A stretch of DNA of 59,117 nt, filler included, from Catajapyx aquilonaris (taxonomy: Eukaryota): assembly GCA_000934665.2 (NCBI GenBank). It is 3 parts of 3 records of this genome, joined end to end, with 100 filler letters (N's around TTAATTAATTAA, not from the genome) between each part and the next. Parts side by side here need not be neighbours in the genome. Positions count along the whole stretch, not along the records: positions 19,725 to 39,373 come from JYFJ02006413.1; 2 more parts are not named here. The stretch is one strand, 5' to 3'. Positions 1 through 59,117 of this stretch are shown one piece after another (the first letter of the stretch is position 1; every line of letters begins with the position of its first letter). The notes beneath the pieces were generated by a model. That model worked only from the letters and a program-made list of their open reading frames with translations, was not told where the DNA came from and searched no databases. Made by a program: the position numbers and the translations under genes.

Positions 1-38
1 CCCCCTTCACTTGTCCGCGCGGATTATGGACGGCCCCC
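1..38. mobile_element. Right terminus of a TIR MITE truncated by the window start
   Basis: Ends in ...GGATTATGGACGGCCCC, the reverse complement of the GGGGCCGTCCATAA-type terminus common in arthropod MITEs; the partner end is not in the window. Confidence 0.35.
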
Positions 39-339
39 AACCAACCCGTATGATGAATTTGATTATACCCTATACAGTATAAATGTGTCCCTACCTAGAA
101 TCTCGCTTTTCCGCATATGGGCAATGCATCCTTTGATCTGAGCCCTCCAAGGTTGCAGCCTTCCTCTGTCGCCTTCTCCGACCCATTGTTCGAAGATGTC
201 AAGCACGACCGAACTTCGGACCGAACCCAGCGCAGAGGCATAACCTTTGACCCACAACAATATATGAGGTGGTAAACAACAACTGACGTTTCTCGGTGAT
301 GGCGTCATGAACAAATGAAGTAATGACAGAAAAAATACG

Positions 340-719
340 AGGTAAAAAAATCACAGCTCCAATCCTGTAGCAGTGGGAACTGTGAGATTTTTAACATAGA
401 TCCGCACCATCCTACTGCATCTTCGGCCCTTTGACGAAGAAACCAAATTCCGAATAGTTATTGAGCAAAAAAATTGATACGTATTTTTTGGTGGGTTTAA
501 AGTTTTTGCGGCGTTTTGAAGAGGAATTAAGTAAAAGTGTAAATGGTAGGAAATCAAGTCACGACGGTGGGGATCTGTGTTCAAAATTTGGAAGCTCTAC
601 CTACAGCAGAACTTGAGTTAGGGCGAATAAAAAAAACGTAACAACAACAACAACAAGATGGAAAAATTCATTGTTGAAATCTATGCTACGGTCTTACTTA
701 AGGGCTACCGCCCTTAAAA
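340..719 (+). mobile_element. Probable Helitron/Helentron-type (DINE-1-like) non-autonomous element
   Basis: Short (AAC)n tract at about 640-656 followed by a terminal stem-loop TTAAGGGC-TACC-GCCCTTAA (about 698-717). The left boundary is approximate. Confidence 0.35.
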
Positions 720-1991
720 TGACTGAGGGCGATACACGCTTGCCCCGGGCCGGCCCTCGTTAGAGTCTGTCGCCTGCGCTATCGAGGTCTCTGGGGCCCG
801 CTGACTCCAGTGATGGATAAATCTTAATCTAACGTGTACGGGTTATTCCGGGTTATTCAGCACATTCTTGTCTCTCAAGGTCGACCTTGAACATGTAGAA
901 TAAAGTCACTTATATTTGGGAAAAATTGGGGTTTCAAATCTGCAGGTGTCTGAAGTGTACTACAATAACGCTATTTATCATAATTGTAGTTACGCTGCTG
1001 CATCCTCGTCTCGGCAAAAAAAAATCTTTTCAAAGTACTGGTCTGGTGTGCGACAAAAATCGACTTCCGTCATACAAGTGCGAGTGCATTTCTCGGAGAT
1101 CGCAATGTTCCAATTTGATAAATTATTTTCTTGCTGATAGCACTATTTTATGCTGTAATCGTGATGAATTTCCACAACCGGGTCAAACAATACGTAAATC
1201 CTCGTCGTCTTTCCGACATCCCGACGAATTTTTATTTGCCTTCAATCGCATTTTTATGTGCAGGGGATATGTGTATTATGAACATGTCGGTCAACATGGC
1301 ACACAACAATTGCTCCGATGACGACAGCCTTTACCCCAACATGATGGCAGAATAAGGACCCGGAAAATGTGCAATAATACGCCATCCGAATCCGAATCAT
1401 TCGCACGTGTGAAGATTTAAAGGGCGGGGCAAGTTGTCAACGTTGCTCTAGGCAGACCCACCATGGTGCTGCGTATCGAATTTGTTGTAAACAGAGCAGA
1501 CTCCTGGCAATGTATTTATTCCGCTTAACAAATGAACATTTTGACACAATGTACTTTACAAAATCGGTTCAGATATGTTTAAAGTTATTTTTAAAACTTC
1601 ATAAAGAAATGTACTGCAGCTAGAAAGTGGGCAATATTTTCTCAAAAAGACGGCCATCTTGGAACTGCAGTTGCACAGCAAGCCAGCAGCAAGCAGTTCG
1701 AAATCTTCGAATGAATAATCTCCAACGCATGAAGTCGCAGCACTCAGGAATATTTTTTTCATGTTTCCGTGCCGATTTTCATTAGGTTGCGTCAAAGTGC
1801 GCACACCAACATCCATTGGAACAGTTTGGAAAGTGTACCCATTTTGGGTACATATAAAAATCACGGATGGAGAAGGGAAAAGGGAAATTTTTTTCCTGTT
1901 CAAGCTCGCACAAGCTTAGGTGAATGTGACTGACCAGTTATTTATTTTTAACTGGTTTGCATGCTGCTTGGTTCCTTTCGTCAACATGCTC

Positions 1992-2326
1992 AAAGGACAT
2001 GGCACAAAATGATTGGGTCAGTGGCCTTCCGTTAGATTTGCCTGAAAATGGGATAATTATGTTGTCGCCCAGACCGTCCTGGTCAATGTTGGATTGGGAC
2101 ATTTCGAGATAGGACGTACAGGGAGCATGCTAATGGCCTCCGAAGGTAATATGGGGAGTATAGTAGCTAACTACTCCCCATATTATATTAGCACGCTCCC
2201 TGTACGTCCTACCTCGAAATGTCCCTATCTAACATTGATCAGGACAGTCTGGGCTACAACATATCCCATTTTTCAGGCAAATTGAACGGAAGGCCGCTGG
2301 CCCATACATTTTGTGCCATGACCTTT
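1992..2326. mobile_element. Foldback MITE (about 335-bp imperfect palindrome)
   Basis: AAAGGACATGGCACAAAATG at the start pairs with CATTTTGTGCCATGACCTTT at the end; arm pairing continues to the centre near 2165 (ATATGGGGAGTA / TACTCCCCATAT). Confidence 0.8.
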
Positions 2327-2514
2327 ACACATCCAAAATCATCCAAAACATTATATCCATATCCAGTTTATTGACATCTGCCAGTTATTTAAATGAAAAT
2401 GCAAAATATTTTATGCAAGATGAAAATACAAGATCATTACAACTGGCAAATGACCCAACAGACTCTTTGGGAATTGGCTGAAATATATACAAAGAGCATA
2501 ATATATTCAAGGTA

Positions 2515-3493
2515 CACCCAAAAAAAAAAATTTGTTGACAGAACCAAAAAAATTTGGTAGAATGCTAAAGGGTCGATTCAACCAAAAGTGCACTTCACCG
2601 AAAAAAAGTGAATAAGTTGAAGTAACCAAAAAAATTTGGTAGAGTGCTAAAGGGTCGATTCAACCAAAACCGCACTTGGCAGAACCAAAATCACGCGGTT
2701 GGCGTAACAAAAATTTTTTTTGTTGCAATTGCATTGGGGGCAGCCTCTCATGTTCAGGCCAGGTGAACGGGTGATTACTTTCCACCAGATGTTTGTCAGT
2801 TATAGGCGATGATGATATCATAACCAAGCCCTTGGGGCAACCTGACAGAGACATAATGTCCATCGGGTGGTTGAGTGCTCACCTGGTCCAGGTAGGAGTG
2901 GATGGGCTTCTTTGGGACGTTACAGAGATTCTCTGACTACTAGTGTTTAAACGCAAGTGTGAAGGATGGGGTCTCTGTAATTGAGAGAAGCTAACTGACA
3001 TGCTATGCTGGGGCTAACCCCCTCCAGTGTAGGTACAGAGTACAAGTAATTCGACTGTACATTGGTGAATGACTCTTGAGCGACTGTATCATAAGTACCC
3101 ACTGTGGCGGATTAGCTTTAACAGTAGTTGTCTACGGCCGCGCTTTGCGATTGTATTACGGGCAGCCTCTCATGTTCCGGTGATTACTTTCCGCCAGATG
3201 TGTGTCAGTTATAGGCGATGATAATAATTATCATAACCAATATGTTCGTTATCACAACCGAAAACTTGGTTAGGAGAAACACGTCAGAACAACCAATATT
3301 TTGGTTAACTCAACCAAAAACTTGGTTAGGAGAAACACGTCAGAACAACCAATATTTTGGTTGACTCAACCAAAATGCGACAACCAATTTTTTTTGGTTA
3401 CTTCAACCGAAATCTTGATAGGTTGTATATTAACCCTCCAAATTTGGTTCCATGAACCATATTTTGGTTCTGTCAACATTTTTTTTTTCGGTG
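2515..3493. mobile_element. Non-autonomous CACTA/EnSpm-like DNA transposon
   Basis: TIRs CACC(C/G)A(n)TGTTGACAGAACCAAAA at both ends, TA on both flanks (2513-14, 3494-95), and many subterminal AACCAAAA/TTGGTT repeats. Confidence 0.75.
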
Positions 3494-3991
3494 TATAAAT
3501 ACCAGAAAAATGTGTGCATGGGATATATAATAATTATAGTATAAGTTGTAGTCAAACTCCATATTCGACATTAGCCTACATTACATGGGAAAAAGAAATG
3601 GGTCTCGATGAGAAGTAATTTTAAAACTCAGAGAAAAAAACCCTGCTTTGTTGCATTTTTAAGGTGCTTGGTGGAATCTAATTCTAACAAAAAAAAAAAT
3701 GTCACACAAGCAGTAGTGATAGGCATACTGATGTCCAGAACCGTATGCTAGATGAGTTTTTTCCATTTTTGTACTGACAAGTTGGAATAGCCTACATCAC
3801 AAAAAATTGAAATATTTTATGATTGTGAGAGCTTTGATCTCATCATTTTATGTGTTAAATATTTGAAACATAATCTATGCAGATATTCTGTTAAAAATGT
3901 GGGCCTTTGTTTAAAAAAAACGAGAGAAACCCAAATTTTCCTTGGAAAAAACGAAAAATCAGGTTTTCCCTGGCCTTTACAACACTAGCCC

Positions 3992-4113
3992 TAACTGTGA
4001 CAGTTTGGCCGAATCCGGGACAAATGGGCGTCCCGAATGACACTTGAAAAATCAGGGACAAAGGATGAACATTCGGGACTGCCCCGGAAAATTCGGGATG
4101 TCTGGTCACGTTA
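3992..4113. mobile_element. Short hAT-like MITE remnant
   Basis: TAACTGTGAC ... GTCACGTTA termini with internal (C)GGGAC repeats; no TSD confirmed. Confidence 0.4.
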
Positions 4114-4759
4114 CAGTTATTTTCCTTTTGGAATATACAACTTACATCATCCACCACATACAATATTTGCGAAGGTGCGGTTTTATACCTTAAAATAGCT
4201 GATTTGAACTATATTTTTGGGGTTCAGGGCGGGGAGGGTTACAACTTCCCCCAATCCCCTCCCCCTCCTTACGCCGCCGATCCTGGTACTACAATAAGTC
4301 TCATGCACTTTTGCAGTGTCGCTTTGTATTATATCTTGTCGTCTCATTTTGTAACGTCCGGGCAAAAAGGTCAAGTTAGTACTTTGGCCTATTACACTAC
4401 CAGTACCAGCTGCTGTGGTCTCAAACTCGGACCGTCCGACCACGCGACCGTCCGACTTGGGGACATGTGGTGTGGCTTGGAACCCACACAATGGCCCACA
4501 GCCGCGCGGCCCACCGTCCGGCTGACATGCACAGCATACACCTTATGTATCGTAATGAACGCCCCCCCGGTCCCCCCATCCCCGGTCCCCCAAATTATTG
4601 AGTTATTTTCGATTTGGAATAAATTAGATTTACCCATGTGCGTTTTTGTACCTATTAAAATAGCGGATTTGAACTACAGGCCTATGTTTGAGGTCCGGGG
4701 GGGGGGAGGGGGGAGGTTAACACCCCCCCACAACCTCCCCCCTCCCTACGCCACTGCTA

Positions 4760-4942
4760 GGTTTGGTACTCTTTGGTACTCTCAGTCTCAGGTACTCCCA
4801 GTACTCCTCGGTACTCTTTGATACTCTCAGTCTCAGGTACTCCCAGGGACTCCTAGTGACTCCCAGGTACTCCTCGGTACTCCTTGGTACTCCTTGAATT
4901 TGGTACTCCGGTGTACACTTTTCAGTCGAGTGATTACCCCTG
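4760..4942 (-). repeat. GGTACTC-rich tandem array, partial copy of the MITE family at 58831-58978
   Basis: Reverse complement of 4880-4942 (CAGGGGTAATCACTCGACTGAAAAGTGTACACCGGAGTACCAAATTCAAGGAGTACC) matches 58831-58890; the internal GAGTACC unit is expanded here. Confidence 0.7.
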
Positions 4943-5031
4943 GATGGTACATGGTACTCCTGCCTTGCCCGTCCTTTGTTAGTGGACGTCACCTGGGACA
5001 CGCCGAAGTCAACAACCAGCATAGCCTGTCC

Positions 5032-6587
5032 CAAAGAGCTTAATACTAGAAAGAGTGGAAAAGACAGCTGGTAGCATAGCAACCGTGTCTCCAATCGACT
5101 GACCTGCCACCTGGCGAGTCGACAGCCAAACTCGATACTGTATTGTACAATACGGTAGATCGAGGCAGTGCCGGAAATATGGCAATAAAAGCCCCAGAGG
5201 TTGGAAATAAGCAACAAGTACTCGTATACTCTCGTTGGTGTAAAAATTGACGACAAAACACGATGTAGAAGAGAAGACCTGTGAATAAAATACCATCACG
5301 AAAAGCAAATTGTTTGCCAGAAGTTTATAGCCACTACAATAATCCCACACTCTGCGCTATACAATACACACCACGGTAGGCTACTGTACACACTGGTCAT
5401 GATTGGTCATGATGCTGAACATGGTCATGACAGGAAGATATACCCCCCGCTGCTATGTCCTTCTTGTGGCGGGACGGGCTTGTTCTTCTACCGTGAACTC
5501 GACTACTCGAGAGCCGTGGAGGGTCCTTTGGTAATGAAAAGAATGCGATCCGAGACCCCGTGCGCGAACAGCAGTAGTGGCACTCGGCACCCAACCCCCG
5601 ACCGTCTACGCCCCACTATGCCGGCCTTGGAACTTGTTCCATTTCAAAATTCGAACCTGATTTCTTAGCAACGAGGTGATTATTTGGATTGTTAGGTGCA
5701 GGGTGGCAAGCTGCGTCGAATATCAGTTTCGGGTCCAAAATTAGTGCCGCATACGACCTCATATAGTCATATTGGTCAGTTTTTAGATTTATAACTCTTA
5801 ATTATGTGCCTCTTGATATTAAATCAACACAGTTTATTGAAATTCCTCTCGACAGCACTCGACGGTGCCGCCTAGTGGCGCCGCGTAGTGGTCGACAGCC
5901 AAACACGTTGACTAAACAACTGGCCAAAAAGTGGCGACGCTTGGAAACCAACGAGATAGAATAGGATAGAGGCCGTAAAGGTCGGACATCTTTGAAGCCA
6001 TTTGGGGCCATCGGGCGGCCATGACACTTCACGGCAAGAACTTTGAAATTGTAGTATTTCTAACACTGTTCTCCTCTCCTGCCTCCTGGCGGGACTAGGA
6101 AGAAAAGGCAGTCTGGTGAAAGCAACGAGGTATGAATAGGGTTAGAGGCCGTGAAGGTCCGCCATCTTTGAAGCAATTGGCGGCCATGCCACTTTACTGC
6201 AAAAGAGCATTGGTGGTATACAGAAGTAGACAGTAGCGCCATGCGGCCAGAGGGAAAACCAGCCATGAGTTTACCACCTCACGCGTGTTATTCCGTGAAG
6301 TGTCATGGCCGCTCAATTGCATCAAAGATGGCGGGACTTTACGGCCTCTAACCCTAATTTATACCTCGTTGCTTTCACCAGACTGCCATTTATTCCCACC
6401 CCCCGCCAGGAGGCAGGAGTGTAGACAGAGGAGAACAGGGTTAGAAATGGACAATTTCAAATTCGCGCTTGTTCTTGCCGTGAAGTGGCATGGCCGCCAA
6501 AGATCACGTGACCTTTACGGCCTCTATCATATTCTATCTCGTTGTTGGAAACCGTTTTTTCAACTCTTCCTAGTATTAAGCTCTTTG
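5032..6587 (-). mobile_element. P-superfamily-like internally deleted DNA transposon with THAP-like remnant
   Basis: TIR CAAAGAGCTTAATACTAG at both ends; 8-bp TSD GCCTGTCC (5024-31, 6588-95). Minus-strand peptide near 5510-5600, ECHYCCSRTGSRIAFFSLPKDPPR, resembles a THAP N-terminus. Confidence 0.75.
5949..6544. mobile_element. Foldback MITE nested in the P-like element
   Basis: TIR CAACGAGATAGAATA / TATTCTATCTCGTTG with long inverted arms; 8-bp TSD TTGGAAAC (5941-48, 6545-52). Confidence 0.8.
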
Positions 6588-6778
6588 GCCTGTCCTGTCG
6601 GCAATCTGTTGTAAACTCCCCCNCCCCCCCCCCCATTATCTGCGAGTACCTGACCAGGCTTCAGATTATTTTTTTGTATTATCTGGTATTATGTAGGCTA
6701 TGTGGTCATACGAGGATATTAAGGACCTCATCCTCAATATCCGCTGGCAACCCCATATCTGTTTGGGAAACGCCGTGA

Positions 6779-7097
6779 AGATGATGATGATGATGATGAA
6801 ATAATAACAATTATTTATAATAATAATTGTTATTAATAATAATGATAATTATTTATAATACTAATTGTTATTAATAATAATGATAATTATTTATAATAAT
6901 AATTGTTATTAATAATAATGATAATTAAATAATTAGTGTTATTAATAATAATGATAATTAAATAATTAGTGTTATTAATAATGATGATAATTAAATAATA
7001 CGGTAATTATTGTTAATAATAATTAAATAATCCGGTAATTATTGTTAATACTAATTAAATAATACGGTAATTACTGTTAATAATAATTAAATAATTG
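6779..7097. repeat. (GAT)n microsatellite followed by AT-rich minisatellite
   Basis: GATGATGAT run, then tandem units such as ATAATTATTTATAATAATAATTGTTATTAATAATAATG and AATTAAATAATACGGTAATTATTGTTAATAAT. Confidence 0.85.
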
Positions 7098-8095
7098 AAT
7101 GCCACAATGCAATAAGGGCCCATCTGTCAATTTTTACGTAAATGCTTTTATGGCATATTGTACTTCCTCTGGTGGATGTCCATCCGTATAAAATGCAAGA
7201 AGAGCCGAAATGTCACTAGTAACGCCTGGAAAAGGCTTCTAACCAGCGACGGACCAAAACGCGATTTTTCGATAGCAGTGACAAACGTCATTGTCATTTT
7301 TGAAAAGCGCGATTTTAATACTACAAGTGACCCACGATTTGAAAATAGCGGTGACTTTTAACCGCGGCGTGATTTTTGTCTAAGCGCTACTTCTAAAGGA
7401 GATGCGTTACTTTACCATTTAGAACGTTCCCCTCTGAGGAGCAGTGCTAAACCTAGTGGAAAATAAAGTAGACTTGTGGGTATAGTATGTCACCAAACAA
7501 TCTTTGACCTACGCCCTCGGGAAGTGGTCAAAAATGGCCGCTACTTCATAAGGTAGACCTAGGTGGCATGGGAGACCAAAAAAACATTAAATTTAATTAA
7601 ATATAATGTATAATTACTCTGAGGCGAATACTATGTCTCCTGTCATAATCATTCATTAATTTTATCCTGAGACGGTTTATTCTCCATATTTAAGCCAAAG
7701 GAACGATACAATGCAAGAAGGGCCCAATTGTGATGAGCATTAAAAGTATTTAAATAAAATAAAAATTACATGGACATTTCAATGAAAGTGCTCAGGTATT
7801 CATGTTGTACAATCTGTCATTAGGTTTAGAGCACAATGGCCTACCACGAACAGAAACAGAAATAAATAGGTTTTTTTTTTCGCTTCCTGGACATTTTCTA
7901 CGAGTATTTTCATAATATTGAGCCCTTATTGCGGAATTACTCTTTCCAGGTGATTTCACATGGCGGGCTGAGAAGGCTGCGAGAAAAGAAGCAAAGAGTT
8001 GACCTTGATTGGAAACCAGCACCTCTAGGTCGGTTGGGACGGAAAGAGAGGGTTACAAGCAAGATGAGGGTGCATTTTGAACAGGGCGAATTCGG

Positions 8096-8097
<2 letters not shown>

Positions 8098-8166
<69 letters not shown>
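8098..8166. repeat. (CT)n microsatellite
   Basis: Uninterrupted CT dinucleotide run. Confidence 0.95.
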
Positions 8167-8169
<3 letters not shown>

Positions 8170-8510
8170 TGGAGTGGATGAGGGAAGTTGCAGGGCAGGT
8201 GGGTGGAACGGATGGGGAGTGGGGGCGGGGCGGGGGAAAGGAAAGCAGGTGGGGAAAAGAGGATCTGGGAATAAAGGTGTGCTTCGCTTTGCTATTTATA
8301 GTACGCTTGTTCCTAGTTCTTCCTACTGTAGCTGACATGCCTTCCCATTCCCTTGTTCGGGCCCTCCAGCATACCTTCTCCGGTGGACATGTCCGAATGC
8401 GAGATTACCATAGGCGCAGATGCTATTGACTCCACCGTACTTGCCCATGTATACAGTATACAGTTTGAAGTAGCAATTGCTTCCTCAAGAACCTACGTGA
8501 CTTACTTGTA

Positions 8511-9252
8511 TAGGGTCATCGAAAAAGAATGTCCCAATTTTAAAACCCTATAACTCGAAAACTTGTAGACATATCTGAATGATTTAAGTTTTGAAATGCT
8601 AAGAAATGTCTTTTAAGTTTTGGTCTCACCTAAGATTGTTTCGATATGAACTCCATTTGTCTCTCGAAAAATGTAAATACGGTAATCGGGTCGTGCCTAA
8701 CCCAATCACACATGTCTGAAGTCACCATTGTGATTCTTCCCATAGGTGCTGGAGATGCCGGATATTTTCACCATACATGTATCTGGTATCTCCACACACA
8801 AAAAAGTCAATTGGGGTAAGATCTTGGAATCTGGGGGTGCTAGGCATAGGGAAACTTTCATTCAAGACTTCACACACTGGGGGGTGGGGGGGGGGGGCTG
8901 AACAAATGAAACTTTCCTACGGCAGGATTATTTCATGGATGAGGCGACTTTTATGTGCATCATTAATGACAATGTGTGTGGTGTAAAGACCCATCATCTC
9001 CAGCACCTACGGGATAGGATCACAACGGTAACTCCACATATTGAGAGCGTCTGTCTTGAGACCGAATACCGTCTTTTTTATTTGCTGAGCTACAAATGAA
9101 GCTCATATAGAAACACACTAAGGTGAGACCAAAACTTTAGACATTTCTCAGCATTTCTAGACTTAGGGTAGTAGTCTAAATCATTAAGATATGTCTGCAA
9201 GTTGTCGAGTGATAGGGTTTGAAAATTGGGACATTATTTTTTGATGACCCTG
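8511..9252 (-). mobile_element. Tc1/mariner-superfamily deletion derivative
   Basis: TIR (T/C)AGGGTCATC(G/A)AAAA...ATGTCCCAATTTT at both ends with TA flanks. Minus-strand remnant DLTPIDFFVW (about 8790-8835) matches the WPPRSPDLTPLDFFLWG motif. Confidence 0.8.
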
Positions 9253-9769
9253 TATTAGACAAAACTGCATCACAACATCCAAATCCAAAGATTAGAGAGC
9301 GTATTGCAACGGTTTCAATCTGCGAACCTCAAGATGAAACCTTCTAAATGTCAATTTGCTCTTTTACAGAAATAAAATATCTGGGACATATTGTGAGTGG
9401 TCAGGGCATACACCCCGACCCGGAGAAAGCTGTCTGTGTCTCCGCTTACCCAATTCCGAAGACTGTCAAAGAAGTCAGGTCTTTTATCGGATTGGCATCG
9501 TATTATCGCCGTTTCATTCTCAATTTTTCCGAAATAGCTAAGCCTTTGCATACCTTGACAAGTTGGAAAGCCATTTTCCAGTGGGGAACGAACGAACAAA
9601 ATGCGTTTGACACTTTAAAACAGAAACTCACATCTGCCCCGATATTGGCATACCCACGGTTCTCATTGCCATTCAGGATATATACCGACGCCAGCGCTTT
9701 TGGCATCGGTAACATCTTAGCTCAGGTCCAGGACGGTGTGGAACGCGTGTTAGTATATTCGAGCAAGTT

Positions 9770-10053
9770 ACGGATGTGAAGTTGGGGGTTCCATCTCTGT
9801 ACCCAAATAGAGAGAATCGCAATGCCGTTCAGTGCGGCTCTGGAGAATAAAGCATGGAAGATAGTCCCGCCACTTTGCAAATACATGGGTCTGGCCCCAG
9901 CTAATGTACAAGGTGTTGGTTAAAATTGTTGAATAGTCTGACAGGCATATAAAGGACCATGATTGTAAATAGGTTGTGCAAGGGCTTTAAGTTGATGTAT
10001 GTATTGGTGCTTCTCCCCTGCAAAAGGGTGGTTGACCCCGCAAGCTAATAAAA

Positions 10054-10103
<50 letters not shown>

Positions 10104-10153
10104 TATCATTATCATTATCATTATCATTATCTTTATCACTATCATTATTATAT
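9770..10153 (+). mobile_element. 5'-truncated non-LTR retrotransposon (LINE/SINE 3' end) inserted in Gypsy RNase H
   Basis: Ends in AATAAA plus (ATT)n/(ATC)n tail; 16-bp TSD TATATTCGAG(C/T)AAGTT at 9754-69 and 10154-69. Confidence 0.8.
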
Positions 10154-10240
10154 TATATTCGAGTAAGTTGCTCACACCAACTGAACAGAACTACTCGGTG
10201 ATAGAACGAGAACTCTGGGCATGATAGAGGCCCTTAAAAC

Positions 10241-11288
10241 CAGGGTTGTGAACCGAACCGAACCCTTGCTCCGTGAACCCGATAACAGCGAACCCGCTCC
10301 GGAGCAGTAGAGTCGGAGTCCGGAGCGAGCGTCGGAACGGGGTTCGGGTTCAAGGCGGCTCCGGAGTTGAGTGGAGCCAAGGTCGGAGCTGGTTCGGAGC
10401 GAGCGCCGGAACGGGGTTCGGGTTCAAGCCGGTTCAGGGGAAGAGTGGAGTGAAGGTCGGAGCTGGTTCGGAGCGAACGGCTCCGGAGTTGAACCCGGTT
10501 CAGGAGCGGGGTTCGGAGCGGTTCAAAGCTTGGTTAGGTACAACATACCAACCCAACAGGGGGAAAGGCAGCAAAACCGCTGGATTTACTCCAGAGTATG
10601 CATCATGTTTTCGTGGTGGGAGAATGACATTTCCAAGCACCCGCGATACAGGGTGTACCGCAAATGTCACATTTTCATGTCATGCGCATTTTGGTATGTT
10701 ACAATATGTCATGCGCATTTTTGTATGCCACAATATGTCATACGCATGTTTGAATGCCTCAATATCCCATACCCATTTCTTGGATGTCACATTCTCATGT
10801 TATATGCATTTTTTTGTATGTTACAATAATATGATATTGAAGCATACAAAAATGCCCATGACATGAGAATGTGACATCCAAAAAATGGGTATGAGATATT
10901 GTGGCATACAAAAATGCGCATGACATGAAAATGTGACATTTGCGGTACACTCTGTATTGCGGATGCTTGGAAATGTCATTCTCCCACCATGAAAACATGA
11001 TTCATACTCTGGAGTAAATCCAGCGGTTTTGCTGCCTTTCCCCCTGTTGGGTTGGTATGTTGTACCTAACCAAGCTTTGAACCGCTCCGAACCCCGCTCC
11101 TGAACCGGGTTCAACTCCGGAGCCGTTCGCTCCGAACCAGCTCCGACCTTCGCTCCACTCTTCCCCTGAACCGGCTTGAACCCGAACCCCGTTCCGGCGC
11201 TCGCTCCGGACTCCGACTCTACTGCTCCGGAGCGGGTTCGCTGTTATCGGGTTCACGGAGCAAGGGTTCGGTTCGGTTCACAACCCTG
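10241..11288. mobile_element. hAT-type foldback element (about 1.05-kb near-perfect palindrome)
   Basis: Termini CAGGGTTGTGAACCGAACC / GGTTCGGTTCACAACCCTG; perfect 8-bp TSD CTTAAAAC (10233-40, 11289-96); arms pair to the centre near 10830. Confidence 0.92.
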
Positions 11289-11312
11289 CTTAAAACCTTC
11301 CGTCCCTATATA

Positions 11313-11750
11313 CAGGGTGTTCATCAAAAACACCGACAAACTGATAACCAGTGGCCAATGGTAACGTGAGGGTCATTTTATGTAGAGGAGCCATTATGTC
11401 TACACCGGCTCATTACTGAAATAATTGACTCGTTGCTGATTATCGATTTTTGCCTAATCGCTCCTTCTGACTTTTAAATAGAAATTTCTGGTGTAACTAG
11501 CCAAAGAGGCCTTACCACCTGTGGGCAACAAACCAACAAAGTCCGGCCCCCAGACCTTCCAGACCCTTCTGACTGGGGAAGGGTTCGTTGGGTGGCCTAA
11601 CTTCCAGGATATTTTATACTACCTGTTTGAAGGCAATTTGCGCGGTAATGAGGCGGCCCAGGAATAATCACTCCTCTACATAATGTGATCGTCTGGTCCC
11701 TAGGTCGGGGGTGATATAGGTGTGTCGGTGTTTTTCATGAACACCCCCTG
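11313..11750. mobile_element. Tc1/mariner-type MITE
   Basis: TIR CAGGGTGTTCATCAAAAACACCGACA / TGTCGGTGTTTTTCATGAACACCCCCTG with TA TSD; removal restores Gypsy codons FRPYIYGQK. Confidence 0.85.
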
Positions 11751-12796
11751 TATATGGCCAGAAGTGTGAAATTGTAACGGACCATAAAGCCCTTACGATG
11801 GCTCCGGTCAATGAAAAATCCGTCCGGAAAATTCGCACGCTGGATCTTGCTGATGGACGAATACGCCCCACACATAACATATCAACCGGGTAGACTCCTC
11901 TCACGCGTGGATACTTTATCCCGTTACCCGCAACCAGTCACTGAGGCAACCTTCTCGCCTATTGGGGAATACCCCTTAGCCTCTAAATGGCAAAACCATA
12001 ATCTTGACCTCCTACAAGTCAGACGACATTTAAACCATGGCACACCTCTTACTACCCCCTCTGTTTGGAAACAAGGTTTTCCTTTTTTGGTTGTAGACGG
12101 CGACCTCATTTATCGAAGAAAGGGAGTTATACTGACAATGAGATTCTGATTCCACCGGATAGGGGCAGGGTATTGTTCGAGATGTACCACGAGTCTATGA
12201 CAGGTGCTGTGCACTATGGCTTTGATAAAACTTACTTTCGCATGAAAGGCCGCTTCTATTGGCCTAACATGCGCACGGATGTAAAAGTCCGGTGTAAAGA
12301 GTGCATAACATGCCAGGAAACGAAGTCCCCGAGGAAAGGATATAGGGCCCCCTCTACAACCTATCGAGATTGGAGAACCCATGCAGATGCTGGGAATCGA
12401 CCTCGTAGGCCCTCTACCCATCACTACCTCCGGACACCGTTACACATTGGTAGTGGTCAATTTTTTTACCAAGTGGGCCGAGGCGTATTCTTTACCCAGA
12501 ATTGACGCTGTCACGGTAGCGCATACCTTTGTTAAGGAGTATGTAACTATGTCGATATGGAATTCCCAGTCCTGTTTACTCTCAGACAGGGGCACTAAAT
12601 TCGACAGTACCCTCTTTCAGGAAATTAGTAAGGTTTTTGCCTTCGAGAAAGCTCGTACCGCCTCTTACCACCCCCAAGGAAATGGCATGGTGGAGCGCCT
12701 AAATGGCACCCTTGTACAGTTCTTAAAGGCTCAAATAGTCATTTACCCAGACTCCTGGGACGAACGATTACCGTACACTCTACTGTCGTATCGAAA

Positions 12797-13479
12797 CACT
12801 GGCGTATCAAGACTCTTGGGGGCCCTGGGGCAAAAAGGTACGCGGGGCCCCCTCCATAGTAATACGCAGCAGTGGCGGATCCAGGAATTTTTCTGGGGGG
12901 GTGGGGTGNGGGGGGGTGGGGGGTGGGTATATGTTTGGGGGGGGGGGGCGACCAGGGCCCGCCGCAGGCGAAATTTTTTTCGGTTCAAGGTCACAACCCT
13001 TCCTCGCGACCCCAAATTTGGAGTCACGAACGCAAAATTGTACTGTTCTAGAGGGTTTTTGCGAGTTTTCCACCCGTTTTTTTTCTTTTGTTCCTTTTTG
13101 CCCCCCCTAAATCCGCCACTGGTAATACGTAATGATTACGTATAGGCTAACTATTAATGTAATGATTTCGCATTTTCATTGTTTTTGTGCCATACTGATT
13201 ACTGATACTGCGACTGCGAGAGTCTGACAGTGAGATAGTACGAGCTAAGACCCCGAATTGATTGGATCGAACCAGGACCACCTGTCTCTAGGTGGCCCTG
13301 ATCGAACCCGCTTTCTTACGTCTTATAGAATATAGAATATAGGTTATAGACGTTAGGCCTATTATGGATTTGTGGGTTTCCTCAAAATTTTCTAAAACTC
13401 GTCGGAAAATTCGGGGGCCCCTTTGCTCCGGGGCCCTGGGGCAGTCGCCCCACCTGCCCCTATGGTAGATACGCCACTG
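12797..13479. mobile_element. hAT-type MITE inserted in Gypsy integrase
   Basis: Termini CACTGGCGTATC / GATACGCCACTG, GGGGCCC subterminal motifs, 8-bp TSD TATCGAAA (12789-96, 13480-87); removal restores LSYRNNVHASTG. Confidence 0.85.
12867..13121. mobile_element. hAT-type MITE nested within the previous MITE
   Basis: CAGTGGCGGAT / ATCCGCCACTG termini; TSD GTAATACG (12859-66, 13122-29). Confidence 0.8.
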
Positions 13480-15020
13480 TATCGAAACAACGTCCACGCT
13501 TCTACGGGCGTTACCCCATATCAAATGGCTTTCGGTAGGAACGCGAAACTACCAGAGGATCTCTTCCTCCTCCTGGGTCGTTCCGCTGTTGCTGAGTCTT
13601 CGACTGACTATCTGAAACGAATGTCTGCAGACATACATTCACTATTCACCAAAGCCCGCATTAAACTCGATATTGCGAGAGCAAGACAGAAAACCCAATA
13701 CGACAAGAAGGCACCTGGAAAACCATGCCCCGTAGATTCGTGGGTATGGCTGTAGAGGGGTGTCCACCAAAAACTACACAAGCCCTGGTCAGGTCCCTTT
13801 CAAATTTGTCGCAGGCTAGGAGAATCCACCTATGAAATTAGGGACTTATAAACTGGTGAATTTACATTTCAACCGTTTGAAACCCGCTTTCGGGACCTTT
13901 GCTCCTCCTCATCCCTCATCTCCTACACCTACGACACCCGCCACCCCATCAGATTATTTCCAGCCTTCAATGACCACTTTACCGTTTGGGACTCCCGATA
14001 CCACTACCATTACATCCGAAGTCCCTACGAATATTCCATCAATAGTCGACGCCTCTCCTCACACCACTCCGGAACTCACTACTCCTGTAATACACCGCCG
14101 GAGAAGACCTGGGAAGACGATGCTTGGGCGCGACCGAAGTGAAGCAGCTGAGACCCTGTCGTCCGACACTAAGTCACCACCCCGGACTCCTGAGACGACA
14201 CCGCCAGACGAAAGTATCGTCCCGTCAACTGATCCAGAAGCATCCAGCAGCCTAACTCTGCCCACTTCAGAAGCATCCATTACAACAGAAGTTGTGAAGG
14301 GAACCCTGAATCCTGTACCATCAACCGGAGACGTTTCCTCTCCCGTGGTGGAAACAACCGAAGAGACATCGGCTGCTCCAGACGAGACTCCTGGGACGCC
14401 CGATCCACCGACACCGCTTCCAGCACTGCTGACCGACGCTACCAGGAGACCAAGACGTGCCTTGCCCTCGGCCTTGCCCGAAGGCCGAAGGACAACCAAG
14501 TCGGCTGTACCCATTCCACCGAGAATGTTTTATCCAAAACCCCAGGCTCTACACCTGGCGACTACGGACACCACCGCTGGACCTTATCGCCGACCTTTCC
14601 GAGGACGTCCCCCAAGAAATCAAGCACCTGTGACTGTTCGGCCACGGCCCATCAGATACACCGTGACCGACGACGAGGAACCACCGCCGGACCAGAGTGT
14701 CTCAGTATTCTGCTGCGACACGAACTCAGATCCCGACGAAGATTACGTACTTCTCGACCGATGTAAATATCACGCGATATAGTGTGGACATGCAGATTTT
14801 GCATTGTGCTTTCTTTTTTCTAGTATTAAATGGCTGGCCAGCCTCTTTTCTTTCTGTGAAAACTAACCTAGCTAAGTAAGTTACTTTCTTCATTGTGGAT
14901 GCACGTGTATATGTATTATTTTGTTCTCACCAGACTCAAGTGATACAGACCCTTTGACCTCTGGTGATTAGATTCATGTCTACGTCCCTCCGTTTCCACT
15001 GTACGGACTTATAGCTTCAT

Positions 15021-15095
15021 AGGGAGGTGTGTGACCCGCACTTTTTCCCATTGTATACCGTACCCACAGGGCATTCTTTTTTGCTCCTATCTGTA
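15021..15095 (+). mobile_element. Putative polypurine tract and start of the Gypsy 3' LTR
   Basis: AGGGAGG followed by TGTGTGAC about 240 bp after the pol stop; no matching 5' LTR seen in the window. Confidence 0.35.
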
Positions 15096-15871
15096 CACTG
15101 CAAATCATGTGCTGACTATGTGCTATGTCGTAGATAGCACAAGGTGCTCGAGTTAGCACAGGAGTAATAAAGGCCTATTCTCATATCTGCGAATAGTCGA
15201 AAAATCGCGCGTGCGAATCGCAAGGGGTGTTTTCATTTATTGTTGCCAACAATAAATGAAAACACCCCTTGCGATTCGCACGCGCGTGAAAAGCCAAATT
15301 CGGCTCGATTTTTCGACTAATCGCAGATATGAAAATAGGCCTTTAGCACCGACTCAGGACATGCGCGAGACTGTGCTGACTGGATAAATAGTCAGCACAC
15401 GGTGTGCTGAACCAAATACTTCGGCAGCACACCAGTCGGCACATGAAAGTGACATGATAAATCCAGACAGCACAATCCCATCTGCGCATATGATTCATGC
15501 GCTGATCCGCGGGGGAAAACCTCAGGCTTGCCATTGTGTTGGAGTCGGTTGGAGTGCAAGTTGCTCTCATTTCTGCTGCACAGGTGACATTGGTGACACG
15601 GCAAGAAGACGGACTTGCAAATATAGGCTATATACTTGCAAATTCTTTGCTCATTTTTGCAGCACTGCAGGAATGGTGGTGAAGACTCAGGTGGGGGGAG
15701 GCGGAGGAGGGGCTCCGGCAGGTGGGGGGAGGGAGGAGGAGCAGGTATCTTGCGCTGACTGATTCTGTGCTGACACCAAAGTCAGCACAATAGCCAGCAC
15801 AACAGACGGCACAAAAAAGCAAATTTGTGCTGCCTCGGAGTCAGCACATAGCCAGCACATGATTTGCAGTG
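15096..15871. mobile_element. Non-autonomous CACTA-like element
   Basis: TIR CACTGCAAATCATGTGCTG / CAGCACATGATTTGCAGTG, TA flanks, repeated GTGCTG/CAGCAC subterminal motifs. Confidence 0.85.
15170..15343. mobile_element. PIF/Harbinger-like palindromic MITE nested in the CACTA-like element
   Basis: AGGCCTATTCTCATATCTGCGA / TCGCAGATATGAAAATAGGCCT termini, TAA/TTA flanks, almost fully self-complementary. Confidence 0.75.
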
Positions 15872-16169
15872 TAGGCCTAGGCTATAGGGCAAGTCGCATA
15901 TGGATGAAGTTTATGAAGTGTATTTCATTGATGCATATCCGTACCTCTACCACCACTACACACCAGGGCAACACCGGGTTACTTGCAACTTATTGTCGCT
16001 TTGCCAAGCTTCAATCGCATGCAAGTGTCACTCCATTCCAACGACCTCAGTGAACTGTGGAAAATAGAATATGTAAAGGGGGGCCAAATTGAAGGGGGCG
16101 AAAGCTCCGGATGGCATACTGCTTATGCAGGTTCTAGAAACATTCTTCTGTTTTTGTCATTTATCAAAC

Positions 16170-16523
16170 CCCGTGCGAAGAACGGGTACCCCTGGCACAC
16201 TGATGGTTTACGTGCCGCTGATTCTGGGAATAGTGGGAAAAGTCCGAAAACGGCACTTTCTTGAGTCTATATGACTGAAATTTAAGATTTTTCTGGACTG
16301 CGGATATTCTAGCTTACTTTGCCATGTAAATAGGCCGTGCGAAGAACGGGCTCCGCTGCTAGTCTACTTATAAAATGATCGCCTAGATCCCTAGTGCTAG
16401 AACCTCTCTACAATTTCCCATGAAGCGACACAATTTCTTCACCCTGTATTCCAGTACAGTACAGGTTTTACAAATTCCTTTCACTTATCAATTCCCATGC
16501 GAAGAACTGGTACCCTGCTAAGT
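16170..16523 (+). mobile_element. Cluster of three Helitron-like 3' termini
   Basis: CC(G/A)TGCGAAGAAC(G/T)GG hairpin at 16171, 16335 and 16495; the second is followed by ...GCTGCTAG|T, the CTRR-T Helitron end. Confidence 0.6.
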
Positions 16524-18671
16524 AGTAGTTCATATAATCTGGGGGTGTAGTGTAGGGCGTTGATGCAGTGGCAGAATTGGCAACATGCAGTTCCTCCCAA
16601 AACCAAAAGTGAGGAGGAGAGGCGATTTTGGGGAAGAGAATTTTCCACCTTGGTTGGTGGGAGGGTGGGGGTGGTTGGGTTGGGGCGCCTCGATGCGTCC
16701 ATGTGCGTAACTACGCGGAGGAGGGAAGAGGTGCGTAGGGGGTTTGTGGCAAGCTGCTGGGCTGGGGTAGTGTGCTGGGGGCAGGCAGGCTGGACCGAAG
16801 CTCTGGCTGGCTGGAGAGGCAGGGCCGAAGGGGGCCCGAGGGGTCGCTCGGGAGGAAGGAAGGAAGGAAGGAAGGCTGCTGTAACTTATAAGTGAAGAAG
16901 AAGAAGGCTCATTTTTAAGAGAGGCGGGGGTGTGACCGGTACTGGGTTACGCACATGCCGTGCGTGAATGGTGCAGTTGTCACTGCCTGGTTCATACCAC
17001 CCACCCTCACCAGGGAGCTCAGGTGAGCACATCAATATTGATAGCCTTGGTGATGGTTAGTCGCCAATTTGTCAATGGGAACTCCCTCATGGTATTCGAC
17101 CGTAATAGACCTTGCACGTGACACAGTACTGGTAGGCTCTAAGATGATGCCTTCCTGCCTGCCTGTCTCCTGACCAAGTTCGTGTGCCGGGTCTTATATT
17201 CGGATGCAATACCGTAACCCTAACCAAAGCGAATACCAATTGTCATATTCAGGTGGTGTTGGTTAACTAAGTGAAGAAAGCTTCCATTATTGAATAATCG
17301 AGTGTACCACAGGAGATAGTACCGAGACGTGTCAGCACATGACTGATGGGACACTAAAAATACTGGCCGAGTGTGTGATAACTGCAATATATTTTGGTTG
17401 AACCATTCAAGCACATGGCATTGGTTCCGGTTAGAGGTGATGCGGCGTAACTCACTTATTATTGATTCAACCAAAGAATAGTAGCGACGTCACAATGGAC
17501 AACAACGATCGTCAACACGGGAAGTAACAATTGAATGGCTGTGGCCTGACGTCACTGGCTAGTTGCATCAATAATATTGGTACTCATCTGGGTCAACGCC
17601 CGTGTGTTAGGAGTAGACTAATAGGGGTAGTGTGGGATAGTGCTCTTGTGCGAACTAGTATGATTGAGAAGTGGAAGAGTGAATCCAAGGTCTGAGACGC
17701 CATTTTCCTTTCTTTTTTTCCTCCCCCGTCCTCCATCCTCTACTGCCCCCTCCCCAGTCTGCCTGCCATGCCTCAACCTCCCCCTTCCCCTCCCCTACCC
17801 GGCAGCCCCACTCCCACTCTCCTCCCCTGCTTACCTCCCCCCTCCCCTTTTCATCTAAACCCCACCCAGAGCCAGAAATCGCACGCACTTTTCTCCCCCC
17901 TAAATTAACACACACACGCACAGTGACGTGTCACGTAGCGGCAGAAGCCCGGAGACAACAGGCCTGCTCTATGCAAGCTGCTATGTCGCATGTCAGTATT
18001 GTTGAGCCTGTCTCACTTGGCACATGCTGCATAGTGTGGCACATAGTGTGAGCAGTATACATGGGCTAGTGTGCATAGTTGAAGTAGGATGATCACATTG
18101 ATGGCCAGGAGGGGTGTGAAAGTCAAACAAGATAGTGTTGAGCTAGAAGGTGGAAATGTCAAGCAGCCACACACATTATCATTGGGGAATTGTGCATGTG
18201 TGCCCCCAGCAGCCAAGGTCAGACTGGCCATGTGCATGATACTTGCCGGAGTTTGTAGTGGTAAATGAGATGTGTTGATTGCCTATCAAGTGTGATGGTG
18301 CTCAGCTTGACTGCATTGTGCTATGTTCCTCAGTTTGGAAGTATAAACGTGAGTCCGGCCAGGACTGCTGTAACAGTCTGTTGATTATATGATATATATG
18401 GCATCCTAAAAATGTCAGTTTGTGCACCTTTGCATTCAGCAGAGAAAACTTATTTTCCCAGCTGTAAATCGACTTGTTTTTGAATTGCAGTGCTAATCAC
18501 CAAAATTTTTCCCTTCTCTGCATTTTTGTGTTACACACATGGTAGTTATGTGCAAGTCATAAATTCCATAACGCCTGCATATTTGACTAAGAGGAAAACT
18601 ACTTGGAGGCCTAGCGCAGAATTTGAGGAGCTTGGCAAATAAAATTTTTGGACAAAAGTAGTGTGGCAGTG

Positions 18672-18965
18672 CAGTGGCGTCGCTAGGCAGGTGCGGGGGG
18701 TGCGGACCGCACCGGGTGACACCCTCAAAGGGGGTGACACCCAAGTGATTGTTAAAAAATTATTTTCTAATTTTATATCACCTAATACGCTAATAGCACC
18801 GCCACACCGGGTGACACGAGTGACACAGGGACACCCTCAAAGTTGGTGATACCCAATAGATTGTAAAAATTTCTTGCCCATTTTATCCAGGAGTAAGGGG
18901 TGGGGGGATGGGGGGGNCACCACGAGTTGCCGCACCGGGTGACAACAACACTAGCGACGCCACTG
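18672..18965. mobile_element. hAT-type MITE
   Basis: TIR CAGTGGCGTCGCTAG / CTAGCGACGCCACTG; 8-bp TSD TGGCAGTG (18664-71, 18966-73); internal CACCGGGTGAC repeats. Confidence 0.88.
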
Positions 18966-19050
18966 TGGCAGTGTCACTTGAAGCAAATGAATTTGCTTTC
19001 AGATCAGGTGTGTTCCATGCTGGCTGAGCAATGATGAAGGATATCATTAA

Positions 19051-19624
19051 CCCCCTTCGCTACCAGCTAGGCCAAAAACACCTAGTTTTCCGCTTATGCT
19101 ACTCTGAAGATAAATGCAAGATATTTTGGTAATTAGGGAGTTTAGGTGGGCACGGAGTATTGCATTTTAGCGACTCTTTTGGGGTGTTTAAGTGCTTGGG
19201 AAAACTAGTGTTAATTCTCCCGAGTGGCGGAAAAGTAATATCAGCTTACACAACCCGGTGAATCCGAAGTTACAAGCATATTTAAAAAATGTACTACACA
19301 CGACATATTCCCCAACCACCATTGTGTTATGAATGGTTGGTTATACATGTATCGATACTATAGCTGGTTCATTTTTTTGGTCCGCGAGTGAGTCTCGACA
19401 AGATACACGTAGCCTACTGTATATTCCAATGATCCTTTCACGTACCTCATTGCTGGTTGGGCGGGTACACAGACGCAGCGACTAGTAAAAAATTATGCAT
19501 TCTTTCGCGATGATCCTGGTATGCTCATTTGAACATGAATTCAGCCAAGTATCCCGCAAAAGGGGCGTTCAGACGAGGCAACTTGGTTGCAGCAACGTGG
19601 CTGCAACCTGGTTGCATGCACGGT
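19051..19624. mobile_element. Possible piggyBac-like element running into the gap
   Basis: TTAA|CCCCCTTCGCTACC terminus; the other end is not visible. Confidence 0.4.
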
Positions 19625-19724
19625 NNNNNNNNNNNNNNNNNNNNNNNNNNNNNNNNNNNNNNNNNNNNTTAATTAATTAANNNNNNNNNNNNNNNNNNNN
19701 NNNNNNNNNNNNNNNNNNNNNNNN
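19625..19724. other. Assembly gap spacer
   Basis: 44 N + TTAATTAATTAA (stops in all six frames) + 44 N. Confidence 0.97.
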
Positions 19725-20186
19725 TCTATACTTCCAAGCTGGTGCAAGAGTGATTATCTCAATTCTTTAAAGTAGAAACCCCGAATAGTTCTTAGTAGTA
19801 ACTGACACCACATGAGTAGGACAAGTTCTCTTTTTTTTTTGGGGGGGGGGTGCTCTAATGACATGAAATCCTGTGAGCTGAATGTGTTTAGAAGTAATGC
19901 TGTAACTGATATGCAATGTACTCCTCAAGAGCAATTTTGTGATTGCCTTGGATCACACCTGTTCATGTTCATATTTTCAGGACGCAACAAACCTTGCGAA
20001 GTTGCGTTAGTTACGACTATCGTATTTCTCAAATATTTCATGGCTCTGCTGCTATCTGGCTTATTGTAACTTATAAGGCCTGTCTTAAGGCATATTGAGT
20101 TTCAAGTGTATGGAACGCAAAGTTTACAAACAAACGTCCTAAAATATACCGTATGTACCCGTAGCTTTACCAGCACCCCCAACATA

Positions 20187-20213
20187 CCCGGGCAATGCCG
20201 GGTAACCTGCTGG
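20187..20213 (+). mobile_element. Helitron 3'-end remnant in F-box copy 1 intron 1 (second copy at 27749-27775)
   Basis: CCCGGGCAATGCCGGG hairpin followed by TAACCTGCT(G/A)G; the copy-2 version ends in CTAG. Confidence 0.55.
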
Positions 20214-20325
20214 AATGTCTACTATTATCAGCCAATCTTTTTCCCTCGATCTACCGTGTTAACATTTACATGACTACATGATCATGTGTGCTTCTTACAG
20301 TTGTGATCCTCTGATTTTCTTTCAG

Positions 20326-21765
20326 ATTGCTGGTGGGTTGGGTGTCTCAGAGGTGCAGGGGAAGGCACAGGGAAAGTCAGTGGCTGAGGCCAAGATTCGT
20401 GACAAAAAGAAGTCTCGCTTGACGAAGGGAGGCAGCAACCAGGAACATTGCCAAGGAGAAGCAACGGTGAGTGGGGAGGCTAATTACCTTGGTAACTGGG
20501 AGGCTCGCAAATGCTTGTACTTGACATGATATTTGTTTATATATAAGGTACTTGTTTGCAGAGTTAACCAATTTCTTTGCAATTTCAGACCAGCATCAAG
20601 ACCTTTGCCAACCTGACTGATGAGATAAAGGCTAAGGTGTTCTCATACCTGGATGTGAAATTCCTCTACAGGAGCACCCTGGTGTGCAAGGATTGGTTCA
20701 AGGTGGCCAAGGAGTGGCTGGGTCTTAGGAAGAAAGTAATTTTGAGTAGTTTGCAATTGACGCTGGAGGAATCTGTGCAGGTGATCATAAACTACAGGAC
20801 ACATCTGACGTCGGTTACTCTGATGCACTGGAATTTAGAGGATGGTGATTCGCTGTTGGAAGTAGTAGCCCAGAGCCTTCCTCGTCTGAAGCGTCTCAGC
20901 GTTTATCTTATGTTTGTGTCACAGAAGACGCTGGAACTGATTGCACGAGAGTCAGTAAAGGAGGGTCATTATGGTGTGTTAAGTGTCATTCAGCTTATTA
21001 CTTTTATTTTTACGACACAGGTGCAGCGAACTACGGGAAATCTACATAAGGAAGTTCCCCGGGAATGAGGATAACTGCAGGCATCTCCTGGACATTTTTA
21101 CTTCCTGCCGAGAGCTAGAAAAGATAACCATAAATGATGGATGTTTCCCTCCGCCATCAATCCAGGCCACCGGGCGAGACTGGCCGAAACTCACCGATGT
21201 GTCCCTTTACATGGACAATGCTGACAGGGAAGTGGAAGTGCTCAGCTGTACTCTGGGGGCCCAGCTGAGGAAACTCACAGTCCGTAACTTCAAGAATCAG
21301 AAGTCCTTCCTTCTCCTGGCACACTTCCCTCAGCTGGAAGAGCTGGAAATCCATTCCTGCGAGAACTTAACTGATGCTGCCCTGCATGACGGGATTGGGA
21401 GACTGCACAACCTCCGTAGGTTGGACCTGTCAGACTTCCGCTTCTGCACTGCACAGGCTTTATTACAAAGGTTTTTCTCCAAGCCAAACGTTGTGGGTAG
21501 CCTGGAGAAGATCAGCATTTCTGATTGCCCAAAGCTGAACAACAGTTGCATATCAGCCATTGCCGTGAACTGCCCTCTCCTGACTCATTTCCACTTAGTG
21601 AGAAACAACCAGGTCACCAACGACCCTCTCCTTGACCTGGTGATGAGGTGCCGCAATCTCCGGAACCTCCAACTCAAATGGTGCCAGAAGCTGGACCTGA
21701 GCGCGGAGGTCCGGGATGAGCTCCAGGCAGTGAGCAGCAAGCTTCAAATTTATGTATATCCCTGA
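20326..21765 (+). CDS. F-box/LRR-repeat protein (FBXL-like), copy 1; exon 1 lies in the gap
   Basis: Exons 20326-20466, 20589-20950, 21021-21765 with GT-AG sites, in frame (phases 0, 2). F-box LTDEIKAKVFSYLD..STLVCKDW; cysteine-containing LRRs (QLEELEIHSCENLTD, NCPLLTHF, CRNLRNLQLKWCQKL). Confidence 0.88.
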
Positions 21766-22359
21766 TTCCACCTGATTGACGCATCACTCACAGTTGCAAC
21801 GTCACATCCTAAGAGTTTCATGTTGAATTAAATAAGTCCAGCCCTTATGGTGGATGTAATGAGTTTGAAGTGAAACTCATTACCTGTAGGAATTTGAAAT
21901 GTGTAAGAATGGTTCAGTTGTTACAAGATAATCTTAAGGTTAAAAGTAGTCACTAATCTACTTTTTGAAACAGTCAGTTTTCATGGCCAGTATTAATTTC
22001 TTATGCTGTACTTTCCCAACATACTGTTTGTCACTTTTGTTCAACTTGTGCGGGATTGCAGTGCCTTATCCAATTAACTGCCATTTACCGGTGTGGTATC
22101 TGAATCCACATGTTGAATGACCGGCAATAGTTTGTACAACAAATACCCATTTGGCTGTATTGAAAATGCATGCCTGGAATTGTAATTAAAGCAATGTGCG
22201 GTAAGGATTGAAAATGATTAATATGCGGCCAGTTCCCATTCATATATGTATTTATTCATTCATTTATTTCACAGCCCCTTGCTAGGGCAGGGCCCTTTTC
22301 GGGGGGAACAAGACTCCAGTTTGGACGTGAATAAATACACTAGCATGACCAGGGCTAAT

Positions 22360-22760
22360 TCGTGCGACACCGGTTCCCTTCATGTGAGTTTGTACACAGA
22401 CATGCCTCTGCCATTTGGAATTACAGGTTCGCAGGGAAGGCATAGGTCCTACACGGAATCGTAATCCTCGCTTCGAGGAGCGAGTACTGCGGATGTTCCA
22501 GCAGAACCCTTCCACCAGCAGCGTATCGCGTAGTGGGTGCCGACCACGTGACGGTTTGGCGTGTGGTACACAATGACGGCCAATGTCCCTACTGCAGGCA
22601 GAAGGTGCAGCATCTCGTCCAGGCGGACTATCCAGCCAGAGTTGCCTCCTACCAGTGGTTCCTGCAGCAGATAATGGATGCCCCAGGTTTCCCAACCACC
22701 GTCATGTTCAGGCAGATGAGGCATGTTTGACAACATATCCTGAGTACCCCCGGGGTGTTC
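22360..22760 (+). pseudogene. Tc1/mariner-like (DUF4817/Tc3-type) transposase remnant
   Basis: Frameshifted EERVLRMFQQNPSTS, HVTVWRVVH, QKVQHL, QWFLQQ, TTVMF..DEACL; paralogous to 30017-30395. Confidence 0.75.
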
Positions 22761-24879
22761 CAATCTATTCGGGAATCTCTTGTGCAGCATCTCTTGTAAT
22801 GAGTATGTATGATAAATGGGTACATGTGCTTCGTGTTGTGCCTCCCTAATAATACTGAGAATGCAACTCCTATGATGCTTGCCTTATATTAACCTATGTA
22901 ACTAGTGTCACGACTGTCAGACGCCCTGGAGGAGCTCTAATTAGGGCAAGAAAGTAATTATCGCATACAATTTCACGGTTAACTCGAGGGTCAGGGAAAG
23001 GACCCAACCATTTCCCCCCCACCCCGCAGGGGGTTCCCCAAATTGCCCAAATAGGCTCTTTCGCCTCAGCAGGGGGCACATAAACCAGACAAGTAAGCCA
23101 ACAGGGCAATTTAATATTTCTTCCCCTTTTTCTACATGGGACGACTAGCTGTCAATCATTTCTATTTCTACAGACGTTTTAAAAAAAACCAACTCGCTCA
23201 AGCCGGCATGTCTATAGTATATATATTCATTTAGCCATGCCACCGCTTTCCCAACAATATGTGTGTAACAACCGATATAAGTGGACGTAAATTTACCCCC
23301 AGGTGGTGCTTATCGTGACGAAACGGGCACAATTATCTGGCAATTTGTGTCAGAAGATTTTTAAAAGGCAGAATAAAATTCATGACACGAAATGTGAAAT
23401 AAAAGTAGGAAGGAAGAGGAGGCTCCCCTAGAACAATAAATTACTGTGGCAAAACCGATTGATCGTTGTTTGATAAAAGCTATATTCCCTTCTCCAAAAA
23501 CCGCCTAACTGCACGTACGCGCACACACACACACACACACACACAAAAATCCCTTTTCAAACACCGGGCCTGTCCAAATCTGACATGCACTTATTATTCG
23601 GACCCACCGGGAATAACGGTCTGTATATAATTTTAAGTGTAAATCCCCTGCTCTCATAAATATAACCTATATAACGAGCCAAACAGTTACAAATGCTGGT
23701 CACGAAACGCACTGGAAAAGTTTGGGCGCAAAAATTCCTCTGAAACATCCTTCGCCCAGCCAGGGATCAAGTGCAGGTGCGTGAACCCCTCGTCCTGAGG
23801 CCCTCTGAAGTAGACATGCCTCTATTGGAGGGGCAACCTTCCCTTCAACTGGACATATTAGTTCCGTCTTGGTTCACCCAGTCGGAGCTGGTTTTACTCG
23901 AATGTAGGTTCAGTCACGGCAAAGGACTTGCTCTCATCAGTTATTAGCTCTTGGTAATATAGTAGTACAAGAGGATAATTGACGAGGGTCCTAAGAGAAG
24001 CGTAAGTATGAGCGGCTGTGTCCATTTGTCACTAATCACAATTTATTATTCGGAAAAGCGCGCCGCAGGCGAAATTTTTGGGGGGGTTCAAGGTCACACG
24101 AGCTTAGGTGAGATGTGGGAGATTTGAATAGGTGTATATTTGATGAAATTGGTAGCACTTTTTCCAAAAAAATATCATGAATTAGTAATTTATCATGCTA
24201 TTTCAAACTGTCCTGTATATTGTCGCGGTCCGGACAAAATTGCGTCGCGGTCCGGATCCGGACCGCGCGTATATGCATTTAAGTTGCAACTACCTGGCAA
24301 TTTTGGCCCCTCCCATTTTCACCCAACTTTAACTCTTCTTTCGCAGATGGATCGAAGAATTTTGCGTCTAGTTCACGGGCGTATGCCAATAAAAAAGACC
24401 GCCCCGAAGACTTATTCGGTTCACCCAACAATTATTGCGCGCAGCTCGATGGCGCCGAGATTGTGTGATGGCCTCCAGAGCACCTTTTCGGCAAGAAATA
24501 AGGCTCGTCGTGAGGACGGGCATAAGGGGGGCAGGAAGGGGGCAGGTTCAGATACGTCTTAGGTGCCGTCTGAGGAGAGAGATGCCCTTGTCGGAGAGGC
24601 CCCAGTGGGGGGAGAGGGTGATAATGCTGGGGACTACACGAATCACCCGCCATTAACCCCAGGTGCCAGTGTTATCACCTTACAGGTGCTGATGGCGAAC
24701 GAGGCAGTGGATCAGTTTATGCGTAAGTAATCCTCATTGTCACAACGTATAAATTACAATCATTATTCTGACTAATCGTTTTCTCGTCCCCAGTTCTTCC
24801 GCAATAGATGACCGTGCAGCGCTATCCCGTGTTCATCTTCGTGTGTCGGGTGGGTGTGTGTGAGGGTGTGCCTGATCAG

Positions 24880-25226
24880 GTCTTGACTAAGGTCTGGGGA
24901 CGGAAGTCTGTGGTTTTACTGTAGCTGTGGGGACCAGTTCCAATTGTGGGGACATTTGTCGGTCCCCACAGTCTCACACACGCGAAGTGTACCATTACAG
25001 TGGGGACATGTGTAAATTAGTGGGGACATGTCCCCACTATTTTCATTTGTAGGGTTTCACAAAAGTCCATTTTTCTCAGCCTAGGTTACTTAGGGTAGGG
25101 TAGGTTAGGTAGGTTAGGTTAGGTTAGGTTAGGTTAGGTTAGGTTAGATCAGTTTAGATCAGTATAGATCAGTTTACACTCGCAGTGAAAAGTGATCAAT
25201 GTCCGTCCCCACGCCTTAGTCAAGAC
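24880..25226. mobile_element. TIR MITE (MuDR-like) carrying internal (TTAGG)n
   Basis: GTCTTGACTAAGG..GGGGACGGA / TCCGTCCCCACGCCTTAGTCAAGAC termini; TTAGG tract at about 25081-25147; GTGGGGAC repeats. Confidence 0.7.
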
Positions 25227-26081
25227 AAGAGAAAATGTGTTTGCATGTGTTTGTACTTATACTATTTGTCTGGTTTGGAATTCAAATGTTCAATAAATGT
25301 TTTGTAATATCAGTAATAAAACATACAACATTTTGACCTAGCTCGTTTCCCATATCATTTTTCAGTGGCCAAAGGTAAGCATTCTTGCGCCATTCATTTG
25401 AGTCTTGAACTAAGTAGATTCGGTCGTGAATTTCCAGCACTCCTTCCACCAGCAGCAGCGCTCCTTCCACCAGCCTCTAGAAATTCAGTAGTGTTGTTTG
25501 CAGTCGTGCAGATACCTGAACTCGATTTTGCCATTGCATTGCGAAGATTTCTGCGACAACACAAAGGTGGACGTCTGCTGCCTTCGTGAATGAAATTTAA
25601 TACAGTTAGTTCCTTAATATTTAATGCAGTTAGTTCCTTAATATGATTCCTAATGCCAGCAGGTTGGAGCATTCCGAGTTTCGCTCAAAACGCCGGGTTC
25701 CTACTGTTATTAATAATTATCGTTTCCGAGTAGTACATGGTATTTCAAGCGAAGCAAAGTCAATTCCATGAGAAATGGGCCAGGGTGGTTGCTCGACCAT
25801 CTAGTTATTTTTTTAAAAAAAACAAAAAATCACCATATAGGTAGTCTTGATATTGACTAGGTCAAAATTATTTTTGTACATTTTTTATCTGCCACCATGT
25901 TGGAATTATACTCATTTTTCTTCACCGCGGCGAGCAAAAACGACAAACGAGCTTTTGCAATGCATGGTTCTGGGGGGNGGGGGCGGAAAGGCTACTGTTT
26001 GGTGTCTATTCAAGATATAGAAATTTCTGACTTTCACCTCCTAAAGGTAGAGAGATCTTTCAGAATAATGCCTGTAATTCT

Positions 26082-26139
26082 TCATTACTTTCATTTTTTT
26101 ACGACACAGGTGCAGCGAACTACAGGAAATCTACCTAAG
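26082..26139 (+). pseudogene. Orphan intron-3/exon-4 junction fragment of a deleted F-box/LRR copy
   Basis: TCATTACTTTCATTTTTTTACGACACAG|GTGCAGCGAACTACAGGAAATCTACCTAAG matches the exon-4 acceptor region of the four copies. Confidence 0.8.
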
Positions 26140-26319
26140 CAACTTCATGTCGTCTTCCCGCGTCTTCCCTAATTATACTGGGACTCCCCTCTTTCTAGCC
26201 CACACTATGCGTACAAATCTCACCGTCGTTTCCAGCCTGTCTGACACCCTGCTGAAGCTCTAATTCGGGCCACAAATTATTAATTATCGCATTTTAATTT
26301 CCTGGATCGACCAAGGTCA

Positions 26320-26331
26320 GCCGCCATCTTG
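26320..26331. promoter_or_regulatory. YY1/Pho-type promoter motif upstream of F-box copy 2 (also 30611-30622 and 33945-33956)
   Basis: GCCGCCATCTTG (CAAGATGGCGGC on the minus strand) lies in the conserved block preceding exon 1 of copies 2, 3 and 4. Confidence 0.5.
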
Positions 26332-26773
26332 GGTGCGTTCCCACCGTCGCTTTATGTCTGTTCGTATTCGGACACAACCGCGATGACATCACTCTAAATC
26401 CGGATGCAGCCGATAATAAATCATTATATTATTGCTAATGAAGTTAATGAACACTTAATTTTATACAATGTACCAAAAATGCAGATTGCACTATTTATCT
26501 GGTTTAATTATCGGTTCGAATGGTCGTGGGAATAATTTGGCACACCATTTGGCAACACGCGAATCCAAAGATGACCGCCGACAATGGAAAGCTTCGAATA
26601 TTGTTTCCCTTTATTTGTTGAGCTTCGGGTTGATTGTTGCGACGGGTTAGACGCCTTCCGATTGTTGGAGGGGGTTCCCGCAGGATTGGAGAGGGTCCGG
26701 AGCAGGATTGGGGAAGGGACGGAGGAAGGAAGGAAGGAAGGAAGGAAGGACGCTGGGGAAGCAGAGGGTGGTG

Positions 26774-29322
26774 ATGGAGACCATGGGGGAGGCTGAGGAG
26801 GACACCGTGGATGAGACGAGGGCCACGAAGAGGAAGAGGGTGGACACGGGCAGGGGGATGGACGAAGAAGAGGAGAAGCCAGGGAGGAAGGTGAAAAATA
26901 AAGTGTTGGTGCAATCTGTATGGCTTCGGAGTGACCGCACCAGTGCTGCTCAACTTCTGGCCATGCCAGGCACGGTACATCGCATTGCGTGAGGATTTTA
27001 ATTAGTCGGAAGCGTACTGTGCCTACGGTAGTTACACTCAACTGGGCAATTACAGTAGTTACCGTGGCATATCCAGGAAATTTAAAAAGAAACCTGTAAT
27101 TTTTGTGTGGGACTAAACAGCACCTGTATCGTAGTGCAGATGCAGTTATGAGAATATCATTGCATTTTTTGCACTAAGCTGCCATTTTTTGCACGGTTCA
27201 TGTGAAGATCTCAGCTCACCAAAAACACACTTTTAAAAAACGGGCCAAGTGTGTATATTCCTCTGGCGAAAAAAGGTGTGAGATCAGGGGAGGACGCCAA
27301 GGCTTTCTTCGGCACTTAAGAGACTGGTTTGGTTACTTTGCCTGGCCTTCAACGTTGTCTGATCAGGCATGGATGGAAAAGCTTTCTTCTAGAACCGTAC
27401 ACTAAATTAAGTGACTTGGCCATGGGGCACGAAGAACGAGAGGCGGTTTGAAGGTAGCCTTTTTCTATTCGTCACTTATGGTGGCGATCTCCAATCCTCG
27501 TCATGATAAGTTTACATTCGATTTGCAGGTGTAATGGTAGGTTACACTGGCTGAGGGGAAGTTATTACTGGCCGGTAAGTTGTTGAAAATAGGGAAAGCG
27601 TTGTTTGAAAACAGTGGTTTCTGTGGTTTTGAAGGACTTAACCGGCCAGGGAAAACCACGACCTTTGGAGAGAGCAAGCAGTCGTTTCCTGGCTCTCTCG
27701 AAAGGCTGTGGGGACAACTTCTTACAAGCTGATGCAAGAGTAAACATACCTGGGCAACGCCGGGTAACCTGCTAGCATGTCTAATATTATCAGCCAATCT
27801 TTTTTCCTCGATCTACCTTGTTAACTTTAACATGACTATATGATTATGTGTGCTTCTTACAGTTGCGATCTTCGGATTTCGTTTCAGATTGCTGGTGGGT
27901 TGGGTGTCTCGGAGGTGCAGGGGAAGACACTGGGAAAATCAGCAGCTGAGGCCAAGATTCGTGACAAGAAGGAATCTCGCATGACAAATGGAGGCAGCAA
28001 CCAGCAACATTGCCAAGGAGAAGCAACGGTGAGTGGGGAGGCTAATTACCTTGGTAACTGGGAGGCTCGCAAATGCTTGCACTTGACATGATATTTGTTT
28101 ACATATACAGTACTTGTTTGTACACTTAACCAATTTCTGCAATTGTAGGCCAGCGCCAAGACCTTTTCCAGCCTGCCTGACGAGATAAAGGCAAAGGTGT
28201 TCTCGTACCTGGACTGGAAATCCCTCCGCATGAGGACCTTGGTGTGCAAGGATTGGTTGAGGGTGGCCAAGGAGTGGATGGGTCTTGGGAAGAAAGTAAT
28301 TTTGAACCGAAAGCTATTGACTCTGGAGGAATCGGTGGGTGTGATCATGAACAACAAGACACATCTGACGTCGGTTACTCTGATGCACTGGAATGGAGAG
28401 AGGCATGATTCGTTGTTGAAAGTAGTAGCCCAGAGTCTTCCTCACCTGAAGCGTCTCAGTGTTTCTAATATGTTGGTGCCACAGAATATGCTGGAACTGA
28501 TTGCACGAGAGTAAGTAAAGGAGGATCAATATGGTGCGTTAGGTGTCATTCAGCTCATTACTTTCATTTTTACTACACAGGTGCAGCGAACTACAGGACG
28601 TATCCCTAAGGAGTTTCAGCTGGAATGGGGATTACTGCAGGCATCCCCTGGACATTTTGAGTTCCTGCCGAGAGCTAGAAAAGATAACCATAGGGGGTCG
28701 ACGTTTCCCTCCGCCTTCAAACAAGCCCACCGGGCGAGACTGGCCGAAACTCACCGACGTGTCGCTTCTCATGGACTACGCTGGCTGGGAAGTGGAAGTG
28801 CTCAGCTGTACTCTGGGGGGCCAGCTGAGGAAACTGACAGTTGTATCCTTCCATAATTCCCAGTCTTACCTTCTCCTCTCACACTTCCCTCAGCTGGAGG
28901 ACCTGGAGATCCGATCCTGCGAGAACCTAACTGATGCTGGCCTGGAGGACGGGATTGGGAAACTGCACAACCTCCGTAGCTTGACCCTGGTAGAGCTCGA
29001 CTCCTGCACTGCACAAGGGTTACAAAGGTTTTTCTCCAAGCCCAACGTTGTGGATAGCCTGGAGAAACTCAGCCTTTCTTATTGCTCAACTCTTGACGAC
29101 AGTTGCATATCAGCCATTGCCATGAACTGTCCGCTCCTGACTCATTTCTGCCTGTCTCATAACGACAAGGTCACCAACGCCTCGCTCCTTGACCTGGTGA
29201 GGAGGTGCCGCAATCTCCAGCACCTCCATTTCTACAGGTGCAGGAAGCTGGACCGGAGCCCAGAGGTCCGGGATGAGATCCAGGCGACGAACAGCAAGCT
29301 TCAAGATTATGTACTTTTTTGA
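26774..29322 (+). CDS. F-box/LRR-repeat protein (FBXL-like), copy 2, about 453 aa
   Basis: Exons 26774-26890 (METMGEAEED..TKRKRVD..PGRK; weak GTGAAA donor, alternative donor near 26974), 27888-28028, 28149-28510, 28581-29322, all in frame. F-box SLPDEIKAKVFSYLD; LRRs. Confidence 0.88.
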
Positions 29323-30016
29323 TTCAACCTCATTGATGCTTCACTCACAGTTACAACGTCACATCCTAAGAGTTTCATGTTGAAAGAAAAAAGTACAACC
29401 ATTATGATGGATGTAATGAGTTTGCTCTTGAAGTGAAACTCATTATCTGTATGAAATGTAAGAGTGGTTGAGTTTTTATAAGATAATCTTAAGGTTAACA
29501 GTTGTCGCTAATCTACTTTTTGAAACAATCAGTTTTCATGGCCAGTATTAATTTATTTTATTGTACTTTTTCAACATAGTGTTTATCACTTTCGTTCAAC
29601 TTATGCCGGATTGCAGTGCCTTATTCAATTGACAATCACTGCCATACTACGTGGTGTCTGAATCCACATGTTGAATGACCACCGATAGTTTGTCACAAAT
29701 GCGCATTTGGCTGTTTTGAAAATGTACGCCTGGAATTGAAATTAAAGTCAATGAGCGATAAGGATTAAAAATGATTAATATGCAGCCAGTTCCCATTCGT
29801 ATATGTAGATAGATTCTTTATTTCTATCGTACAGAGTACATAGAAAGACACCACCCTCCTCTACCATTACCATTTTTACACACTACAATACAATGTTACA
29901 CAACTGCAGCTTTTGAACTGCCATAAAAAAAACTTGTATAAAGAAAACATCATTTGTGGGGGGATATCCAAATACAACAAGTGGATTTTGTCGATCGGTA
30001 CTCTCCTAAACTCTCG

Positions 30017-30395
30017 TATGGTACGCAATGACGGCCAATGTCCCTACCACAGTCAGGAGGTGCAGCATCTCCTCCCGGAGGACTATCCAGCGAGAGTTGC
30101 CTCCGCCCAGTGGTTCCTGCGGCAGACGATGGCTGCCCCAGGTTTCCCAACCACCGTCATGTTCAGCGACGAGGCATGTCTGACTCAAGATGGCCCTTCC
30201 CAGGCAGGTGGATAGGCCATGGGGGGGGCCAGTGGCCTGGCCTGCGAGATCCCCTGATCTCACTCCCCTGGACTTCTGCTTTTGGGGATGGTTCGAGGAC
30301 CTCGTGTGTGCCATACCAGTGGAATCGGAGACGGAGTTGGCAGCCCGAATCCATGGCGCCGCGCAACATATCCGGAGTACCCCCGGGGTGTTCCC
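30017..30395 (+). pseudogene. Tc1/mariner-like transposase remnant
   Basis: VMFSDEACLT, RWIG, GPVAWPARSPDLTPLDFCFWGW, PVESETELAARI; internally deleted and frameshifted. Confidence 0.85.
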
Positions 30396-30706
30396 GGGAA
30401 TCTCTTGTGCAGCATCTCTTGTAATGAGTATGTATGATAAATGGGTACATATGTGATTAATGTTGTGCTTCCCTAACTACTGAGAATGTAACTCCTATGA
30501 TGCTTCCCGTATATTAACCCAGTGTCCCGACCGTCAAACGCCCTGGAGGAGCTCTAATTAGTGCAAGAAATTAATTATCGCATGTAATTTCACGGTTAAC
30601 TAGAGGGTCAGCCGCCATCTTGGGCGCGTTCCGACTGGCTTGATTGTTGGAGGCCTCCGGGTCCAGGGGTATAGGGATTGGGAGACTGGAAGGAAGAAGA
30701 GGGACG

Positions 30707-32257
30707 ATGGAGACTGGAAGGACGAAGAGACTGAACATGCGGAGGGAGGCAGAGGAGAAGGGTTGGGGCACTGAGGAGACAATGGCCATGAAGAGGAAGA
30801 TGGTGGACATGGGCAGGGGGGTGGAGGAAGAAGAGGAGCCACGGGGGAAGGTGAAAAATAAAATAGAATAAAAATGCTGGTGTCATCTGTATGGCTTTTG
30901 GGGTGACCGCACCAGTCATGACCATCAGTCAACATATTGCATGGAACTATTGCACTGATTTTTTCCTGTGCGATACGTGCTTATTCTTGTGGTTGCAACC
31001 CTATATTATTACACTGCCTTCGCTTCAGATTGCTGGTGGGTTGGGTGTCTCGGAGGTGCAGGGGAAGACAGCGGGAGAAGCTGCGGCCGAGTCCAAGTTG
31101 CCTGACAAGTTGCCAGCCTGCCTGATGAGATGAAGGCAAAGGTGTTCTCGTACCTGGACTGGGGATCCCTCTACAGGAGCACCCTGGTGAGCAAGGATTG
31201 GTGCAGGGTGGCCAGGGAGTGGATGGGTGTTAGAAGGAATATGACTTTGGACGGCAAGCACTTCACTCTGGAGGAATCTGTGGTTACGATCGCTAGCAAC
31301 AAGACCCATCTGAAGTCTATTAACTTGTGGCATTGGGATGGGGAGGAGGCTAATTCACTGCTGCAAGTAGTAGGCGAGAGTCTTCCTCACCTGAAACATT
31401 TCGGTGTTTTAAGGATGTTTGTGTCACAGAATATGCTGGAACTGATTGCACGAGAGTAAGTAAAGGATATGGTGCGTCAAGTGTCATTCGTCAGTTCATT
31501 ACTTTTATTTTTATGACACAGGTGCAGCGAACTACAGGACATATCCCTAAGGATGTTCAGCTGGAACGGGGATTACTGGAGGCATCCCCTGGACATTTTG
31601 AGTTCCTGCCGAGAGCTAGAAAAGATAACCATAGGTGATCTATGTTTCCCTCTGCCATCGAACAAGGTCACCGGGCGAGACTGCCCGAAACTCACCGAAG
31701 TGTCCCTTCTCATGGACAATGCTGACAGGGACGTGGAAGTGCTCAGCTGTACTCTGGGGGGCCAGCTGAGGAAACTGACTATTGGATTCTTCCATTCTCC
31801 GGAGTCCTACCTCCTCCTCGCACACTTCCCTCAGCTGGAGGAGCTGGATTTGCAATACTGCCACAACTTAACTGATGCTGGCCTGGAAGACGGGATTGGG
31901 AAACTGCACAACCTTCGTAGCTTGACCCTGGCAACCTTCCTCTCCTGCACTGTACAAGGTTTGCGGAGGTTTTTCTCCAACCCGAACATTATGTGTAGCC
32001 TGGAGAAGCTCACCCTTTGTGATTCCTCAACTCTTGACGACAGTTGCATATCAGCCATTGCCGTGAACTGTCCGCTCCTTACTCATTTCCACTTGGTGAG
32101 AAACAACCAGGTCACCAATGCCCCGCTCCTTGACCTGGTGAGGAGGTGCCGCCATCTCCAGCGCCTCAACTCGTGCAGGAAGCTGGACCTGAGCGCAGAG
32201 GCCCTGGGTCAGTTCCGAGCAGCCAGCACCAACCTCCAAATTTCTGCATATCCCTGA
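30707..32257 (+). pseudogene. F-box/LRR copy 3; frameshifted at a fused exon 2/3 junction, downstream ORF intact
   Basis: Exon 1 30707-30850; exon 2 from 31029 is fused to exon 3 by deletion of intron 2, giving a stop at 31131-33. Open frame from ATG 31130 through 31455, then exon 4 31522-32257. Confidence 0.75.
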
Positions 32258-34380
32258 TTCCACCTGACTGGCGCATCACTCACAGTTACAAGGTCACATC
32301 CTAAGAGTTTCATGGTGGATGTAATGAGTTTGCTCTTGAAGTGAAACTCATTATCTGTAGAAATTTGAAATGTGTAAGGATGGTTGAGTTTTTACGAGAT
32401 AATCTTAAGGTTAAGAGTTGCAATGCATTTAGTGGGACTTCTGTGCCTTACTTAATGACAATCATTGCAATAACTATCTGAATACACATGTTAAAGGACC
32501 TGCACTCCCGAATGTCCAGTACTATCGTCTGTATTTTATACCGACTTTTTAATACCATATGTATTGAATTGAAATTAAACTTGACTCGACAGTAACCGAG
32601 TTTTTACATCATGTAATGAGCATGTCCAGCACGAATCGGATTCAAATGTAAATCTCTTTATTGAACGATCTAGCCAGAACAAATTTACATAGCCCTTCAA
32701 ATGCTGACAGGATTTTCTCTGTTATTTTTAAATTTTTTTTGTCATTTACATCAAATTTTATGAAAGAATCTCTACGGAAATTTTGATCTGAAAAGATGAG
32801 CAACTTGGTTGTAGGCAGTGTCATTGTTCTGGAAGGTGTTTGCGAGATTGATGAAACTTGAAGCATTTTTTCCAAAGATGTGTAATGTGGACGTACAGAG
32901 AAGTGGTCCAGCACATGCAGTCGTAATAATAATACATGAATTTTTCCTCCTTGGGTCATGTTAAGACGTTAAGTCACTAATGATATGAACAGAAAAATCA
33001 TGAAATATACATTTTAACCTAATGAAATTTTTGACATTACTCTGTTTAGGTCATGGCGCATGTTAGAGGTGACAAAATGAAGGCCATTCAAATTTCCCTT
33101 TTGGAATGGTATGTGCAGACGTGCCTGGGTGATTGGAAGAGTAAGATTGGGTAAGGACTGTGAATTGTTGATGTGTGATGCTGTAACTTCTGCGTTTGTC
33201 TCGGTCTGGTGTGTGACAGATGGTCGATATTATTAGCCTGTAACTCATAGGAGCACTTCATGGTCTGTGATGCATCACCATTCAGCAGTTATATTACCGG
33301 CGTTGTTATGTGTAGACGACTTGCAAACTGATGATAAAAATTATAATCATGACTTGTTTATTGTACCTTTATTTCTCATGCCTTTTTGTGCCGTACCGTG
33401 CTGTACATGCTTCTGGGTGTTAAATGGGAATGTAAGATATGACTGGATTGAATTAATTTGCTAATTATGAGACCCACGTAACAAGGTGATGTACAAAAAA
33501 ATTCCCATGACAATCACTGCGATAAGGCATGGTATGTATCTGAATCCACTGATACGCTGAATGTATAGTACATCATCATCACCATCATCACGACATTTCC
33601 CTATGAGGGGTCAGCGATGAAGGGAGACTGTATTGATACCATGTGCTCCACTATGCTCAACTGATATTAAACTGACGCACACACGTAACAGTGTTTTTTT
33701 CTTCATCATGTAATGACTAAAGTAGTAAAGAGCATACGTACAGTACAGCACAGTAATTGGCTGGTAAGTGAATAGTCATGCGCCTCCCTAATACGACTGA
33801 GACTGCTCCTTTGCAACTCCTATTATCCTTACCAAATATTTAACTGAGTGTCCCGACCGTCAGACGCCCTGGAGGGAGCTCTAATTAGGGCCAGACAATT
33901 ATTAAATTATCGCAAATAATTTCCCGGATAATACCACAAGCTTAGCCGCCATCTTGGGTGCGTTCCGACCGTCGCTTCCGGTCCTCATATTCAGACGCAA
34001 CCCCTGGGCGCGTCACGCCAAATCCGGACTCAACCCACATTTCTGTCTATTGCACTAATAAACAAGTGTTAATTTATATAATATGCCACATGCAATTAGT
34101 ATTATGCATCGTGTGCGATTGCATTGTTTGTCAGGTTTAACTGGCTCCTTTGGTTCGAATCGGGGGGAAATCTGGCAACAGGTGGTTGATCAAATCCAAG
34201 ATGGCCGCCGACAATGGAACGCTTCGAATATTGTTTCCCTTTTTTCGTTGAGCTTCGGGTTGATTGTTGCGACGCGTTAGACGCCTTCCGATTGTTGGAG
34301 AGGGTCCCGCAGGATTGGAGAGGGTCCGGAGCAGGATTGGGGAAGGAAGGAAGGAAGGACACTGGGGAAGCAGGGTGGTG

Positions 34381-37186
34381 ATGGAGACCAGGAGGATTAG
34401 GAGGCTGAGGATGGCGAGGGAAACTGAAGAGAATGGTTGGAACACGGTGGAGACGAGGGCCATGAAGAGGAAGAGGGTGGACATGGGCAGGGGGATGGAG
34501 GAGAAGCCCCAGAGAAAGGTGGAAAATAAAGTGTCAGTGCAATCTGTATGGGTTTGGAGTGACCGCACCAGTGCTGCTCAACTTCTGGCCCTTCCAGGCA
34601 CGGTACATCGCATTGCGTGATGATTTCAATTACTCGTGAGCGTAATGTGCTTATGGTCGTTACACTCAACTCAGCAATTGCAGTATTTACCTTGGTGTGT
34701 TTCCAGGAAATTTAAAGAAACCTGTAATTTTTGTGCGGGACTAAAGTGCACCTGCACCTGTAGTGCAGATGCTGTTATGAGAATACTGTTGCATTTTTTG
34801 CACTAAGCTGCCTATTTTTGCATGGTTCGTGTGAAGATCTCATCTCACCAAAAATGCACTCGTAAAAAACGCGCCAAGTCCTCTGGCGAAAAAAGGTGTG
34901 AGATCATGGGAGGACGCCAAGGCTTTGGTTACTTTGCTTACTTTGTCTGGCCTTGAAAGTTGTCTGATGAGGCATGGATGGAAAGGCTTTCTTCTAGAAC
35001 CTTACACTAAATTAAGTGACTTGGCCACGGGGCACGAAGAACAAGAGGTGGTTTGAAGGTAGCCTTTTTCTATGACTCACTTATGGTGGTGATGTCCAAT
35101 ATTCTTGTAATGATCAGTTTACCTTCGATTTGCAGGTGTAAGGGTAGGTTACACTGGCTCAGGGGACGTTATCTCTGACCGGTAAGTTGTTGAAAATAGG
35201 GAAATAGGGAACTGTTTGTTTGTTTCTGTGGTTTTGAAGGACTTAACCGGCCAGGAAAAACTTTTGAGAGAGCAAGAAGTCTTATGCTTGCTCTCTCGAA
35301 AGGCTGTGGGGAAAACTTCTTCCAAGCTGGTGCAGGAGTGAGTATAGTGGCCAAGTTACTTAATTTACTGTATGGTCTAGATACTCAAGAGTCTAGAAGA
35401 AAGCCTTTCCGTCCATGCCTGATCCAACAACTTTTAAGGCCAGACAAAGTAAGCAAAGTGACCAAACCAGTCCCTTAAGTGCTGAAGAAAGCCTTGGCAT
35501 CCTCCCCTGATCTCACACCATTTTTCGCCAGAGGAATATACAGACTTGGCTCGTTTTTGGTGAGATCTCAACACTTTTTGTGCAGCTGAAATGATTCACA
35601 TGAAGAAACCTCACAATTCCATTCCACTCGCATCCCACGTAATATAATTGACCTGTGGCTATTTTCCCTCGATCTACCGTGTTAACTTTTACATGACTAC
35701 ATGATTATATTATGTGCTTCTTACAGTTGCGATCCTCTGATTTTGTTTCAGATTGCTGGTGGGTTGGGTGTCTCGGAGGGACAGGGGAAGACACAGGGAA
35801 AGTCAGTGACTGAGGCCAAGATTCGTGGCAAGAAGGAGACTCGTGTGGCGAAGGGAGGCAGCAGCCAGCAACATTGTCAAGTAGAAGCAGCGGTGAGTGG
35901 CAAGGCTAATTACCTTGGTAACTGGGAGGCTTGCAAATGCTAGTACTTGACATGATATTTGTTTACATATCCGGTACTTGTTTACATATCTAACCAATTT
36001 CCGCAATTGTAGGCCAGCGCCAAGACCTTTTCCAGCCTGCCTGATGAGATGAAGGCAAAGGTGTTCTTGTACCTGGATATGACATCCCTCCTTACAGTTG
36101 CACTGGTGTGCAAGGATTGGTTCAATGTGGCCAAGGATTGGCTGGGTCTAAGGAAGGGAATAGTTTTGAGCCAGCGGCGATGGACTCTGGAGGACTCGGT
36201 GCGTGTGATCATGAACTATAGGGCCCATCTGACATCAGTAACTCTTCTGAACTGGAATAGAGTGAATGATGATTGTCTACTGCAAGTAGTAGCCGAGAGA
36301 CTTCCTCACCTGAAGCATCTCAGTGTTTTTAATACGTCAGTGCCACAGAATATGTTGGAACTGATTGCACAAAAGTGAGTAATGTAGGGTCGATATGGTG
36401 CATTAATTGTCATTCTGTTCATTACTTTCATTTTTACAACACAGGTGCAGTGAACTACAGGAAGTCAACCTAAGAAAGTTCAACAGGTATGTGTATTACT
36501 GGAGGCATCCCCTGGACATTTTGAGTTCCTGCCAAGAGCTAGAAAAGATAACCATAGGTGGTCGATGTTTCCCTCCGCCATCAAACAAGGCCACCAGGCA
36601 AGACTGGCCGAAACTCACCGACGTGTCGCTTCTCATGGACATTGCTGACTGGGAAGTGGAAGTGTTTGCCCATTCTCTGGGGGCCCAGCTGAGGAAACTG
36701 ACGGTTGAATTCTTCAGTAATCCGGAGTCCTTCCTTCTCCTCGCACACTTCCCTCAGCTGGAGGAGCTGGACATCCAATCCTGTGACAACTTAACTGATG
36801 CTGGCCTGGAAGACGGGATTGGGAAACTGCACAACCTGCGTAGCTTGACCTTGGCAAATGCCCCCTCCTGCACTGCACAGGCTTTCCAAAGGTTTTTCTC
36901 CAACCTGAACATTGTGGGTAGCCTGGAGAAGCTCAGCCTTTGTCGTTGCTCAAAGCTGAACAAGCGTTGCATATCAGCCATTGCCGTGAACTGCCCTCTC
37001 CTGACCGATTTCTGCTTGGTGAGAGCTAACGAGGTCACCAATGCCCCTCTCCTTGACCTGGTGAGGAGGTGCTGCAATCTCCAGTACCTCCGACTCAGCT
37101 GTTGCAGCAAGCTGGGCCTGAGCGTAGTGGCCCTGGATGAGTTCCAGGCAGCGAGCAGCAAGCTTGAAATTTATGCATCTCCCTGA
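34381..37186 (+). CDS. F-box/LRR-repeat protein (FBXL-like), copy 4, about 460 aa
   Basis: Exons 34381-34518 (MKRKR motif; weak donor), 35752-35892, 36013-36374, 36445-37186, all in frame. F-box SLPDEMKAKVFLYLD..VALVCKDW; LRRs. Confidence 0.88.
34844..35564. mobile_element. Long-TIR non-autonomous element in intron 1 of copy 4 (left part also in copy 2 at about 27214-27740)
   Basis: CTCACCAAAAA...TTTTTGGTGAG termini; inverted arms such as CCTCTGGCGAAAAA(A)GGTGTGAGATCA / TGATCTCACACCATTTTTCGCCAGAGG. Confidence 0.7.
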
Positions 37187-37314
37187 TCTCCACCTGATTG
37201 ACGGATCACTCACAGTTACAACGTCTCATCCTAAGAGTTTCATGTTGAAAGAAAAAAGTACAGCCCTTATGGTGGATGTAATGAGTTTGAAGTGAAACTC
37301 ATTATCTGTATTAA

Positions 37315-38158
37315 GGGGAATTCTTACCCATTTGCTGCGCTGCGTCTTGGCCTAGAGATGGCGTTACTGCTTGCATTACTTTATATGGACAGCTGATTTT
37401 CATATTTTCGTCTTTGCAAATTCACCAAAAATAACGCAAATTATGCCATTAGATGGCCGGGAACAAGGACTCAATGGGAATATCTCATGAGCGACCTAAA
37501 GGACATGGAAGTAGCAATAAAATTCCATTGACAAAATCGTGTTGCGTGGTGTAATTACAGTACAAGTGGTGATCAATCTCCATATTCTGCATTAGGTTAC
37601 ATTACATAGTAAAAGTGATTGGTCGTGATCAGAAGTCACTTTAAATTAATTTTAAAAACCTGCAGCACTTCTACAACTGTGACTCCAGGGAAAAGATGGG
37701 GATGCAAGGAATATTGTAATGACAGTGACATCCAGAATTGACGAGTAGTTTTCCCATTTTTGCACATGCTATTATTAGAGCGTAGCAGAAAATATATGTT
37801 ATGCGATAACATTCATCAGGACTGACTTGTGAGGAGAGGAAGAGGGGAAGGATGGCTCCCAGATGTATGGGACCCCAGTGAGGAGGGTTGGGATGGGGTC
37901 TGACCTCCCTCTGAGCGTTCGGTTTATCTCATTCCCACTCCACTTGGGACGTGTGTAACGCGAATAATTTCCTCCAATTAATTGCACACATATACTAAAG
38001 CATATGGCCAAAAAAGACGATGGTTGTCCCCATTGAGTCCTTGTTCCCGGCTATCTAACGGCATAATTTCTGTTATTTTTGGTGCCTTTGCAACGGACAA
38101 AACATGAAAATCTGCTGTACATATAAAGGGATGCAAGCAGTAGCTGTAAGAATTCTCG
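37315..38158. mobile_element. TTAA-specific long-TIR element (Kolobok-like) downstream of copy 4
   Basis: TTAA|GGGGAATTCTTAC ... GTAAGAATTCTCG|TTAA with extended inverted arms; the site is empty in copies 1-3. Confidence 0.78.
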
Positions 38159-39373
38159 TTAATTTGAAATGTAAGGATGGTTGAGTTTTTACGAGATAAT
38201 CTTCAGGTTAAAAGTCGTCACTAATCCACTTTTTGAAACAATCAGTATTCATGGCCAGTATTAATTTCTCATGTTGTACTTTCCCAACCTACTGTTTGTC
38301 ACATTGTTCAACTTGTGATTGCAATACTTTGCAGGATTGCAGTGCCTTATTTAATTGACAGTCACTGCCATACTGCGTGGTGTCTGAATCCACATGCTGA
38401 ATGACCAGCGATAGTTTGTACACGGAATGCGCATTTGGCTGTATTGAAAATGTACGCCTGGGATTGTAATTAAAGCAATGTGCGGTAAGGATTGAAAATG
38501 ATTAATATGCGGCCAGTTCCCTTTCATATATGTATTATTTAATTTATTTATTTCACAGCCTCTTGCTAGGACAGGGTCCTTTTAGGGGGGTACAAGACTC
38601 CAGTTTGTACATGAATAAATACACTAGCATGACCAGCGCTAACGTGATCAAGATTGCCAATAATAATAATAATAATAAGGAATCCTCGGCAATCATTATA
38701 AAGACAAAAGAAACCTAGATAAATACAAAGGGATTTACATGGGAGGAGAGAGGGATAGTTCCCCCCCCCCCCCCTCCCTTATNCCTCCCTTATTTATTTA
38801 AGTCATTTTGGGAACTGTCGCAAAAAAAATTACAAAGTAAAAAAGCTTCTTCAGATGGTAACTAATAAATTGAACAGACGTTGAATTCGATCCGGATTAG
38901 GCCTATTGAATAAAAAGGGTTTTCGAGGTGTCACTCGGAGTTGCCAGGTCATATCCTAGAAATTCCCTGCTATGCACATGAACAATCAAATGCGAGCTTA
39001 ATCAGGGCAAATGATCGTGGTGCAGATCAAAATGGATCGTGACATGCTTATGGCGTGAAAAGGAATTTTAATTAAACTGATGGCCGATGTACCTAGTTTG
39101 TTGTTACGCAAAGCTCATTGCCTTTTACGGACTGGGAATGTATAAGAACGGTCGAGTTGTTACGAGCCAAAGAACGTTAGGGTCAAAAGTTCACTAATCT
39201 CAATTTTGGAACGAATCACTTTTAATCGCCAGTATTAATATTTCATATGTTGTGGTTGCGCAGTACGCTGAGTGGAATTGTTGTGCTTTACCGATTGCCA
39301 AATGTTGCAATAAGTATCTGAATCCACATGTTGAAGTACCAGCGAGGGTTTTTTTTATGCCGAATGTACTGTA

Positions 39374-39473
39374 NNNNNNNNNNNNNNNNNNNNNNNNNNN
39401 NNNNNNNNNNNNNNNNNTTAATTAATTAANNNNNNNNNNNNNNNNNNNNNNNNNNNNNNNNNNNNNNNNNNNN
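39374..39473. other. Assembly gap spacer
   Basis: 44 N + TTAATTAATTAA + 44 N. Confidence 0.97.
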
Positions 39474-41188
39474 TATCAGCTGAAAACTTTCATCTTTGGC
39501 CGCTAGATGGACTCAGACGTCCGTCCGTCCAGTCACGTTGTCCGTCCGAGGTTGTCCTCGGGGGCCCCGCTTTTCTCCCCCTTCTTCCCTTTCGATTCAT
39601 GCGGCCACTACATGTGATGTGAATTCGGACGCGCCACCCACCCTCTGCAGGATTTTCTCATTTTTCCTGTGCTGGTTTTTAATTATTTCTTTTTTATGGG
39701 ATCCGTCCATCTCTGCCTCCCCCCACGTGTCTCGTTGACCATAAGAAGAGTGGAAGAAAAGGTGGATGTATGTTTCAAGAACTAGGGTATTTTAACAGCA
39801 TGGTAATAAGGACAAACTCCACTAGTTTTACTTGAAAGTTGCACGCCAAATGTGTAACAATAGGCCTTTTTGTTTATCGGTCGGTGTAGCACTAGTGTAA
39901 TACCAGTATGAGCACTGCATTAGTTTATTCTGGTGGAAGCTCTTGTGCACACTCTGGTTGGGGAGAGTAAGGTTGGGCATACACTACCTCTTACCGCTTA
40001 CGCCACATCAGCCGATAAACGAATAGGCTTAATAAGTGTGGCCAAACCTTGTTAAATAAAAAGGGCCAGAATTATTTGAAACTTTGCATACTCCTACTTC
40101 TTACTCCTAACTCCTATTCAAAAGACCACCATAGAAACTGACTAGTCCCTAGCGAAACTTCGGGTTGGAAGGACCGAACTCAGGGAAACTTGCTAGATTC
40201 CCAGGTGTGGTCGAATGTAGCAGCTGTTATATAATTAGGCACCTGAATCAGGGCACAAAAAGATGCACAACAATAACAACTCGGGGCGAAATTTGCGATA
40301 ACTCAAAGGACCTGAATACTTGAACACCTCGGGAGAAAAACGATCAAGGTTCATCTGATGTGAACTGACAAAGAGATATTGCAATTTCAAACTTTGATGA
40401 CCCACCGCAATTCTTGTGTAGGCCTACATCCCAACGTTGGTTTGAAAGTCATTATTAATGGTACATACCATGGGGTACATGCAACAATTACAACTAATAC
40501 TGTTGTCAGCATCGGTCTTTATTTATCAACATCAGTACCACACGTGGCAAAGGGCAGATCCACATAGAAATGTCGTTAACCCTGGGGTATCAATTGCATG
40601 AGGCTCTGAAAATCATTGTATTTCACTTGCGAAATTTGAATACATCTCACAAGGCTGACCTGAAGGTGCTACATGCCACTTCACAACAATCGACTATCCC
40701 CATGGCCCATCAAAAGTGTTCCTGTGAAAGATGAGCTTGGGTTCTCTTTCAATGATCTTCCACTCTCTGCTTTTCTGAATAGGAAATGGGCATTTGGAGA
40801 CAGTTTTTGTATATAGTGTAGGTCTTAAACATATCCTGCTCACATTGAATTATGCAAACAGATGTGTATCTGCAAAAATCTTAGCCCAGTCGGAAAAAAC
40901 AACAGTTTCAGAATGTTGGGTGGTTTATGAAGCCAAAATCTTTGTCACACTCCATGTAACTGGGACCTCTAATGGGAAATGTCACTTGGAGTGTTAGAAG
41001 CCTATGCACGGCTACTGTAGCGTGATACATGAGGCCTCTGATGATTGTGTAGTTTTTATTTTGCCGTTAATTTGCAAAAACAGCTGACTGTCGCGGAGTG
41101 CAAAGGTGGGCATTGATCATTTTGCTAGTAAAACTATCCCATGGAATACGTAACTCATTTTTGACAAGAAGTGGACCTTGATCGCCCT

Positions 41189-41191
<3 letters not shown>

Positions 41192-41232
<41 letters not shown>
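41192..41232. repeat. (CT)n microsatellite
   Basis: CT dinucleotide run followed by a poly-C tract. Confidence 0.9.
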
Positions 41233-41235
<3 letters not shown>

Positions 41236-41928
41236 CCCCCTCCCTCCCCCCCCCCCAGGTCTAGACTTGGAACACACTGTACAGTACATGCAAGAGTTAG
41301 TCATACATATAAAGTAATGTACACTTTGATGTTTAATCTAACAATCACAAATGGGCCCTGACATTTCCTTATCAGATAAATTTTGTGGGCCCCCTTTGTT
41401 CCTTCACGTGCAAGAAGTTGTTGCAATTTTTTTAAAGGACATGTAAGAACAAGTTTTTTGTAGCAGAAATAAGTGAAGGTGATTATTTCTCCTTCTCATG
41501 CTACAAGTTTTGTTTACAGACTGGAATTGTTGGGTTTCCAAGAAGTTACTTGATTGTCATTCACCCACCTTTTATTAATGCAGGTAAAAAGTAATGACAC
41601 TATCACTAGATGGGCAAAGCCAAGCCCCAAACACATGTACTGATTAGATCATCAGTTTTAAAACAGCATGTCAAGATTAGTTTCATCCATTTTTCAAATA
41701 TAGTTAGTGAAAAATGTTTTCATTTCTTGACTCATGTACTCAACACTGTTGTGCTAACAAAGGATTCTCTTGCTGGGGCATCACTTCAACTGGATGTAGT
41801 GGAATCTTTTTTTTTTAAACTAAAACATTTCTGTAAGACCAAGAAGCCTAGAATGTTATGTAAGACCAATGAGACTAAAAAGGCACGTATTGACAACTTT
41901 TCTTTTGTGTTCTTTTGTGTTCACAGAT

Positions 41929-44240
41929 ATGGATACTGATCCTTTGAGCACCATCCTGGTAAAAAATGGAAGCAAAGGTGACCGTCTTCTTTTCCGCTAC
42001 CCATTTTCTTCAGACTTGGCTGCAGGTGCTGCAGACCGTGTTGTGGTATCACGCCCAAGTACTGTCTCTGAGCCAGCCCCACAACCATCATCCCTGGGTT
42101 CTTCCCGGACAACCTCTCGTCGTCTACGTGGCAACCCATATGCCTTAGTTGGAGTTGAAGACCTCCTTCAAACACCACCTCCAGTCTCTTCAAATATATC
42201 CTCAGGACGACTCACTGGATTTTCCGATCAAGACTTGTCAACTCTTCTGGCTGTTAACCCTTGCCTGTGTGATTCAAAGTTTGAGTTGAAGGTGAATGAC
42301 GTACGATTTGTGGGACATCCTACCTTGATACAACAGGGTGGAAACAATCGTGGTGGTGACTTGACGTCATTTGTGGTTGCCTTTGCTCTGAAAGCAACTG
42401 CTTCACATTCAATCGTTCGATGTTACCATCAATTAAGCCAACAGTTGGGAATTGCATTGAGGCATGAAGAGCACAGATGTGGTTATTTAACAAAGCAAGC
42501 CAAGGCAATGATATCAGCACATGATGAAGTTGTCACCCGACCTGAAGATGATTCTGGAACTGACTCCCCATTTAGCGTGGTCTTACAACGAAGTGAGTTG
42601 GCTCGTGATCTGCAGTCAGTTCATGACAACCTCTGCGCATCTGGACTTGTTCACTTACGAATCAACCGTTGGGTGCTGGTCAGCTTTTGCCTGCCTCAAA
42701 AGTTACACACCGCTCAGGCTCGATTGGAAAGACCTGTTGAGCCACATAATGTACGCGCATGTCTGCAGGCATTACGTCCGTATCATGGCTTGCTTTTACT
42801 AGAAGAAGAATCATGTTTTTTAAGGTCACTTCCTCCAGATACATCCCCATCATTGGTGCGCCTAGTGAGGGCATACTCTCCCTTGAAGAGCCTCCAAACT
42901 CTGGCTGATGATGCTGGATTAACCACACCACATGTGTTCCAACTGGCAGGCCACCTCATTTACTGGGCGAGGGCAACTGTCATATATCCCTTGTGTGAGA
43001 GCAATGTGTATGCACTGTCTCCACAGGCACCAACTCATCTTCATGATCCATTGGTTGAAAGCTTCTCGGAAAGGTTTCCTGGGTCTCACCTTTTGCAGGT
43101 AATGTTTTATTTTTTCAGGAAATATGAAGCATTTTGAAAGTAAATTCACTCTTGTTGACTTCCTCAAGATTTTTCTGTAGTTTATGGACATCTGAGAATG
43201 CACTTCTAGAACTTCCCATTTTTGGCAAGAAGCTCTGCCTTTATCCCATCCTCTCCCCACTTTGAAACAATGAAAGGCTCTTGATCAAGGAGTGACACTG
43301 TTTACTCCTTTCGTTGCATAAGTGCATCTCTGGGCAACAGCCGAGCCCCTTCCCTTGCACTCTCCAAGGGGGTGTCACGTGAAACTAAGCAAAAGCAAGT
43401 GTTTCTAAAATGGCATTCTCAGATGTCCATCAACTATACTGCAACTTTTAAGTGGAAGTTTAAGAGGAAGTTATACTTTGAGAACCAGTGACAATACAGC
43501 CTAGTTTGTCTCTCTTCATGACCTGTTATCATTGAAGCCTCTTTCAGACTACTGCTGCAAAGAAGCAGTAGAGGCTGTGTACAACTCATCTTTCTTTAGT
43601 TGTTATTCTTATTATTGCAATTGTACATGTTAATCATGGTCATTTATTGCTTTATTACATGTATGTTTTATTATTACAGGTGCTGTCAGAATTCTCCTTG
43701 CCAACTCCATTGAGCCTTCGCAGTTCAGGCATCCCACCACCTCCAGCATCCCACTCAGCAGCCTCTGAACTGGTGCAGATCATAGTATGGCTCCTCCGGC
43801 ACCGTCTTCTCATTCAACTCCATACCTATATTTGGCTGTCGCCAACCCCTTCAGGCCCCATACGTGTGCCTGACCGCCCTCGCCCCCCTTCAGACCCACC
43901 AACAGAGGCTCCCACATCCTCTCCGCCACCTCCTCCTCCCCCTCCACCCACACCTGGTGGAGAAATGTCCAACTCCAGTGATGAAGAATGCCTGGCTTTA
44001 CTAACCGAAGAGGAAAGGGATGCTATCCTGAGAGTTCCAGCTGCTTCCAATCCAGATGACCTGAGGCTCTTTGTGCGACTGTTTCGTTACTTTGATGGTG
44101 AACATCATCTGGAGGAGATCATGTACTATGAGAATGTGAGGAGGTCCCAACTGTTGCAGCTGCTAGATAAGTTTCGAGATGTTCTCCTCACCTTTGAGAG
44201 TGAGGACATGGCTGTAGCAAAGTTTTACTCTCAGCTCTAA
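41929..44240 (+). CDS. NPRL3: GATOR1 complex subunit NPRL3 (nitrogen permease regulator 3-like), about 576 aa
   Basis: Exons 41929-43098 and 43680-44240 (phase 0, CAG|GTAATG ... TTACAG|GTG). Family motifs: SKGDRLLFRYP, KFELKVNDVRFVGHP, ALRHEEHRCGYL, LRPYHGLLL, HLIYWARATVIYPLCESNVY, LLIQLHTY, YFDGEHHLEEIMYYENVRRSQLLQLLDKFRDVL. An acceptor at 41926 implies an upstream UTR exon. Confidence 0.95.
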
Positions 44241-44571
44241 CTTGTGCTCTGGAGGGCACCAGTGGTGATCGTGATTAGATGGACATGGACCAGGTCAGCT
44301 GTTTGTAATATTTTTTGACTGCTTATTGCTGTTGATATGATCACTTTGCTAGTGGTCAGTTTTGGAGTGCAAAAGTATGTTGAAGAGGCTGTCAAGGACC
44401 TTGGCTTCTTTGTTCACTGCAAAATGAAAGCCGTTTTAGTGTCACAAGTGTGACTTTTAATTTTTCTCTAGCCAGAACATGTTATTTTTAAAGTAGCTAC
44501 TGCTATTTTTGTCTTGATCGAAGTAATTATCCCCTTATATGGTGCTTAAAATAACTTTTGTGGAGATCACA

Positions 44572-44829
44572 TCGCATCCCGGCAATAACAGGGGCACAAG
44601 TCCAAAAATGACGATTTTGACTTATTACTAGAGCAGGGTCCATGACCGTGTGCACATTCAGAATGCATATTCTGATTTTAAAAAATTAAAAATTAAAAAT
44701 TCTAATTATTCGAATGCTGCATCAATACCTGATTTATGATAACACTATACCAACAATATACAACTTTCAAAGTGCTCTCCTGTGAAATTGACTTTTTGGA
44801 CTTGTGCCCCTGTTATTGCCGGGGTGCGA
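44572..44829. mobile_element. TIR MITE
   Basis: TCGCATCCCGGCAATAACAGGGGCACAAGTCCAAAAA / TTTTTGGACTTGTGCCCCTGTTATTGCCGGGGTGCGA. Confidence 0.8.
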
Positions 44830-44868
44830 CATGCAGGTATATTCTGTAACTTTGCAGATGCTATTGAC

Positions 44869-45228
44869 CACGGACTAGGAATAATAAGGCCTGGACAGTC
44901 CCCCTCTTATCACGTTGGGAGGCTAATGGGGAGGTAGCGCAGTACGGAACCACAGGCGGCGCTGAGCAGGGCCCAGACCGAAGAGAAGCACATTGCGTCG
45001 ATGCCATTGACGACTAGTTCGAAGAGCACGCGCTCAGGTCCCAGCAGCTCATTTGTTTAAATAAGAACATGCAGATAGGTGCTTCGATCGATGGCATCGA
45101 TGCAAAGTGCTTCTCTTCAGTTTGGGCCCTGCTCAGCGCTGCCTGTGGTTCCGTACTGCATTACCTCCCCGTTAGCCTCCCAAAGCGATAAGAGGGAGAG
45201 TGGCCAGTCCTCAGTATTCTAGTCTGTG
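44869..45228. mobile_element. P-like foldback MITE
   Basis: CAC(G/A)GACTAG termini, long inverted arms, 8-bp TSD C(T/A)ATTGAC (44861-68, 45229-36). Confidence 0.8.
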
Positions 45229-46979
45229 CAATTGACATTGTTGGTCACAATGACCTAAATATGGAGTGGGCCCAGCAGCAGTAATTACCAGGAGTAGCTC
45301 ATTTGGATCATTTGAATAGCTGGGGTGCTAATGTCATATGCAAGGGTACAGCAGAGGGCCATTCATGGAGCACAAAAGTTTTGTTATTGGGTCATACTTT
45401 TATTATTAATTGTGGACTCAGCAATTAATAACCAGTATAACCCAATCATGAAGATATTGTGATTTGTGGATGGCCTATGTCATCTGTAGTTTTGGGCATA
45501 TTTAGAATAGAAAGAGATTTTAAACTATAGTACTGTGCAATGAATAACTGGTTGGCAAGGTAGATGTATCATGGTACACAGCAGAAAACCAACCCATGTT
45601 TCAGTGCTACCTTTCAGCCAAGAAAATACTATATTACTCTGCATTTCTGCATGCTGGAAAAATCAGAGGTAACCAGATTTTAGATGTGGCTATACTGGCA
45701 TGCAGGGATAAGATGGGATATCTGGTATAGAGCAGTGCTTTGTCTACACTTTACCTACAAAGAATACTACAATACTACTATAATTTGTTCCGAGAAGGGG
45801 AGAAATAGGGGGAATAGGTCCTTACCAATTTTCTCCCATCAATCAGCAGCAGGCCATTCATGAGGGCTCAGTGCTCCTGTAAATCAAATAACACTTGAAA
45901 AGTAACAAAACATAACCTTCTCGCCTACTCTTTGAGCAAAGTTTAATTAATATTAATAAGCATAGGTTCACATCTTGATAAATGTTGCCTCTCCCCACAA
46001 GGCATTTGTAAACGTTCATTAGCAGTGACATGCAAATTTCAAATTAATTTAAAGGGAATGAGGAAATCGAAAATTTGCTGTATTGGACAGCAGCCAGCCA
46101 GCTCCCTGGGATATTCCAGCCGTCTGGTCAGTCTCATTTTTATACCAGCATGCTGCAATTTGTCATTTGTGTGGTAAAATAATCATTTAACTCGACAAAA
46201 ATACGGAAAAGAATACTACCAAGTGTTTTGGATAAGCGAATTTTGCTTCAGGTAGTAATGTTTTTAATTCAAAAGATGCAATGCAGTGTGAATAAGACAA
46301 GTGACACGGGAATTGTGTTGAGAACAATATTATCAACAACTCAAATATTGAGGTAAAAATATTGGGAATTTGCATATTTTATTCAAGGGGCTACAAGAGA
46401 GTGATGTAACATGCACAAATGTTTATTTTTGTAGCAAAGGTTAATGATGTATCAAATTTGGAGGTTTAAAGAAATCCATGGTGTGCAATATGGTGTGATA
46501 TCAATTCAAATAGGATATTACAGTTGGAAACCACATCAATGTTTTGAAATTTGTTTATTTTTGTACATAATGTGTCTTAAAAATTGGACCTCATCTACCA
46601 TTGTGATATGAATAAAAATTCCTGCATTTGCTACATGTGAACATTTTTTTAAATTAGCATTTCCAGTATTTTGACTTGAATATCTTGAATTGGTTATCAA
46701 CCTTTTGCAATTCCCGCTTTCACTTAGTTTGCACATTAGTATGTACCAATTGCACCAAAGATATTAGTGCCCAAAGCAAAACCCGTTTTCTAACACTACC
46801 TTATTTGGAATAGGATCCTTTCAATGTACATTAGTTACACAATAACTCAGGGCCTGTCAATAATAATCACAGGTGGTGCTATGTGTCACCTGTGTCCTTC
46901 CGCCACCAATCTGTTATTCCATCCCTACTCCTGACCAATACAGATTTAGTAGCATTGGAAAGGCTACAAAAGTCTTACA

Positions 46980-47410
46980 CAGTATTTCCCCCCTTGTATG
47001 CAGGGAATAAGTTCCAAACCCCCACCCCACCCTCCAATGGATGCTTAAAATTGTGAATAATACTGAACCCTTTATATGTTTTTGACATATCATGGGCTTA
47101 CAAGAATTCCACTAACTTGTAAGACCAAAAAACCAAAGGAAAGATTTGACCTTACACTTGTTTACATGCTAGTTGGTGCAGAAAATCCTGGCCTGCTGTC
47201 TGATTATGAATCATCATCATATTATCATCTTGACATTTCCCTATAAGGGGTAGTCAGCGATGAAGGAGATGAAAGTTAACCTCACTTATAAACTAAAACA
47301 ACATCCACTCATATCAACAAAACAATTAAGTGTAATGTTTATTTAATGTTTTCAAACCACAGATAACTGAAACCATGGTTGATAAAACTACATGTAAGGG
47401 AGATTTACTC
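46980..47410. mobile_element. Degraded Tigger/pogo-like MITE
   Basis: CAGTATTTCCCCCCTT ... AAGGGAGATTTACTC|TA termini; degenerate. Confidence 0.45.
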
Positions 47411-50400
47411 TATGCAAAACCATCAAGCAGAGTCTGAAGATGGTGAACAGGTCCTGAATTATCATGTAACATGTAACTACTGCATGTCACAGTAAGCCTT
47501 TGGGGATCTGCAGTATTTAGAAAAGGGTGCATGCAATTCAGGGACAAAGAAGCTGGACACTTGTGTTTTTGGTATGGCGATAATACAATGAAACTTTTTT
47601 GCCCATACCTAACAAAAATTTCGTTATGGACAAGTGTCCTGCTCATTTTGCATGATTATAAGAAAATATATTGGAGTACCCAAATGAAGAAAGCTGCTAG
47701 AGACTTCTAGTTATGTGGCTGGATGGCAGTATTTGCTTAATCCAGTGTTTGTCACAGACAGATTTTACATATTAAATGTTTTGTGGGATTTTTTTACTAA
47801 TATATTTGATTATAATTGATTGGCTGAAATGTGTGTTGTTTCCCTCCTGTGTACCATCATATGTAGCGTTTTGTTTTTTTTTTTAATCCATATATTGTGA
47901 TGAAACAATTTTATGCGAACAATTTAACCATATCTTTGTTCAGTCAATTTGTCAGGAGAATTTTGTGCAATTGTGAAGCAACACTGATGTTAGAAATGGC
48001 TTCCTAAATGCACCCAGCTCAGAAAAGGGTCTAACAGCCTCACCCCAAAAATGTTAAGTGCAGGGTGGTTTATGTGCGCCATACCTACTGTGCATTTCTG
48101 TAATATGTGAATATGTAAAACTTATGAGAACGAAATAAGAGTCTATTTTTAGTTGAAATAATTTGAACAATTGAATTTATCAACCATTGTTATTGCAGAC
48201 CTTCCCCAGCAAATGAGTGTTAATTGTAGTTGAGAAAAAAAAGCGTGGGTCTGACTAAAGAAGATAATAGGAAAGGGGCAGGTTTGTGTCCCCCAGGGGC
48301 ATCAAAAGCGCGTGCAAATATATTGGCAGTGTTGGCATGGAAAAAAAAAAAAATGCTGCGCAGTTTAGGTAGAGTTCAAGGTCATCGAACTGAGTCCAAA
48401 CCGCCTCTACGCTGTAAATAGAATCGAGCCGTCACAGGGTTATCATCATCATTCTTGACCTTCCCTACAGTCAAGCATTCCACTTATTCCCCGCCCCCTG
48501 ACCATTATCAGATAGTCACGCACAGAATATTGCGAATCAAGCAAGTCTTTCCTGTATCCTGCTGTGTGGTATTTTCGCATATCAATCTGGATATGGTGTA
48601 TGAGCTATAAACACAGAGTTGTAACCAAAATAGATCAATGGTTGGGTGGGGTTGCGGGGGTGGCTGCGACGCCATCCTAGCGCGTGGGGGGGGGGGGGGG
48701 ATATATATTGATCGCGACTGAGGTTGAGACCACTGCGAAGATTCGGGGGAACACCCTGAAGGCATTCACACTGGAAATCATCAGGTAGTGGAATGAATGA
48801 ACTTTGGTGTCAAGGCACGTGGAGGGACTATTGGCTAAGTGGGATGTACATAAATGGGCAGGTGCGATGATTATGGGCTTTGTTTTGTTGGGTGGTGAAG
48901 GCCGCCGACACAGGCGTCGTCGTCGTCTGCTCCAGACGGGTCGATCGACCCGGGGCTGTGTTGGGCGACTCCTTCAAAGTATACATGGGCCGTACAATAT
49001 ATTGCAAATGACGTACCCATTGTGAGATCGATGCACTGAGTGGGGTGGGGTCCAAATGTGTGGTTGGCTTTTAGAAAATTGATGGGGGGTGTTTGGCACC
49101 AACCATTGTTAATGACGCAGACGTGATCTGATTATAATGTGACGTCAGTGTGTGATGTCCACGTTGAAGCACCTGAAGGGCTTCAAGTGTGTTGATGAAC
49201 TCGAACAGCTTCATACGTCATTCCTGTTTCAGCCAGGGATTCATTAGCAAGTAGTCAAAACAAGTGGGATCTACTCATGGTCACAATGCAGGTGACATCG
49301 TGACCTCTGCCAACTGGCGGCAATGTATGCAGTAATGGAACAAGTCTCATATGACTTACTAAACGGCACATAGCATGTCGCACAGTGGTCCAGAATATTC
49401 TGTTAAATGTCGATTTCGAAACTTTTGCTATCGTTTACGATATAATATTTATTTAAAAAATGTGCCAGTATATTCTTGGAGTGTCATGCTGTACAGCACT
49501 TTCATGTGCCCAAAATTCATTGAATGATCTGAGGGAAGTTTATTGAAATGGACGGGTTTGTTTTCCTTCCTAATTGTAATGGTCAATAACAATTATGTGA
49601 GGAAGGGATATCTGATACCGGTAATAGTTATACCAGATTATAAGGAACTGTACATCCATCAGTAAGTATACAATGATCATTATATCACATTACTGTTACG
49701 TTTGTTCTTATATGCCTACCAAGGTCACGCTTGCTGCTACATTTAGTTCTCCTTTTACTAATTAATTGAGGACAGATAAAAATAAACACATTGGGACATT
49801 TCCAATATTGTGGTTCAAAATATGCAGGAGAGGATCGGAGTGGTGACCAAAGTCCACCGGCACACATGTGCGCCGTTTTATTCCAGAGGTCATTTACCTG
49901 CACGAATTGCGCCTTCACTAATAACGTATAGGGCAGATATGATTTTCAACATTCTCTACAATTTTCTAATTGGCAAGTTTTTTCTGAAAACTGAGGAAAA
50001 CTCAGGAACCATCCTATTTTAGTGCGTTTAAAAATTATTTGCGACTCACCTTTGTAAACCAACATTTTCAACCAAAATATGGGTATTCCGACGCACCTTT
50101 TTTGTCCTACAATTTACGAGATAAGGCCAAAGTACATTTTGACGTCACCGTATTCCATCAGTAACGTAATCCTACCTACTCCACGTGTGCGTAAGGTCCA
50201 GATCACAGTCCAGATCACGGTCCGGATTGATAGATGAGTGAATCCAACACCTGCCCTAATCTCCGCCCGGAAGAGGATTATGTCTCCGTATTACTATCGA
50301 TGTGTCGATTAGACATGAAGGAGGTCAGGAACTACGTAGTTGTACTGTACAGTACAAAGTGCTCAGTGGTGCAACTCTCGGTCCCAGCTAGGGAGGGGGG

Positions 50401-52197
50401 GGGGGAGGAGATAACGATAACAACAAAGTATACCCGGTCCCAGTTTAGGTATCTGCAAATCCTACCCAGACTATCACCAGGAGAGTAATAAAATGCTGGA
50501 AAAATCGTGATAATATTACCACATCCTGGCGTCATGTGTCTATATTTATTCCTGCAGTCCTTTGCCCTTTAGATAACCCTTTTGATAGTTTTGGGAAAGT
50601 TTCTTACCGGCTCGGCTCCCGGAATAAAATCCATTTTTTTTTTGTAGTCTTGTCCAAAGATGAGGGCATCCTGGGGCTGGAAAGAGAGCTCATTGACTGC
50701 CCAACTGCGATGCAGGTCATCATCAAGGATTGGTACATAGGGCACGATAAATGATATACGGCCACATCCTTCCCGTTGACCTCCATCTAGCCAGGCCCGC
50801 TGCATGACAAGGACAACCAGAATTTGGGCGAATAGAAAATGCGTGAATAAAAGTCGGAAGTCAAATGACGACCTTTTTATCTCTCTTTTTTTTTAATTAC
50901 CAGAAGCATACTAAGGAATCAATATCAGAACTAAAACATACATTTTCTTTCCCACTAGAGTCGTACAATGGATGAAAGAATTTATTATACAGACACCCTA
51001 ACAATGAAATTACTGCTAGGGTAAGTTGACATTGAAGTCTTAAATACTTCGTGAATTACCTTTTAAACCCCCAGGCACAGTCTTTAAATCAATTGCATCT
51101 ATACTTACATAAGTCTACAGTACATTTGAATTACAAGTATAGTAACGAATGCAATGTGCATATCTCAGCTTCTCATCAACACGACTTGCGGAGTAAAAAC
51201 TTTCTGTGGCTTTCATCCAGCAACAAGCACAAAAAACCTAATTGGCTCAGTTTGAATAGTGATCGCATCATCGATTGTCATTCAAATAATACCATTACCA
51301 TATTCATTAGCGAACTATACCCTTGAGATCCATACCGGATCAAGTCAACATTATAATGCAGCAGCTGCCATATTTTTTTCCCCTCCCTTAACACGGACCC
51401 AATCAGCACCGATCCCCAGTATCGGGAAGCCTCAGAAAGAAATGCATTATTGTCCACGGACAGCCAACTTCCTCGGTGTACCAACAACCTCCGGTAAGGA
51501 CATCTACCTTCCAGAAGTCCTTGGTCAACCTCTGTATTTGACCATCCTGCTAATATGCCGCTCCAGCACTAGTAATAACACTTAAGTTGGATAACAATGT
51601 GCTATCCGCGCAACTACATGTAAAGCAGTCTTTTGAGTTACGAACTTTTCCGTGCTAACCGACACCATCGGGCGCCACTAATATCGGCAGCCTGCTATCA
51701 CACTTTCGTCAGCGTAAGTGATTTTGGGGAAATGCAAATAGATATGGTTCCTATAGTCTTGCACGGTGTCACCGGTGGTGTTTGTTTGATGATGAGCTAA
51801 CTTTGCACGTATATGCTCTTCTACACGTCGGTGACTCACCTACAATATAGCTACAAGCAATCCGATACGGCTGTGCAGCCTTGTACCAGATGACACGATC
51901 AAAAAGCAATGACGCAATGTTCAATAGTATTGTGATCTCCCAATACTTTGACACCGAGAGAAAAGACTGCGCAACGTTGTCACCGTTTCAAAACGGTACC
52001 GGACAACACTGCAAATGTCCTCTGGCCAATGTGGAATGTATGTCCAGTAAGCACAAAAAAACAAACAAAAAAAACAACAACAAAAAACATCCAGTCTCTC
52101 AAGGCATGAGCAAGACTTGCTGATCCAGGGGCACAAGAGCATCGGAGGAAGGGCTGGTGACCATCGTCGTCACAGCTCCACCTCCTTGCTCCTTTCC

Positions 52198-52743
52198 TCA
52201 GGAGGCCGGTGGCGGCAAGCCAGCAGTCACGGGTGTCTTGGCCGCCGAATCGCTGCTTTTGACCCTAAGTGACCTCTTCAGCTTGTCCAGCACACGTGCG
52301 TGGAACTTGTTGAGCGAGGACTGGGAGCCTGCTTTGGATGGCGAGGCTGCGTTGCTACCCAGCTCTTCGTCCTCTTCCTCGTCCTCCTCATCGTCCGGGG
52401 ACTTGGTCGGAGGCGAAGGTAGGCTGGACTGGGACGCCCGTTGGGACGAGGACGTCCTGGACAGTCCACGGCTGCTGGAACTACGCCGCTGCCGCTGGAT
52501 CTGGTAATGTCGCTGGTGCTGGCCCGAGGTCATCATCAGATGGTGGAGACGGTGGGGCGAGGAAGCCATGTGGAAATCGCCCACAGAGGCCGGAGAGGTG
52601 GACAAGCTTGGCCCTTCGGACTTGGACTCGGAGACGCCCCGGCTGCGACACGAACGCGGGTTGGAACACTCCGAGCTGCGGCGGGAACGACCACTCTGGT
52701 AGATGTCCCATTCGTTCTTCATCACTGGCATCATGAACGCCAT
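52198..52743 (-). CDS. Uncharacterised Ser/Arg-rich disordered protein, 181 aa (MAFMMPVMKNEWDIY N-terminus)
   Basis: GC-rich coding-like ORF with a good start context (ACCATGG). 5'-UTR intron: acceptor TTCCCTTCCAG ending at 52800 and donor CCG|GTAAGT at 53746. Minus-strand AATAAA at about 50981-86. I recall this N-terminal motif from uncharacterised arthropod proteins, unverified. Confidence 0.85.
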   Translation of the reverse strand: MAFMMPVMKNEWDIYQSGRSRRSSECSNPRSCRSRGVSESKSEGPSLSTSPASVGDFHMASSPHRLHHLMMTSGQHQRHYQIQRQRRSSSSRGLSRTSSSQRASQSSLPSPPTKSPDDEEDEEEDEELGSNAASPSKAGSQSSLNKFHARVLDKLKRSLRVKSSDSAAKTPVTAGLPPPAS

Positions 52744-53868
52744 GGTTCACGCCCTGGTTTTTTCTCTATCAGGGTACTGGACAAGAAAGGGCGTAACGCC
52801 TGGAAGGGAAAATCAGATCATGACACACCAGTTACTAATTGTTGTATATTAATAATTGTAGGCAAGGGGCGATGTTTTGCCACGTGACCCAAAGAGCATG
52901 GTAGTGACCGATTATCTAGATGCGAAATAGTGAGGATCAACGGCCATCATCTGTAACCATTTCGCAATGAACACTAGTGGAACACTGCCATTGACATACA
53001 ATCGTGCCATGTAAACAAAAACCACGGGGAAGTCTACATAAGGAAGAAAGTAGGTGCATTCCAAATCGTCTCGACCTCGACATTCTTATAATTGTCTGCA
53101 TGCATCGTGGTAGCATACATACCAACCTAAAAAAAAAAAGATGAAAATACATACAGCCCCCGATTCGAAGAAGTCCAAGGCCAGGATTAACAATGCAAAC
53201 AGCTGACGTCTACTTAGAACTAGGGCCTAAGATTATCAGTAGCCTAAATTGGGCGCGAATGGCCTGTTTTCCTCGCAGTTTATTTTTGTGGTCTCGTTCC
53301 ATTTCCTAAGGATGTCTCCTTAACTTATTCATAAATAAGTGGCAGATGCCCCTAGGATGTTGACTACTAAAAAATACACAGCAGACGGCATAATGCCTTG
53401 CAGTCGAAATGCATGCACATTCCTAGACCCCAGAGTTGGCAGACATCTACGCGGCAAGTTTATTTTCATGACCGCCTTCCACCTAACAACTTATTGGCTA
53501 GGCCTCACCCAATCTCATCCTAAACAAAAACAGTTTTCTACCTGAATTCAAATAGCATTTGGCATCATTGGTAACAAACGACAGTATGTTCACCTGACTT
53601 GAAATTGCGCGTTCATATGGGCCATCCCCCTGTAAGGTCACTACCATATGGCGATATCGATTAAAAGCTAAGGTGTCCACCGCCCCCGCTGCCAATAGTA
53701 CGACGCAATCACACCTGTATACTACCTATAGAAAATCATTACTTACCGGAAGTATTGTAGGTTGACACGAGCACTGTCACTACGAGCTCCTGTCTTGGCC
53801 GCAACTAAACGTGTGGGATGTCAGCATCGGACTAAAGTAATACAGGCGCCGACGCCCTTTTCATGCCG

Positions 53869-54016
53869 TGACGTGGCGCGGGAGCTGGGTTATGCGCTGG
53901 GTGCGGGGGGGGGACACTACGAATCTATTGGTGCCGCTCCAGCCAAGCCCTCCGACGTCATCAACCCACGGAGCCTCCGGGTCAATCTCTTTTGCGGAAA
54001 TCAACCTACTACGTCA
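53869..54016 (-). promoter_or_regulatory. Putative promoter of the 52198-52743 gene with CRE/ATF-type sites and a CCAAT box
   Basis: TGACGTGG at 53869-76, CCAAT (ATTGG 53927-31), TGACGTC on minus at 53954-60, TGACGTA on minus at 54010-16, all just upstream of the UTR exon whose donor is at 53746. Confidence 0.55.
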
Positions 54017-56906
54017 TGGGAACATGTTTTTATATCCGAGCCTTCTTCGGGAGTACCGTTGTTAGTTTGGTTGTAGTCGTGGACTATTTGGTTGTTATGT
54101 CAGGGTTGGGTTTTTTTTAGAAGGGTTGATAGTGCAATCGGGTGAATAAGCTGGTTTGGACTGGTGTTCAATTGGTATCACCGGTTTGATGTTTGGTTAA
54201 TGTACATTAGGCAGAAGTTTATCGGGGGGTGATTGCGAAATGATATAAGTTGATAATGTTAGTTTTTATGGGAGTGATACTACTGTTGTTTTAAGAAAGA
54301 TATCTTGAAGAAATTGCTATAGTGTTAATTCCCCTGTCAGTCACACGGATGTAACCTATGTAACACTTTGTATGACACAGGGGTTATGTAAGGTTGATGC
54401 GGGTATGGGGGTGTAGCCTACGTTGTATGGAAACTTTAAATTAGCAAGTACCCATGCATTATGAAACTCGCTTCTGTATAGAAATGCGACGTCAGAATAT
54501 ATCATTATAATGTGAGTCGGGGTCACGGGGGAAAATGATTGCACAGTCATTATTTATTGCAATCACTTGTGAAACATAACAGACGGAGATAAAAATGTTT
54601 TCATCATACATTCTGACGACTAAGTCATATTAGAGCAGGTGACTGGGCACCACGCATCTNGGGGGGGGGCTCCCGAAAGAGTAACGTTACAAAATCCACA
54701 CTGAACTTGACATGTGGCGATGACAAATTTCCGATATGAAATATTTATCAACAAAAAAGAGCGCGAGAGTCCTTATCATTAGGTCAAGGGAAACGAAATA
54801 TCGATCCAGATGAATCGTGACGTCAGCATATCCTGCCAAGACTCCCACTAATCACTGTCTTCCCAGAAAATAATAACCCGCCTGATGCAATCGACATTGA
54901 AAGTCAGTTGCAACAGCTTCCTGAAATTTCGTCAACCACATGCAATTGACACGACACCATGAAATAATTTCCAATAAAAATATCCGGCTGAAATAATCCC
55001 TCCTAGAATATGCATGCGAAATATCAGTCGCAGATCGAAACCCTTGCATCTGCAATAGGATCATTTCACATGTCTGCTCAACTTTTCAAGTCTGTCATAT
55101 GTGAGAAGCGCGTGCAAATGCAGCAGAAGTAGGTTGAGTGTATGTATTTTGGTGGGCTGCGCGTAGGCAACCCTTTCTGGCGCAATATACGGCTCGCAGG
55201 TCCAAAGTCTTCGGTATCGCGTTTCAACTGCCAGAAAATTAATCACCTTGCTAACGTTGCGCAAATTTTAAATGGAGGTGATCAAAGTGTAGCGACAGTG
55301 TTGACATGATAAGGTGCTATCACAGCACAACTCATCGTGGCTCCAGGAAGACGCGGTTCTTATGCAACGTTTAATTTTTTTTGCGAGATCCGGAATTGGG
55401 CAGGAAAATATATATATATATATACATATCATTTATTATATATGCTATATGATGGCGCCTTTGAAGCAAGGTCGTACAGTCGTGTGAGGAAGCAATTTTG
55501 TTCCGCCTTTCCAAAGGCCTTCGATTTCGTTTTTACTCCTCTTCCAGCAGTCGACCTTCCGTAGCGTTTATGGTCTTTTTACAGCCTTCCTGTGTCGGTA
55601 GGACTATTAGACGACAGTGGCAATCAGGATGTATCGCCGTCTGTTACCGAAGCCAATCACAGAGAGCGTTGCATATCATCGGGACGATATAGCTTTACGA
55701 TGGCAATTATGGGCGCTGAGTATATTACGCACGGTACAAGTAACTCGGCATCCTCGGTTATAATGAGCTGCATGATATTATAGTCGAAGCACCTGATTTC
55801 CCCCGGGTGATTGCTGGTCCGCTTTTGCATTTTGTTTTACATGGGCTGCATATGTGCATAACAAGGAATATTGAGCACAGTACAATGCGCTGAGGAAAGT
55901 TTCGTAAAATTGACAAAGAAGTCGTTGAGGGTAGGTCAGCTCTTGGCTCTTAGCCGGAGAAGTCTCCAAAAGTATCCGAAGAATCACATAATCAGCATGA
56001 ATATAGCCGTTCTCTCAGTTTCAGTAATATTAAGAAAATTTCATATCGCGTTGTTGTCAACAAGCATCTTTTTATGTGCTTTGAATGGGGTAGTTCTTAA
56101 CCTGCAAGAAATATCAAGATGAAGTAGCCTACACTATTTGCTGGTTGGACAGATCAAGGTAGTACCTACTGGAGTCAAGGATAATCTTGTGACACTATAT
56201 AGCATCCTCTTGGAGGTCACCATATCATACCGCCCACGTACTGCACACCTTATTGTAGTCACATGCCTATAACAACTAGGGAATACATTAGCATTGAATG
56301 AAAATGCAATCGGTTATACTGTTGGTGTAAAGAATTGGAGGTGACAGGTGGCAATCCATCGCACTTGCATCTACGTGATGAAGGCAATGATTATGCGTGA
56401 GCAGTCACACGTGTTGAGGGCCGGTGTATGATACGGGGAGCGAAACTAAACATACATGTGTGCTTGCCAGCACGTACTGCGCCAGATACGTACAGTGCAT
56501 ACGTGATTCTGGCCTTGTGCCCACTATAGCCTTCTCGCCGATGGAAATAGGCACCGGGCACCGGGTACCAGGCCAGTACTATGACATGCGACCTTCACAG
56601 CACCGTCTATTTATTTTCGAGCAAGCGATGCAAGAAATACACAAACTTGTAGTCTCATCAGTCTAACGCCACTTCCGCCTTTTTGCCAAAAGACCCGCTT
56701 CCTACCCTGGCTGCGCGCAAATATCTTTTAGCTGCGCCTGGCTGACATGATTCCCGCTACATGAATGCCATCTAACCTTTCATAAAGTCATTATTTGTTG
56801 GCTGAGGCTAACACAACAGATGGCAGGCATGTCGGGACTGTTAGACACTGTATCCCAAGGTTGCTGTATCCCGCTGTATCCCTATGCTGTGCAGGGGCCT
56901 GGGGCA

Positions 56907-57028
56907 GACCAAAACTCACCAAAACTTTAGAACTTTCTTAGCATTTCAAAACTTAAATCATTTAGATATGTCTACAAGTTTTCAAGTTATAGTAGTTTAA
57001 AATACGCGCATTCTTTTTCGAATATGTA
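56907..57028. mobile_element. Right-end remnant of the mariner family seen at 8511-9252
   Basis: CCAAAACTTTAGAAC..TTAGCATTTCAAAACTTAAATCATTTAGATATGTCTACAAGTTTTC matches 9130-9230 and the reverse complement of 8530-8630. Confidence 0.65.
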
Positions 57029-57279
57029 TATTGACGCTATGCAAATTGTAAAGTTCTAGCCTACTAAGAATCTAAAATGCACAGACATAAGTTATGTATG
57101 GAACCTGAAAAATTTCCTGTATGTGGGAAATCTGAAAATGTTACACATTTTATACACTAAGATATGCACATATAGTATGAAAAACAAATAGGCCTACACT
57201 ATATGAGAGTGCAGCATAGTACGTATACAACATATTCATTTTCACCATCACCATCTTATGTAGATCCTTGGAACCACCA

Positions 57280-57860
57280 TCCAGCGCTTCTTCTTTTTTA
57301 TGTGAGGGCAAAGTCTGGATTGCATTGGAGGAAAGAGTGCCCAGTGTAACCAGAAACTTGTGTTCAATTCTGTAAAATCCACGGTGAGTCACCAGATAGA
57401 TGTAGAGTAAGACCATCATTTTGTTTTTGTTTTGCCCACACAGTTGTGACTTCATATAATAATGTCCTTTATGACCATACCAGCCCTTTGGAATATATGC
57501 CAATCATTTTTCTGAACTTTCCAAAAGCTTACTGACATCGTTGCGGCTGCCTCTACCAGGTTTCCTTTGTTTCAGCAGCTCAGCTGAACACTCGGAGGCA
57601 CATTTACTGCTTCAGCTATTGCTGTAATATGTCTGTGACATGTGGCACTTCCACTAATGGCCTTTCTAGAGAATATGCCTGTTGGAGATACAACCCTTGC
57701 CATCTATAAATTATTTTTTTTGCAGATGCTAGGGTCAAGCTAGGCAGTTGGAGTGTATTTCACAGCATCAGCCATAGAACAGTTTAGCCTGATGAAGTCG
57801 ATTTTTTTTCATTTTTAGCACTTAGAGTCTGAGAGCCTTGTGCATGTCCACTCGTCAATG
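57280..57860 (-). pseudogene. Degenerate DDE transposase remnant (Sola1-like)
   Basis: Minus-strand CGQNKNKMM..GFYRIEHKFLV, then frameshifted GHSFLQCNPDFAL; upstream PGRGS and LQLPSLT. Matches the D-x-C-x-GQNKN / HKFLxxGHS-L-C-D-x-DF pattern. Confidence 0.65.
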
Positions 57861-58039
57861 AAGGTTATGTCTAAGTTATTTTTGTAAGTTTACTTGGTTT
57901 GTACATTTGATGAAGTTTTTTTTTGTATATAGTAACAGTGTTGTTGGGATGACTTATTTAGAGCTATGTAATGTGGACTATGGTTTTTTATTTGTACTTG
58001 GTCTGCTGTGTACAGAGTATGAGATGCCAAAAGGCAGGG

Positions 58040-58098
<59 letters not shown>

Positions 58099-58099
58099 A
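58040..58099. repeat. (TAAA)n microsatellite
   Basis: Perfect tetranucleotide run, possibly a retroelement tail. Confidence 0.92.
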
Positions 58100-58830
58100 C
58101 AGTTCACCATAATTATTATCAGGGGTGCAAATCTCTGAGGTGAGAATCTACTGTATTCATGTCTACTGTACAACCAAAATGTGTAGTAGTCAATATGTGC
58201 ACTTTTTTATTAGCTTTATTTTATATCCAATGGTCACAATATTCACGATACAAAACATGAGAATGAAATGAGCACCATATAACAATGTTGTATTGCTAAC
58301 ACAATCATGAGCTTAGTCCAAGTATGAAGCTACACCAGAGTCCAGCAGGTGCAAGATAAGCTTATACATCCAGAGTCATTTGAATGGTTCAAGTGAAGTG
58401 ACAATAATTTTTAAACGCCAACTACAGCCAGGCTATAAGAAAGTGGGGGGAGGGGAGGAGGTGGCAATTTCTCAGGTTGCTCTAATCTTGTGAAGTAGAG
58501 CGCATTAATAATTATTTTAAACTTTCTACTTTCCTCAATGTGATTTTAAAACTCTGAACCTCATTTTTTGCCCCTTGAATTACTTTACACTAATACTAAT
58601 TTAGCAAGCTATGTGGTTATGATACCAAGCATATGAAAGCCATTAAGGTATTGTGCACTAACTGTATATGTGTGACTCCATAGTTATAAAAATCTGGAAA
58701 CTACATTCTATTTACAGAACTAAATATTCAGTGGCATGAGGACCCATACTGTTACACATTGTAGTCCAGTGTACAATATATGGGTGGTGCACCGCCCTGG
58801 TTGGGGCATCTGGCGCAGGACTACTTTTAT

Positions 58831-58978
58831 CAAGGGGGTAATCACTCGACTGAAAAGTGTACACTGGAGTACCAAATTCAAGGAGTACCACGGAGTAATA
58901 AAGAGTGAGGTGCCTGAGGAGTACCAGGGAGTACCACTCCCAGGTGTACACCGGAGTACCGAAGTGATTACCCCCTTG
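58831..58978. mobile_element. Complete short MITE with 8-bp TSD (P/hAT-like)
   Basis: CAAGGGGGTAATCACT / AGTGATTACCCCCTTG TIRs; TSD ACTTTTAT (58823-30, 58979-86); internal GGAGTACC repeats. Confidence 0.85.
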
Positions 58979-59117
58979 ACTTTTATTAGGTTTATGAAGT
59001 TTAAATTGTTGGTCCTACTTCCCAAATTCAGAGGATCTACATTTTCTTCAGTTCGCGGACGACATTGTTCTGCTAGCAAGTAATCCTCTTTATCTGCAGA
59101 AAAAAATGGATGTATTA

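Follow-up and report, generated by a model that had tools for sequence, protein, structure and literature searches.

A tandem array of F-box/LRR genes in Catajapyx aquilonaris with amino acid variation concentrated in one stripe of the repeat solenoid

RESULTS

Organization of the array and gene models

The window analyzed here, a 59,117-nucleotide stretch of DNA from Catajapyx aquilonaris, contains between positions 20326 and 37186 four paralogs of a gene coding for an F-box and 12 leucine-rich repeats (LRRs). The copies c1 (20326-21765), c2 (27888-29322), c3 (31029-32257, damaged on its 5' side), and c4 (35752-37186) all lie on the plus strand, as do all features described below, and are 80 to 84% identical in DNA and 52 to 70% identical in protein. 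This confirms the tandem array of four paralogs reported in the first-pass annotation. The shared exon structure claimed along with it holds for three of them: c1, c2, and c4 yield intact models with three exons, GT-AG introns, 414 to 415 codons, and no internal stop, whereas in c3 exons A and B are fused out of frame.

Exon A of c1 (20326..20466) supplies a basic, low-complexity N-terminal extension of 47 codons, bordered by an AG acceptor and a GTGAGT donor in phase 0; its equivalents in c2 (27888..28028) and c4 (35752..35892) were placed by the splice-site model and alignment. Pairwise dN/dS for this exon among the three intact copies is 0.32 to 0.71. Exon B encodes the F-box, a linker, and LRRs 1 and 2, and was delineated in c1 (20589..20950) with its splice sites present, in c2 (28149..28510) by Pfam and splice sites, and in c4 (36013..36374) by Pfam. 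LRRs 3 to 12 and the stop codon lie in exon C, which spans 21021..21765 in c1 (247 open codons, 67% identity to c4), 28581..29322 in c2, and 36445..37186 in c4. Positions 36038-36524 of c4 are covered by DNA contigs of sequencing runs X1 to X3 with no differences. None of 15 out of 33 joints between contigs of X1, X2, X3, and X5, all of which are short pieces, skips an intron, and the contig depths summed over exons are not readable as copy number. For run X5, whose kind is not stated, 24 of 30 bins have contig cover; those without it, 6 in number, are all intergenic, and no inference is drawn from them.

In c3, a remnant of exon A (31029..31109) is joined out of frame to exon B (31112..31455) by a deletion that, in the alignment, takes away the 3' end of exon A together with intron 1 and the initial 16 aligned bases of exon B. 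The frame is consequently broken before the F-box: reading from the putative first exon meets a stop at codon 83, and a stop codon sits directly upstream of the ORF at 31106-31459, in which the F-box frame is open and an upstream in-frame start is absent. Exon C of c3 (31522..32257) is open, with a 6-bp in-frame deletion in LRR 11. We regard c3 as a family member that was probably disabled only recently. A further copy has left a 75-bp remnant at 26073..26147, comprising the end of intron 2 and the first codons of exon C; it is 85.7% identical to c4, and its ORF text departs from the family after CSELQEIYL. Transposon remains are also seen between the copies, and the transposase-like ORFs located there gave no match in a Pfam search.

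Upstream of exon A, c2 has a putative first exon of the form ATG..AAG/GT (26774..26890; 39 codons), which contains a KRKR motif, is open, and fits the exon A acceptor in phase 0. Counterparts in c3 (30707..30850) and c4 (34381..34518) conserve the ATG and the donor, and we infer that this exon may represent the start of the gene in these three copies. Its flanks are as conserved as the exon itself; hence, conservation is no mark of coding in this region. We considered whether translation begins at an in-frame ATG shortly before exon A (MIMCAS..PLIFFQ), which would have furnished a signal peptide, and rejected this reading because the sequence corresponds to a canonical acceptor (polypyrimidine tract plus AG); c3 lacks this ATG. 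By inspection of sequence, the candidate N-termini, whether taken from exon A or from the putative first exon, are charged and basic, and a hydrophobic core of the signal type is absent from them.

Domain architecture and relatives

The Pfam F-box-like domain (PF12937) scores above its cut-off of 24.3 bits in all four copies, with 27.1, 31.9, 32.4, and 39.7 bits for c1 to c4, respectively (E = 3.5e-6, 1.1e-7, 7.8e-8, and 4.1e-10), and exon B of c4 additionally matches the Pfam F-box model (E = 7.3e-8). The pattern LP.E...K.F.YLD....L....LVCKDW is conserved among the copies, save that c1 starts with LT in place of LP and c3 reads LVSKDW. It is followed by 12 LRRs that could be registered, each of 23 to 30 residues. 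An AlphaFold2 model of exon C of c4 (pLDDT 88.5) displays ten strand-helix repeats, and the top Foldseek matches are FBXL2 (E = 7e-9), TIR1, Dia2, FBXL17, and Skp2. The CC-type LRR consensus is LxxLxLxxC...C; here, a cysteine occupies repeat position 9 only in repeats 7, 9, and 11, and a second one precedes the next repeat in repeats 2, 3, 9, and 10 (NCPL, RCRN, SCRE, RECSE). Together, the Pfam hits in every copy and the FBXL fold of the model bear out the earlier identification of these genes and support their placement among the FBXL-type (F-box plus LRR) proteins.

Relatives of the family are distant. A word-based homolog search with the LRR exon returned 732 candidates, none of them at E <= 1e-3. 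The closest relatives are two unnamed proteins encoded on short contigs assembled from public sequencing runs, P0010 (386 aa; BLASTP E = 2e-25) and P0027 (397 aa), which are 28 to 32% identical to the array copies. Both resemble the latter in being collinear over the F-box and LRR regions and in having the same repeat count and the GGQLRKL and C..AIA.NC..LT motifs, but each forms a single-member cluster; at their N-termini, polar residues directly precede the F-box. A profile search with these two added recovered 29 matches at E <= 1e-8; with the exception of P0027, they are generic F-box/LRR proteins, and named FBXL proteins appear only at E = 1e-10 to 1e-13. A protein atlas likewise offers only generic F-box/LRR clusters (score 0.94), with 132 to 165 shared features, which is below the 170 typical of same-family matches. 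The best sequence matches in PDB are FBXL17 (HMMER E = 3.5e-7) and FBXL2. One-to-one orthology with a conserved FBXL gene, an outcome that the first-pass annotation had set against its own proposal, was not found in these searches. Sequence comparison thus supports the view that the array constitutes what appears to be a lineage-specific family with no 1:1 ortholog among the conserved FBXL genes.

Invariant scaffold and variable stripe

Every scaffold string and variable dipeptide quoted in the first-pass annotation is present in the in-frame alignment. The scaffold segments DWPKLTDVSL, AHFPQLEEL, NLTDAGLEDGIGKLHNL, CISAIAVNCPLL, and LLDLVRRC are each identical in three of the four copies, with the odd copy differing by two residues in the first three and by one in the last two. 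Overall, 170 of 368 amino acid columns are invariant. Gene conversion was considered as the source of this scaffold and rejected: dS in the invariant columns is 0.19 to 0.25, the same as the overall value, indicating that the conserved patches reflect constraint at the protein level rather than recent gene conversion.

The variation, for its part, is clustered far beyond chance. At repeat positions 7, 8, and 10, which form the end of the strand and the ascending loop, 32 of 34 columns vary, compared with 121 of the remaining 262 columns of the LRR region (Fisher p = 2e-8). Within the strand, 28 of 36 columns are variable at the outward positions 3, 5, and 7, compared with 11 of 36 at the inward positions 1, 4, and 6 (p = 1e-4). 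The hypervariable strand face postulated earlier is therefore real for the last strand residue and the loop that follows (positions 7-10), but it does not extend to the mid-strand x residues, since positions 2 and 3 vary in only 4 and 8 of the 12 repeats.

Tests of selection

Codon models were fitted to the four sequences with our own implementation, not with PAML or HyPhy. Gene-wide omega under M0 is 1.07 to 1.11. M2a is preferred over M1a with a likelihood ratio (LRT) of 25.45, placing 37% of sites in a class with omega of 2.8; the corresponding values are 26.87 and 25.13 under the other two topologies and 31.7 with c3 masked, and the comparison of M8 with M7 gives 25.5. Among 40 null data sets simulated under M1a, none gave an LRT above 5.55. 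M1a itself assigns 24% of sites an omega near 0. When partitions are given their own rate, omega is 2.26 at positions 7-13 (p = 0.003), 3.1 at positions 7 and 8 (p = 0.014), and 3.7 at positions 7, 8, and 10 (p = 0.001), the last set having been chosen post hoc. Treated the same way, the xxLxLxx set, defined a priori as solvent exposed, has an omega of 1.07 (p = 0.8).

Posterior probabilities from the site models for the four copies exceed 0.9 at 29 LRR sites, 18 of which fall at positions 7, 8, and 10 and none at positions 15 to 30; no helix or convex-side site is among them, in agreement with the original placement of the variable sites away from the convex face. Another 11 such sites lie in the F-box and linker. 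Mean pairwise dN reaches 0.36 at positions 7-13 and 0.64 at positions 7 and 8, next to a dS of 0.21 and a pooled noncoding K of 0.12 to 0.17. Counting on local synonymous sites is nonsignificant both at positions 7-13 (Fisher p = 0.13) and at positions 7 and 8 (p = 0.24), and gives omega below 1 at mid-strand positions 2, 3, and 5. Outside the stripe, omega is 0.87 to 1.0, and in the helix part it is 0.71 to 0.79. Hence, in our codon-model fits to four sequences, a dN/dS above 1 is supported for a stripe adjoining the concave face; the earlier expectation of such values at the binding face stands for positions 7-13 and fails for the xxLxLxx set and the mid-strand positions.

Each of the three topologies finds support among the parsimony-informative sites (29, 23, and 18), and seven 14/23 sites follow one another in alignment columns 1451-1494. 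This discordance indicates that recombination or gene conversion between copies has occurred, which can inflate site-model tests. Coding indels are only of 3 and 6 bp, and the flanks and introns contain runs of 1, 2, 4, 7, and 11 bp. In neutral simulations at 0.08 substitutions per site per lineage, the probability of staying stop free is 0.06 for one lineage and 1.3e-5 for four; the probability for four lineages ranges from 8e-4 to 8e-7.

DISCUSSION

We favor, with a probability of about 0.6, the interpretation that the array is a young lineage-specific tandem FBXL family, in which the scaffold is under purifying selection and a stripe on the binding rim is selected for new or shifting specificities. 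Going by what is known of the wider family, the N-terminal F-box of the intact c1, c2, and c4 products would most likely dock on Skp1-Cul1, and the 12-repeat LRR solenoid would bind a target that is then ubiquitinated. Following duplication, purifying selection would have preserved the hydrophobic core as well as the helices and F-box scaffold, with the strand-end and loop residues (positions 7-13, chiefly 7, 8, and 10) being replaced faster than silent sites. Positions 7-13 are predicted to stack as a single ridge on the rim of the concave face, and a pattern of this kind would mark selection toward binding specificities that are new or shifting.

The alternative that fares best is birth-and-death "genomic drift", whereby recent duplicates under relaxed constraint accumulate changes in structurally free loops, and the apparent excess of omega over 1 arises artificially from the use of four recombining sequences, from multinucleotide changes, and from the small number of synonymous sites. 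An omega of about 1 across the gene, together with values of 0.7 to 1.0 outside the stripe, makes constraint look generally weak, as in drifting F-box subfamilies, and the nonsignificant counting tests, the failure of the xxLxLxx set to rise above 1, the discordant topology signal, and the presence of one damaged copy in four plus the 75-bp remnant of a fifth all fit this scenario. In plants, lineage-specific F-box subfamilies that are under relaxed selection and show little expression have been described as possible results of drift (PMC3030570). However, models limited to omega <= 1 are rejected under all three topologies and without c3 (LRT 25-32), and no null simulation out of 40 comes close. 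Moreover, the stripe retains an omega of 2.3 to 3.7 with its own rate parameter, its dN surpasses the divergence of introns, flanks, and UTRs, and the frames have stayed open against a neutral expectation of at most 1e-5. Drift is thus, in our estimate, a somewhat unlikely account.

A different kind of arms race would be implied if these genes encoded secreted effectors of the SSGP-71 type, exported into a host or prey to hijack Skp1 in conflict with host proteins. The F-box plus LRR architecture, with 12 repeats in the array and about 13 in SSGP-71 (PMC4617103), is shared, but the basic, charged candidate N-termini with their KRKR motif lack a hydrophobic signal-type core, the sole hydrophobic in-frame stretch upstream of exon A is a translated polypyrimidine tract, and the collinear P0010 and P0027 begin with polar residues; export therefore seems highly improbable. 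Similarly, although the omega of about 1, the broken 5' end of c3, and the intervening transposon remains might suggest that the whole array is non-functional and merely looks intact, there is very little chance of this given three copies that splice to stop-free frames, coding indels that are all multiples of three, the 24% of sites with omega near 0, the 170 columns that are invariant despite normal silent divergence, and the low neutral probability (8e-4 to 8e-7) of four stop-free lineages.

The selected tandem family that we favor shares with the structurally solved FBXL receptors (FBXL2, FBXL17, and Skp2; TIR1, COI1, and D3/MAX2; Dia2) an N-terminal F-box followed by a solenoid of LRRs of about 26 residues, several of them containing cysteine (Foldseek E = 7e-9 to 1e-5; query-normalized TM-score <= 0.69). 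It differs from them in its identity of only 14 to 20%, tandem duplication, fast evolution, and absence of orthology to any named FBXL. The canonical FBXL genes of animals are single copy and conserved. Expanded F-box families whose substrate-binding domain is under selection are described for C. elegans (PMC8120010) and for the plant FBX superfamily (PMC3030570), and reportedly also by Thomas (Genome Research, 2006). Such expansions are like the array in forming lineage-specific clusters with many pseudogenes, a conserved F-box, and variation concentrated in the substrate-recognition part. The nematode families mostly combine the F-box with FTH or FBA2 domains, not LRRs. The array is set apart by its arthropod host and by the concentration of variable sites in one LRR register stripe.

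Among arthropods, there are a very large SSGP-71 family in the Hessian fly, with an N-terminal F-box and about 13 LRRs, that interacts with host Skp (PMC4617103), and 232 F-box/LRR genes in Aphidius ervi (PMC7257214). Compared by description, both resemble the array as large lineage-specific F-box plus LRR families for which arms races have been proposed; the SSGP-71 proteins are injected effectors with signal peptides, none of which are evident in the array copies. The combination of a rigid scaffold with a fast-changing binding stripe has precedents in worms, plants, and certain insects, to which the array adds one lineage on present evidence.

The role in immunity or against parasites proposed at the outset, with viral, endosymbiont, or transposon proteins as targets, is speculation. 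A broader version would make the array one module in a repertoire of intracellular adaptors in arthropods, in which many F-box/LRR arrays diversify a single defined ridge on their binding surfaces so as to go on recognizing fast-changing proteins of foreign or selfish origin (from viruses, symbionts, transposons, or drive elements) and deliver them to the proteasome; it is offered only as a tentative and, at present, unlikely extension. Were it true, arthropods would have an equivalent of what has been proposed for nematodes and plants, and the stripe that sets specificity would be structurally defined. With the array one could also examine whether arthropods use expanded families of ubiquitin-ligase adaptors against fast-evolving targets, as proposed for nematodes and plants. 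More generally, if positions 7-13 set specificity, the paralogs would amount to a naturally occurring set of FBXL receptors whose differences are almost confined to a defined ridge, and such a set could help to reveal how F-box proteins of the LRR type recognize what they bind.

An array of FBXL-type genes

The window is eukaryotic DNA, and at 20326-37186 it carries one gene in four tandem copies, all oriented along the + strand: c1 (20326-21765), c2 (27888-29322), c3 (31029-32257), and c4 (35752-37186). They share 80-84% identity as DNA but only 52-70% as protein. The limits set in the first-pass annotation, which open with exon A of c1 and close with the stop codon of c4, match ours exactly. 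The gene models, drawn from the four-way DNA alignment and in-frame translation, have three exons per gene with canonical AG/GT borders, all on the + strand. The 141 nt of exon A encode a basic segment of low complexity; the F-box, a linker, and two LRRs lie in exon B (362 nt), and exon C (736-745 nt) holds ten LRRs and the stop codon. Joined by splice coordinates, c1, c2, and c4 yield 415, 414, and 414 codons, respectively, with no internal stops. In c3, a deletion has removed intron 1 along with the exon sequence on either side of it (the 3' end of A and the first bases of B). What is left of exon A joins exon B out of frame, so that a frame entered from upstream ends at codon 83, whereas the 359 codons of the exon B-C portion remain open. 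A fifth copy survives as a 75-bp remnant at 26073-26147. Approximately 0.2-1.2 kb 5' of c2, c3, and c4 is a conserved ATG...AAG/GT stretch, which in each of these copies is open and in a phase compatible with exon A and, judged from sequence, may be a first exon; in c1, the matching region runs into the N run at 19625-19724. Fragmentary contigs from sequencing runs reproduce parts of the assembly; at 36038-36524, for example, those of runs X1-X3, all from one sample, show no differences.

The Pfam F-box-like model recognizes the exon B translations of all four copies (27.1-39.7 bits; cut-off, 24.3). Folded with the alignment of the four copies as input, the c4 LRR exon gave a confidently modelled solenoid of ten strand-helix units (mean pLDDT 88.5, pTM 0.88), whose top structural matches are SCF receptors, namely, FBXL2 (E=7e-9), TIR1, Dia2, FBXL17, and Skp2; in sequence, the closest chains of known structure are FBXL17 (E=3.5e-7), FBXL2, and Rad7. 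The F-box, the LRR solenoid, and the SCF-receptor matches together define the architecture of an FBXL-type SCF substrate receptor, and the array proteins would, by family membership, be expected to bind Skp1.

No match at E<=1e-3 came from a word-indexed search across 5.8 billion proteins; a full HMMER profile search at the same threshold returned 7004 proteins, almost all of them owing to generic repeat similarity. Among the latter, P0010 (386 aa) and P0027 (397 aa), each a single-member cluster derived from short assembled contigs, have the same size and layout as the window copies and are collinear with them at 28-32% identity, with GGQLRKL and C..AIA.NC..LT common to both sides. A profile search with these two added brought no named protein closer. 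Thus, the array gene is not a 1:1 orthologue of any conserved FBXL. The adjoining gene on the + strand (41929-43137 and 43572-44240) encodes the GATOR1 subunit NPRL3; its best database identity, to termite, cockroach, and grasshopper proteins, is 59%, indicating an arthropod host whose close relatives are missing from the databases.

A ridge of variable positions

The 12 repeats were registered on the conserved L1 of LxxLxL, and DSSP on the model assigns repeat positions 3-7 to the strand, 8-13 to the ascending loop, and approximately 14-23 to the helix. Variable columns number 0/12 at position 1, 4/12 at position 2, 8/12 at position 3, 9/12 at position 5, 11/12 at position 7, 10/11 at position 8, and 11/11 at position 10, falling to 2/11 at position 17 and 3/11 at position 20. 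At the outward strand positions 3, 5, and 7, 28/36 columns vary, versus 11/36 at the inward positions 1, 4, and 6 (p=1e-4). Taken together, positions 7, 8, and 10 are variable in 32 of 34 columns, whereas the remaining LRR is variable in 121 of 262 (p=2e-8). The hypervariable face proposed from the first inspection is correct in substance, but its hot spot is the strand end and the following loop rather than mid-strand. Because residues of equal register stack on one another in an LRR solenoid, the hot positions form one ridge at the rim of the concave face, beside the ascending loops.

Tests of selection on the array

Codon likelihoods were obtained with a self-written, Goldman-Yang-type implementation (F3x4) on four taxa only. 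Omega (dN/dS) under M0 was 1.07-1.11, and the best tree was ((c1,c4),(c2,c3)). The likelihood ratio test (LRT) of M2a against M1a gave 25.45 (p=3e-6), with omega of 2.8 at 37% of sites; it gave 12.4 for exon C and 16.7 for exon B taken separately, 26.87 and 25.13 under the two remaining topologies, and 31.7 with c3 masked. The corresponding values were 25.5 for M8 versus M7 and 25.45 for M8 versus M8a. Pairwise Nei-Gojobori dN/dS ranged from 0.94 to 1.44 in exon C, from 0.68 to 0.92 in exon B, and from 0.32 to 1.03 in exon A; pooled introns, flank, and 3' UTR diverge by 0.12-0.17 among c1, c2, and c4. Counts by repeat position put omega below 1 for positions 2 and 3 (0.40), for position 5 (0.69), and from position 14 on (0.79), and above 1 for positions 7 and 8 (1.82) and for positions 7-13 (1.66); with so few synonymous sites in each, no partition exceeds 1 significantly (p 0.13-0.4).

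Informative sites back all three trees (29, 23, and 18). In addition, columns 1451-1494 of the alignment of copies (c1 ~21530-21575), in LRR 9, hold seven consecutive informative sites grouping c1 and c4 against c2 and c3 (KLNN/KLNK versus TLDD), which resembles a short tract of gene conversion or shared ancestry. The three-way split and this run indicate that sequence exchange among the copies has occurred, and such exchange is a known inflator of site-model tests. The main rival reading, less likely than the one favored below but with an appreciable probability, is birth-and-death drift, under which omega above 1 would be an artefact; PMC3030570 discusses drift for lineage-specific plant F-box genes. 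Across 40 data sets simulated from the fitted M1a, the highest LRT was 5.55. Fixed partitions with shared branch lengths gave omega of 4.0 at positions 7 and 8 and 2.0 for xxLxLxx. Under a stricter model, in which the partition gets its own rate, omega was 2.26 for positions 7-13 (p=0.003), 3.1 for positions 7 and 8 (p=0.014), 3.7 for the post hoc set of positions 7, 8, and 10 (p=0.001), and 1.07 for xxLxLxx (p=0.8). Posteriors exceeded 0.9 at 40 sites, 11 in the F-box and linker and 29 in the LRRs; 18 of these 29 belong to positions 7, 8, or 10, whereas positions 15-30 contribute none. Outside positions 7-13, omega is still 0.87-1.0. We favor, with a probability of roughly 0.6, the reading that these are predicted SCF adaptors whose specificity ridge was driven to diversify after tandem duplication.

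Maintenance of the reading frames

Under M1a, omega is close to 0 for 24% of sites, and of 368 amino-acid columns, 170 do not vary. Since dS within these columns (0.19-0.25) equals that overall, the scaffold is kept by protein-level selection and not by recent gene conversion. The c3 5' deletion excepted, coding indels are only of 3 and 6 bp; indel runs in 440 aligned non-coding bases are of 1, 2, 4, 7, and 11 bp. On the neutral expectation, with 0.05-0.10 substitutions per site per lineage, the probability of four lineages being stop-free is 8e-4 to 8e-7. Copy c3 looks recently disabled. The constrained sites, the indel pattern, and the open frames indicate that c1, c2, and c4 behave as maintained genes, and the same three observations make it unlikely that the whole array consists of pseudogenes.

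Comparison with other F-box expansions

The Hessian-fly SSGP-71 family is an F-box/LRR expansion, and secreted effectors of that type (PMC4617103) would be another explanation of the array, an unlikely one because none of the candidate N-termini is signal-like. Expanded F-box families with variation focused on the substrate-recognition domain are described for C. elegans (PMC8120010) and likewise for plants (PMC3030570), and PMC7257214 reports a further arthropod F-box/LRR expansion, with 232 genes in Aphidius ervi. With these precedents, the array adds a member to a known pattern and is not surprising. The immune or anti-parasite targets proposed in the first-pass annotation are speculation.

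Repeats and flanking sequences

Remains of a Ty3/gypsy-like retroelement occupy 9348-13755 on the + strand, with an RT_RNaseH_2 match at E=3.8e-19 and an integrase core match at E=4.5e-5 that falls short of the Pfam cut-off. At 10392-11211, 820 bp match their own reverse complement with 89% identity. At 24067-25228, 20000-20580, and 27553-28133, summed DNA-run contig depth is approximately 2000-17000, versus 7-160 in adjoining bins, marking these segments as high-copy repeats. Between copies, 22560-22994 and 30015-30611 are 86-88% alike and contain ORFs, which we take to resemble the C-terminal part of Tc1/mariner transposases; Pfam returned nothing for these ORFs at E<=0.01.

The 3' flank common to c1 (21891-22358) and c2 (29452-29807) recurs at 38161-38642 (and 39111-39253), approximately 850 bp downstream of the end of c4 homology. 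The c4 flank thus seems to have been split by an insertion, and the duplication unit extends at least 470 bp beyond the stop codon. Upstream of c2 and c4, 26228-27741 and 33848-35339 are alike over 1.5 kb (79% identity) and contain purine-rich (AAGG)n-like low complexity. Directly 5' of exon A, c4 has an additional piece of approximately 320 bp with inverted-repeat arms (34879-35028 versus 35347-35535), possibly a small transposon.
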